Below, piece after piece: positions 1 to 64,000 of a DNA stretch of 64,000 nt. Numbering within the stretch: position 1 is the first letter of the stretch; each line of letters starts with the position of its first letter. A program made the translations under genes and the position numbers. Source of the DNA: Mytilus trossulus (taxonomy: Eukaryota); assembly GCF_036588685.1 (NCBI RefSeq), contig NC_086385.1, forward strand, positions 4,402,001 to 4,466,000, given 5' to 3'. The notes below the pieces were generated by a model. That model saw only the letters and a list, made by a program, of their open reading frames with translations, was not told the origin of the DNA and did no database searches.

Positions 1-459
1 CTATTTCATCAAAAGACAAAAGTTGAACGTTTTTGAAAAATAATGTTGCTGATTAGACCATTCATAAAATAGGATATGACTGTCACTATTAAATATGGAA
101 CTGTTTCAAAAGTTATGAAAATTATCCTTTCTTCTTTAGAATACCATCAACTTTTGACAATTACTTTCCGGCGCATGCATAAATTGTTTTAAGTTAATTT
201 CAAATTTTCTTTTATATATTTTATGAAATCTACATTTTTTCCAAATAATTTTAAAGTTTACTGGTCAATTGCTTTAAATATCTTATCTATTAAGTATATA
301 AACTTTTGTAATTGTCTTTCTGAATACAACAATGGACCAGTTCAAATTGAAATCCGTTTTAATCAATGTAAACTTATAAAGATGACCTGTTGAAAAAATA
401 CCAAAATGGAATTTTTTTTTCACTGGTTTATATTACAAGCCATTTTGCTATTTAATTTA

Positions 460-670
460 ATTTCAAGATATCTTATACACTTTATAAGATATCTTGTAAT
501 TTAGTTTATAAGATATTATATGAAATATCTTACAGATTATCTCAGATATCTTATAAAGTTTATGAAATTTACAAATTTTAAAATAATTTCATAAAATATA
601 AGAGATATATATATCTAATAATGTTATAACATATCTTATAGATTATATAAGATATCTTATAAACTATCCA
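460..670. repeat. Degenerate repeats of the palindrome ATAAGATATCTTAT
   Basis: Variants of tataagatatcttat recur several times within about 200 bp (e.g. 483, 507, 646). Confidence 0.5.
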
Positions 671-1049
671 TAATTATTCAAAATGTTACCAACTTCTTAA
701 ATCAGTGTAGAGGTTAAACTTATCATATAACTTTTCCGTTTTTACAGGAAAATGATATGATTTTGTCTGAGATTTTATGCATTAAAAATTCCCAATTGGG
801 ATAAAAAATTCCCAAGTTTTTGTTCAAGGGACCCATTTAAAAACACCTGGAATCATCCCTGCTCCCATATGAAATTTATCATGTTAGTCTAAGGGAGATA
901 ACTTTAATTTTCCTAATATTATGGAGTTCGCTAAGTGCCCCGACTATATATAGAGGAAACATCCCTCTGGAAACTCTACTCTGCTTTCAAAGGTTATACA
1001 TTTTTAAAATGAGTATTAATCAAACAGAGCTTTAGCGTCCCTCAATAGA

Positions 1050-1162
1050 CAAGGCTCCGTGTTGAAGGCCGTACATTGACCTATAATGGTTTTCCTTTTT
1101 TAAAATTGTTATATGGATGGAGAGTTGTCTCATTGGCACTCACACCACATCTTCCTATATTT
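1050..1162 (-). mobile_element. Fragment of dispersed non-coding repeat family B
   Basis: Reverse complement of ataggaagatgtggtgtgagtgccaatgagacaactctccatcc...ggccttcaacacggagcc, also seen at 46041, 32930 and 61425-61640. Confidence 0.75.
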
Positions 1163-1769
1163 ATAACGGTTTACTTTTTTTTACACATTCTGACTTCGAG
1201 GGAGATTTGTCTCACTATCACTAACACTTATATCTATTGTACAGTTATATATCTATATCTAAAGGACTTGTAAAACTGTATATATAAGTATAACAGAAAG
1301 AATACAAATTTTCCGTATATTACATTACATTATATATGTCACATATCAACCACTTAAGTTGTACTTGCTTTCGAAATGACAGATTACAAGATAATTGCGC
1401 CCTACAAGTGTATAAGAATATACAAAATGTAATATCTGTGTAATCATATCAATCAATTCAGAGTCGGCTCCGAACTCTACCAAATGACAACAAATGGAAT
1501 AATTTAGTGTGTACACGTTATCTGAGAATCCGGAAGATATATAGTATGCGTAAAGATTTATCAAAAGTATTATGATAGGCGTCTTAAAGTTTTCAAAACA
1601 TTTCATGCTTGTCTAGTTCTACATTTCAATCATATCAAAAACTTGTAAAGATAAAAATTCCAGGCTAGCCAAGTTCTACATTTCAGATTCGTTATACATA
1701 GAAGCGGTAAGACATGTTTAACGAAATAAACAAAACATAAAAGAATAAAATATGAGATGATGTAATTTA

Positions 1770-2265
1770 ATACTCGAGAGTTCGGGCATGATACTCGAGC
1801 GTACTCGAGTACACGGTCTGGATACCCGAGAACACTCGAGCACTTGGTCATGATACTGGTAACTGCTCAAGAACTCTGTCATGAATCATGATACATGACT
1901 ACGCGAGAACTCGGTAATGATACTTGCGATTACTCGAATACTCGGTCATGATACTCGTGACTTCTCGCGTACTTCGTCCTTACTGACAAATACTCAAGTA
2001 CTCGGTCATGATACTCGCGACTACATGAGTAATCTGTCAGGATAATCGAGAACTCAATCAGGATACCCAACAGCACTCCAGTGCCGGGTGATGGTACTCA
2101 TGACTACTTGAAAACTCGATCATGATACTTGTTAGTACTCGAGTACCCGGTCATGATATTCTTGACTTCTTGGGCACTCGGTCAAGATACTCGAGTGCTC
2201 GGTCATAATACTCAGGAGTACCCGAGTACTCAGTCATAATAATTGCAAGTACTCGAGTACTCGGA
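1770..2265. repeat. Degenerate minisatellite built from TACTCGAG/TACTCGG/TCATGA subunits (about 31-32 bp period)
   Basis: Recurrent ctcggtcatgatactcg...tactcgagtact. CpG-rich relative to its flanks. Confidence 0.75.
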
Positions 2266-3301
2266 TAAATATGTGAAAAGTGATAATTTGTGTTGGTTTG
2301 GATAATTTGGTTATTACCTTTCACAAACCTAAAAATAACATGACGACAGCGTTTGACATCTTTACCAAAAACCTTGAATTAATCTTATAATGGTTCAACG
2401 TATTACCTGGTACTTTTGATAACTAATTACTTAAGGTTTGAAACTGCTCGGTGTTTCCCTGAAGATATATATAATAAGTTCTTTATCTGATTACCGTGCA
2501 CATTTAAGTGTTGACAAATTACAAATTAATCTGTAAAAGAAATTCAACCAAAAAAGGTTCGATCCGTACAAAGCAAAATAACACACCAAATTACCGAACT
2601 CCGTGGAAATTCACAATGAAAAGACTGTTACAGTAGTAAAATTGTAGAAATTAAAAAATCAAACCAATCTAATGGATAACAACTGTCACATTCCTTTTTT
2701 TTTGGTACAGGCATTTTATTATGTAGAATATAATATATCTTTTGTTATATCCTCTTAATCGGATTACCGTTCAAATGAATAAAATTCGAAACCGACAAAT
2801 AACAGAGGAAGCCGTAAAATATAATCAACAAAATAAGGTTCGATCCGTAAAATATAATTATTTTGAAAACGAAATAAAAGCAGACAGAAATTGATCTAAG
2901 AATGATCAGTTGCAAGCTCTTATTTTTGCTAATTGATTCGGATGTAATACCATGTTCAAATATATACAGTTCATTGTAAAAGAAAAAATGCAGTCTATTT
3001 TCTTTTAATTCGTTTATGAAATAATTAGAAAGGTCGTTTTTAACATTCTAATTGGTAATACAATATGTCGGTCATGTCATCTGCTCTTAAGTCAGGTTGT
3101 TGTCTCTTTAACATATTCCCAATTTCCATTCTCAATGTTACTACTTAGCCACTGGTGTTTAACTGATAATCGTAACTCGAATTACGACGATCATAATATG
3201 GCGACGGGAGGAATCGGTAAAATCTTATCAGCTATTTTTCTCAAATGAAGCATGATGTTATAAACCTCTCATTTGTGTAAAAGAGTGTATGAGAACTAAA
3301 A

Positions 3302-4410
3302 GTGTACTCCAGTACTCGTTGCAATACCTCATTTATTTTATCAGCAATCAAAGACGGGCTTCAAAGTTATTGTGAAACTACCTATTCTAGAGGTGGCGTG
3401 AATCAGATGTGGATACTCAAAAATTCCAAAGATCTTTTAGAGTACATACAATCTAACTCTATTTATCTTGTAACATTATTAAAACATTTGACTTTTCTAC
3501 TCTTTACACAAGTAATCCACATTCCAAACTAAAAGACAAATTGAAATAGTTGGTATTGCTATGCTTCATAAAAAAGAATAGCCAACGGAGATACAAGTAT
3601 CTTGTCTTAGGGAGGGATAAATCCTACTTTGTAAAGGATTACTCTGATTCAAACAAAAAATTCTCTGAAACCGATATTATCAAGATGCTTGATTTCCTGA
3701 TTGACAACATATTTGTTACGTTCGGAGGACGTGTTTTTCAACAGACTGTCGGCATTCCAATGGGAACAAACTGTGCCCCTCTACATGTCGACTTGTTTCT
3801 TTATTATTTTGAGGCTGACTTCATGCAGGAACTTCTTATAGGAAGAAAGATAAGAAGTTAGCAATATCCTTTAACTCTACTTTCCACTACATGTATATAG
3901 ATGATGTTCTTTCACTAAATAATTCAAAATTTGGTGACTATGTGGAACGCATCTATCCCATCGAACTAGAGATAATGGATACTACAGATACAGTTAAGTC
4001 GGCTTTATATCTTGACTTACATTTATAAATTGACAATGAGGGTTTTTTGTAAACAAAACTTTACGCCAAAAGAGCGAGTTCAGCTTTCCAATTGGGAATT
4101 TTCCATTTCTAAGTAGCAACATTCCAGCAGCACCTGCATACAGGGTATACATCTCCCAATTGATACGATATTCCCGTGCTTGCATTTCCCATCATGATTG
4201 TCTTGATAGAGGGTTGCTGCTCACAAGGAAGCTATTAAACCAAGAGTTCCAAATAGTGAAGTTGAGATCATCCCTTCGTAAATTTTGCGGACGCCATCAC
4301 GAGTTGGTTGACCGTTATAGAATAACCGTTTCAAAAATGATATCGGATATGTTCCTTACTTCGTAACTACAATACCCTTCCCTTTCATGAATGTGACCTA
4401 CCGAATTAGA
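3302..4410 (+). mobile_element. 5'-truncated, frameshifted Penelope-like retroelement reverse transcriptase
   Basis: QMWILKNSK, FDFSTLY, LIDNIFVTFGGRVFQQTVGIPMGTNCAP, catalytic YIDDVL at about 3895, and thumb ISQLIRYSRAC...RKLLNQ. These are spread over several frames with stops. Confidence 0.85.
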
Positions 4411-4619
4411 ATTCCTACGTTAGGAAGCTTTGATAATAGTAGGGCGACTCACATTTTTATTATATTTAAAACAAAGAGCATCGGAAAAACTTTGTTTGTC
4501 AAAGTATACTAAAATCTTTCTGAAGAAATACAATGAAATTTATACCAATGATCCGCATTAACATGAATCTGTCGACTTTATTTTTGTTGTCATCTGAAAA
4601 GTCTAAATGTTAACGTTAA

Positions 4620-5475
4620 CGTTTTCGTTTTTTTAACATCTAACAGGGTTTAGGTCAAAAAGTTGCTCTTGATGGGTCCATTAAATTTATTTTTAACATC
4701 TAACAGGTTTAATACATTACGTTAATACTGTAGATGTATCCTTCATTTACTTTTAACATCTGACAGGTTTAAGACATAACGTTATTACTCTAGATGTATC
4801 CTTCATGTTCTTTTATCATCTAACAGGATTAAGACAAACCATCCATTGCTCTTGATAGATCCTTATTTTTCATTCAACATCTAACAGGTTTTAGAAAAAG
4901 GCTGCTCTTGATTAATCCTTCATTTTCTTTTAACATCTGACAGGTTTAAGACAAAACGTTCCTCTTGATTAATCCTTCATTTTCTTTTATCCTCTAACAG
5001 GTTTAAGACAACCACTGCTCTTAAAAGTTACTTAATTTTCAATTTACATCTAACAGGTTTCAGAAAAAACGCTGCTTTTGATTAATCCTTCATTTTTTTA
5101 ACATCTGACAGGTTTAAGAAAACGTTGCTCTTAATTAATCCTTCATTTTTTTTAACATCTGACAGGTTTAAGACAAAACGTTGCTCTTGATTAATCCTTC
5201 GTTTTTTCAACATCTGACAGGTTTAAGACAAAACCTTGTTTTTGATTAATCCTTAATTATGTCAACATCTGACAGGCTTAAGACAAACTAACCATTGCTC
5301 TTGATAGATCCTTATTTTTCATTAAACATCAAACATGTTTAAGAAAAAAACCCGCTGCTTTTGGTTAATACTTCATATTTTCAATATCTGACAGGTTTAA
5401 GAAAAAATGCTGCTCTTGATTAATGCCTCATATTTTTTTAATATCTGACAGGTGTAAGACAAAACGTTGCTCTTA
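4620..5475 (+). repeat. About 15 copies of a 55-61 bp unit made of the intron 3' end, AG acceptor and first ~25 nt of the lectin exon
   Basis: Unit ~ttttaacatctgacAG|gtttaagacaaaacgttgctcttgattaatccttca. The last copy (AG at 5450-5451) runs into the coding exon. Confidence 0.9.
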
Positions 5476-5697
5476 ATAAAGAGAGTAGACAGAGCACAAC
5501 ATACCATGATAGAAACTTAACAGGGATAGCCGCTCTTGCTAATGATGGTGACACATATCAACATTATGAAATTACCAATGTGAAAGTATTTTGCAGCCAT
5601 ACTTTGGTAAATCAACAGGAACAGTGGTGGGCAGTTGATCTTGGTCAGACGTATAACATCAACAGTGTGACCATCTATAACAGAATAGACCATAAAC
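5452..5697 (+). pseudogene. F-type (fucose-binding) lectin domain, first half (internal exon, phase 1-1)
   Basis: GVRQNVALNKESRQSTTYHDRNLTGIAALANDGDTYQHYEITNVKVFCSHTLVNQQEQWWAVDLGQTYNINSVTIYNRIDHK shows the FTLD hallmarks NVAL-K, A-DG, CSHT, WW-VDL and NR-D. Flanks are cag| and |gtaaat. Confidence 0.9.
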
Positions 5698-5721
5698 GTA
5701 AATATGATACATTTCACTATA

Positions 5722-6002
5722 AGCAAGAATGTGTCCCAAGTACACGAATGACCCACTCGGACTATCATTATCTATGGTCAGTAGACCGTGAAATTGGGGT
5801 TAAAACTTTATTTGACATAAAAATTAGAAAGATCATATCATAGGGAACATGTTTACTAAGTTTGAAGTCGATTTGACTTCCACTTCACTAACAACTACCT
5901 TGACCAAAAACTTTAACGTGAAGCGGAAATAGACGGACGAACGAACGGACGCACAGACCAGAAAACATACTGCCCCTCTAATGTCGTAGATGGGGCATTA
6001 AA
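5722..6002 (+). mobile_element. Pearl/Helentron-associated (HINE-like) non-autonomous element
   Basis: Starts caagaatgtgtcc, has a GACG/GAAC microsatellite at 5931-5952 and a 3' hairpin tgcccc...ggggca followed by an A-run. Confidence 0.7.
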
Positions 6003-6274
6003 AGAAGATGTGATATTATTAACAATGATTTAACTTTCAACAAGAGACTAAAATGATACAGAAAATTACGGCCTTCAACAATGAGTAAATACTGTATAGT
6101 CACATATAACAGGCAAAGAACTCAAAAATGTAAAAACATTCAAACTGGAAAACTATCGGCAAAATCAAAGTACACACATATGAATGACTAGCTAGAATTG
6201 ATTAGAAATAACGAGATATCTTAAGTTTGCTAATTCACCAGGCAATTTTTTATATACAAACAAAAACATAATAC

Positions 6275-6625
6275 AATTGAGAATGGCAATATGAAATATA
6301 TCAAAGACACAACAGCTCGACCAAAGAGCAGACAACAACCATATGCCACTAATGGGTCTACGATGCAGCGAGAAACTCCCGCACTCAGAGGCGTGCTTCA
6401 GCTGGCCCCAAAACAACATGTATGCAAGTTCAGTGATAATGGACGTCAAACTAAATTCCGAAAGATTCTTACACAAGAAACTAAAATTAAGAATTATACA
6501 CGAATACCAAAATTCAGAGTCTCCTGACTTTGAACAGGCGCAAAAATGCAGCCGGGTTAAAAATGTTTTTTGAGATTTCAACCTCCCAAACATACTTCTA
6601 GCCAATGTAGAAAAAACACAAGAAT
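6275..6625 (+). mobile_element. Dispersed repeat family A (diverged copy)
   Basis: Colinear with 22520-22860 and 58640-59103 (aattgagaatgg...cttcagctggcccc...cctgactt..acaggcgcaaaaatgc...gccaatgtagaaaa). Confidence 0.75.
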
Positions 6626-7929
6626 ACACAGAAACTTATTTAAATCGTCTGTTCAAATAAAACAGAAAATTTAACCGAGTTTCTTTTATTCTATATAAAA
6701 AAAAAGACAAAAATACTGAACTCCATGGAAAATTCAAACCCAGAAGTCCCTTATCAAATGGCAAAATCAAAAGCTGAAAAACAGCAAACAAATGGATAAC
6801 AACGGTCATATTCCTAAATTAGTACAGGCATTTTCTTATCTTGAAAATAGTGAATTAAAATGAAATGCTATGATAGCTAGCTAAACCTCTCACTTGTATG
6901 ACAGTTGCATCAAATTCCAATATATTGACACAATGAGTGAACAACACACACATATTATTGGTAAACATGTAAATAATACAGCAGTCAACAATGTGGTATG
7001 ATCCTAAAACCACCTTACAAACATGTAACAAAGAAGCACACAAATGGCATACAGACCAAGCATATTAGCATATAGACTGTCCCTTTGGTATCTTTCAGTA
7101 AAAATCCGATATCAATAAATATTGAAATTTTGAAAAAAATCTTATGACGAATTTAGGTCAGGATGTCGATATCAATATTTGATAAAAGAGGATAAAAACA
7201 TATTTATTGCACAAAAATATCTGAAAGTCAACAAAAGCTTAATGAATAGAAAATCACTTTTTGAAACATCACAACTATAAATTCTTACGTTTGCAAAAAT
7301 ATTAAAAAAATCGTCTTGATCTTTTTATTACATCTTTTCATTTAAAAGTAGAAACACATTTTTATAACCATTGTTTGATGAAGATTTATGTATTTTTTTA
7401 ATCGTACTATGACTCCATTAAGCCCTTTTAAAAGCTTTTTTTATTTGTTTGAGCATAATTATTATTTAAAATTATTTTTTGGTTCTTATTGCATTATAAT
7501 TCATTAACATTTTATTGTTATTGATAATCTCATCTAATATTTAAAAGCGTACACCAACACTTTGTGATTGGTTAAATACGTTTTAAACAATTGAAATTAA
7601 ACCAATTACATAATATTATTTTCATTTTGGTGTACGAACAATGAGACTACCCATAGTCCTCTAGTTTCAAATATTACGCTCAATTATATGACAACAAAAT
7701 TGTAAGTCAATCCAATGTGCAAAATTTGCACTATATGATCACGAATTGATTTAATCATTCATTTAACTATCGAGAAAACTTTATTATAAACTAAGTCTGT
7801 GTTTATAATATATTCTAAAATTGGAATACACATCTGCATTCTGTCTAAAGAAACTCGTTTGGTGACTCATAAAAGACGTCACAAGCTCAATACATAACGA
7901 TTCAAAATAAAACCTTTTTTTTGTGTTTT

Positions 7930-8058
7930 GTTTTCGGTACCATTTTAATAAGGCAATGTCGACCTGAGATATTTGTTGTAATATGTCTACACTTTGTTTT
8001 CGGTACCATTTTAATTAGGCAATGTTGACCTGTGATAGTTGTTGTAATATGTCTACAC
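7930..8058. repeat. Two-copy ~66 bp tandem duplication
   Basis: ttgttttcggtaccattttaat..ggcaatgt.gacctg.gata.ttgttgtaatatgtctacac occurs twice. Confidence 0.8.
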
Positions 8059-8315
8059 CCCGACATCAAATAAGTCAAGTATTTGTACATGGCGACGTTT
8101 TTCTGGAAAGCGACTCAGATTCACCAAATTCTTAAAATTATTGTTTGTTCACTTTACTATTTAATATTAGGTTCCTGTGATTAATTTAAATTGTTCAATT
8201 CTTAAACTTATTTTAAAACATGGTTTCGAAAATGTTCAATTGTTATTTTTAATGCAATTATTTAATAAAGAAAAATGATATGACGTTTAGAAATATTTTT
8301 TCTTATCAATTTCAG

Positions 8316-11300
8316 GATCTATATGCTCTTATTAAACTCCAGTGTGGTCCTTTGTGCACTTTTCTAACTCCGTTGTGGTCCTTTTAGCAGTTATAAAATT
8401 CCAATATGGTTCTTTGTGCTGTTATAAAACTCTAGTGTGGTCCTTTGAGCTGTTATTAAAATCTAGTGTGGTCCTTTGGGATGTTATTAAACTCTATTGT
8501 GGTCTTTTGTGCTGTTATAAAACTCTAGCGTGGTCCATTGTGCTGTTATTAAACTCTTGTGTGGTACATTGTGATGTTATAAAACTCAAGTGTGGTCTTT
8601 TGTGCTGTTATTTAACTCTAGTGTGGTCCTTTGTGCTGTAATAAAACTATACTGTGGTCCCTTGTGATGTTATAAAACTCTTGTGTGGTCCTTTGTGCTG
8701 TTATAAAACTCTTGTGGGGTCATTTGTGCTGTTAATAAACTCTAGTGTGGTCCTTTATGCTGTTTTAAAACTCTTGTGTGGTCCTTTGTGATGTTAATAA
8801 ACTCTAGTGTGGTACTTTGTGCTGTTATACAACTCTTGTGTGGTCCTTTGTGTTGTTTATAAACTCTAGTGTGTTCCTTTGTGTTGTTTTAAAACTCTTG
8901 TGTGGTCCTTTGTGCTGTTATAAAACTCTAGTGGTCCTTTGTGCTGTTATAAAACTCTAGTGTGGTCCTTTGTGCTGTTATACAACTCTTGTGTGATCCT
9001 TTGTGCTGCTATAAAACTCTTTTGTGGTCCTTTGTGATGTTATAAAACTCTAGTGTGGTCCTTTGTGCTGTTATAAAACTCTTGTATGGTCCTTTGTGCT
9101 GTTATAAAACTATTGTGTGGTCCTTTGTGCTGATATAAAACTCTTGTGGGGTCCTTTGTCTTGTTTGTTAACTATAGTGTGGTCCTTTGTGCTCTTTTAA
9201 AACTCGTGTGTGGTCCTTTGTGATGTTATAAAACTCTAGTTTGGTCCTTTGTGCTGATATCAAACTCAAGTGTGGTAATTTGATATGTTATAAAACTCTA
9301 GTGTGGTCTTTTGTGCTATTATAAAACTCTAGGGTGGTCGTTTGTGCTGTTGTAAAACTCTAGTGTGGTCATTTGTGGTATTATAAAACTCTAGCGTGGT
9401 CCTTTGTGCTGTTATAAAACTCTTGTATGGTCCTTTATGCTGTTATAAAACTCTTGTGTGGTCCTTCGTGCTCTTATAAAACTATTGTGTGGGTCTTTGT
9501 GCTGTTTGTAAACTCTAGTGTGGTCCTTTGTGCTGTTTAAAATCTCTTGTGTGGTCCTTTGTGCTGTTATTAAACGCAAGTGTGGTTATTTGAGATGTTA
9601 TAAAACTCTAGCGTTGTCCTTTGAGCTGTTATTAAAATCTAGTGTGGTCCTTTGGGATGTTATTAAACTCTATTGTGGTCTTTTGTGCTGTTATAAAACT
9701 CTAGCGTGGTCAATTGTGCTGTTATTAAACTCTTGTGTGGTACATTGGGATGTTATAAAACTATAGTGTGGTCTTTTGTGCTGTTATTTAACTCTAGTGT
9801 GGTCCTTTGTGCTGTAATAAAACTATACTGTGGTCCCTTGTGATGTTATAAAACTCTTGTGTGGTCCTTTGTGCTGTTATAAAACTCTTGTGGGGTCATT
9901 TGTGCTGTTAATAAACTCTAGTGTAGTCCTTTATGCTGTTTTAAAACTCTTGTGTGGTCCTTTGTGATGTTATTAAACTCTAGTGTGGTACTTTGTGCTG
10001 TTATACAACTCTTGTGTGGTCCTTTGTGCTGTTTATAAACTCTAGTGTTGTCCTTTGTGCTGTTTTAAAACTCTTGTGTGGTCCTTTGTGCTGTTATAAA
10101 ACTCTAGTGGTCCTTTGTGCTGTTATAAAACTCTAGTGTGGTCCTTTGTGCTGTTATACAACTCTTGTGTGATCCTTTGTGCTGCTATAAAACTCTTGTG
10201 TGGTCCTTTGTGATGTTATAAAACTCTAGTGTGGTCCTTTGTGCTGTTATAAAACTCTTGTATGGTCCTTTGTGCTGTTATAAAACTCTTGTGTGGTCCT
10301 TTGTGCTGATATAAAACTCTTGTGTGGTCTTTTGTCTTGTTTGTTAACTCTAGTTTGGTCCTGTGTGCTCTTTTAAAACTCGTGTGTGGTCCTTTGTGAT
10401 GTTATAAAACTCTAGTGTGGTCCTTTGTGCTGATATCAAACTCAAGTGTGGTTATTTGATATGTTATAAAACTCTAGTGTGGTCTTTTGTGCTATTATAA
10501 AACTCTAGGGTGGTCGTTTGTGCTGTTATAAAACTCTAGTGTGGTCATTTGTGGTATTATAAAACTCTAGCGTGGTCCTTTGTGCTGTTATAAAACTCTT
10601 GTATGGTCCTTTATGCTGTTATAAAACTCTTGTGTGGTCCTTCGTGCTCTTATAAAACTATTGTGTGGGTCTTTGTGCTGTTTGTAAACTCTAGTGTGGT
10701 CCTTTGTTCTGTTTTAAAACTCTTGTTTGGTCCTTTGTGCTGTTATCAAACTCAAGTGTGGTTATTTGAGATGTTATAAAACTCTAGCGTTGTCCTTTAA
10801 GTGTGCTGTTTATAAACTCTTGTGTGGTCCTTTGTGCTGTTATAAATGTCTAGTGTGGTCCTTTGTGCTGTTATGAAACTCTAGCGTGGTCCTTTGTGAT
10901 GTTAAAAAACTGTAGTGTGGTCCTTTTTGCTGTTATAAAACTCTAGTGTGGTCCTTTATGCTGTTATAAAACTCTAGTGTGGACCATTGATTTGTTATAA
11001 AACTGAAGCGTGGTCCTTTGTGCTGTAATTAACTCAGGTGTGGTCCTTTGTGCTGTTAATAAACTCTAATGTGGTCCTCTGTGATGTTATAAATCTCTAG
11101 TGTGGTCCTTTATGCTCTCTTTAACTCTAGTTTTGTCTTTTGTACTGTTATAAAACTTCTAGCGTGGTCCTTTTTGCTGTTATTAAACACTAGTGTGTTC
11201 TTTTGTGTTGTTATTAAACTCTAGTGTGGTCCTTTGTGCTGTTATAAAACTCTAGTGTGGTCCTTTGTGCTGTTATGAAACTATAGCGTGGTCCTTTGTG

Positions 11301-14300
11301 ATGTTATAAAACTGTAGTGTGGTCCTTTTTGCTGTTATAAAACTCCAGTGTGGTCCTTCATGCTGTTATAAAATTCTAACGTGGACCATTGATTTGTTAT
11401 AAAACTGTAGCGTGGTCCTTTGTGCTGTTTGTAAACTCTAGTGTGGTCCTTTGTGCTGTTTTAAAACTCTTGTGTGGTCCTTTGTGATGTTATAAAACTC
11501 TAGTGTGGTCCTTTGTGCTGTTATAAAACTCTAGTGTGGTCCTTTGTGCTGTAATTTAACTCTAGTTTGGTCCTTTGTGATGTTATAAAACTCTAGTGTG
11601 GCCGTTTGAGATGTTATAAAACTCTAGTGTGGTCCTTTGTGCTGCTATCAAACTCTAGCGTGGTCCTTAATTGTGCAGTTATTAAAATCTAGTGTGGTCC
11701 TCTGTTATGTTATAAAACTTTCGTGTGGTCCTTCGTGCTCTAATTAAACACTAGTGTGGTCTTTTGTAATGTTATAAAACTTTGGCGTGGTCCTTTTTGC
11801 TATTATTAAACACTAGTGTGTTCTTTTGTGTTGTTATTAAACTCTAGTGTGGTTCTTTTTGCTGTTATAAAACTCTAGCGTTATCCTTTATGCTGTTATA
11901 AAACTCTTGTGTGGTCCTTCGTGCTCTTATAAAACTATTGTGTGGGTCTTTGTGCTGTTTGTAAACTCTAGTGTGGTCCTTTGTTCTGTTTTAAAACTCT
12001 TGTTTGGTCCTTTGTGCTGTTATCAAACTCAAGTGTGGTTATTTGAGATGTTATAAAACTCTAGCGTTGTCCTTTAAGTGTGCTGTTTATAAACTCTTGT
12101 GTGGTCCTTTGTGCTGTTATAAATGTCTAGTGTGGTCCTTTGTGCTGTTATGAAACTCTAGCGTGGTCCTTTGTGATGTTAAAAAACTGTAGTGTGGTCC
12201 TTTTTGCTGTTATAAAACTCTAGTGTGGTCCTTTATGCTGTTATAAAACTCTAGTGTGGACCATTGATTTGTTATAAAACTGAAGCGTGGTCCTTTGTGC
12301 TGTAATTAACTCAGGTGTGGTCCTTTGTGCTGTTAATAAACTCTAATGTGGTCCTCTGTGATGTTATAAATCTCTAGTGTGGTCCTTTATGCTCTCTTTA
12401 ACTCTAGTTTTGTCTTTTGTACTGTTATAAAACTTCTAGCGTGGTCCTTTTTGCTGTTATTAAACACTAGTGTGTTCTTTTGTGTTGTTATTAAACTCTA
12501 GTGTGGTCCTTTGTGCTGTTATAAAACTCTAGTGTGGTCCTTTGTGCTGTTATGAAACTATAGCGTGGTCCTTTGTGATGTTATAAAACTGTAGTGTGGT
12601 CCTTTTTGCTGTTATAAAACTCCAGTGTGGTCCTTCATGCTGTTATAAAATTCTAACGTGGACCATTGATTTGTTATAAAACTGTAGCGTGGTCCTTTGT
12701 GCTGTTTGTAAACTCTAGTGTGGTCCTTTGTGCTGTTTTAAAACTCTTGTGTGGTCCTTTGTGATGTTATAAAACTCTAGTGTGGTCCTTTGTGCTGTTA
12801 TAAAACTCTAGTGTGGTCCTTTGTGCTGTAATTTAACTCTAGTTTGGTCCTTTGTGATGTTATAAAACTCTAGTGTGGCCGTTTGAGATGTTATAAAACT
12901 CTAGTGTGGTCCTTTGTGCTGCTATCAAACTCTAGCGTGGTCCTTAATTGTGCAGTTATTAAAATCTAGTGTGGTCCTCTGTTATGTTATAAAACTTTCG
13001 TGTGGTCCTTCGTGCTCTAATTAAACACTAGTGTGGTCTTTTGTAATGTTATAAAACTTTGGCGTGGTCCTTTTTGCTATTATTAAACACTAGTGTGTTC
13101 TTTTGTGTTGTTATTAAACTCTAGTGTGGTTCTTTTTGCTGTTATAAAACTCTAGCGTTATCCTTTGTGCTGTTATAAAACTCTACTGTGGTCCTTTATG
13201 CTGTTATAAAATTCTAGCGTGGTCCATGGATTTGTTATAAAACTGTAGCGTGGTCCTTTGTGCTGTAATAAACTCAAGTGTGGTCTTTTGTGCTATTATT
13301 AAACTGTTGTGTGGTCCTTTGTGCTGTTATTAAACTCTAGTGTGGTCCTTGGTGCTGTTATAAAACTCAAGTGTGGTCTGTTGTGCTGTTATTTAACTTT
13401 AGTGTGGTCCTTTGAGATGATATAAAACTCTAGTGTGGTCCTTTGTGCTGTTATCAAACTCTAGCGTGGTTCTTTAATTGTGCAGTTATTAAACTCTAGT
13501 TTGGTCCTTTGTGCTGTTATGAAACTCTAGCGTGGTCCTTTGTGATGTTATAAAACTGTAGTGTGGTTCTTTTTGCTGTTATAAAACTCTAGTGTGGTCC
13601 TTTATGCTGTTATAAAATTCTAACGTGGACCATTGATTTGTTATAAAACTGAAGCGTGGTCCTTTGTGTTGTAATTAACTCAGGTGTGGTCCTTTGTGCT
13701 GTTATCAAACTCTAGTGTGGTCCTCTGTGATGTTATAAAACTCTAGTGTAGTCCTTTGTGCTCTCTTTGACTCTAGTTTTGTCTTTTGTACAGTTATAAA
13801 ACTGTAGCGTGGTCCTTTTTGCTCTGATTAAACACTAGTGTGTTCTTTTGTGTTGTTATTAAACTCTAGCATGGTCCTTTGTGATGTTATAAAACTCTAG
13901 TGTGGTCCTTTGTGCTGTTATGAAACTCTAGCGTGGTCCTTTGTGATGTTATAAAACTGTAGTGTGGTTCTTTTTGCTGTTATAAAACTCTAGTGTGGTC
14001 CTTTATGCTGTTATAAAATTCTAACGTGGACCATTGATTTGTTATAAAACTGAAGCGTGGTATTTTGTGTTGTAATTAACTCAGGTGTGGTCCTTTGTGC
14101 TGTTATCAAACTCTAGTGTGGTCCTCTGTGATGTTATAAAACTCTAGTGTAGTCCTTTGTGCTCTCTTTGACTCTAGTTTTTTGTCTTTTGTACAGTTAT
14201 AAAACTCTAGCGTGGTCCTTTTTGCTCTTATTAAACACTAGTGTGTTCCTTTGTGTTGTTATTAAACTCTAGTGTGGTCCTTTGTGCTGTTATAAAACTC

Positions 14301-17300
14301 TAGTGTGGTCCTTTGTGCTGTTATGAAACTCTAGCGTGGTCCTTTGTGATGTTATAAAACTGTAGTGTGGTCCTTTTTGCTGTTATAAAACTCTAGTGTG
14401 GTCCTTTATGCTGTTATAAAATTCTAACGTGGACCATTGATTTGTTATAAAACTGAAGCGTGGTCCTTTGTGCTGTAATTAACTCAGGTGTGGTCCTTTG
14501 TGCTGTTATTAAACTCTAGTGTGGTCCTCTGTGATGTTATAAAACTCTAGTGTGGTCCTTTATGCTCTCTTAAACTCTAGTTTTGTCTTTTGTACTGTTA
14601 TAAAACTCTAGCGTGGTCCTTTTTGCTGTTATTATACACTAGTGTGTTCCTTTGTGTTGTTATTAAACTCTAGTGTGGTCCTTTGTGCTGTTATAAAACT
14701 CTAATGTGATCCTTTGTGATGTTATAAAACTGTAGTGTTGTCCTTTTTGCTGTTATAAAACTCCAGTGTGGTCCTTTATGCTGTTATAAAATTCTAATGT
14801 GGACCATTGATTTGTTATAAAACTGTAGCGTGGTCCTTTGTGCTGTTTGTAAACTCTAGTTTTGTCCTTTGTGCTGTTATAAAACTCTTGTATGGTCCTT
14901 TATGCTGTTATTAAACTCTAGTGTGGTCCTTCGTGCTGTTATAAAACTCTTGTGTGGTCCTTTGTGCTGTTTGTAAACTCTAGTGTGGTCCTTTATGCTG
15001 TTATAAAATTCTAACGTGGACCATTGATTTGTTATAAAACTGAAGCGTGGTCCTTTGTGTTGTAATTAACTCAGGTGTGGTCCTTTGTGCTGTTATCAAA
15101 CTCTAGTGTGGTCCTCTGTGATGTTATAAAACTCTAGTGTAGTCCTTTGTGCTCTCTTTGACTCTAGTTTTGTCTTTTGTACAGTTATAAAACTGTAGCG
15201 TGGTCCTTTTTGCTCTGATTAAACACTAGTGTGTTCTTTTGTGTTGTTATTAAACTCTAGCGTGGTCCTTTGTGATGTTATAAAACTCTAGTGTGGTCCT
15301 TTGTGCTGTTATGAAACTCAAGCGTGGTCCTTTGTGATGTTATAAAACTGTAGTGTGGTTCTTTTTGCTGTTATAAAACTCTAGTGTGGTCCTTTATGCT
15401 GTTATAAAATTCTAACGTGGACCATTGATTTGTTATAAAACTGAAGCGTGGTATTTTGTGTTGTAATTAACTCAGGTGTGGTCCTTTGTGCTGTTATCAA
15501 ACTCTAGTGTGGTCCTCTGTGATGTTATAAAACTCTAGTGTAGTCCTTTGTGCTTTCTTTGACTCTAGTTTTTTGTCTTTTGTACAGTTATAAAACTCTA
15601 GCGTGGTCCTTTTTGCTCTTATTAAACACTAGTGTGTTCCTTTGTGTTGTTATTAAACTCTAGTGTGGTCCTTTGTGCTGTTATGAAACTCTAGCGTGGT
15701 CCTTTGTGATGTTATAAAACTGTAGTGTGGTTCTTTTTGCTGTTATAAAACTCTAGTGTGGTCCTTTATGCTGTTATAAAATTCTAACGTGGACCATTGA
15801 TTTGTTATAAAACTGAAGCGTGGTATTTTGTGTTGTAATTAACTCAGGTGTGGTCCTTTGTGCTGTTATCAAACTCTAGTGTGGTCCTCTGTGATGTTAT
15901 AAAACTCTAGTGTAGTCCTTTGTGCTCTCTTTGACTCTAGTTTTTTGTCTTTTGTACAGTTATAAAACTCTAGCGTGGTCCTTTTTGCTCTTATTAAACA
16001 CTAGTGTGTTCCTTTGTGTTGTTATTAAACTCTAGTGTGGTCCTTTGTGCTGTTATAAAACTCTAGTGTGGTCCTTTGTGCTGTTATGAAACTCTAGCGT
16101 GGTCCTTTGTGATGTTATAAAACTGTAGTGTGGTCCTTTTTGCTGTTATAAAACTCTAGTGTGGTCCTTTATGCTGTTATAAAATTCTAACGTGGACCAT
16201 TGATTTGTTATAAAACTGAAGCGTGGTCCTTTGTGCTGTAATTAACTCAGGTGTGGTCCTTTGTGCTGTTATTAAACTCTAGTGTGGTCCTCTGTGATGT
16301 TATAAAACTCTAGTGTGGTCCTTTATGCTCTCTTAAACTCTAGTTTTGTCTTTTGTACTGTTATAAAACTCTAGCGTGGTCCTTTTTGCTGTTATTATAC
16401 ACTAGTGTGTTCCTTTGTGTTGTTATTAAACTCTAGTGTGGTCCTTTGTGCTGTTATAAAACTCTAATGTGATCCTTTGTGATGTTATAAAACTGTAGTG
16501 TTGTCCTTTTTGCTGTTATAAAACTCCAGTGTGGTCCTTTATGCTGTTATAAAATTCTAATGTGGACCATTGATTTGTTATAAAACTGTAGCGTGGTCCT
16601 TTGTGCTGTTTGTAAACTCTAGTTTTGTCCTTTGTGCTGTTATAAAACTCTTGTATGGTCCTTTATGCTGTTATTAAACTCTAGTGTGGTCCTTCGTGCT
16701 GTTATAAAACTCTTGTGTGGTCCTTTGTGCTGTTTGTAAACTCTAGTGTGGTCCTTTATGCTGTTATAAAATTCTAACGTGGACCATTGATTTGTTATAA
16801 AACTGAAGCGTGGTCCTTTGTGTTGTAATTAACTCAGGTGTGGTCCTTTGTGCTGTTATCAAACTCTAGTGTGGTCCTCTGTGATGTTATAAAACTCTAG
16901 TGTAGTCCTTTGTGCTCTCTTTGACTCTAGTTTTGTCTTTTGTACAGTTATAAAACTGTAGCGTGGGCCTTTTTGCTCTGATTAAACACTAGTGTGTTCT
17001 TTTGTGTTGTTATTAAACTCTAGCGTGGTCCTTTGTGATGTTATAAAACTCTAGTGTGGTCCTTTGTGCTGTTATGAAACTCAAGCGTGGTCCTTTGTGA
17101 TGTTATAAAACTGTAGTGTGGTTCTTTTTGCTGTTATAAAACTCTAGTGTGGTCCTTTATGCTGTTATAAAATTCTAACGTGGACCATTGATTTGTTATA
17201 AAACTGAAGCGTGGTATTTTGTGTTGTAATTAACTCAGGTGTGGTCCTTTGTGCTGTTATCAAACTCTAGTGTGGTCCTCTGTGATGTTATAAAACTCTA

Positions 17301-20300
17301 GTGTAGTCCTTTGTGCTTTCTTTGACTCTAGTTTTTTGTCTTTTGTACAGTTATAAAACTCTAGCGTGGTCCTTTTTGCTCTTATTAAACACTAGTGTGT
17401 TCCTTTGTGTTGTTATTAAACTCTAGTGTGGTCCTTTGTGCTGTTATAAAACTCTAGTGTGGTCCTTTGTGCTGTTATGAAACTCAAGCGTGGTCCTTTG
17501 TGATGTTATAAAACTGTAGTGTGGTCCTTTTTGCTGTTATAAAACTCTAGTGTGGTCCTTTATGCTGTTATAAAATTCTAACGTGGACCATTGATTTGTT
17601 ATAAAACTGAAGCGTGGTCCTTTGTGCTGTAATTAACTCAGGTTTGGTCCTTTGTGCTGTTATTAAACTCTTGTGTGGTCCTCTGTGATGTTATAAAACT
17701 CTAGTGTGGTCCTTTATGCTCTCTTAAACTCTAGTTTTGTCTTTTGTACTGTTATAAAACTCTAGCGTGGTCCTTTTTGCTGTTATTATACACTAGTGTG
17801 TTCCTTTGTGTTGTTATTTAACTCTAGTGTGGTCCTTTGTGCTGTTATAAAACTCTAATGTGATCCTTTTTGATGTTATAAAACTGTAGTGTTGTCCTTT
17901 TTGCTGTTATAAAATTGCAGTGTGGTCCTTTATGCTGTTATAAAATTCTAATGTGGACCATTGATTTGTTATAAAACTGTAGCGTGGTCCTTTGTGCTGT
18001 TTGTAAACTCTAGTGTGGTCCTTTGTGCTGTTATAAAACTCTTGTATGGTCTTTTATGCTGTTATTAAACTCTTGTGTGGTCCTTCGTGCTGTTATAAAA
18101 CTATTGTGTGGTCCTTTGTTCTGTTTGTAAACTCAAGTGTGGTCCTTTGTGCTGTTTAAAAACTCTTGTGTGGTCCTTTGTGATGTTATAAAACTCTAGT
18201 GTGGTCCTTTGTGCTGTTAAACAACTCTTGTGTGATCCTTGGTGCTGTTAAAAAACTCTTGTGTGGTCCTGCGTGCTGTTATAAAATTATTGTGTGATCC
18301 TTTGTGCTGTTTGTTAACTCTAGTGTGGTCCTTTTTGTTGTTTTAAAATTCTTGTGTGATCCTTTGTGCTGTTTGTTAACTCTAGTGTGGTCCTGCGTGC
18401 TGTTATAAAACTCTTGTGTGATCCTTTGTGCTGTTTGTTAACTCTAGTGTGGTCCTTTGTGTTGTTTTAAAATTTTTGTGTGGTCCTTTGTGCTGTTTGT
18501 TAACTCTAGTGTGGTCCTTTGTGTTGTTTTAAAATTCTTGTGTGATCCTTTGTGCTGTTTGTTAACTCTAGTGTGGTCCTGCGTGCTGTTATAAAACTCT
18601 TGTGTGATCCTTTGTGCTGTTTGTTAACTCTAGTGTGGTCCTTTGTGTTGTTTTAAAATTCTTGTGTGGTCCTTTGTGATGTTATAAAACTCTAGTGTGG
18701 TCCTTTGTGCTGTTATCAAACTCATGTGTTGTTATTTGAGATGTTATAAAACTCTAGTGTGGTCGTGTGTGCTGTTATAAAACTCTAGTGTGGTCTTTTG
18801 TGCTATTATAAAACTATAGGGTGGTCGTTTGTGCTGTTATAAAACTCTAGTGTGGTCCTTTGTGCTATTATAAAACTCTAGTGTGGTCCTTTGTGCTGTT
18901 ATAAAACTGTAGTGTGGTCTTTTGTGATGTCATAAAACTCTAGTGTGGTCCTTTGTGCTGTTATAAAACTCGAGTGTGGTCCTTTGTCCTGTAATTAAAC
19001 TCTAGTGTGGTCCTTTGAGATGTTATAAAATTCCAATATGGTCATAAGTGCTGTTATAAAACTCTAGTGTGGTCATTTGTGCTCTTAATAAATTCTGTGT
19101 GGTCCTTTGTTCTGTTTTAAAACTCTTGTGTGGTCATTTGTGATGTTGTTAAACTCTAGTGTGGTCCTTTGAGATGTTATAAAACTCTTGTGTGATCCTT
19201 TGTGCCATTTAAAAACTCTTGTGTGGTCTTTTGTGATGTTATAACACTCTAGTGTGATCGTTTGTGCTGTTATAAAACTCTTGTATGGTCCTTTGTGCTG
19301 TTATAAAACTCTTGTGTGGTCCTGCGTGCTGTTATAAAACTCTTGTGTGGTCCTGTGTGCTGTTTGTAAACTCTAGTGTGGTCCTTTGTGCTGTTTTAAA
19401 ATGCTTGTGTGGTCCTTTGTGATGATATAAAACTCTAGTGTGGTCCTTTGTGCTGTTATCAAACTCAAGTGTTGTTATTTGAGATGTTATAAAACTCTAG
19501 TGTGGTCATGTGTGCTGTTATAAAACTCTAGTGTGGTCTTTTGTGCTATTATAAAACTCTAGGGTGGTCGTTTGTGCTGTTATAAAAATCTAGTGTGGTC
19601 CTTTGTGCTATTATAAAACTCTAGCGTGGTCCTTTGTGCTGTTATAAAACTGTAGTGTGGTCCTTTGTGATGTCATAAAACTCTAGTGTGGTCCTTTGTG
19701 CTGTTATAAAACTCTAGTGTGGTGCTTTGTGCTGTAATTGAACTCTAGTGTGGTCCTTTGAGATGTTATAACATTCAATTATGGTCATTAGTGCTGTTAT
19801 TAAACTCTAGTGTGGTCATTTGTGCTGTTAATAAACTCTAGTGTGGTCCTTTGTGCAGTTTTAAAACTCTTGTGTGGTCCTTTGTGATGTTGTAAAACTC
19901 TAGTGTGGTCCTTTGTGCTGTTAAAAAACTCTAGTGTGATCCTTTGTGCTGTATTTGAACTGTAGTGTGGTCCTTTATGCTGTTATAAAATTCTAACGTG
20001 GACCATTGATTTGTTATAAAACTGAAGCGTGGTCCTTTGTGCTGTAATAAACTCAGGTGTGGTCCTTTGTGCTGTTATTAAACTCTAGTGTGGTCCTCTG
20101 TGATGTTATAAAACTCTAGTGTGGTCCTTTGTGCTCTCTTTAACTCTAGTTTTGTCTTTTGTACTGGTATAAAACTCTAGCGTGGTCCTTTTTGCTGTTA
20201 TTAAACACAAGTGTGTTCCTTTGTGTTGTTATTTAACTCTAGTGTGGTCCTTTGTGCTGTTATAAAACTCTAGCGTGGTCCTTTGTGCTGTTAAGAAACT

Positions 20301-20625
20301 CTGGCGTGGTCCTTTGTGATGTTATAAAACTGTAGTGTGGTCCTTTCTGCTGTTATAAAACTCTAATGTAGTCCTTTATGCTGTTATACAATTCTAACGT
20401 GGACCATTGATTTGTTATAAAACTGTAGCGTGGTCCTTTGTGCTGTAATAAACTCCAGCGTGGTCCTTTGTGCTGTTTTTAAACTCTAGTGTGGTCCGTT
20501 GTGCTGTTATTAAACTCTAGTGTGGTCCTTTGTGCATTTATAAAACTCTAGCGTGGTCCTTTATGCGGTTATAAAACTCTAGCGTGGTCCATTGTGTTGT
20601 TATAAAACTGTAGTTTGGTCTTTTG
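8316..20625. repeat. 12.3-kb intronic satellite, 31-bp monomer (about 400 copies), with higher-order structure
   Basis: Consensus TTATAAAACTCTAGTGTGGTCCTTTGTGCTG. The diagnostic variant GGACCATTGATTTG recurs at about 400 and 370 bp spacing. Confidence 0.98.
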
Positions 20626-21134
20626 CGCACTGATTAAATGACATTTTTGTACTGTGTGTTCTTACTTAGCTCTATTGATGTCCTTTTTGTGATAATCAGA
20701 GCACAAACAGGATCTTTGCGTTGTTTTAGAGACCGGAAATTCTACACATGCAATAATGTGACTCCTTTATTGATACCAAATATTTCCTGCTAAGACTTAC
20801 ACAATGTCTGTACCAAGTCAGGTTAGGGACAGTTGTTGTCCATTCATTAGTGTGTTGAGCCTTAAAGTTTAGGGACTTTCCGTTTTGAATTATCCACGGA
20901 GGTCAGCATTTTTGTGATTTTGCTTTTTTCGTACAATCATCTAAAATATAATTAACATGATTAAGATTATTTCAATTAATAAACGGACATGATATATCGA
21001 TTCATGAATACAATAATGAAGGAACAAACAAAAGTAAATAAAGAACCGTTTTAATTTGTAAATACTCATAATATCAAAGTCATATATGCCATTAATTTAG
21101 ACCAAATAATAATTTTATTGATATATCATTATAG

Positions 21135-21377
21135 CTGAGCGTTTGGCCAATATCTATATACTTGTCTACAATCCAATGGTTCACACATGACAATCTTACG
21201 ATCAGGAACAAAGCCAACTCTGTTTTTATCACAATGGTCAGGTTCCAAGGATTTTTAGTTCGTCCTGTAATACAAAGGTTCAAGGACGATTTGTGGAGAT
21301 TTACATGGATGCATCTCCCGGCTCCTGCTTAACTTTGTGTGAAGTAGAAATTTACACTGAAAAGAATATTAATGAAG
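21135..21377 (+). pseudogene. F-type lectin domain, second half (phase 1-1), with an in-frame TGA at 21188-21190
   Basis: PERLANIYILVYNPMVHT*QSYDQEQSQLCFYHNGQVPRIFSSSCNTKVQGRFVEIYMDASPGSCLTLCEVEIY contains the FTLD motifs ERL, GRFV and LTLCEVE. Flanks are tag| and |gtaata, and the phase matches the upstream exon. Confidence 0.88.
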
Positions 21378-21661
21378 GTAATATTTATTATTTGCATCAA
21401 CCAATCATTGTATATTTGTTCTGAAGTCAGTGTGACAATAGTAGTTAGTTATCAAAGGTACCAGACACACGGTGCATAACCATAACGGCCACTTCTGGCG
21501 TAAACTGATACTGCCACCAAAACCAACGGCGACTTCCGGCGTTTTTCCTAAAATGGACTCGGACGACGATCCGAATAATCATGATTTAGACAAATCTGTT
21601 AGGTACTAAGTGATATAATTGCTGTGTCCACGGAATCGTCGGATGAGACATATAATCTAGT

Positions 21662-21708
21662 ACGCCAGACGAGCGTTTCGTCTAAATAAGAATCTTCAGT
21701 GACACTAA
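21662..21708 (-). ncRNA. Minimal type I hammerhead ribozyme motif within a dispersed repeat
   Basis: The minus strand reads gtgtca-CTGAAGA-ttcttatttagac-GAAAC-gctc-GTC-tggcg. The core CUGANGA/GAAA/GUC is intact and stem I is tgtca:tggcg. Stem II has one mismatch. Confidence 0.75.
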
Positions 21709-22079
21709 GATCAAAATAGTTATTAAGCGAAAGAAGTACAAAGTTGAAAAGCATTGAGGACCCAAAATTCCAAAAAGGTATGCCAAATTCGGCTAAGGTA
21801 ATCTACTCCTAGGATAAGAAAATCCTTAGTATTTCGAAAAAATCATTATTTTGTAAACAGGAAATTTATAAAGAAAAACTTATTATTGATATTCATTTCA
21901 ACATTGAGTAGGCAGGGTATAATTACATATCCTTGACGTTCTAACTGTCAACATCAACAAAGTTTTTTTTAAAGAAAGGTTGATGTTAATTTTTATTTTC
22001 ATTGTCACATTAATACATTTAATACAAAAACGGATGTAAATAATACGTCATTATATAGTTTTCTGAAAAATTGAGGTAA

Positions 22080-22365
22080 GACATTCAAAACACCATCAAT
22101 AGCACTTAATGCAGCGATTCATTCCCTATTGTGAAATTTCCCTTTTTGCTTGGTGATGTTCCTTTGACATATTCTTACGGGGTTTATATTTCACAACTCG
22201 TTCTGTATGCCCGTGTCTGATGTGACTTTTCGATTTTAAGGAACAGTGACCTATTATGTATTACTGGTAAATAATTTAGCAAGGGATTTCGTTACCACAA
22301 AGTACTTAAAACCTTTACTTAAGTCTTCCATAGATATTCAGATTTGGATTTGAAGCTTGGCTGTA
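22080..22365 (+). mobile_element. Degraded Penelope-like RT thumb fragment
   Basis: DSFPIVKFPF..GDVP...YGVYISQLV.YARV-like translation, homologous to 4080-4300. Confidence 0.6.
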
Positions 22366-22519
22366 CGAAGATCTATAGTTGTTAATTTCTGTGTCATTTG
22401 GTCTCTTGTGAAGAGTTGCCTTATTAACAATCATACCATATCTTTGTTTTGTCCTATATATGCATTATATTTGCAGCTTGACGTTAAACAGTCATTGCTC
22501 ATAATCATATTGACATTGA

Positions 22520-22860
22520 AATAAAACTGAGAATGGAAATTGGGAATGTGTCAAAGAGACAACAACCCGACCAAATAAAAAAACAAAAGCAGGAGGTCAC
22601 CAACATGCCTTCAATGTAGCGAGAAATTCCCGCATCCGGAGGCGTCCTTCAGCTGGCCCCTAAACAAATATATACTAGTTCAGTGATAATGAACGCCATA
22701 CTAATTTCCAAATGGTACACAAGAAACTAAAATTAAAATAATACAAGACTAACAAAGGCCAGAGGCTCCTGACTTGGGACAGGCGCAAAAATGCGGCGGG
22801 GTTAAACATGTTTGTGAGATCTCAACCCTCCCCCTATACCTCTAACCAATGTAGAAAATT
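22520..22860 (+). mobile_element. Dispersed repeat family A (young copy)
   Basis: Near-identical to the reverse complement of 58765-59103. Confidence 0.85.
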
Positions 22861-22889
22861 ATGCTACATGTAATTACATTTTTTTACAG

Positions 22890-23095
22890 GATCATTCTGT
22901 AAACAACTCAACAAAATACCCGTTGTAGCCCTCGACCGGAAGTTGGAAAATATACCCGTTTATATATGTGCTATCGTCTGTAGGAAGACAGGAGAATGTA
23001 TTGGGTTCAGTATAGAGGACGATAACACATGTTCCCTAATCAAAACGAGTAAATATGTGGATACTAGTAATGACGAGTACTATGAAAGATGTTGA
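22890..23095 (+). pseudogene. Terminal exon of the lectin gene, PAN/apple-like domain
   Basis: tttttacag|GSFCKQLNKIPVVALDRKLENIPVYICAIVCRKTGECIGFSIEDDNTCSLIKTSKYVDTSNDEYYERC*. It has the PAN pattern C-x3-C-x5-C-x-GF...C-x-L, and phase 1 matches the upstream exon. Confidence 0.8.
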
Positions 23096-23574
23096 TCAAC
23101 GATTTGTTCTTTGTGCGACGAATCAGCAGTTTTAAATTTAAATTCATGGACTGCAGATAACAGATTCAATATTTTTTTTAATGAAAAAACCTTAATATGT
23201 ATTGAGCGTTTCTATTTGTATCGTTATTTCTATATAAAAATCCTCCAGCTGATTACATGAAGTATGATGTAGTGAGTGGTTATTATCTTAAGGAGGGGAA
23301 AAAGATACCAGATTGAAGTCAACTAATAAACTGATAACGTTATGGCTAAAAAATAAAAATAAAAACAGACAAATAATAGTACAAAAAACACCCCATAGAA
23401 CGACTAAACAACACGAAACCAACCTACAAATGTTGTATTCATAGATTTTAAAACTCATTAGATTTCTTACTTTCAACAAAACATTGTCATCATCATTAAA
23501 ACGTTTTACTTAACATTTAATTGTATCGACATTGGAGACAAAGTTAAAGAGTCCGAAAGACAAACAACAGTATA

Positions 23575-24070
23575 TAAATAAAGGCAACAGTAGTATACCG
23601 CTGTTCAAAACTCATAAATCCATGGACAAAAAACAAAATCGGGTTAACAAACTAAAACCTAGGGAAACGCATTAAATATAAGAGGAGAACAACGACACAT
23701 CACTGAAATGTAACAAACACAGAAACGGACCAAGCATCAGACAAAATCCCACGAGAATAACAAATATAACATCAAAACCAAATACATGAATTTGGGATAG
23801 ACAAGTACCGTGACACGTCTTATCGCAGTGTGAATTTAAATTCAAAAATAAGAGAAAACAAACGACGCAACGTTACAATGTAACACACTCAGAAACGAAC
23901 AATAATATAACAATGGCCATCTTCCTGACTTGGTACAGGACTTTTTTAAAGGAAAAAATTGTGGTTTGCACCTGGTTTTGTGGCATGTCAAACCTCGCAC
24001 TTTAATGGCAATGTTACATATAACATTGAAATGACAACATAATATAACAGGACTACAATACAAATGAAAC
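23575..24070 (+). mobile_element. Dispersed repeat family C
   Basis: Begins ataaataaaggcaacagtagtataccgctgttc. Related copies lie at 25822-26060 and 44320-44520. Confidence 0.7.
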
Positions 24071-24270
24071 ACTAATAAAAATCTGTTTTGGTTGACTTCC
24101 TCCTTTTTTAACTTTCATTATATCCGTATTTATTTTGAAAATTATCTGCTGACGACATACCTATAAATAGGCTGTTAATATTGTTTGTATATTGATTAGA
24201 CCATTAGATTTCTCGTCTGAATTGTTTTTCATTTGTCATCTCGGGGCCTTTTATAGCTTGTTTAGCTGAC

Positions 24271-24767
24271 ATTAGTAAATGGATGTGCTGAAACTGAACC
24301 AAGACAAAACAAAGCAGCTTATACAACCTCGTGTACGTACCAAATTCTATGGAGAAAGACTTTTCGACAAAGCTACTGCGAGCCTCTGGAACAATCTTCC
24401 TAGCCATGTAAGACATGAACACTCAATCGAACTTTTTAAGAAGAATTTGAAAACCCATTATTTTAGACTCGCTTTCAGTGATACCATGTTACTTTTTATA
24501 CTGACAATGACTTTTTAACTTCGTTCTTTTCGTTGTAGTATAATATCCCTTTTAATTATGATAATTAGTTTTTTAACTTTTCTGTTCCTTTTTTTTTTTT
24601 TATGTGTTTCAAAATTTTATTTCATTCTTATTGCCGATTGATTGTTTTAATGTTTAACGCCTTTCTTTTTTTATTTTAACTGCATTGATTGTTTTATGTT
24701 AAGCGCTTAGAGAAATTTTTAATTAGATAATGCGCTATATAGATATTGTAAATAATAATAATAATAA
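24271..24767 (+). mobile_element. Truncated L2/CR1-group LINE with (AAT)n tail and 8-bp TSD
   Basis: WMDVLKLNQDKT plus the C-terminal motif YGERLFDKATASLWNNLPSHVR...LFKKNLKTHYF. L2-like 3' end aagcgctt...gcgctata and (aat)6. TSD TAGCTGAC at 24263-24270 and 24768-24775. Confidence 0.85.
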
Positions 24768-27689
24768 TAGCTGACTTAACGGTATGGGCTTTCGTTATTG
24801 TTGAAAGCTGCAAGGTTACCCAAATCTGTTAATTTCTGTGTCATTTGGTCTCTTGTGGATAGTTGTCTCGCGTGCCTGTCAGAACAAGGATCCAGATTCA
24901 GTAGTTATAATTATTCAATTCTTTAAATGTCGATTTAATATAGATAAATAAAATCGTATTATAAAAAAGAAATGAATTAGGTTGTAAAATTTGGTGTATG
25001 CCTTTGTTTGATTCTGTTACTTTTTTGTTTGTTTTATATTGATTAAGTTTATAACAATTTATTGACTGCTGTACCCCTATTTTTGACATTTTTACCTATT
25101 ATATATAAGAAAAAAGATTATGTATGTCGGTTTGTTTTGATTACACATCGTTGTTAATATAATAGAATTTGATGCGACTGTCATATAAGTGATAGATTTA
25201 ACCAGCCATAATACCAGGTTCAATCCACCACTATCTACATAAAAAAATTCCTATACTAAACTAAACACATTTATTCAAAAACCAGATGTTGGCATGACAC
25301 GGGTTATGTTCTTCTCATATATGTTATGATGGTATGATACTAAACCCCTAACTGGAAGGATTGTACCTGATATTCATATGATGAAATCATAATCTATCAA
25401 TCAGTTTAATTGAAGTCTGGAGCTGACATGTCAGTTAACTGTTAGTAGTCTGTTGTTATTTATGTATAATTGTCATTTGTTTATTTTCTTTTGTTACATC
25501 TTCTGACATCAGACTCGGACTTCTCTTGAAACGAATACCCACATATATATGAATCACGTAATTATGCTTCAAAAGTCAAATACAAAATTATTTTGTTTGC
25601 ATTATTGCATCAACGAATGAACAAAATACTAGTATATAACGACATATTTATAAAAAAGGATAAATAATAAGAGTTAGATGAACAAAACAATGAGCAAAAC
25701 GAAAATAAGTGATAATTATAGACAGCAGCTATTAAAACATTTCAAAGACAACTTGATATGAAACAAAACAAACCTCACAAATATCTGCTGTTTACAATAT
25801 TAAGACATGGTTATTAAGGATATAAATAAAGGCAATATAGAATACCGCTGTTCCAAATTCATAAATGGATAAGGAAAAAACTAGAGTAACAAACTGAAAC
25901 TGAAAGAAACACATCAAATATAAGAGGAGAAATACGACATCACACTAAATTGTAACACACACAGAACATGCAGAAACAAACTATAATATAAAAATGGTAA
26001 TTTTTCTGATTTGGTACAAGACATTTAAAGAAAAAATGGTTGGTTGAACCTGGCTTTGTGTCTAAAAATTTCCACAGTTATAATAATAACACATGGTTCT
26101 TAAGGGTATGCACCACAAAATACTTCATTATCAATAAATAATATGATATGGGGTTTTTTTCAATTTTTGTTAAACATTTTAGCAAACTTATTAAACGGTA
26201 TTTGTTGACTACATTATATACTTGGTTCGTCATAAGATTATTAATACAACACAATTGGGATATCACATGATATTTTCTCTATTCCATTAAGGGAATGAAC
26301 ATATTTCTTGAAATTAATTATCCGTATATTTTATTGACTAATTTGTTTGATTATACATATCACACTTCTTTTTTCTGTATTTGTTTTCTACATTATTTAT
26401 TTAGTTCGTTTTCGTCAAATTCACAAATTGCCCACAATATGTACGACATGTACCTGCAACATTTTAATGTACTAGCACACGTTTTATTTGTTTCATATTA
26501 ACATTGTTCTACATCAGAAAACAATAAAGTTCAAGATTCAGGATTATTTTCCCGTTTCCTGAAATTGGTTATCTAAGACCCTTCATCTTTAGTTGAATTT
26601 AACGAGTGCTTTTTTTTTCTTCATTTCTTCAAATCTATAATTATTGCTTAACCAAATATGATGAACACATTTGAAAAATACAAAGATAGGTACACATTTA
26701 TATTTTTGTCTTTGTTTTGTTCACACATCATTGTCCATATAACGGAATGTAATGCGACTGTCATACAAGTAAAAGACTTAGCTAGCTATAAAACATGGTA
26801 ATCTTCATTTTGTACAAAAGAAAAAGCCTGTACCACGTCAGGAATATGCAGTTGTTATCCATTCGTTTGAGCAGTGTGAGCTTTCAATTTGCCATTTGAT
26901 TAGGGATTTTTCCGTTTTGAATTTTCCTCGGAGTTCATTGTTTTTGTGATTTCGCACTGTAAACATGAAATTAAGTGTGTCTCCCTAAGGAAAAAATACA
27001 CTTTTATTTTCATGATAGATAGTATTTGATCAATTAACATAATCTGTCAAATAAATTCAAAACTGGATGAATCTCAAGGTTGATTGTGCATAGAAATATG
27101 ATCATCATTTAGTTTTCTTCTGACAAAGTAGGGCGTCTGTTAGACTATGCAGGATGTAACATTTTGAAAACGACGAATCAGATTATTGTGAACAGAAACA
27201 CGCACATTAAAAACATTAACAATGTCTTTTTGAGGAAGCCTTTATAGCTTGAATCACGGTAAACTTGAATATACCATCCTGTGGGTCAGAAGCACTCTAA
27301 ATTTCCAGCCCATCATAACAATCAAAAACCAATTGCAATGCCTACCCATTTATCGTTCAACCCTCCATCTGTTCATAATGTGTCCTGTCCCAGTCTGGAA
27401 TATAGCAGATGGTATCTAATAGTTCGTTTTAATGCTGCTCTTCAGTTTTCCACTTCTAATTGATTTGTTTCCATTCTCGGTTTTAGCTTGTAAACGGGTT
27501 TTCTCTTAATCAATTTGTGACTTTTGTACACCGGTATACTACTGTTTCCTTTAAATAATAGATTTTCCAAAATGAAAATAAGTTCAGTGTCAAATGTTTT
27601 TCTGTCAATTCATCAAGTTTGTTTTTAATTATCAGTGAGTATATACAAACTTGTTATTTTTCAGTTATTAGTATCCAACACACTTTTTA

Positions 27690-28600
27690 TACTACTAGTA
27701 TTCAAACATACAACTTATTTTCCCCAAATTTCTCAGTTGATACATTTAATCATAAACGACCTATTGAAAATATGTAGTTTATTAACTCTGCCGTAGGCCT
27801 ATGAAGATATCATCTAACTTGAGATATAGGACACAACAAATACTGACTGACTCATATCTGGACTAACATATACTATTTGACAATGGGGGTCGGTTGAAAA
27901 CAAAGCTTTGCGACAGTGGATCGCTTTTAGTTTCAGAATTGCGAACTTTACATTTCTATATAGCAACATTCCAGCAGCGCCTGAATATAGAGTATAAATC
28001 TTTCAGTTGATACAATTTCTCAGGGTTTGTATATATCATATAACTATCTCCGTGATAGAAAGTTCCTGCCTACAAAGAATCTGTTAATACTACAAATGGA
28101 GGTTTTTAACGACCTTGACTGGCTATACAGCCCTTGCACGGTCGGTATCTGTTAAAACTACAAATGGAAGTTTTTAACGACCTTGACTGGCTATACAGCC
28201 CTTGCACGGTCGGTATCTGTTAAAACTACAAATGGAAGTTTTTAACGACCTTGACTGGCTATACAGCCCTTGCACGGTCGGTATCTGTTAAAACTACAAA
28301 TGGAAGTTTTTAACGACCTTGACTGGCTATACAGCCCTTGCACGGTTGGTATCTGTTAAAAAATAAAGTGTTCCAGGTGCTGATGTTCAAATTGTTACTT
28401 CGTTAGTTTTACGGACTTGAACAAGTATAGATTGAACGTTAAGGAGTAACCTTTTCACAAATAATAACGAGTATGTTCCTAATGTTAATATTTCTATCCC
28501 GCCTATTTTGTCCGAATTGGACCTAAGGAATAAAGCTTATAACTTAGTTTGAACAAACTTTAGCAACACGGCGGGTACCACATTTTACGCTTTCCCGTCC
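27690..28600 (+). mobile_element. Heavily degraded Penelope-like RT fragment interrupted by a 68-bp tandem repeat
   Basis: Colinear nucleotide similarity to 3900-4410 (gagatataggacac, tttgacaatg, agcaacattccagcagcgcctg, ttgatac). Confidence 0.65.
28079..28360. repeat. Four copies of a 68-bp tandem repeat with an internal stem-loop
   Basis: Unit atctgttaaaactacaaatggaagtttttaacgaccttgactggctatacagcccttgcacggtcggt. Confidence 0.92.
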
Positions 28601-28818
28601 AAACACACCTCAGATTCCCCCAAGTTTTTGGTGGAGTTTATGCTGATCTGTTTTTAGTCTTGTGTGTTGTTCTTTTGTCTATTGTTGTCTTCTTTTTTAA
28701 CCATGGAGTTGTCAATTAATTTCCAACTTTTAAGTTTGAATGTTCTTTTGGTAACTTTCGGCTCTCTTTTGCCAGCTAAATAGTTGTCCCTAAAGAATAC
28801 TCCCATTTCAGTGCACCC

Positions 28819-29045
28819 AAATACACCACCATTGTCCATGTTTGTACTAATCTTACAAATACACCACCATTGTCCGGGTTTGTACTAATCTTATCAATAC
28901 ACCACCATTGTCCGGGTTTGTACTAATCTTACAAATACACCACCATTGTCCGGGTTTGTACTAATCTTACAAATACACCACCATTGTCCGGGTTTGTACT
29001 AATCTTATCTCACCACCATTGTCCGGGTTTGTACTAACTTATCAA
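28819..29045. repeat. About 6 copies of a 38-39 bp minisatellite
   Basis: Unit aaatacaccaccattgtccgggtttgtactaatcttac. Confidence 0.9.
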
Positions 29046-29672
29046 TCCCAAGCTTTTGACAACATGTTTGAGGGGGTAAATGTTTCTCGGTCTTGTTGGA
29101 AGTATTTTTGTATCTACCCTGTATTTTGGTTTGGTTGTAAAAACTAACAGATTAAGATCATTCGATCGTTGTATTTCTGTTTTGTGTTTGGTTATTTTTG
29201 TTTGTAAATATTGTTTGTTTAATCAGGGTTCGTCTATCTTGTGTGATCGTCTTACCTTGCTTGAATTTTAAACCAGCCGTTTCAAAATATATCGTTATCA
29301 ATTGCTTTTTCGTTTTTTTTTAATACTTTAATTTTCATGTTTTCTGTAAATTTATTGTATTATCTTTTATTGAATATATCTTTCTTTTTAATATTAAAAA
29401 TTAAAAAAATAATAAAAATTATTACAACGAATACTTGATCATATCGATCGGAATTTTGAAATAGATTTCTTCAACAATACTATATAAAGGATGGCAGCTA
29501 TCACAGGGTATTTGATTTCATTAGTCGAAAACAAACGGAAAACGACACCAACACGAAAAAGAGTTCCACATTGTCAACTGTTCAATTCGTTCTTGCGACA
29601 AGATAGATCTTTACTTACGTATATCATGTCCGTTGGAACGTTCTACATATTATCTTTGTTTAGGTCTTACAG

Positions 29673-29685
29673 TATAAATATAAAG
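29673..29685 (+). promoter_or_regulatory. Probable TATA box of the Cys-rich peptide gene
   Basis: TATAAATATAAAG lies 64 nt upstream of the ATG and is followed by an Inr-like TCATTC. Confidence 0.55.
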
Positions 29686-29736
29686 TTAGAATCATTCCTT
29701 TACACATTTGATATTGCATTCAACTACATTAGAAAA

Positions 29737-32695
29737 ATGAAATCCATTATCATTCAGTTGTGTGTTTTAATGGGTAAGGTTACATTAGATATATATGAAC
29801 TTTTTTTCACATTATGACTTGGAACAAAAGATGTCTTACAAGCACTCGTGCCACATTTGTTTTAATCTATTTAAAAGTTTTTGAAAAATTGCATTAATAT
29901 ATATTTCTTAATGTGTTCTTGATGTTCCAGTAATTAGGGTTATTAACTTCAAAAATAAAAATCCAAATACTAAGTATTGAAAATGTTAAGTATTTTATCC
30001 ACACTAAAGCGATGCATAAGGTTTATATCCAGCGAATGCACTTTCAATGTCAAAATATCTATTTGTCCTTAAAGGCTTCACCAACAGAAAAAAAACCCCA
30101 GCCACGACATATAGCGCAATGGTCATGAAACGGCGTTTATCACTAAACAACTAAATAGCTATATCAAAAATATTTTTTAGGCATGGTGACAAGCAAAGAA
30201 TTTTGCAGTTTGGATGCAGATTGTAATATAACTAAATGTAAAGACAATATCACTGTACAATGTCTGTACGGGAGCTGTAGCTGTGTTGAAAGTACTCCCC
30301 ATGGTAAGTTGAATTTCAGCTGAGAAGAGATGATTACAGCTTTCGAATTGTGAACTTTTCATTTCTAAGTAGCATTATTTCAGCAGCACCTGCACACGGT
30401 GTATATATCTCCCACACATTTGATACGATATTCCCATGCTGCCATTTCCTATCATGATTGTTATGATAGGGGATCGTAGCGCACAAGGAACCTATTAAAT
30501 CAAGAGTTCAAAATGGGGAAGTTGAAATCATCTCTTCGTTAATTTTTAGGACGCCATCACGAGTTGGTTGACCGTTATGGAATAACGGTTTCACAAATGA
30601 TATCGGATAAGTTCCTGACATCGTAACTACAATCCCCTTCCCATTCAAAAATGTGACCTACCCAATAAGACGATTTACCAGATTTGTTATCTCATAAGCA
30701 ACACGACGGGTGTCACATGTAAACCTAATATCCCCTCTAGTTTTTTGTGGGCGTCTTTTTGCTTATTCTTTAGTGTTCTATGTTGTGTCATGTGTACTAT
30801 TGTTTGTCCCTTTCATTTTTAGCCATGGCGTTCAACTTGTCAGTTTATTTTCGATTTATAAGTTTGACTGTCCCTCTGGTGTCTTTCGTTCCTCTCTTGA
30901 AATGATAAAACAAAACACGTTTATTTGTAAATTGGTTAATGTTTGATAAATTTCTATCCAAATATTATCAAACCATTTTCTTATAGCAATATTCTAACGT
31001 TTGTTTCCCCAAAATGATTATTCCTTGACATAAAAGATGCAGCTAAGGGTTATAAAGACTAACATTATACCACTGTTCACTAGTCAAAAACAGATTTAAC
31101 TACTGTGGATTCATTATCATCGTTGGATACCAATTTTCCTGGATTTCGTGGCTAACGGCGAACCACGGTATTTAATGTTCAACAATTAACAAATTTCTTA
31201 TAGGCTTAGATGCAGTTTTCTGCAAAACCGCAAATTATCAAATATCCACGAAACGGGAGTTTTTTCTTAATCCATGAATATTGGTATTCATGAAAATAAA
31301 TGAATTCACAGTACAACAAATTCGAATTCTAAAGCAGAACCAAGGCAAACACAAAGTCGGTAAATTAACGTTCGGCGAGTTTTCTAATAGTTAAGGATAG
31401 AACATGTAGAAGACCGTGAAAAAAAATTTGCATGTGAATTGCGACAAAGTCATATTTTTACGGTCAACCAATTCGAGGTTTTGACCATAAATTTTAAAAT
31501 GAACATGCTGAAATTGTGTCAACTCCAACAGTGTTCGAGAAGTGTTTTGTTGTCATGAGCAATCTGCTGTCTGTTAAGTTTGTCTTTTGAAATATGAAAA
31601 ATTGTAATGTATAAACTTTTAGATCATGTAACAAAATCAACACAATTTACAAAAGGCCATGTGGTATTTTATTGCATAACAGTTGTTCATGCTAAAATAT
31701 TTGTTGTTGTAAGATTATTCCAATTATTTTGAATCTAATTTTTATATAATTCCAGCATGTACCGGTTTGTTTGATTGTTTAACAAACATTTGTACAAATG
31801 GCGGAATTGGAACGTGTGTTGAATCAAAGTGCATTTGTGTACATAATCAAGGCAAGTATTGCTTTCATAGCTAGCAGTTGATTGTGAATGGTACATTTAA
31901 ATTAAATACTGTGATGTTGTTTGATAATATGATAATGGCGCACTATGCACTCGTCTTCGTAAATTAATCTCAACAGTCACATCAAGTTATCAAATGACTA
32001 TGCCAAAAAAACAAATCGAGTTTGCATGTCAGACAAATCGAGTGTGCATGTCAGACAAATCGAGTGTGCATGTCAGACAAATCGAGTGTGCATGTCAGAC
32101 AACTCGAGTGTGCATGTCAGACAAATCGAGTGTGCATGTCAGACAAATCGAGTGTGCATGTCAGACAAATCGAGTGTGCATGTCAGACAAATCGAGTGTG
32201 CATGTCAGACAAATCGTGTGTGCATGTCAGACAACTCGTGTGTATTGTTATCTCGAGGAATATGACAAGGTATTGAAATATATCTACTTAAAAGGAATAC
32301 AAATCTTTTTTAAAAAAAGGACTAAGGATACAAGAGGGACAGTCAAACTCAAAGATTGAACCTAAACTAACAACGGCATGGCTAAAAATAAAAAGACAAA
32401 ACAAACAAATAATAGTACAGAAGATACAACATAGAAAATTAAAAACTAAGCAACACGAACCCCAAAACAATGTTTAACAAAATGTAGAAGTTGTAATAGT
32501 AATTCATTAAATTAGGCTTGCTTGATGACTTAAATTAGACATTACGATTTATTTCTATTGGAGTGCTTTAATAATGAAATAATTTCTTGTACACTTATAG
32601 CATGTACCAGTGTTGATGAATGTTCGACCTTATACTGTAATACTGGAAGTGTAAAAAAATGTATTAATTCAGAGTGTATTTGTGTAATCCAGTGA
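29737..32695 (+). CDS. Secreted 116-aa Cys-rich protein with three CvSI-2-like (serine protease inhibitor) modules. Exons 29737-29773, 30181-30303, 31756-31851, 32601-32695.
   Basis: MKSIIIQLCVLMGMVTS|KEFCSLDADCNITKCKDNITVQCLYGSCSCVESTPHACTGLFDCLTNICTNGGIGTCVESKCICVHNQACTSVDECSTLYCNTGSVKKCINSECICVIQ*. Signal peptide, three modules with identical C-x5-C-x4-C-x7-C-x4-C-x-C spacing, all introns phase 1, AATAAA at about 32804. The family call is by recalled pattern. Confidence 0.85.
30340..30710 (+). mobile_element. Penelope-like RT 3' fragment in intron 2 of the Cys-rich gene
   Basis: High identity to 4085-4410 (cagcagcacctgca, ttgatacgatattccc, ggacgccatcacgagttggttgaccgttat). Confidence 0.8.
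31103..31311. mobile_element. About 210-bp MITE with TIRs and TA flanks (Tc1/mariner type)
   Basis: ta|ctgtggattcatt ... aatgaattcacag|ta, with further inner inverted similarity. Confidence 0.75.
32010..32245. repeat. About 10 copies of a 22-bp minisatellite (intron 3 of the Cys-rich gene)
   Basis: Unit tgcatgtcagacaaatcgagtg. Confidence 0.95.
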
Positions 32696-33169
32696 CCGGA
32701 GTTAAATATCAGTTGTTGTCAGACAACAAAGAGTAGCGTACACTTTTTGAACTCTAGTGTAACGTTGTCTCATCAGCAATCATATCACCTCTCAATATCT
32801 TATAATAAAAAATAATAAATACTGAATACACGTTTTCGATTTATTTCAAATATACTTATATAAAATGTCACAACAAGATAAACTTACGAAAGTGTTTCAG
32901 CATCTCTTAAGCATGTTAAGGACATAAATATAGGAAGATGTGGTGTGAGTGTCAATGAGACAACTCTCCATCCAAATAACAATTTAAAAAGTAAACCATT
33001 AGAGGTTAAAGTACGGCCTTCAACAAGGAGCCTTACGAAAGTGTTTCAGCATCTCTTAAGCATGTTAGTGACATGTTTGTATACGAATGATATAATATCA
33101 TCAAACATTATCATTACACACTTTTTATGTCAGCCCAAAAACGCAGGAAAATGTGTCTTTATTTCCTCT

Positions 33170-33620
33170 ACCTTAGTAGCAATATACCAAATCCACCTGC
33201 ATATGACATAAACTTTTCCCAACTTATTCGGTATTCAAGAGCTTGCAGCTCCCACTTAGACTTTGTAAAAGAGGGACAAACGATACCAAAGGGACAGTCA
33301 AACTCATAAATCTAAAACAAACTGACAACGCCATGGCTAAAAATGAAAATGACAAACAGAAAAACAATAGTACACATGACACAACATAGAAAAATAAAGA
33401 ATAAACAACACGAACCCCACCAAAAACTAGGGGTGATATCAGGTGCTCCGGAAGGGTAAGTAAAACTTCACCAGTGTCTGAGCAGAAAGTTGATGAAACC
33501 AGAGGTATAGTCTCGTCTTTTTCCTAAGAAAAGTTCATAGGAAGGTACAAAGGCCTTGTTTATAAGTATTCCGTATCAACTTCACAAATACTACATGATG
33601 GTCGTAGTGTAATATAATGT
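33170..33620 (+). mobile_element. Penelope-like RT thumb fragment split by a ~195-bp repeat insertion (about 33268-33460)
   Basis: LSSNIPNPPAY...SQLIRYSRACSSHLDFVK, then the inserted repeat, then CLSRKLM...-like continuation. Confidence 0.6.
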
Positions 33621-34364
33621 GTGTTGGCGTTGTTTATCATCTTAATAAAATATAATATTGTTGTTTTATTTTTCTTTATTAATATTACTTTTACTGTTTG
33701 GTCTGTTTATAGTTATATCAATTTGAAGTGGCTCGGTGCTTATGCATCCCGTCAATGTAATATCTTTCATTTTTGCTAATGTGCTGTGTGCGTGTGAATT
33801 TTTGTGTTTCTTTGATAGATATAAAGTGGCTCTGGACTTTAAATATTCCGCAATTATATTATTGTTCTGCTATTATATTTGCATACTTTGAACGAGAAAC
33901 TTATTATATAAATCTATCTGTGTGACGTATACATTCTGACGTCAAACACACGTTTCTACGCCAAAGTTGATGTTAATCGAGCCATTGGGTCACATGGATA
34001 TCTGTTTTTGTTGTGCTTCTTTGTTAAATGTTTGATTGTTTTTGTTGTGATAGAGATTGTGACACGGTGATGACTGACATACCCCTACTTTGACAATTTT
34101 ACCTAGTAAGTCTGTTTTGTTCACGCATTGTTGACAATATATAATGGAATTTGATGCAACTGTCATACAAGTAAGAGGTTTAGCGTTATAAAACCATTTC
34201 AATCCACCATTTTCTACATGAAAAATGCCTGTACCAAGTCAGGAATATGAAATTTTATTTTGGCATCATGAATTTTCGTGTGAAATTTACCCCGTAGTTC
34301 GGTATTTTTATTATTTTTTTCCCTTACAGACAATCAATGATCTGACACTTTATTCATGGACAAT

Positions 34365-34630
34365 ATGTCTGTCCATACTTCGACATAGTATGCTATTTAT
34401 GTCCTAACATGTCTGTTCATACTTCGACATAGTATGCTATTTATGTTCTAACGCCTGTCCATACTTCGACATAGTATGCTATTTATGTCCTAACGCCTGT
34501 CCATACTTCGATATAGTATGCTATTTATGTCCTAACGTCTGTCCATACTGCGATATAGTATGCTATTTATGTCCTAACGTCTGTCCATACTGCGATATAG
34601 TATGCTATTTATGTCCTAACGCCTGTTCAT
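34365..34630. repeat. About 6 copies of a 42-44 bp minisatellite
   Basis: Unit ctgtccatacttcgacatagtatgctatttatgtcctaacg(c/t). Confidence 0.9.
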
Positions 34631-36384
34631 TCATCACTAAACTCAACACAGCATAAATCATGTATATGGGATGGAGAAATATACCAATGTTGGTGTCGTT
34701 TTATGTAGAGTTTTAATTAAACTTCCTGCGAAATGACGGTTGTGTTTTGGTTAATTACTTTTAATGACAGTATGGAAGATTTGAAGTCACGTATTAATAA
34801 TTTAAGGACTGTGTTAAATGTGTCCTTTAGGAACTTTTTGTAATAATTCGTATCTAAATGGTATCGTTCATCTTTTATATCGGTTGTCGCTTCGAGGTTT
34901 ATTTCATTCGTTTCTCGTTTTTAATATAGATTATAGCGTTGGTTTCCCGTTTGAAGGGTTTTACACTACACAATGAAATAATTTGTGTGAATGCTTATAG
35001 CTTGCTGTTTGGTGTGAGCAAAGACTCCTTATTGAAGACCGTACTTTGACTTATAATGATTTACTTTTATAAATGGTGACTTGAATTGAGAGTTGTCTCA
35101 TTGGCACTCACACCGCATCTTCTTATATCTAGTTGCTTACTTTTTATAAAAGGTAAGTGGACTGCAATCAAAATGTCACAAACTTTGTTTTTCTTTTTAC
35201 TGTGGATCTATTGAAAACACAATAGCATGACTAGTATAGAAATCCTTTATTGTTGCATATTTACATGCCAAGCTTGTTTTATTATTAAAGCTATATATGT
35301 GAGAAACGTGCAATAATTTTTATATTCTCATGACAAGCTACGAATTTTATTTGAATGTTTCAAAACTTATTGCAACATTATCATATTAAGGCATAATTTT
35401 TATTTGAATTATATGACAAAATGGAAACTTCGCAATAGCAAATATATAAAAAAAAGTTACAGAAATATCTGAGCATGTACAAAACAATGGATTAAAATCT
35501 AGCAACAAATAGTGTAAACGTAGAACGTTTGTTTGAGTAGAGCTGATACTGACGACTCAATACATGTTGTTTTTTATCAAAGGGAGACATAAGATACCAG
35601 ATTGAAATTCAATCGAAAATAAATTGACAATATAAAAAAGAAGATTTGGTATGTTTGCCAATGAGACAACTCTCCACAAATGACCAAACATAACACAGAA
35701 ATTAACAACTATAGGTCACCGTAAGGCTTTCAACAATGAGCAAAACCTATACTTCATAGTTAGCTATAAAAAGCCCCGAAATGACAATGTAAAACAATTC
35801 AAACGAGAAAACTAACGGCCTTATTTATATAAAAAATTGAACCAAAAACAAATATGTAACACATAAACAAAAGACAACGACAGAATTACAGGCTCCTGAC
35901 TTGGACAGGCAAATACATACATAATGTGGCGGGGTTAAACATAACATGCTCCACTCTAAAAATCAAAGTTATTTAAGATAAGGGCATTTTTCACAAAACC
36001 GGGGAAAACATTGCTCATTGGAACTGTACAAAATTATTGGCAATTAAGATCCTTCCCGTTTTTGTTAGTGATTTAGACTTTGTGTCGCAACTGAACACGT
36101 GGTGTATTTTGTGAGTAAAAAACGGGATACTAGCTTTCTATATAACCGCTGTTGGTCAAACACTTTGCCGCAGGAAAATGCGAGAAAATTATAAATCGAG
36201 CCCCCCCTTCATGTCCTAATCAGAAATCAATATCGGTGTGGACCACAATGACATTTACCAATCGGCCATTTTCCCGAATAAAAAGACCTAAGAGCAAGTT
36301 TCTAAATAAATCATAAATACGCAAACTACACATTAGCACACTCCTCAAATTTGTTCTTGTTTGACTTTATAACTATTTTGATCT

Positions 36385-36430
36385 GAGCGTCACTGATGAG
36401 TCTTATTTTGACGAAACGCTTGTGTGGCAT
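36385..36430 (+). ncRNA. Hammerhead ribozyme motif with a mutated cleavage triplet
   Basis: gcgtca-CTGATGA-gtc...gac-GAAAC-gctt-GTG-tggca, with GUC changed to GUG. Same repeat family as 21662 and 61200. Confidence 0.65.
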
Positions 36431-37557
36431 ATTAAAGTACAAGCCTGGTATCCTTGATAACTATTAGCAAACACAACCCACTTACTACTAACAAGGCTAT
36501 TGCTCTGTAAATACACCAGAACAGTAAAAACTCGTGATATCAGGACTTTTTAAAAGTGAAGGGTGTTACTATATCTTGAAGTAATGTTGATAATAGTTGA
36601 TACATTGAATCAATTTTTGTAGTTTGCAAGATAATGAACAAAATCAGTAAAAATCGTGAATATAGACAATAACTCCTAGAAGCGATTTCTGGCATTGGTT
36701 TATTTTGCAGACATTGTCTTGCTTGTCATATTTGCATATTTAAGTTTCTATCTATTATAGTTTTCAAAGATAGAAGCTAAAACGTTAAAATATTTAAAAA
36801 CCGTCATTAAAACGCAACAATTAAGATGAGGAACCGTCTGAGAATATCGGGATCATTTGACATACTTGTAGATCTTGTCTTCCCGATTCCTTTACTTAGT
36901 GTATGCCTTTTAAAAAATGTCTGCATGTATTATGATTTTGAATACACACTAGTTAAACATGAAAGGTGGATAAAACTTGTCGTTTTAGAGAAAGGAGTCG
37001 TATTGTGGTTATGACTTAATTGGATTGTAGGTTATTTTTAAGATTCTGAAAATTTCTGTCTTCTTTTTATGCCTTTTATCAAAATAATATAAACAAACTT
37101 GCATTTTACCATGTGAGCCATGTTTTTTTGCAAGCTTGGGTCAATAGACATAACTTTAAAACTAGATAATGATGATTTTGGTTTATAGACGTTTGGTTAC
37201 ATTTGGTCTAGTCATTTTAGAGGAGAAGATTTTGGTAAAAGTAAACAGACAATGGGCGTCAAGTGACGCGATAACTCATTGTTATACCTTTTAGCACGGT
37301 GCGTTTACATACAAAGAATGATTTCATATAATAATAACCCATGTTGCATGCGTGTTATACCATTTGAAGCTTTATACATGTACATATACATCTTACATGG
37401 TTGAATTGGAATAACAGTCATGAAGAGTTTTGGTAATACATGTAGTTAACAGACAACGGGCGTCAAGTGTTTTGCCATTTGAAGCTTAATACATGTACAT
37501 ATACATCTTACATGGTTGAATTGGAATTACCTAATTGGGTTATAAGTTATACATTGT

Positions 37558-37898
37558 CTACATATTTGAATAGCAGTCATGGAGAGTAGAAATATCAATA
37601 CTAGTTACATCTGTTTGTTCTATCTGATTTGCAAGATCTGCATAAATCTCATCAGAACGTAAAGCATTTAGAAATTCTATAAAGCATTTCTCCCCACAAT
37701 GCAATAGTCGATCCATCAACTTCCTGTTCTTTTCAGTCTGTGCTGGACAAGCCTCTATTGTTTGCTGGTCATCTATTGTGAATACTTCACACGATATCAA
37801 ATGATCTACTATGGCTTCGTGTTTGATGGTAGATATGATATCTACGTAATTCTTCTGCAGTCGTACCTTATGTAATGGAACAGTCCATGCTGATAATC
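37558..37898 (-). CDS. ROCO terminal exon, CARD 2
   Basis: HKVRLQKNYVDIISTIKHEAIVDHLISCEVFTIDDQQTIEACPAQTEKNRKLMDRLLHCGEKCFIEFLNALRSDEIYADLANQIE. Acceptor ttttcag. Confidence 0.85.
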
Positions 37899-40800
37899 CT
37901 GAAAAAGGTCAGAAGAAAAATATTATTATATTTAGCACAATGACAAAGAAAACTTACATGAATATAAAAACAATTTCAAAGATCCTTCATTAATTTCAAA
38001 CATGACACAAACAGCAATATATTAATGCAACTACCATGACTCTATGTTTATATAAAAATCTTTCTTGCAATCAAGAAAATATTACAATTTTGACGTATTC
38101 CTCGATGTCAGAACATTCTGTATAATTGATTTTACTGTGAGCTATTAATTTTATGAGTCATTCAAGAAACTCTGATGCATTGGTTGCTTTATTTTTACTT
38201 CCGTGAAAAACAAGACGCGAAATTGAGTTGAAATATAAAAACAAAATGTCCAGCATTTAAAAATTAAAAAAATCCGTTTCATACATGCCAGTAGACAATT
38301 ACATTTTAGTTTTCATCCATTTTAGAATTGTCAGTTGATGGAAAACAAACACTATTCGATTAAAATACTTTAAATTTGTTGAATCCATAATTTAAAGACT
38401 TTAAACTACGTTCATACAGCCTCGCCATAAATTGTCATGCTGATTTGTAAAAAATATGCTTAGATAAGAAATGTATACGAATGCAATTATTTGAATAATA
38501 ATAACTGGGAAACTACATTAATCATAAACAAACGAATACCTTCCTTTTGTGCCGTTCTTATACATGGTGTATCTACTGTGACATTTTCGAGATCGCTGCT
38601 GAGTAGATCAGCAATATTATTGTATCCGCTCTCCCGCAAAGCATCTATGAATACCTTAAACATGGTACGATTCCTATCAATAATTATATCTAACAACGCT
38701 TTATTTTGTTCAATCTGTTTGACATGTTGTTCGATATGGCGTCTGTCATCAATGGATAAGCTGCAGTGGGTCATCATTTGGTCCAAGATTTGGCTTACCG
38801 ATATTTCCTGTATGATAATCTGATAATGGCGTCTGATGTTGACTTCGAAGGTATTGGGGATAACTTCTGTAATTTTAGAAACTAAAGATGTTATAACATT
38901 CGAACGCACTAACGTCCTATAAATATTAATTATAAGTTTATTAAACATTTGAAATAATTCAATTTGCCGATCTGTACAAAATAAATATGATAATGTTTTA
39001 TCATGCTTGCGATCAGAACACAAATTAATAAACGAGTATCATACAGGTTATAGGCCACGGAACCGAAAAAGTGCCCCCCCCCCCAAAAAAAAGAGAAATA
39101 AAACGACAAGATAAATAATAAATACAATGATTCTAATTAAATCTTCAGATTCAGCAACATCGAATCGTGGGGTGAACTTAGATGATCCTAGTATATGGTA
39201 TGCAATTCATGTTTCATTTAAATTAACTGTCATATGTAAAATCACCTGAGGTCGATTCGAGCAAGAGAGAAGCGGTCGTGGACCTCTTGAATTTCGAAAA
39301 AGAGACATCAGTTTGGGATGAAGTACGTCAGCCTAGTTGATCGCGTCAAATCCCGAATCTCGAACTCTTTGAAACAATATGAAACTATTTGTTTCTTGAA
39401 TTCACGAAGCAAAGTAATATAAATGTAATACATATTAAAGTAGTTATCAAAGGTACCAGGATTATAATTTGATACGCCAGACGCGCATTTCTTCAACGTG
39501 AACAATTCATTTTTTGTTGTTAATTAAAAGGCAAAGATAGGAATATACTTACCATTGTTTACCTTCTTTAGACATTTTAAGTTAGGAATGTACTTACCAT
39601 TGTTTACCTTCTGTAGAAAGCTAAAGGTAGGAATATACTTACAATTGTTTTCCTTCTGTAGAAAGCTATTTTAGGAATATACTTATAATTGTTTACCTTC
39701 TGTAAAAAGCTAAAGCTAGGAATATACTTACCATGGTTTACCTTCTGTAGAAAGCTAACGTTAGGAATATACTTACCATTGTTTACCTTCTGTAGAAAGC
39801 TAAAGCTAGGAGTATACTTACCATTGTTTACCTTCTGTAGAAAGCTATTTTAGGAACATACTTATAATTGTTTACCTTCTGTAGAAAGCTAAAGTTAGGA
39901 ATATACTTACCATTGTTTACCTTCTGTAGAAAACTAAAGTTAGGAATGTACTTATCATTGTTTACCTTCAGTAGAAAGCTAAAGCTAGGAATATACTTAT
40001 AATTGTTTACCTTCTGTAGAAAGCTAAGGTAGGAATATACTTACCATTGTTTACCTTCTGTAGAAAGGTAAAGCTAGGAATATACTTACCATTGTTTACC
40101 TTCTGTAGAAAGCTAAAGTTAGGAATATACTTATAATTATTTACCTTCTGTAGAAAGCTAAAGCTAGGAGTATACTTACCATGTTTTACCTTCTGTAGAA
40201 AGCTAAAGGTAGGAATATACTTACCATTGTTTACCTTCTGTAGAAAGCTAAAGCTAGGAGTATACTTACCATTGTTTACCTTCTGTAGAAAGCTAAAGCT
40301 AGGAGTATACTTACCATTGTTTACCTTCTGTAGAAAGCTAAAGGTAGGAGTATACTTACCATTGTTTACCTTCTGTAGAAAGCTAAAGGTAGGAGTATAC
40401 TTATAATTGTTTACCTTCTGTATAAAGTTAAAGCTAGGAATATACTTATCATTGTTTACCTTCTGTATAAAGTTAAAGCTAGGAATATACTTATCATTGT
40501 TTACCTTCTGTATAAAGTTAAAGCTAGGAATATACTTATCATTGTTTACCTTCTGTATAAAGTTAAAGCTAGGAATATACTTATCATTGTTTACCTTCTG
40601 TAGAAAGTTAAAGCTAGGAGTATACTTATAATTGTTTACCTTCTGTATAAAGTTAAAGCTAGGAATATACTTACCATTGTTTACCTTCTGTAGAAAGCTA
40701 AGGCTAGGAGTATACTTATAATTGTTTACCTTCTGTATAAAGTTAAAGCTAGGAATATACTTACCATTGTTTACCTTCTGTAGAAAGCTAAAGCTAGGAA

Positions 40801-43800
40801 TATACTTACCATTGTCTACCTTCTGTAGAAAGCTAAAGCTAGGAATATACTTACCATTGTTTACCTTCTGGAGAAAGCTAAAGTTAGGAGTATACTTACC
40901 ATTGTTTACCTTCTGTAGAAAGCTAAAGCTAGGAGTATACTTACCATTGTTTACCTTCTGGAGAAAGCTAAAGTTAGGAGTATACTTACCATTGTTTACC
41001 TTCTGGAGAAAGCTAAGGTTAGGAGTATACTTACCATTGTTTACCTTCTGTAGAAAGCTAAAGTTAGGAATATACTTACCATTGTTTACCTTCTGTAGAA
41101 AGCTAAAGGTAGGAATATACTTACCATTGTTTACCTTCTGTAGAAAGCTAAAGCTAGGAGTATACTTACCATTGTTTACCTTCTGTAGAAAGCTAAAGGT
41201 AGGTGTATACCAACCATTGTTTACCTTCTGTAGAAAGCTAAAGCTAGGTGTATACTAACCATTGTTTACCTTCTGTAGAAAGCTAAGGTAAGGAATATAC
41301 TTACCATTGTTTACCTTCTGTAGAAAGCTAAAGCTAGGAGTATACTTACCATTGTTTACCTTCTGTAGAAAGCTAAAGCTAGGAGTATACTTACCATTGT
41401 TTACCTTCTGTAGAAAGCTAAAGCTAGGAATATACTTACCATTGTTTACCTTCTGTAGAAAGCTAAAGCTAGGAGTATACTTACCATTGTTTACCTTATG
41501 TAGAAAGCTAAAGCTAGGAGTATACTTACCATTGTTTAACTTCTGTAGAAAGCTAAAGCTAGGAGTATACTTACCATTGTTTACCTTCTATAGAAAGCTA
41601 AAGCTAGGAGTATACTTACCATTGTTTACCTTCTGGAGATAGAAATCATAATCGTTTGCTTCAAACATTTCAGTCGTTATCTTCTCATACTTTCTAACGA
41701 ATGAGTTCTTTTCGATTTTTTTCTCAGATCTGATGAACACATTTGCCAAAACATTTGCAAGAGCAATGGAAGATTCTTCGCTTATTTTGGAATGATTCTT
41801 GAGTTCAGTGAGAACAAAACGCCAACGTTGAACATCATCGCCAATACTTATTTCCGAGTCTTCATTTGGACAGTTTGAACTTGCCCACTTTCCAGTAGTT
41901 GGTATATATTTGTTTTGTAGTTGGAAAGAAGTGAACAGAGATCGAGATGTCAAGCTAGTATTTCCTACGATATCGAATCCATCAGATTTTAAATGCTCTG
42001 CCATTATTTCCGGCATCAAGTCTGTAACTGATTTTGCTAGTCTCACATAATTCAACATTTCAGGATTCAATTCTTCCTACAAAATACAAGCGAAGAACAT
42101 TACAGGACACGAAATGACCACAAATTAAAGAGTTTAATGGAAGGATAGATCTTTGAAATGATTATTGCACAACTTAATATTTTTTAAATGTTGTTCTTTC
42201 ATAAACATTACATAAACTGTATACAAATTAAAATTTTCCGACCGTACAAAATCCTTATAGGTCGTTAAAGTCGTTAAAAACCACACTCATTACAATAGCA
42301 AAACATCTAATAATGTAACCATGTTTGGTATGTAAATACATTATGTATATATACCTTAAACCAAGAGTGTAATAATGTAACCATGTTTGGTATGTAAATA
42401 CATTATGTATATATACCTTAAACCAAGAGTGTAATAATGTTACCATGTTTGGTATGTAAATACATTATGTATATATACCTTAAACCAAGAGTGTAATAAT
42501 GTTACCATTTTTGGTATGTAAATACATTATGTATATATACCTTAAACCAAGAGTCTAACAATGTAACCATGTTTGGTATGTAAATACATTATGTATATAT
42601 ACCTTAAACCAAGAGTCTAATAATGTAAGCATGTTTGGTATGTAAATACATTATGTATATATACCTTAAACCAAGAGTCTAATAATGTAACCATGTTTGG
42701 TATGTAAATACATTATGTATATATACCTTAAACCAAGAGTCTAATAATGTAACCATGTTTGGTATGTAAATACATTATGTTTATATACCTTAAACCAAGA
42801 GTCTAATAATGTAACCATGTTTGGTATGTAAATACATTATGTATATATACCTTATACCAAGAGTCTAATAATGTAACCATGTTTGGTATGTAAATACATT
42901 ATGTATATATACCTTAAACCAAGAGTCTAATAATGTAACCATGTTTGGTATGTAAATACATTATGTATATATACCTTAAACCAAGAGTCTAATAATGTAA
43001 CCATGTTTGGTATGTAAATACATTATGTATATATACCTTAAACCAAGAGTCTAACAAGTCTTTTGAATTGTGAAGTACTGCGTGCTCATCACAAAAATAT
43101 TCTTCGTCAGACTCTAACTTTGTCATTTCCATCATTCCATTTAAGTTGTCGTAGCTTCCATTACAACACTTCATTTTCACAGTGTACGATACATTCATTT
43201 TGTATCTCCCTTTTATGCCAGTTATGCAGGCTTCTGCATGTTCCCAGATACCTTTGAATGAGATCTGGGAATGCTTGCCCCATTTCCAGATCTGAAGGAG
43301 TATCACGTGTTTGCTAACACAAACTGCCAGCTTAGTTAGGCCTGATGAATCGAGATTAAAGACCCCCATGCCGCGGTACAGTGCTGGTCTTCGTCTATGT
43401 TTTGATGGTTCTAGACTTATCTGATAACGGCGTATGTAATTTACAAGAAAATGGTTGAAAAACGCTGGAGGAAGAAAATCAAAATGCATACATATCCAAG
43501 ATGTCCTGTTAAAATCCTTCCCATCAACTTTAAAACTGTCCACTATATTTCTAATGGGTTTTGATTTGATGAGACATGGCACATAATAACTAACTGTTGG
43601 TATTTGTGATTTGTTGATTACGTCATTTTCTTCTAATGCTGATACAGATTCTTCCTCAGCCATGTTAGGTTTCACAATTATATCAAACTTTTCCATTATT
43701 TGTAGAATGTGACTACGGTATTTAAAAAAACCTGTCCCCTCTTCTTCTCCTCTAAATGCTTGTGTAATCAAATCTTCTGTCAATTTACCTGTTGTTTCTA

Positions 43801-46800
43801 ACTCTTTCCAGTCAGAGTTGTAAACAATGTTTCTTTGGATCTGGAACTTCCTCGCTGACACAAGACATTTCAACACATCAACTAACCACTGTGGTTGCAA
43901 AATAACTAAATCTGGAATGTCATCAAAGTAAATGAGATTTCCTATTTCATGTTGATATCTAAGAAACAAATTCACTTCGTTCATGTCTTTGATATCAAGT
44001 CCAACCGATTTCCCTACAGATTTCATGTCCTCATATGTCATGACTTTATTTTGGTTTTCTCTGTGTTGATCCAGGACTTCTTCATACTTAATCCAACGAG
44101 TCGGAAGTTGTTGTCCCCATGTTTCAACTTTTGAAGCTAGTTGTACAATACGGTGCCGAAGGACGTCAAAGTCGGTTTCAGAGGAAGTAGTGTTTGACAG
44201 CATTATAAAATCTTTTATGTGCTTTCGTTTCGGATGGTCTCCTAATATTTCATCAAATTGTTTTTGAATTTCCCATTTCCTTGTTTCCTTATCAATCTAC
44301 AAATAATGTAGTTAAAACATAAATAAAGGTTACAGTAGTATACCGCTGTTCAATAGTCACAAAACGATTAAGCGAACAAATCGGGGCCTAAAACCAAAAC
44401 AAGGAAACCCTATATATATATAAGAGGAAAACATTGGATCGAAATTACATAAACACTGAACTGCTACAAAAACATATACCAACATACTTTAATAGACACA
44501 GACAATTGGATAACAAATGTCAGATTAATAATTTTTTTAAAAAGCATGCACCATGTTTAATTTCTTTACTACTTATATACATGAAGAGAACTTACAAAAT
44601 ATTTAACAGCAAACATACATTATTTAGTTGCTTGTATCTAACACCAGGTTTCGAATAGTGGTATAATTTCCTTTGGATTAAATGCAGGGGCAAAAATGTA
44701 TTTAAACTTTTCTATGGTAATCACTTAATAACACACGACTCACATTATATTCCATTTAATGAAAATCGTAACCTCCTTATGTATAATGTATTTCAACCGT
44801 GGAATGTTTTATAATTTACCACATAAATTCGATGGGCAACTCATAAAGTCTTAACTAAACTGTTTACACAGAGATATGGCTCGCCTTATTTTATCATGAT
44901 AGTAAAGTGCAAATGTTGATATTTTTAATGCCATACTTTAACATGTTTAAACGTACAAAATCAATGAGACATGACTGAGAGACCACACAATACATGTTAA
45001 AACAAGGTATGCAAATGTCAGTACAACTACGTACCGTATGTTATTGATTAGTTATTCGTGGTTCCCATTAAACTAAATTGATGAAAATGCTATTCATTTT
45101 AAGTTGTTTTAAATATATACAGCCACTTGCAATATCAATATGGTCCAGTTTATTTGTTGAAACTAAAGTTATGTATAATATACCTGTAATTTGTCGCAAC
45201 ATGTTCCAACAACAATAATAGAGGGAAGTGTTTCTTTCGTGTTGTCGATTGCCTCTTCTTCATCACCATAACAATGGATAGCATCCATCCAAAAGTTTAT
45301 GTATTCTGTAAAAATACCATAGCAGATCAAAATAAATTAAAAAAAATTAAGCCATCACCACTAACATATACATGATATAATTTGTTTTTACACGTTGATA
45401 TAAACACATAACTGAACTCAATATGGAACAGGAATGACTGTGATCAATCTAAAGACTAGCCGTGGAATCATTCCATACGAACGTTACTTATAAGGACATG
45501 AGTTATAACTTACTTACGCATAAAAGTTTTTGAAAGTTAAAAATAGACACTCTATCTTAATAGGATATCGAATATATATTATACTTTCTTTAGAATTGAG
45601 TTCGAACTCAATAAAATTGAGAATTGAAATTAGGAAGGTCTCAAAAAAGACAACATACCAACCAAAAAGCAGAATTCATCCGAAGGCCACTAATGGGTTT
45701 TTAACATAGGGAGAACACTCCGCACCAGAATGCGTGCTTCAGCTGGCCCCTAAACCAAAAATGTGTACTAGTTCAATAATATTCAACGTCATACTAAACT
45801 CCAAAATTATAAATGAAATCAATATGTAAATGTTAAAAATCATACGTGAAAACAAACAAAGTCCAGAGCCTCGGGACAGGCGCAAAAATATGACGGGGGT
45901 TAAACCTGTTTTTTAAGGTCTCAAACCACCCCTCCACCTCTAGCCAATGTAGAAAAACAAACACACAGCAATATTATACGCACAGTAAAACTCAATTTTA
46001 AAAGAAGTCCGAGTATGATGTCAGAGAAGGTAACAAAATAGATATAGGAAGATGTGGTGTGAGTGCCAATGAGACAACTCTCCATCCAAATAACAATTTA
46101 AAAATTAAACCATTATAGGTTAAAGTACGGCCTTCAACACGGAGCCTTGGCTCACACCGAACAACAAGCTATAAAGGGCCCCAAAATTACTAGTGTAAAA
46201 CCATTCAAACGGGAAAACCAACGGTCTAATCTATATAAACAAAACGAGAAACGAGAAACACGTATATATTACATAAACAAACGACAACTACTGTACATCA
46301 GATTCCTGACTTAGGACAGGTGCAAACATTTGCAGCGGGATTAAACGTTTTAATGGGCCCAAACCTTCTCCCTTTTTCTGAAACAATAGCATAACATCAC
46401 AACATATAAAAACATACGATAAAATATCAATTAGCAGACTTAACTCAATCAAAAAACGTATGATTACACAAAGAACGAATAAATTTGATCTGCGATATCT
46501 GAATACAAATGCACAGTTAATTAAATATTAGAGACAAACAGTCATGACCAAAAGGCTATCAAATAAATTCAAACACACTGAGAAATATTTAACCAATCAA
46601 TGTTCACTTTAGAAAAAAAAACGGTTTTTTTATAATCTTGAAGTTTATACAAATGTTGTAAGAATAAGTGAAAAATTGAAGATATTACAAATAATCAAAG
46701 CTGGTATACAGCCAAGATCCATATAAATAAAAAATGACAAAAAAGCATTATAAACAGTATCAACAGGTCGAATTAACAAGAAAATACGATTTGAGAGTAC

Positions 46801-49567
46801 TCGCAGTTACTGACAGCTAGTTAAAAGACAAAGCAAAATGACAATTATACATAAATTAACAAAGGACTACTAGCAGTTACTGACATGCCAGCTCCATACC
46901 TTAATTAAACTAATTGAGTGGTTCTGACGTCATCATATGAATATCAAGAGTACAATTTTTTTTGAGACGAACATAACCCGTGTCATGCCAACAAGATATT
47001 ATATTTCCAATAAGAGAAAGAACAACACAGTATAGTATAACAAAACCAAGCGTTATGACATATAGACATAAAGGACCACTTGTGGAGTTGACTAGACCCA
47101 TAGACATGTGTTACGGGAAGATGGAAAAATCAACGTGCAGAGGTAGAACAGTATACCAACCTCATTTAACGTCTTGGTAAAAAGAGACAGTCATTATCAT
47201 AGGTTTTTCTCAATGCTTATTAACATTTACCTCCAATGTCCTCAAATGGAATCTCGGACAAATCAAGAAAGTTCTCATCTACATCTTCAGATGTCATCAA
47301 TCCTTTTAAGTTCTTACTAACATCAATAACCAACAAATAAATAGCATGTTTATTTAAAAAGGTTTGGTGTGTTGCGTAGAATTCGTATTGACCAGCGAAA
47401 TCTAAAAGTGCCACTTCAGCGAAGTCCTCTAATGATGCTTCTGATTCGGACCAACCTTTCAGGTCAGAATATAAATCAGCATTTTGTACCTCAGCAGGTT
47501 CTACAAGACCATCTTGTAGTTTAGTTATGATTGTTTCTGTGTTTTCATATTTTTCGTTAACAGCAGTCAAAGTCGAGAGACTTTTTTTGTTCATTTTGTC
47601 TCCAAGCGTCTCTTCGTCTAGAGATAATTTAGTAATTTGATCTTTTTGATCATGGGAATAGGTGTTTACTGCCTTAACGTATTTTTCTGAGACAGAAGAT
47701 ATATGTGACAGCTCTGCTTTTGTTTTATAGTGTGTCTCTCCTTTCAGATGGAGGATCAACAGGTTCTTTGCTAATCTTGATTTTCTTCCTTGGTTTACAT
47801 CAAAGCGAATGTCTATAAAAAAAAATTCTTCTGAATATAACGTACTTGTAATTACAGGTTGGGAAACAAAATGATATTGTTAATTTACAAATGACATTAA
47901 AACTAAATATGCCAGAATCGATAAATTCAATTTTGAAATTAAAGAGTATTCAAAACCAATATTCTAAAACTGTGTTTTAAATCAGCAATTTATGAAAGAT
48001 GATGGATAATGTGTTTCTGATAATTTAAAGCTAAATTAACAGTTGATGTACCGAAAATATAATATCTTATGCTACCACAAGAACACGAACTGCATGTCTA
48101 ATAACCTGCACAGCAACACCACGCTAAACATCCGTGGCTTAAGCCCTATAATGCTATCAGGTTTTTATTGCAACATAACAAACGGCGCCAACAATTCTTG
48201 CCCATGAATGTCATTCATATACAAATATAAACGTTTTGTTTACAAATAGAACTGAACAAAAAAAAACATATCATTCATAACATTTAAGCAAGTTTTTATA
48301 TCCTTTGCAAATAACAAAAAATTGTGTTAAGACTTTATAATGAAACTCTATGAAGTGTACTATTTACAATTAAATCATAAAATGCTTACCTTGAGAAAAA
48401 ATCCAAGTATCATCTGTTAAACATACTTTACATTTTTGAGTCATGATGTCTATGCCATTCGTGCTTGTTACATCTGATATTTGTTTTCTTAACAATTTTC
48501 TGGTAAGGCACGTTTTCCCTACACCGAAAGGTCCCACAACCGGTAAACGTATCATGTATCTATTTTCGACACCGCTTTGTAAAATTTCTCTGTACTGTTC
48601 TTCTGCTGCTTTTCCCATCTTCCAAATAGTCAGTGGTATTTGATCTGTGGCAATAAACGACAAGAAATAAAAGGATGTGAAGTGGTTTACATGTTTCTCT
48701 GTTAGCGATCAAACACTTCATTCTCAGTAACAGTCGCGTGACAAAACAAGCCAACTGTTAACTAAAGACTATACAAAGCATGATTCCCTCGCCTGCATCT
48801 CCACCAATAGCAACGTTTTAGTTAGGATTACATGTACCATTAAGCTGAATAACTCTATTTAAATGTTAATGACCATTTCAGTCATATTGACCTATTTTAA
48901 GATCTTATCCTACTCTGCATGTTTCCTTTTAAAAGTTTCTTTTTTCTGTTATAGTTTTCAAGATAATAGGTTAAACTGCATAGATAATGGCAAAGTTTTA
49001 ATTGGAGATTATCTGTATGAAAGTAAACAGACGACGGAAACTAAGCGATGGCAACAAGAATGTTGAAAAATGGCTTCAATCATCGAAAATGCACTAAAAC
49101 GAACACGCATACTACAAGATTTAGCAAAATACCAATCTGATAGTACGAATACATTTTATCATTATAATTAGGTCGATACCTTTACCGATGGGATGTTTGT
49201 CCATTATGATATCACAAGCAAGTGCCTCGGTACTGGCATGGACATATGCATATTATGATAAAACTTAAGATATTATATGACTGTCAATTAGACACCCATC
49301 AACCAGCGACCAAATGACGTAGATATAAGCAATACATATGGTTTTACTAGTTTTGAAATCTGCTGTTAAAATCTGAAAATCATTGAATATACAATTTAAT
49401 ATTTCAGACTGTATCACATCTTTTGTACAGTATTAGTTTTCAAGGTTTGTTTTAAGAACTTTGTAATGTTCAAGTCTTACCATCTTCAGAAAATTGAAAC
49501 TCTGTAAGCTGCGATTTGAATAGTTTAAAATCACATATTTCCTTATCCTCTAAATATTCCTTTATTT
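37558..49567 (-). CDS. ROCO protein: Roc GTPase, COR, degenerate DZIP3-like HEPN, CARD, CARD (at least ~1150 aa, 5' end unresolved). Exons 49567-49481, 48644-48390, 47812-47231, 45305-45184, 44296-43037, 42076-41620, 38908-38540, 37898-37558.
   Basis: P-loop VVGPFGVGKT, G2 STNGID, G3 LLDFAGQYEFYATHQTFL, G4 region FWMDAIH...IIVVGTCCDK, COR LPTRW...FLRYQHEIGNLIYF...VILQPQWLVD, HEPN-like NYVRL...SIGDDVQRWR, and two six-helix CARD-like repeats. GT-AG sites are phase-compatible. The acceptor at 38908 is the least certain. Confidence 0.88.
38540..38908 (-). CDS. ROCO exon, CARD 1
   Basis: IRRHYQIIIQEISVSQILDQMMTHCSLSIDDRRHIEQHVKQIEQNKALLDIIIDRNRTMFKVFIDALRESGYNNIADLL. Donor g|gtattc. Confidence 0.85.
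39530..41640 (-). repeat. About 50 copies of a 42-bp minisatellite made of the HEPN exon end plus GTAAGT donor
   Basis: Minus-strand unit ctacagaaggtaaacaatg|GTAAGTatactcctagctttagcttt. The first copy is the real exon end at 41620. Confidence 0.95.
41620..42076 (-). CDS. ROCO exon, DZIP3/hRUL138-like HEPN domain (degenerate)
   Basis: EELNPEMLNYVRLAKSVTDLMPEIM...KYIPTTGKW...PNEDSEISIGDDVQRWRFVLTELKNHSKIS. Confidence 0.65.
42305..43052 (-). repeat. 12 copies of a 62-bp minisatellite made of the COR exon end plus GT donor
   Basis: Minus-strand unit gactcttggtttaag|GTATATatacataatgtatttacataccaaacatggttacattatta. The motif ccaagag recurs every 62 bp from 42361 to 43043. Confidence 0.95.
43037..44296 (-). 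CDS. ROCO exon, end of Roc plus COR domain
   Basis: 1260-nt open phase 0-0 exon containing the 404-aa ORF, with COR motifs and MEKFDII, YYVPCLI, FLPPAFFNHFLV. Confidence 0.92.
45610..46995 (+). mobile_element. Repeat family A (45610-46040 and about 46828-46995) with a long family B copy nested inside (46041 to about 46825)
   Basis: Family A is contiguous across this junction in the 58640-59103 copy. Family B matches 61425-61640. Confidence 0.75.
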
Positions 49568-50752
49568 CTGCAAAAGAATTAAAAAAATATTATGTTAAAC
49601 GATAGTTTGACAAAGATAAATATATATTCAAACAGTTTACATACCTTTATGTAAATCATTTCATTTTCTGCCATTCTTATAACAAGGTATTAATTAAAGG
49701 AAATTATGAAACTGACGAATTATATTCTGTAACCATCAACACACGTACCATTCTTACAAATGTTTTCATTTTAACAAATATTCTAATTTTATATTAAAAT
49801 TTGCTATGAAAAGGTCATAACACTTTCCATTGCAAATTGAATTGAAATTTGAATATAACATTGAGAGAGAAAAAAATCTTCAACATGCGTCTAATCAAAA
49901 CAACTTTTAATCGTTGGACTGGAACGAATGCCCAAAAGAGGGAAATGTTTGTCTTTCACTTTTAGATTTTGATGGTAGTCACCAACAAAAAAGAATGTTT
50001 CTTCTTCCAAGAGCTGGAAGTTCAGAAGATATTGAGTTTTATTGTGTGCCCGATGCATCGAATACTAAAAAAATAATGACAAAAATACAGAACACCACAC
50101 AAATGCAAACGGAAAGTTCCTTATAAAATGCCAATATAAAAAAACATGTGGTTCTGTTTACCCTGCCGAAGCACCTTCGATCAACCCAAGATTTTGATGG
50201 GGTTTGTGTTGTTCGTTCTTTAGTTTTCTATGTTGTGTTTTGTGAAATATTGTTTAAGTGTTGGCGTTGTCAGATTGTTTTCGACTTTGAATGTCCCTCT
50301 GGTATCTTTCGCTTCTCTTTTGTGAACAAACAACACATCATTTAGCTTAAGCGCATTGTTATATCTAAGTTACAGTGCACATGCTAATATCACAGTTAAT
50401 AAGGTCTTTTGTACCTATATGAGAATTTGTGTCAATATGTATTAAAGATACATTGCAAAATGAACATTCTAATGACAGACGACATCAGCAAACGTCAACA
50501 TTCAAAAGTGGGCAATACAATAACAAAATGTTCACATAATTCGTTTAAGACAAAGTATCAAAGGTCTTTAAATCTTTGTTTAAGACATTTCAAAATTATT
50601 AAGTGAATATGTTCAAAATAACAGCTGAATAAGAAAATTTCAGGTTTAAACAAACAGTCTAATGTGAGAACCACTATTGCATGTATATGTTGCCATTCTG
50701 TAAATAAAGACAATGCAAATTCCCATTGAAACTCCTTTTACGGCTAATATAA

Positions 50753-52068
50753 AACTAGAGACTGTGTCGCTCACCTGTTATTGTATTTACTGATGTCGGC
50801 CATCTTCGTTGGCAGGCGGGGTCATTAGACACTTTTTTTAATAGATACCCAAGTAATGATTGTGGCCAAGTTTGGTTAAATTAGGCCCATACATTGTAGT
50901 TTTAGAAAAGAAGATTTTTGTACAAGTTACAAAAATGATGAAAAGTTGTTCAATATTGACTATAAAGGGCAATTACTCCTTAAGGGGTCCTCTGAAAAAT
51001 TTGGTCATGTTGACTTATTTGTAGATCTTACTTTGCTGAACATTATTGCTGTTTACAGTTTATCTCTATCTATAATAGTATTCAAGATAATAACCAAAAA
51101 GTGCAAAATTTCCTTAAAATTACAAATTTTAGGGCAGCAACCCAACAACAGGTTCGTTGTCGGATTCATATGAAAATTTGTAAGGGGATAGATTTTGTTC
51201 TGATGGACACTTAAATCTTGAAAGATTTGCCGTAAATGTCTTAGTTTCTAAGATATAAAGCAAAAACTGCATTTTACTACTATGTTCTAATTTTAGCCAC
51301 GTCGGCCATTTTGTTTGGTAAGCAGGGTCATCGGACACATTTTTTAAACAATATACCACAATGATAATTGTGGCAAAGTTTGGTTAAATTTGGCCAAGTA
51401 GAAGAAGATGATTTGTGTACAAATTACAAATAATGACGAAAAGTTGTTAAAAATTGAATATAAAGGGCCATTACTCCTTAGGGGGTTGACTAACAATTTT
51501 GATCATTTGACTTATTTATAGGTCTTACTTTGCTGAACATTATTGCTGTTTACGGTTTCTCTCTATCTACAATAGTATTTAAGATAATAACCAAAAACTG
51601 CAAAATTTTCTTAGAATAACCAATTCAGGGGCAGCAACCCAACAACAGGTTGTCCGATTTGTCTCAAAATTTCAAGGCAGCGAGATATTGACCTGATCAA
51701 CAATTTTATTCCATGTCAGATTTGGTCTAAATGCCTTGGTTTCAAAAATATAAGCCAAAATATACATTTTACCCCTGAGTTCTATTTTTAGCCATGGCGG
51801 CCATCTTGGTTTGATGGCAAGGTCATCGGACACATTTTCCAAACTAGATACGCCAAGGGTGATTGTGACCAAGTTGGGTTAAGATTGGCTTAGTTGTTTC
51901 AGAGGAGAAGAATTTTGTAAAAGTTTACAGACGACGGACGAGGGAAGACGGACGCGGGACGACGGACGAGGGACTACGGACGCGGGACGACGGACGCGGG
52001 ACGACGCACGACGGACGCCAAGTGATGAGAAAAGCTCACTTGACCTTTCAGGTCAGGTGAGCTAAAAA
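50753..52068 (+). mobile_element. Pearl/Helentron-associated (HINE-like) element with ~500-bp internal tandem cores
   Basis: 5' ctagag...gtcgctcacctg, cores starting cggccat at about 50795, 51302 and 51798, a GACGGACG microsatellite at 51930-52018, and a 3' hairpin agctcacttgacct-ttc-aggtcaggtgagct plus an A-run. Confidence 0.8.
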
Positions 52069-52749
52069 TGTGATATGATTGCCAAAGAGACAACTGTCCA
52101 CAAGAGACCAAAATGACACAGACATTAACAATTAAGACTGTGTCCATTTTGAAAGACAGTTTCGTAAAAATGTATGTCCCTTTTTTTTTTAACTTTAAAT
52201 ATTTTATTTCGCTACTGGTTGTGAACAATGTCCCTTAGCGCTACAACAATGACGCTAAGGTTCATCCCTGTGTTGTTAATTGCTAATAAAACCAGGGGAT
52301 TTGATTAGCAAAATATATCTTATATTTATATCTTGTGTTAGTTGCATTTTACAAAGTATTCATACGAGCACACAATGCATTTATATTATTCAGTGATGCT
52401 ATATATATAAACAATTATATAAGAAAGTAATAAAAAAGGAACACAAAATAACCGGATTTTTGCCCGTCCTTTGTTTTGATTATATAAAACCAGTTTAACC
52501 GAAAAAAGAATGATCATGTGATCAGAATGATCAAGCATGGTTGACCTAATGGCTTGGCAAATAATTTCATGAAATGGTGAGTAATTTATTACAGTCATAA
52601 AGTCATTTATCAAATGTGTAAATTTTTAAACTTATAATAATCGAATATTTCAGGTAAGTAAGAATGAAGTATATTGAAGAAATCAAAGAAGAAGCTATTG
52701 ACCCCTGATCTTGATTGATTTGTAAATTATTAACTGATTGATTCTTTGT

Positions 52750-55400
52750 TATTTTAATACTGTAGTATTTATATGAGGTCTAATTCTCATAAAAAAAATA
52801 TTATATATATATATTATCATTGATATTTTCCTCTGAAATTTTCTCAAAAATAGACTATCCGGATGATACAGCATTTGTGTTTCAATTTCATTTTTTAGAA
52901 CTGACAACATGTTCACAAATTTAGTTCTCTTTTCTGATAAATAAAAACATTTATAAATCACAAAACAAATCATTGTTATGATTTGATTAAGTGGATTCTA
53001 TTCAATATCTTCAACTGTATGTCCAATTACAAGATTTTTAAGACAGAAGACATGTTTATCTATATTAAAATACATGAATATGTCATAAATTATTGACCAA
53101 TAATTTTTTACCCATTTACATTCAACGAAAAAGTTATTATAGTTGTCACATTTGGAACAAATCACACAATTTGGATTATCAGATATTTTCCAACGATGCA
53201 AATTACGATTAATTGCTGTAATATTATGCAGTAATTTCCATCTAGACATTTTCATTCTGTTATCTTTTAAAAAATGGAATGTAAAAGTAAGGTTCTTCTT
53301 TATAAAATAAGTAACGTTATCAAAAGTGAAATGATTTTTCCATACATAGAATCCAACTGGGAGCTCTTTATTAGATCTAATTAAAATATTATATATTTCT
53401 TTGAGTGAAATTTTGTCCAGATTGTAATACAATCCATGGCTATTCATCTGTATATCTTGTTGAAAATTAATTTTAGTATTTGTAGATGTTTTACTCTTTA
53501 ATTTTTATTTCCAAGATTTGGGTATAGCTTTACGTATAATACATGTTTCTGCTATCCAATTTTGTTTCCTTTTGTCTAGAATGTTTTGAGAAATTTCTCC
53601 TTTATTGTCGATTATGTCATTAATAAAAATTATATCTTCTTCTATCCAATGTTTAAAATACAAACTTTTGCCTTGATTTTTACTAAAATGTATATCCCAG
53701 AATTTAAAGTTCATATGCTATGTTTTAATAAAGGTCAAAATATGCAGCTGTTTGGCATACTTTCAACTTTTATATGCCTCGCAAACTGAGTTTAAACTTA
53801 TGATATAATTCTATAAAACCCATCACTTTGAGTTTTCCTCAGAATTGAATTTAGCCGCTATCCATGTATATAATATATACAAGTAACATTCACAAGTATA
53901 TCATGGAAACAGTAGGTAAACAGTAGGTACATTTTGTTTTATCTATGAATATTATATACATGCATCCCCACACAAAGAGGCGTGCTTTGTGAAGCAGCTG
54001 TACTTATAAAGTGCAATTTATAAGAACTTTTTATTATATTCGTAATCATATATTTTGTAATATTTTTACAAGCATTCTACTATACCTTGTATGTTGTATT
54101 TTTCTGTATCACGTACAATCCATTCCAACAGGTCTCTCTTCAGACTTTTATTTACTTTACTCAGACTTTTGTAAAGTATCTTTGAAGGATCTGCACTAGA
54201 TTTTTCTATTTTTTCTGTCCAATACCTAAGGATTTGCCAAAATGGATTAACCACTATTTTATGTTTAGCTAGTGATAAGGTATTTTTGTTAAATCCAATT
54301 TTGACACAAAATGCTACCCAGTCCTTTTTATTAACAGGAAGAATCTTTTCTACTATAAATGTACGCAGAAAGTGTCTTGCTGAAAATAAGAATGTAGTAT
54401 TTAAAGGTCGATATTAAAATGCTGAAATGATAAAACAGTCTTTGTTCCAAAAACACAAACAAATTGTCTCTGTCAAAGTTAATCTGACAGAGACTATTTG
54501 CTTTTCCATGATAGAAAATCTTTTCGTGTTTTATATCCTCACAACATTTCTTGGTCATTTTGTGAGTTTAGGTATAGAATACATTAGAATATTGCTGAAG
54601 ACTCTATACAGTTTTTCTGCAGCTTGAAACATCCCTCATTTGTTTTTATATTTGGTGGAAAATTGTTTGATTGGCAATCATACTTCATTTTATGTTTTTT
54701 GTTGTTGTCATGATTCAATGCATTTAAAGATTGAATATTCAAACTATATTCTTATACAAATCATGACACATGTTACATGTTGGAGTTCATTGAGTGTTGT
54801 ACCTTGGAGTATATAATTCTGTGGTATCTTATGCATGATCATAACGGTAAGAATATTAAAGCTCGTAGTTTTCTCCTTGATTCATTTTCTTATGAGGTTG
54901 ATTTGTATAAAGAAGTTAATTTCATCCTTTCCAATTCCAGTTCTGCTACAAAGATTACGTCCTCTCACTGATAATTCAAAGTTACTATGTGGAACCATCT
55001 TGAATTATAGGTAAGATATACAGTATGTGCCTCACATCTTGTATCATATCAATATATAAGCCAGACATAGGTAGTCTTTTGAAAGCTAAATTGTATGTCA
55101 ACACATTTGATTGCAGCTTTCTTATTGTTAACAAACTCATTATTTCTATGTAACATAATTCCAATAAGGCTCACAAATGATGTTTACATATGTACCTACA
55201 AGTTATTAATATTTTCAAGATTTTGCGTCATCCATTATGATTTTCCTGATACAGAGTTGTTAAATATCAGTATGATTTTAAACATAGGTTTCAAATGATT
55301 AAGTTGAAGTTATTCCCTTTAAGTTCACAGACATGACTATTTTAAGTTGATCTTTATAGAATATCAAAGAATTACAATCCCGTCTTTTTTCCATCGATTT
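52750..55400 (-). mobile_element. Degraded L1/Tx1-like LINE
   Basis: zf-RVT-like RWKLLHNITAINRNLHRWKISDNPNCVICSKCD...FFVECKWVKNYW and LYFKHWIEEDIIFINDI...AIPKSWK. The upstream boundary is approximate. Confidence 0.7.
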
Positions 55401-56145
55401 TGAAACGTTAAAACATCCGCGTATTTGTACGTATCTAGCTCTAAACTGCCAATTTAGCTTTTCTATAAAATGTTTTCGTCTTTCGTCAGTTTTGTTTTAC
55501 TAAGGTGTTCGATTAGTGAAACAGGGAGATAAAAGATACCAATAAGATATTCAAAGTCATAAGTTGAATCACTCTGACAATGTCATGACAAATTAAAACA
55601 ACAAACGACAAAAAAACAAATAACAGGACACAAAACATCACAAAAAAAACTATAGAATTAACAACTGCATCCCCAGCAAAACCTGGAAGTGATTTCAGGT
55701 GCTACAGATGGGTAATGATACTGTTGAATATTTTGCACTCAAATAAATACAAACCTGGATATGAAACAGATGTTCAATAAAGGTCAACCAACTATTGATG
55801 GCGTGCGTAAAATATTAGAAGGGGTGATTTCAACTTCTCCACATGGAACTATTGGTTCAAAAGTTTCCTTTTAAGTATCAACCAGACTTTTTACAATGAA
55901 ATCATATTAAGGATGGCAATCTCTGGCGTATCCTTTGGAGATATATGCTTGTAACTCGCCTTGATTATGACAGTTGTTTTCCATTCTTTTTCCGTTTTGA
56001 AATTTCTTTAGTGTTTATTATTTTTGTTATTTTACTTTTTTATATAGCATATGCTGGTTGAAGGTTGTTAATGTTGATAGTTAAACATATTCTTTATCAC
56101 TTCTGTCGTCTTTTATAATTCAAAAAATATGTTTTATCAGCATAC

Positions 56146-56263
56146 GTAGGAAAGATAAAATCAATTGATTTTTTTAAAAGAATATCTCTTCTGACATTGC
56201 CTTTGGAATCTATCAAGTAAACATTTTGCCTGCAATTTGACAGTTTGGTAACTGATATTTTTC
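56146..56263 (-). CDS. Candidate exon of the Rho-like gene C-terminal extension (phase 1-2)
   Basis: aacag|GKISVTKLSNCRQNVYLIDSKGNVRRDILLKKSIDFIFP|gtatgc. The only open frame is the one dictated by the upstream exon. Confidence 0.5.
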
Positions 56264-57242
56264 CTGTTCACAATAACATCATATTGAATTGTCTGATCTG
56301 CTACTGAACAGAACTTAACGAACCGCAAGAAAACTACATGTCTGAACATTATTTAAAATTGACTAAAAAAATTGAACATGGTTGAATAAATTTTGTTCAG
56401 ACTTTGCTGCTCCTGTTTAGATCTCAAATACTGTTTTAGACTTGCTTAATACTGGGTTGTTGATATCACCTAGGTCAAAACGTCCACCAGTACTAATATC
56501 GAACAGTCAAGTGGTTGTAAAACTTATAAGGGATACCAGATCTATCGGTAGTGATTAATATATTAAAACGGATAGATGGCCACAAAAATACGAAGTTGAA
56601 AAACAAAAATAAAATTACGGATCAAGCATTCCTTGTAGTAAAGAAGCCTTATTGTTTTTTTTTATATAATTCGACATTAAGCATGTTTAATAAATAGTAA
56701 AACTTACATAAAAAGCACATATTGATAAAATTGCATATGAATTAAAAAACAACGTACGGTCTTCTTAAGTATTTTTCGAGTCCTTTCAAATCCTCTGTAA
56801 ACAAAAACGGCATAATAAAATGAGGACACATGTGATACTATGAAACGTAAATTTTCCGATGACAGAATTGTCCGAATATATAGTTCTTATCAGGAAATAA
56901 TAAGTTCATCCACTTATAAACAAAATTACATTATCCTGATCTTCCGAGAGATAAAGACACCAAGCAGCAAATTTTGTGTTATCACAAACCAAACCGACTT
57001 ATTTAGATATTTGACCCCTTTCTCCCCTCTTTCCTTCCAAAGTTTTTGCTGACGATGGATTTATAACTGTTCACATGAATTTAAACTCAATTTCAATGAA
57101 CACTTTACATCTTAACCAAATGAATAAATATAGAATACAATAGTTAACGTTACAGATGATTGAGGTCCTAACATGTACACAAGTTAACTAAAAACATTCC
57201 TTACAACTGCTCTAAAGATTAAGTTAACTTGGAAATATTTTA

Positions 57243-58052
57243 GCAGACCTGTAATTAGTTAACGTTAACCCTACCTCACCTGACCTCATGTCTGCTTTTT
57301 ATGACTGCTGCGAACCAGAACTGAGGACAAGTTTGCTAGATCAAACCTGTTCACAGGACAGGCCATCTAGATCACACCAGTGCTGCATACAGGTCAGCTT
57401 GACCAGACTAGACCTGTATCCATGTCTGCTCGACCGGACCAAACGAGACATGTGAACAAGTCTGCTTGACCGGACCAGACCAAACCTGAAGACAAGTTTT
57501 CTTGAACAGACCAGACCAATTGACAGGTGTGTTTGACCAAACCAAACCTGTGGACAAGTTTGCTATTTAAAAGAGCAATCCTGTCAGTCATGGGGACAGG
57601 TCTGCTTTTCAATCTGTTCTATGGATATTCTTTATCACGATGATACATACAAACAAAGCAGTCCCGTTTACAAGATAACTTTGGATCATGTTATCGTTAA
57701 CATGGGATAAGTTAACTTTACCTTAGTAGAACAGACCAAACCAAAGTTAACTTGGGATAATGATAACTGTATCATGGAGCAAAACAAAACTTTTATAAGA
57801 ACAGGTCTGGTTTGACTTTTGAATGGATACCTGGTTATAAGTAAACTTGTGTGTATGACTGCAAAGTCAACTTCCTCCAAAGTAAACTTCAGCTCTGACC
57901 ATGGACCTGTCCTGAAGATGACTTTTCGGGTAATCATTTAATAGTCCTAGGACAAAGTCTGCTTTATAAGTGAACACAAATTATGTCCTAGGACCGGTCA
58001 CAGCAATCATAAAACCGGTCCTTAGTTAGCGTTAACCAGTCATAAAGTCTGC
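57243..58052. mobile_element. 810-bp MITE with long imperfect TIRs and TTA TSD (PIF/Harbinger type)
   Basis: tta|gcagacctgtaattagttaacgttaac ... gttagcgttaaccagtcataaagtctgc|tta. Inner inverted blocks at 57298 and 57984, with many GACCAGACC/GTCTGCT subrepeats. Confidence 0.75.
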
Positions 58053-58639
58053 TTATTCCCCATTTCCTTTCTCAATTTTATTATTAAGTTAACTAGCGGT
58101 AAATATTAGGGCTGCACCCATCTGTATATTTTATATTCAATTTTAACGTTACATTTTTTCTACACGAGGAAGGTCTTTCAATCACTTCAGTAATTATTTT
58201 TTTGATTTGGAAAATCTTCGAAAACTACCAAATAAACAACAACACGACGGTGTCCTATATGGAGGAAGATCAGATGACCCTTCCGGAGCAACGTAGATCG
58301 CCTCCGGGTATTGACGTGGTTTATATTGCTCAGTTGTCAGTTTTCTATTTAATCTACCGTTTTAAAACTGTATTTTTCATATGAATTTTATTCGTTTTGT
58401 ATTTGTTTTGCAATAGCGTTGTCGTTTTAATATCGTCCACCACTAATTAATATGTGCTAATGTACGACACCGTTTTTTGTTATTGCAAGAAAATGGCGAC
58501 TTTTCCATATCTAGACCATGAATAATAACTCATGTAAAATGAAGAAAGGATGGGGATAACTATCAGTCCTATTTAATGTTTGTGTATAGTTGTGTCTGGT
58601 TTCATTCGTATTTTCTTGTTTGTTTTACAAATATTCTTA

Positions 58640-59103
58640 TATAGTCTGTTGTTATTTATGTATTATTGTCATTTTGTTTATTTTCTTTGGTTACATCTTC
58701 TGACATCAGACTCGGACTTCTCTTGAACTGACTTTTAATGTGCGTATTGTTATGCTTTTACTTTTCTACACTGGTTAGAGGTATAGGGGGAGGGTTGAGA
58801 TCTCACAAACATGTTTAACCCCGCCGCATTTTTGCGCCTGTCCCAAGTCAGGAGCCTCTGGCCTTTGTTAGTCTTGTATTATTTAAATTTTAGTTTCTTG
58901 TGTACAATTTGGAAATTAGTATGGCGTTCATTATCACTGAACTAGTATATATTTGTTTAGGGGCCAGCTGAAGGACGCCTCCAGGTGCGGGAATTTCTCG
59001 CTACATTGAAGACCTGTTGGTGACCTTCTGCTGTTGTGTTTTTTTATTTTGGTCGGGTTGTTGTCTCTTTGACACATTCCCCATTTCCATTCTCAATTTT
59101 ATT
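58640..59103 (-). mobile_element. Dispersed repeat family A (young copy)
   Basis: Reverse complement of 22520-22860 plus the downstream segment shared with 25445-25530. Confidence 0.85.
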
Positions 59104-59730
59104 ATAAACTAGGATATTCGGAAGAACTTAATTGCCTCTGACTTAACCCATTGCTTATTCCCTCCTATTTCAATTATCTTAATGAAAACACTAATAAATA
59201 CTTCATGTGCAATGGTGGTTTAAAAAATGAAATTACTTAAGTACTGCATACAGTTGTTGAACACTCAAGTTTATTGTGTTTTTAACAATGGAAAGCCACA
59301 TTTAAGTTATATTCAGCGCCACATTCTGTATGTATGTGTCTGTCTAAGTCAGGAGCCTGTAAATCAGAGGTTATCGTTTGTTGATGTGTTACATATTTGT
59401 TTTTCGTTATTTTTTTGTATATAAATGAGCCGTAAATTTTCTTGTTTGAGTTGTTTAACATTAATTTTGTCATTTTAGGGCTTTTATTGCTGACTAAACG
59501 GTATCGGCATTGCTCATTGATGAAGGCCGTACGGTGACCTACTCTTATTTTTTCCATGTCATTTGGTCCCTCGCGGAGAGTAACAATTATACCGACTCTT
59601 CTTTTTACATAAGCACTTGTATATCTAAAAAAAACAATAATAATATAATCAAATGTTACAGAAAAGAACTATAATATAAATACTAACTGTCCAGACAGCA
59701 AATTTTAAGCACATTCTGCACTAGTCTTAC

Positions 59731-59806
59731 CATTTTCAAGTACATTCATCTTTAAAACGAAGGGAATATTGTTCTTCTCATATTTGAAGGCCACACCAGT
59801 TGCAAC
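59731..59806 (-). CDS. Exon following the Rho-like domain (phase 0-1)
   Basis: tcttctcatttcag|VATGVAFKYEKNNIPFVLKMNVLENG|gtaaga. Strong splice sites, and the phase matches the exon at 60700. Confidence 0.7.
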
Positions 59807-60699
59807 CTGAAATGAGAAGAGTTAGAATTGATGTATTCGTGTATTATGTAGGATAATTATCGTCTTTTTAGAAAACTCATTTAAAAACAAATATTACAAC
59901 TTTTACTTTATTTCAAATACAGTATTTCGTTTTATTAATAGCAACTAACAATCAATCGTTTGATGACTAAAATGCAAGCTCTACTGGTATCCCAGTAAAT
60001 AGTATGTATTTATTGAAAAGCTAATTAGCATACTCTTCAGTAGCTTGAACTATTTTTTGTACTTTCTATTTCAGTAAAGAGATAAAAGCAGTCAGTCTAT
60101 TTACAGTGTCAATAAATTGTTATCAATCCAATATATTGATAGAACAAGAATAGTGTCATTTTAAGTTTGAAATGTTATCTTTAAAAAAACCTTTTTGGCA
60201 ATGAAACGTGGGGTCAATTTTAAACTACACTGCAAGTGTAGTTTTTTTGATGTACCTTTTGACACACAATTACTAGTGATGACTTTGTGTTGTTGGTGTT
60301 ACTGCTAAAGGGATTTAAAAGCGTTGATTGTGTTCATTTGTTTTGTGTGATGCAATTCCCGGTTTCTGATTTAATATGCTTAGGTAACCGCTTTTACACT
60401 CTAACAGAACAGCAAAAGAAGCATTTCATTCTTAAATCGAATTGTCAGTACTCGTTCTATGAATCAAAGGAGATGAAAGTAATACACACATAAGACAGTT
60501 ATCAAACTATGAAAATAACAGAAAGACTCATAAAAGGAATAATTGTGTACAATATTGAAAAACAAATAGCATATGTCCTCACAATTTACCAAAAGTTTTA
60601 CTTCGTATTGAGTATAAGAATGAAGTACATATTGACAAAACGCGTAAAATAAGTAAATAAACTGACACATAACGTATGATGTTCTTTTATAATACTCAC

Positions 60700-60860
60700 A
60701 GCTGCGTTCAAACATGCTTCTATCCCATATCCAGTTTCAGCAGATGTTTCAAAGTATTCCAAACTGTGTCTTTTACAGATTACATCTATATCTTTTTGCA
60801 TTACTGGCATTTGTTTCATTTTTTTCAGGTGAGCCAAAATACGTTCATCATCACGGGATT
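60700..60860 (-). CDS. C-terminal part of a Rho-family-like small GTPase domain (internal exon; earlier exons not found in the window)
   Basis: ttttgtcag|ESRDDERILAHLKKMKQMPVMQKDIDVICKRHSLEYFETSAETGYGIEACLNAA|gtgagt resembles RhoA [20 protein letters not shown]...YMECSAKTKDGVREVFEMA (Rho insert helix plus G5). Confidence 0.8.
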
Positions 60861-61199
60861 CTGACAAAAGGGAAACGGATAAAGAGCATGACAAATCCAT
60901 ATCATATTGTAATCAATGTTAAGACAATTGTTTTATGTACTGATTGTACTGGTTGTTTATGTCGTTCTTTAGTTCACCAGCACAGTAGTCAGCACTTTGG
61001 TGTTGACATGAACATCAATATATGTATGGACATTGTTATAAAAACCCGTTTATAAACGTCGACATTTTTGAAAAACTATGGATATTCTTATCCCAGAAGT
61101 CGATTACCATAGCTGGTTTTTGCACAACGTTTTGGGAATATTGGTTCCTCAATGCTCTTCAACTTTGTCCTTTTTTGGCTTTTTAACTGTTTAGATATG

Positions 61200-61243
61200 A
61201 GCGTCACTGATGAGTTTTATGTAGACGTAACGCGTGTCTGGCG
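61200..61243 (+). ncRNA. Hammerhead ribozyme motif with core GAAA mutated
   Basis: gcgtca-CTGATGA-gttttatgtagac-GTAAC-gcgt-GTC-tggcg, within the repeat at about 61050-61278. Confidence 0.65.
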
Positions 61244-61424
61244 TATAAAATTATAATCCTGGTACCTTTGATAACTATTATACGTTAACCTTATTAACAA
61301 ATACGTCAGTCATCTTAAAATGTTGTATTGCAAATATGGTGAGCATCTCATTTAAATATTGAAATACAATTGTCCTCAATATACCTGTCTAATGGACCAC
61401 AAGTTTGAAATAGAAATAGGTAGC

Positions 61425-61640
61425 GTTTCTCGTTTTGTTTATATAGATTAGACCGTTGGTTTTCCCGTTTGAATGGTTTTACACTAGTAATTTTGGGGCC
61501 CTTTATAGCTTGTTGTTCGGTGTGAGCCAAGGCTCCGTGTTGAAGGCCGTACTTTAACCTATAATGGTTTAATTTTTAAATTGTTGTTTGGATGGAGAGT
61601 TGTCTCATTGGCACTCACACCACATCTCCCTATATCTAGT
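61425..61640 (-). mobile_element. Dispersed repeat family B (young copy)
   Basis: Near-identical to the reverse complement of 46040-46260. Confidence 0.85.
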
Positions 61641-63261
61641 TACCATAAATTCCAAAAAAAACATTTTGCTCAATTGTAAATTATTAAATGACGAGGAAAA
61701 CAGTAACAATATTTAAAATTCCGTAATAAATATTTCAATAACTTTGACAAGCTAGCATCAAACCGAAGGGCATCTGCTACAGTTTCAAAGAAAACAACAC
61801 TTAGCCCGACGTTAAGCGTTTGAATTCCTGGAAAACGTCACTTTGTGCGGGACGTAATGATAGTGATTTTCCGTAATAAGAAATGTAATGTGGATTTTCG
61901 ATGCTCCAATTTCTGGGTTTTTTTCCGATAGCAAACTTCCACTGTGCTTAAGGGCATCCGATACAGTTTCTCGATTAGATGTGATTTTTATAAATTTGTA
62001 ATATGTTGTAGGCTTCGGCGAGTTATAAAATAAAACACAAAATAAAACATAGGTCACCCTGCTTGTTTTCGAGAAAATTGAGGCTGAAAATTGGGGATTT
62101 GTGCAAATTTGTAAAATAAATTAGGCAATGTTAAAAAATTTCGGAGCAGATATTTTTCTTCGCAAGTTATTAAAATCGGGTTCAATCTGAAGCTGCGATA
62201 AGTGACAAAAAGGAAAAAAAATAAATCAATACATGAATACATGAATAACTATACAACTATTCAAGCCTTGCTTGTCATTGCGGGCTAAATGCTCAAAGTT
62301 ATTATGGACTGTTGATAATTTTTACGGCTTTTAAAATTAAAGACTCGGCAATTTAGAACTTGACATACAGGTACATTTACTGTACACACTCGTATATTAT
62401 TTCATACCGTATGTTGACCTCTAGATTTATTTTGTTTTGTTTGGTGGGTTGCTGTTTCATTACAAATATTCCATAAAATCCTTTTATTCACCTTTTAATC
62501 ACTGAGAAATCCAGTTTTGTTGAAACGAATTAAAAGTTAACGTCGTTTTGACAGTAAATCAAATTTAACGCGCATTGCAATTCGAATTAGAATTTACGTG
62601 AGACTAGTACGTAAAACATTTTGAATGCGAATAAAACTAATTCGAATAAGTTAATGCGAATCGAATTAGAATTACGTGTGAACTCAGCGTTATCCTGCAA
62701 ACAGAACTTCTTTTTTGTACATAAATTCTTTCACATAAATTAGGCCGTTACTTTTCTTGTTTGAATTGTTTTACATTATCATTTCGTGATCTTTTATAGG
62801 TGACTATGCGATATGGGATTTGCTCATTGTTGAAGACCGTAATGTGATCTATAGTTATTAATTTTTGTGTCATGTTTGTCTCTTGTTGAGAGTTGTCTCA
62901 TTGGCAATTATACCACATCTTCTGTTTTATGTGGTCAGATAATAAAAGCAAAATCTTATAAAGGAGAAGTCTTCAATTCGCTAACGAATGCTTTTGACCA
63001 AAAAATGAAACTATATCTTAGATTTCTTTTATTTGGCAGATACGATTGGATTAGTTGCGATTAAAATCCTTCTCGCATAGCGTTGGTCAATAACTTTTTT
63101 TAACCATATAGCGCGCACATAAAATATCGCATGTCCATTCCTCTGTCTGTCCTTCGGATCCTTCTGGTAAAATTCTTGTTAACTTTAATAGCCCTTAAAT
63201 AGCTGTGGTAACTTAAGTAACCCACAGCTCAAGTTTGCGGACTCTAAACTCGTTCATGTAT

Positions 63262-63710
63262 AACTATGTCCAATTAGTCCAATAGTATAGTGTGATTAAT
63301 GGGTTGTTTCTGTATTGGCCCTGTTTTATATTCGAAGTTTGCTGTATTGGAGCCGTGACTCAAAGAGTCGATGGCCAATCCAGCTGATCGTGAATCTATA
63401 ACAGGGCAATACAGAAACAGCCATTTCATAACATTTTTATTAAATAATTTTTAGAAAATTAAAACGGTTGTTTCTATATTGGCCCTGTTCTTTTCGTTTC
63501 AAAACTTTAAGACGTTACAAAACATTGCACATCATTTAACCTGTCTATTTCATTATTTTTATTTAAATTTAAATTGAAACCAGAAGAGAACGTCCCGTAT
63601 TTGCCCATTGGTCAATACGGCTTTTGTTTCGTATTGGCCCTGTTTGAAAAGCAATATTAACTCTTGATTGATATCGACAGTGGAACGTTTTCAGTATTTC
63701 ACATGCTTAT
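63262..63710. repeat. Probable transposon relic with repeated TATTGGCCCTGTT motif
   Basis: The motif occurs at 63314, 63477 and 63633, and inverted (acagggcaatacagaaac) at 63401. Confidence 0.4.
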
Positions 63711-64000
63711 TTATCTATATTAGGGCTGATTTGCTTATATCGTTTAATAATCTGTCTAAGGCTTATAGAAACTACTAACATGACTTTCGGGTTTTATGGA
63801 AATGATAAACGGCATTCCTCATAAATTTCAAAATAGATTTAAAAGATCACTTTCTAGTTCGTTAAGGTTCCTTCCACGATTTGGTTTTAGTCAACATGAT
63901 TCGTGTGCATCGTCTCTTTCCATGGTGAATCGGAACTACTCAGCCTTTCTGATTTCACGAAGAAATTTAACTTTTGAGTTACAGGACTTTGTAACTAAAA

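What the first reader, a model, noticed from the sequence alone, without database searches (positions are those of the whole stretch)
37558..49567. ROCO protein with C-terminal HEPN-like domain and tandem CARDs: candidate GTPase-switched immune or cell-death receptor
Seen: an intact multi-exon frame encoding Roc-COR followed by a HEPN-like domain and two CARDs. No kinase or LRR is visible in the window. Established: ROCO proteins (LRRK2, DAPK1, MFHAS1) dimerise through COR, DAPK1 has a C-terminal death domain, and tandem CARDs nucleate signalling filaments in RIG-I, MDA5 and NOD2. Inference: a functional analogue of NLR/RLR receptors in which a Roc-COR switch replaces the NTPase or helicase and exposes 2xCARD. 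I do not know a characterised protein with this architecture.
Basis: partly seen in the sequence, partly recalled or inferred. Interest (0 to 1): 0.8.

Follow-up and report, generated by a model that had tools for sequence, protein, structure and literature searches.

The report
Mussel ROCO GTPase with twin CARDs
This is a real, spliced and transcribed mussel gene for a kinase-less Roc-COR GTPase followed by a degenerate HEPN domain and two CARDs; it belongs to a very large, uncharacterised bivalve gene family that probably signals in immunity or cell death.

Summary
On the minus strand, 37558-49567 carries eight GT-AG exons with consistent phases. They encode Roc (3 exons), a complete COR, a 152-residue helical domain and two CARDs.

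- **Already annotated.** All ten exons tested (these eight plus two upstream) match a public NCBI protein exactly: 'uncharacterized protein LOC134693963 [Mytilus trossulus]', 1247 aa.
- **One transcript.** Contigs from four public runs cover exons only and carry the COR>HEPN and HEPN>CARD1 joints in 4 of 4 runs. CARD1>CARD2 appears in 1 run, plus a loose end in a second.
- **HEPN-like domain.** Pfam does not see it directly. It aligns (hhalign 98.8%, E 1.3e-16) with in-genome exons that hit Pfam HEPN_DZIP3. The Rx4-6H arginine is replaced by leucine in 18 of 18 clade members, so it is probably not an RNase.
- **The gene runs further upstream.** A weak death-like exon lies at 54379-54086 and a linker exon at 59806-59731. 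Rho-like GTPase exons may lie further up.
- **Large family.** At least 150 COR-A loci occur in this genome. Bivalve relatives carry Death, HEPN, OTU, TIR, Ank or SH2 around Roc-COR.
- **Precedent.** A 2014 review predicted ROCO proteins with CARD or death domains in Trichoplax.

No function is shown. The most likely role is a GTP-gated death-fold signalling scaffold. This scan met relatives of this family before, on other DNA of the same genome.

The parts
59731..59806 (-). Linker exon. It holds the ATG (at 59749) with which the public model P0168 starts. It has an AG acceptor and an open frame upstream of that ATG, so it may be an internal exon.
   Evidence: tblastn of P0123/P0151/P0169/P0173. 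One search places the ATG at 59749 and shows AG before 59806. The donor G|GT was read from the sequence: my first end, 59732, was one base short.
54086..54379 (-). N-terminal death-like domain exon (tentative)
   Evidence: Exact match to P0168 residues 8-104, with AG/GT sites. Pfam Death E 0.012, 16.2 bits, below the 22.6 cut-off. Homologous region of P0165 scores 36.2 bits, best stretch 40-112. hhalign against C-terminal bivalve death domains was not significant.
49481..49567 (-). Short connecting exon. It is the first exon inside the finding's range.
   Evidence: Sequence read; matches P0168 from residue 106. The lower end was corrected from 49490 to 49481 by reading.
48390..48644 (-). Roc exon 1: P-loop (G1) and switch I
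   Evidence: Pfam Roc E 1.4e-4 and Ras 3.2e-3. Exact match to P0168 from residue 135.
47231..47812 (-). Roc exon 2: a long insert of about 150 residues, then the DxxGQ (G3) motif
   Evidence: Pfam Roc E 1.5e-5 at residues 154-189 of the frame. Exact match to P0168 from residue 220. dN/dS 0.49 against the C9 paralogue.
45184..45305 (-). Roc exon 3: G4 region
   Evidence: No Pfam hit on its own. Exact match to P0168 from residue 414. phmmer finds it in 50 of 150 family representatives.
43037..44296 (-). End of Roc (G5) plus the complete COR domain (COR-A and COR-B) in one exon
   Evidence: Pfam COR-A 53.3 bits. AF2 model pLDDT 81.3. Foldseek 3dpt_A E 2.3e-14 over 368 columns. dN/dS 0.14.
41620..42076 (-). 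Degenerate DZIP3-type HEPN-like domain, with leucine in place of the Rx4-6H arginine
   Evidence: No Pfam hit. hhalign 98.8%, E 1.3e-16 to in-genome HEPN_DZIP3-type exons. Motif table. AF2 model pLDDT 83.5, all-helical. Best VIA match is the Csm6 HEPN region, Z 7.4, which lies within the noise range for helical bundles. dN/dS 0.36.
39533..41639 (.). 45-bp tandem array, 46.9 copies. It starts inside the last bases of the HEPN exon, so it repeats that exon's donor site. It fills most of the HEPN>CARD1 intron.
   Evidence: TRF. Transcript contigs use the first donor: joint 41620|38866 in 4 of 4 runs.
42306..43054 (.). 62-bp tandem array, 12.1 copies. It overlaps the last 18 bases of the COR exon and its donor.
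   Evidence: TRF. Joint 43036|42075 in 4 of 4 runs.
38540..38866 (-). CARD 1
   Evidence: Pfam CARD 3.9e-10 and CARD_2 5.5e-9. Best natural PDB relative by sequence is the Apaf-1 CARD, E 9.3e-6; a de novo designed protein ranks first. dN/dS 0.30.
37558..37898 (-). CARD 2 and the stop codon (TAG, 37560-37558)
   Evidence: Pfam CARD 5.1e-14. Best PDB relatives are NOD1 CARD E 2e-6 and Apaf-1 CARD 1.8e-4. dN/dS 0.12.

Best explanation
**What it is.** The stretch is the larger part of gene LOC134693963 of the mussel Mytilus trossulus. The product is a kinase-less ROCO protein of at least 1247 residues. Its order is a probable death-like domain, a Roc GTPase with a long insert, a complete COR, a catalytically degenerate DZIP3-type HEPN domain and two CARDs.

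**Shown.**
- The exon structure and the domain identities.
- Splicing of COR to HEPN to CARD1 to CARD2.
- Purifying selection on every exon.
- Membership of a very large bivalve ROCO expansion whose members swap N- and C-terminal modules.

**Inferred mechanism.**
- Roc-COR acts as a nucleotide-dependent dimer/monomer switch, as in other ROCO proteins.
- The switch controls how close together, or how exposed, the death-fold modules are.
- The N-terminal death-like domain would take input from a DD-bearing upstream partner.
- The paired CARDs (four per COR dimer) would recruit or nucleate a CARD partner, such as one of the CARD-prodomain caspases expanded in Mytilus. The output would be cell death or inflammatory-type signalling.
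- The HEPN domain has lost the arginine of its RNase motif yet stays conserved. It more likely serves as a regulatory, dimerising or RNA-binding module than as a nuclease.
For: **Gene structure and identity.** 10 of 10 exon bodies match P0168 exactly. The organism follows from contig length 63,222,996.

**Domains.**

**Transcript joints.**
- 43036|42075 and 41620|38866 in 4 of 4 runs.
- 38539|37897 in 1 of 4 runs. A second run has a 10-letter loose end that is the reverse complement of the first bases of the CARD2 exon.
- Intron depth is 0 outside one dispersed repeat.

**Purifying selection.** dN/dS is 0.08-0.49 in 7 of 7 exons against the paralogue at C9:49.08 Mb, which has the same exon order.

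**Motif loss is fixed in the clade.** 18 of 18 clade sequences lack R[NS]xxxH, while 9 of 9 other Mytilus post-COR domains keep it.

**Family context.**
- COR-A matches >=150 places above cut-off (343 candidates, 150 scored).
- There are 1116 cluster representatives at E<=0.001.
- 8 bivalve relatives scanned show Med25-, SH2-, PARP14-RRM- or Ank-Roc-COR-Death, Roc-COR-HEPN_DZIP3 (85 and 91 bits), Roc-COR-OTU and Ras-Roc-COR.
- TIR- and Ank-Roc-COR occur in Mytilus.

**Possible partners.** 12 M. coruscus caspases have CARD prodomains (PMC10967218, passages read).

**Related ideas in print.**
- Variable effector domains C-terminal of AP-GTPase/COR are described for bacterial conflict systems (PMC8195603, passages).
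- ROCO-TIR/DD proteins were proposed as a GTPase TLR cascade in Aplysia (PMC9334734, passages).
Against: - No experiment or expression-after-challenge data were seen, so an immune or cell-death role is inferred from domain content only.
- No sensor-type repeat is present.
- The N-terminal death-domain call is weak: 16.2 bits, below cut-off. The hhalign test failed (probability 1%), and P0151 gave no Death hit at E<=0.01.
- The G4 motif of Roc is unusual: TCCD where other family members have T[HW]KD. GTP binding is untested.
- The structure search for the HEPN-like model gave only noise-range scores: Foldseek found nothing at E<=0.001, and the best VIA Z was 7.4.
- The runs are labelled 'RNA?' by guess. 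Their contigs are 88-100% alike, so some may come from alleles, sister species or paralogues.
- No single listed contig spans all four exons.
- The true 5' end (Rho-like fusion or not) is unresolved.
Confidence: 0.55

Rival explanations
1. The protein is itself the sensor, an NLR/RLR analogue: a ligand (for example RNA bound by the HEPN-like domain, or a pathogen effector acting on Roc) flips the Roc-COR switch and releases the 2xCARD to nucleate signalling filaments.
For: - The tandem CARDs sit at a terminus, as in known 2xCARD receptors (recalled).
- HEPN domains are RNA-directed, and bivalve NACHT proteins often carry DZIP3-type HEPN (PMC9646362, passages).
- The family shows the copy number and module shuffling typical of immune receptors.
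- Brown-alga ROCOs have been proposed as immune receptors (PMC11378527, abstract only).
Against: - No repeat-type or helicase-type sensor is present.
- The HEPN motif is degenerate.
- A death-like domain in front of Roc suggests input from another protein.
- Nothing is known about ligands.
Confidence: 0.2
2. The polarity is reversed. The CARDs and the death-like domain recruit the protein to an upstream complex, and the HEPN domain is the effector, still cutting RNA through non-canonical residues (two arginines just upstream and the conserved histidine).
For: - Relatives end in an intact HEPN_DZIP3 directly after COR, the effector position (P0098 85.4 bits, P0103 91.2 bits).
- 9 of 9 such Mytilus domains keep R[NS]xxxH.
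- The window's motif region is itself conserved, and the histidine is kept in 17 of 18.
Against: - The canonical arginine is leucine in 18 of 18, and one residue is inserted before the histidine.
- dN/dS for this exon is higher than for COR or CARD2: 0.36 against 0.14 and 0.12.
Confidence: 0.1
3. A decoy or buffer, or simply one of many recently shuffled family members without a distinct role. It would bind CARD or DD partners without signalling, like CARD-only inhibitors.
For: - The family is very large with many near-copies.
- One of the two close paralogues (C9:46.03 Mb) has a TAG inside its COR exon.
- Presence/absence variation is common in Mytilus (recalled).
Against: - All 7 tested exons are under purifying selection.
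- The architecture is kept in five Mytilus species.
- The gene is transcribed and correctly spliced in four runs.
Confidence: 0.13
4. Artefact: the CARD exons belong to a different gene, or the locus is a pseudogene.
For: Long introns are filled with tandem arrays that copy the donor sites. Older gene models stop after COR (P0001, P0151).
Against: - Joints link COR>HEPN>CARD1 in 4 of 4 runs, and CARD1>CARD2 in 1 run plus a loose end.
- Frames are intact and splice phases consistent.
- dN/dS is below 0.5 throughout.
- NCBI models with the same order exist in five species.
Confidence: 0.02

Closest known systems
DAPK1 (human ROCO protein)
   Same: Roc-COR core combined with a death-fold domain; linked to cell death. 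Some Mytilus relatives are even named 'death-associated protein kinase 1-like' (P0153).
   Different: - No kinase, calmodulin-binding or ankyrin part here.
- The death-fold output is two C-terminal CARDs rather than one death domain.
- A HEPN-like domain sits after COR.
- A death-like domain sits in front of Roc.
LRRK1/LRRK2 and Chlorobium tepidum Roco
   Same: The COR fold matches these structures: 3dpt_A E 2.3e-14, LRRK1 8e05_A 1.6e-10, LRRK2 8fo9_A 9e-8. Roc comes directly before COR.
   Different: No LRR, kinase or WD40. Sequence similarity is too low for phmmer against PDB sequences. Roc carries an insert of about 150 residues.
Predicted Trichoplax adhaerens ROCO proteins (Civiero et al. 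2014 review, PMC4104024)
   Same: ROC-COR flanked by CARD and death domains. At least three have a Ras-like domain N-terminal of ROC, the same idea as the possible Rho-like extension here (passages read).
   Different: These are in-silico predictions in a placozoan. No HEPN and no tandem CARD is mentioned in the passages I read. I did not see the figure, and I did not test homology to the mussel genes.
Aplysia and sea-anemone ROCO proteins with TIR or death domains
   Same: Kinase-less Roc-COR joined to innate-immunity adaptor domains in invertebrates (PMC9334734; PMC5094078).
   Different: Those carry TIR, LRR, Mbt, EF-hand or death domains. CARD pairs and HEPN are not reported in the passages read.
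Tandem-CARD receptors RIG-I, MDA5 and NOD2
   Same: Two adjacent CARDs at a protein terminus controlled by an NTPase module. CARD1 has a weak sequence match to the second CARD of MDA5 (E 0.006), and CARD2 matches NOD1 (E 2e-6).
   Different: - The switch is a Ras-like GTPase with COR, not a helicase or a STAND NTPase.
- The CARDs are C-terminal.
- There is no RNA-binding CTD or LRR.
- The closest natural CARDs by sequence are Apaf-1 and NOD1 types.
RAIDD/CRADD adaptor (DD plus CARD)
   Same: Combines a death(-like) domain and CARD in one chain, which would allow DD-side input and CARD-side caspase recruitment (function recalled; PIDDosome abstract PMC4133880 seen in the listing).
   Different: RAIDD is a small two-domain adaptor without an enzyme core. 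Here about 900 residues of Roc-COR-HEPN lie in between, and the DD call is weak.
Bivalve DZIP3/hRUL138-like HEPN domain proteins (pearl oyster)
   Same: The same HEPN subfamily is expanded in bivalves and fused to NTPase switches (PMC9646362, passages). Roc-COR-HEPN_DZIP3 exists in unionid mussels.
   Different: In the pearl oyster, 194 of 202 keep Rx4-6H. The window's domain and its 17 clade relatives do not, and Pfam's model does not detect it.

Membership tests
ROCO proteins | Roc (Ras of complex) GTPase domain | tested here: met
   Pfam Roc scores 22.5 and 25.7 bits on the two exon halves, each below the 27-bit cut-off, and 40.8 bits on the identical public protein P0168. GxxxxGKT and DxxGQ are present in the exon translations. 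G4 reads TCCD.
ROCO proteins | COR domain directly C-terminal of Roc | tested here: met
   Pfam COR-A 53.3 bits against a 35.3 cut-off. The model of the exon matches the whole COR of C. tepidum Roco (3dpt_A E 2.3e-14, 368 columns), and all 32 hits at E<=0.001 are ROCO chains.
ROCO proteins | Guanine-nucleotide binding/hydrolysis and COR-mediated dimerisation | not testable with these tools
   Needs protein biochemistry.
DAPK / LRRK subfamilies | Protein kinase domain (plus Ank/CaM or LRR/WD40) | tested here: not met
   No kinase, LRR, WD40 or Ank hit on P0168 at E<=1 or on any exon.
HEPN superfamily, DZIP3/hRUL138-like family (PF18738) | Match to the family profile | tested here: inconclusive
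   There is no direct Pfam hit at E<=1. Homology is indirect: hhalign 98.8%, E 1.3e-16 to in-genome exons, of which 5 of 6 hit PF18738 at E 1e-7 to 3e-4 and 1 of 6 is above the 27-bit cut-off.
HEPN superfamily, DZIP3/hRUL138-like family (PF18738) | Rx4-6H catalytic motif | tested here: not met
   Leucine stands at the arginine position and one residue is inserted before the histidine, in 18 of 18 clade sequences. 9 of 9 other Mytilus post-COR domains keep R[NS]xxxH.
HEPN superfamily, DZIP3/hRUL138-like family (PF18738) | All-alpha HEPN fold | tested here: inconclusive
   The model is all-helical, pLDDT 83.5. Foldseek found no hit at E<=0.001. The VIA top hit is the Csm6 HEPN region, Z 7.4. Four further rows (6tug, 2hsb, 4pqz, 3o10) are HEPN entries by title or, for 6tug and 4pqz, by my recollection. 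All lie in the noise range for helical bundles.
CARD (death-fold superfamily) | Match to the CARD profile, twice | tested here: met
   PF00619 scores 40.0 and 52.5 bits against a 23.9 cut-off. PDB sequence matches include Apaf-1 and NOD1 CARDs.
Death domain (PF00531), N-terminal | Match to the Death profile | tested here: inconclusive
   The window exon scores 16.2 bits, E 0.012, below the 22.6 cut-off. Relative P0165 scores 36.2 bits with its best stretch at 40-112, a region that aligns with the window exon at 60% identity. hhalign against bivalve C-terminal death domains was not significant.
RIG-I-like receptors / NOD-like receptors | DExD/H helicase with CTD, or NACHT with LRR | tested here: not met
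   None of these families hit P0168. One exon gave only a sub-threshold nSTAND3 P-loop match, E 0.11.

The most novel reading that the evidence does not exclude
In bivalves, Roc-COR GTPases form a third large class of intracellular immune switches beside STAND (NLR) and helicase (RLR) receptors. In this subfamily a COR dimer would present four CARDs, about one helical turn of a CARD filament. A GTP-controlled change of the dimer would then seed a CARD-caspase or CARD-adaptor filament, a 'ROCO-some'. The RNase-dead HEPN domain would be kept as the RNA-sensing element. The tandem copies of the donor site behind the HEPN exon would offer a way to make CARD-less, stop-terminated isoforms.
Probability: 0.2. 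Interest if true: 0.8.

Novelty: new variant of a known kind. Interest (0 to 1): 0.5.

Why it matters
ROCO proteins are studied mostly through LRRK2 (Parkinson's disease) and DAPK1, and what Roc-COR does as a switch is still debated. This gene belongs to a mussel family of at least 150 COR loci. In that family the same Roc-COR core is wired to death, CARD, TIR, HEPN, OTU, SH2 or ankyrin modules. That is the pattern expected of an innate-immunity or cell-death switch.

A kinase-less member with a simple read-out (two CARDs) would be a convenient system to test how nucleotide state and COR dimerisation control an output. It could also show whether animals use ROCO proteins the way they use NLRs.

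For mussel biology, it adds candidates for the large, variable immune repertoire of a farmed and invasive group.

Tried and rejected
**Rejected or corrected readings.**
- I first read an ATG at 49672 as the start codon. I rejected it because the next exon would then begin with an in-frame stop. Three database models splice the 54-kb exon to 49567.
- My first ends for two exons were wrong (59732 and 49490; one search showed GG and CT in place of GT). I corrected them to 59731 and 49481 by re-reading.

**Searches that gave nothing useful.**
- Direct Pfam detection of HEPN in the window exon and in the two C9 paralogues failed.
- A profile of the domain against PDB sequences gave nothing (best E 0.91).
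- Foldseek of the HEPN-like model gave nothing at E<=0.001. VIA scores were in the noise range.
- phmmer of the COR exon against PDB sequences found no ROCO chain. The fold search did.
- hhalign of the N-terminal death-like exon against bivalve death domains was not significant.
- The protein atlas gave no usable hit for the C-terminal module.

**Fusion of the upstream Rho-like GTPase exons could not be settled.**
- Reading phases allow it.
- One NCBI M. galloprovincialis model (P0164) and four other gene models (P0123, P0151, P0169 in part, P0173) fuse them.
- The M. trossulus model starts in the linker exon, and no fused M. trossulus protein of 482-1535 aa turned up.

**Literature.** Seven searches found no paper on a ROCO-HEPN-CARD protein or on a Mytilus ROCO expansion. 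Domain tables in the supplements of PMC9646362, PMC9334734 and PMC10967218 may list such architectures.

Window sequence was searched exon by exon, and the full-length form used was the public protein P0168 as returned.

Full report
**What is in the sequence.** The gene lies on the minus strand. Stop-to-stop frames and the list of AG/GT sites with their phases give eight exons inside the finding's range:

| Exon | Coordinates |
|---|---|
| Connector | 49567-49481 |
| Roc, P-loop | 48644-48390 |
| Roc, long insert and DxxGQ | 47812-47231 |
| Roc, G4 | 45305-45184 |
| End of Roc and COR | 44296-43037 |
| Helical domain | 42076-41620 |
| CARD1 | 38866-38540 |
| CARD2 | 37898-37561, stop TAG 37560-37558 |

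In one search the acceptor was AG at all ten exons tested. The donor was GT at the seven whose ends I had set correctly. Two ends were off, and I corrected them by re-reading.

**Domain checks, exon by exon.**
- Roc: E 1.4e-4 and 1.5e-5. Each half is below Pfam's cut-off because the domain is split.
- COR-A: 3.6e-14, 53.3 bits, above cut-off.
- CARD: 3.9e-10 and 5.1e-14, both above cut-off.
- The 40-codon Roc exon gave no hit.
- The fifth domain gave nothing relevant.
- I never joined the exons.

**The gene is already annotated.**
- A search of 1.84 billion cluster representatives with the COR exon found 1116 proteins at E<=0.001.
- The nearest named ones are Mytilus proteins.
- A word search with the C-terminal 371 residues of a close relative returned 23 proteins. 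All 23 are from five Mytilus species, and 20 of the 23 carry both COR-A and CARD in their precomputed Pfam lists.
- One of them, P0168 ('uncharacterized protein LOC134693963 [Mytilus trossulus]', 1247 aa), sits on a contig of 63,222,996 bases. That is the length of the window's own contig.
- All ten exon bodies occur in P0168 letter for letter. The window is therefore M. trossulus, and the spliced product is a public, uncharacterised model. The LOC-style name suggests a RefSeq pipeline model; that is my inference.
- On P0168, Pfam gives CARD (81 bits, two stretches), COR-A, CARD_2, Roc (40.8 bits) and Ras, with no kinase, LRR, WD40 or ankyrin.

**One transcript or two.**
- The look-up of sequencing runs listed 20 runs holding half or more of the COR exon's words. 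Their kind is only guessed as RNA.
- I laid four of them, from four coded organisms and four studies, on 37500-43400.
- Contig depth is confined to the exons and to one dispersed repeat at 39273-39666. All other intron bins read 0 or near 0.
- Joint 43036|42075 (COR to HEPN-like) is present in 4 of 4 runs, and joint 41620|38866 (HEPN-like to CARD1) in 4 of 4. Both have CT..AC ends, which is GT..AG on the minus strand.
- Joint 38539|37897 (CARD1 to CARD2) is listed in 1 of 4 runs. In a second run a 10-letter loose end at 38539 is the reverse complement of the first bases of the CARD2 exon.
- Exon-only coverage with exact splice joints is what cDNA gives, so I take these runs as transcriptomes (inference).
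- The contigs are 88-100% like the window. Some may stem from alleles or sister species, and no listed contig spans all four exons.
- The refutation test 'CARD exons belong to a separate transcript' therefore fails.

**COR.** phmmer against PDB sequences found no ROCO chain. A model of the exon built on 26 in-genome paralogues (pLDDT 81.3) matches the COR domain of Chlorobium tepidum Roco (3dpt_A, E 2.3e-14, TMt 0.68, 368 columns). The next matches are LRRK1, LRRK2 and Methanosarcina Roco2. All 32 hits at E<=0.001 are ROCO chains. The exon thus holds COR-A and COR-B.

**The 'HEPN-like' domain.**
- A six-frame search of the genome with this exon gave 24 places: itself, two close paralogues on contig C9 (75 and 74% identity), and 21 distant exons of similar size.
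- The distant exons carry a motif of the type ...RIRLTRNELQHS.
- 5 of 6 of them scanned hit Pfam HEPN_DZIP3 (E 1.1e-7 to 3.4e-4). One is above the cut-off and one has no hit. The two close paralogues have no hit.
- A profile of the window's clade against a profile of the distant exons gives 98.8% probability, E 1.3e-16, over 137 columns.
- The catalytic signature does not hold. All 18 clade sequences read RWRF[VI]L[TN]ELK[NS][HQ]SK, with leucine at the arginine position and one extra residue before the histidine. 9 of 9 other Mytilus post-COR domains keep R[NS]xxxH.
- The AF2 model is all-helical (pLDDT 83.5). Foldseek finds nothing at E<=0.001.
- In the wide VIA search the top row is the HEPN region of Csm6 (Z 7.4, rmsd 2.8 Å, 97 residues). 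Four further rows (6tug, 2hsb, 4pqz, 3o10) are HEPN entries. These scores lie in the range that the tool itself calls common for helical bundles. The fold evidence is compatible but not decisive.

**CARDs.** By sequence, CARD2 is nearest to the NOD1 CARD (E 2e-6) and Apaf-1 CARD (1.8e-4). For CARD1 the top row is a de novo designed protein (6.1e-7), then Apaf-1 CARD (9.3e-6), with a weak match to the second CARD of MDA5 (0.006). The two CARDs are about 27-30% identical to each other (cross-hits).

**Upstream of the finding.**
- Database relatives map collinearly onto two further exons.
- Exon 54379-54086 has a weak death-domain signal: Pfam Death E 0.012, below cut-off. The 60%-identical region of M. 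edulis P0165 scores 36.2 bits. My own profile test failed.
- Exon 59806-59731 contains the ATG used by P0168. It has an acceptor and an open frame upstream of that ATG.
- Further up lie three exons of a Rho-like GTPase: 60861-60694 in the window, and about 5.8 and 6.9 kb beyond its end in L025. This domain has a P-loop one residue short and a degenerate G4.
- Phases allow an in-frame fusion. One NCBI M. galloprovincialis model (P0164, Ras 144 bits plus Roc, COR-A and CARD) and four other models fuse them. The M. trossulus model does not, and a search found no fused M. trossulus protein.
- I leave this open.

**Is it functional?** The paralogue at C9:49.08 Mb has the same seven exons from Roc to CARD2 in the same order. 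Against it, dN/dS per exon is:

| Exon | dN/dS |
|---|---|
| Roc 1 | 0.08 |
| Roc 2 | 0.49 |
| Roc 3 | 0.10 |
| COR | 0.14 |
| HEPN-like | 0.36 |
| CARD1 | 0.30 |
| CARD2 | 0.12 |

Every part, including the RNase-dead HEPN, has been kept by selection. The other paralogue (C9:46.03 Mb) has a TAG in its COR exon.

**Family context.**
- Pfam COR-A matches at least 150 places above its cut-off in this genome (343 candidates, only 150 scored). The window's COR exon finds 117 matches at E<=1e-20 (476 candidates, 100 scored). Nearly all are single exons of about 400-450 codons.
- The CARD2 exon finds 66 places at E<=7.8e-22, self included. Most are on contig C5 at 72-85 Mb, where many COR hits also lie. 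I did not pair them one by one.
- 10 of 10 sampled close relatives (31-38% identity) are Mytilus proteins.
- Of 10 sampled distant ones (26-30%), 7 are named: 2 from Potamilus, 2 from Sinanodonta, and 1 each from Mizuhopecten, Mercenaria and Saccostrea. The other 3 are unnamed.
- Pfam on 8 of these 10 shows the following architectures:
  - Med25-Roc-COR-Death
  - SH2-Roc-COR-Death
  - PARP14-RRM/KH-Roc-COR-Death
  - Ank-Roc-COR-Death
  - NHL-Roc-COR-HEPN_DZIP3 (85.4 bits)
  - Roc-COR-HEPN_DZIP3 (91.2 bits)
  - Roc-COR-OTU
  - Ras-Roc-COR
- Mytilus also has TIR-Roc-COR and Ank-Roc-COR members.
- The slot after COR is thus a general effector/adaptor slot. HEPN directly after COR is an old bivalve combination, and the window's subfamily (three loci here) has added two CARDs and lost the HEPN motif.

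**What is in print.**
- A 2014 review reports at least 17 predicted Trichoplax ROCO genes whose products include CARD and death domains, and at least three with a Ras-like domain N-terminal of ROC (PMC4104024, passages).
- ROCO with TIR or death domains is described in Aplysia, where a 'novel GTPase TLR signaling cascade' is suggested (PMC9334734, passages), and in sea anemones (PMC5094078, passages).
- Variable effector domains behind AP-GTPase-COR are described for bacterial conflict systems (PMC8195603, passages).
- DZIP3-type HEPN expansions, 194 of 202 with Rx4-6H, are described in the pearl oyster (PMC9646362, passages).
- Twelve M. coruscus caspases have CARD prodomains (PMC10967218, passages).
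- None of my seven searches found a paper on a ROCO-HEPN-CARD protein or on the Mytilus ROCO expansion. The library is partial and supplements were closed.

**Earlier notes of this scan.** Searches show that related ROCO genes were met before on other DNA of this genome: ankyrin-Roc-COR-death(-CARD) genes, and a TNFR-like transmembrane Roco. Those follow-ups reached the same family-level view. I counted the family independently.

**How it most likely works.**
- *Shown:* the architecture, the splicing, selection on every exon, and the family context.
- *Established for other ROCO proteins (recalled, not tested here):* COR mediates dimerisation, and the nucleotide state of Roc changes the dimer.
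- *Inferred:* this protein is a GTP-gated death-fold scaffold.
  - Input would come through the N-terminal death-like domain, or through the Rho-like domain if it is fused.
  - Output would go through four CARDs per dimer, which recruit or seed a CARD partner such as a CARD-caspase.
  - The HEPN remnant would act as a regulatory or RNA-binding module.
- I put the scaffold reading at about 0.5-0.55, the receptor reading at 0.2, HEPN-as-effector at 0.1, decoy or neutral copy at 0.13, and artefact at 0.02.

**Verdict.** This is a real, intact, expressed and already annotated but uncharacterised gene. It is a new variant (HEPN remnant plus tandem CARD) within a known kind (ROCO proteins with death-fold modules) and one member of a striking bivalve expansion. 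It is interesting mainly as an entry point to that family, not as a unique object.

Noticed in passing
window 39533-41639 and 42306-43054: Both introns that follow the HEPN-like and COR exons begin with tandem arrays (45 bp x 46.9 copies, 62 bp x 12.1 copies). The arrays start inside the last bases of the exon and so repeat the donor splice site many times. Transcript contigs use the first donor. An in-frame stop lies 30 bases past the HEPN exon's donor, so use of a later copy would give a CARD-less product. An M. edulis gene model (P0169) reads about four 45-bp units as coding. The paralogue on C9 has an intron of only about 900 bp here.
   Followed up: partly
window 60694-60861; L025 (window end +5.8 kb and +6.9 kb): Three exons of a Rho-like small GTPase lie directly upstream on the same strand. 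It has its own ATG, a P-loop one residue shorter than in relative P0164, and a degenerate G4. The reading phase allows fusion through the linker exon to the ROCO gene. The exons are fused in one NCBI M. galloprovincialis model and four other models, but not in the M. trossulus model.
   Followed up: partly
whole genome G000 (clusters on C5 72-85 Mb, C11 52-70 Mb, C13 24-27 Mb, C8, C12, C29, C39): There is a very large ROCO expansion. COR-A matches at least 150 places above Pfam's cut-off (343 candidates), and 66 CARD2-type exons match at E<=7.8e-22. Bivalve relatives show at least eight different domain combinations around Roc-COR.
   Followed up: partly
window 8324-20625: A 12.3-kb satellite: 31-bp unit, 397 copies, 79% matches. 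It explains the strong GC and AT skew of this part of the window.
   Followed up: no
window 39273-39666: A dispersed repeat inside the HEPN>CARD1 intron. Contig depth is 500-6600 in four transcriptome-like runs, with many loose ends on both sides, so it is probably an expressed mobile-element fragment.
   Followed up: no
window 53001-53717, minus strand: Two adjacent open frames (168 and 70 aa) lie in the intron between the death-like exon and the connector exon. By eye they resemble the tail of a retrotransposon ORF; this was not tested.
   Followed up: no
G000:C9:46029944-46031191: One of the two close paralogues of this gene has a TAG inside its COR exon (85% identity). It may be a pseudogene or a variant allele.
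   Followed up: no
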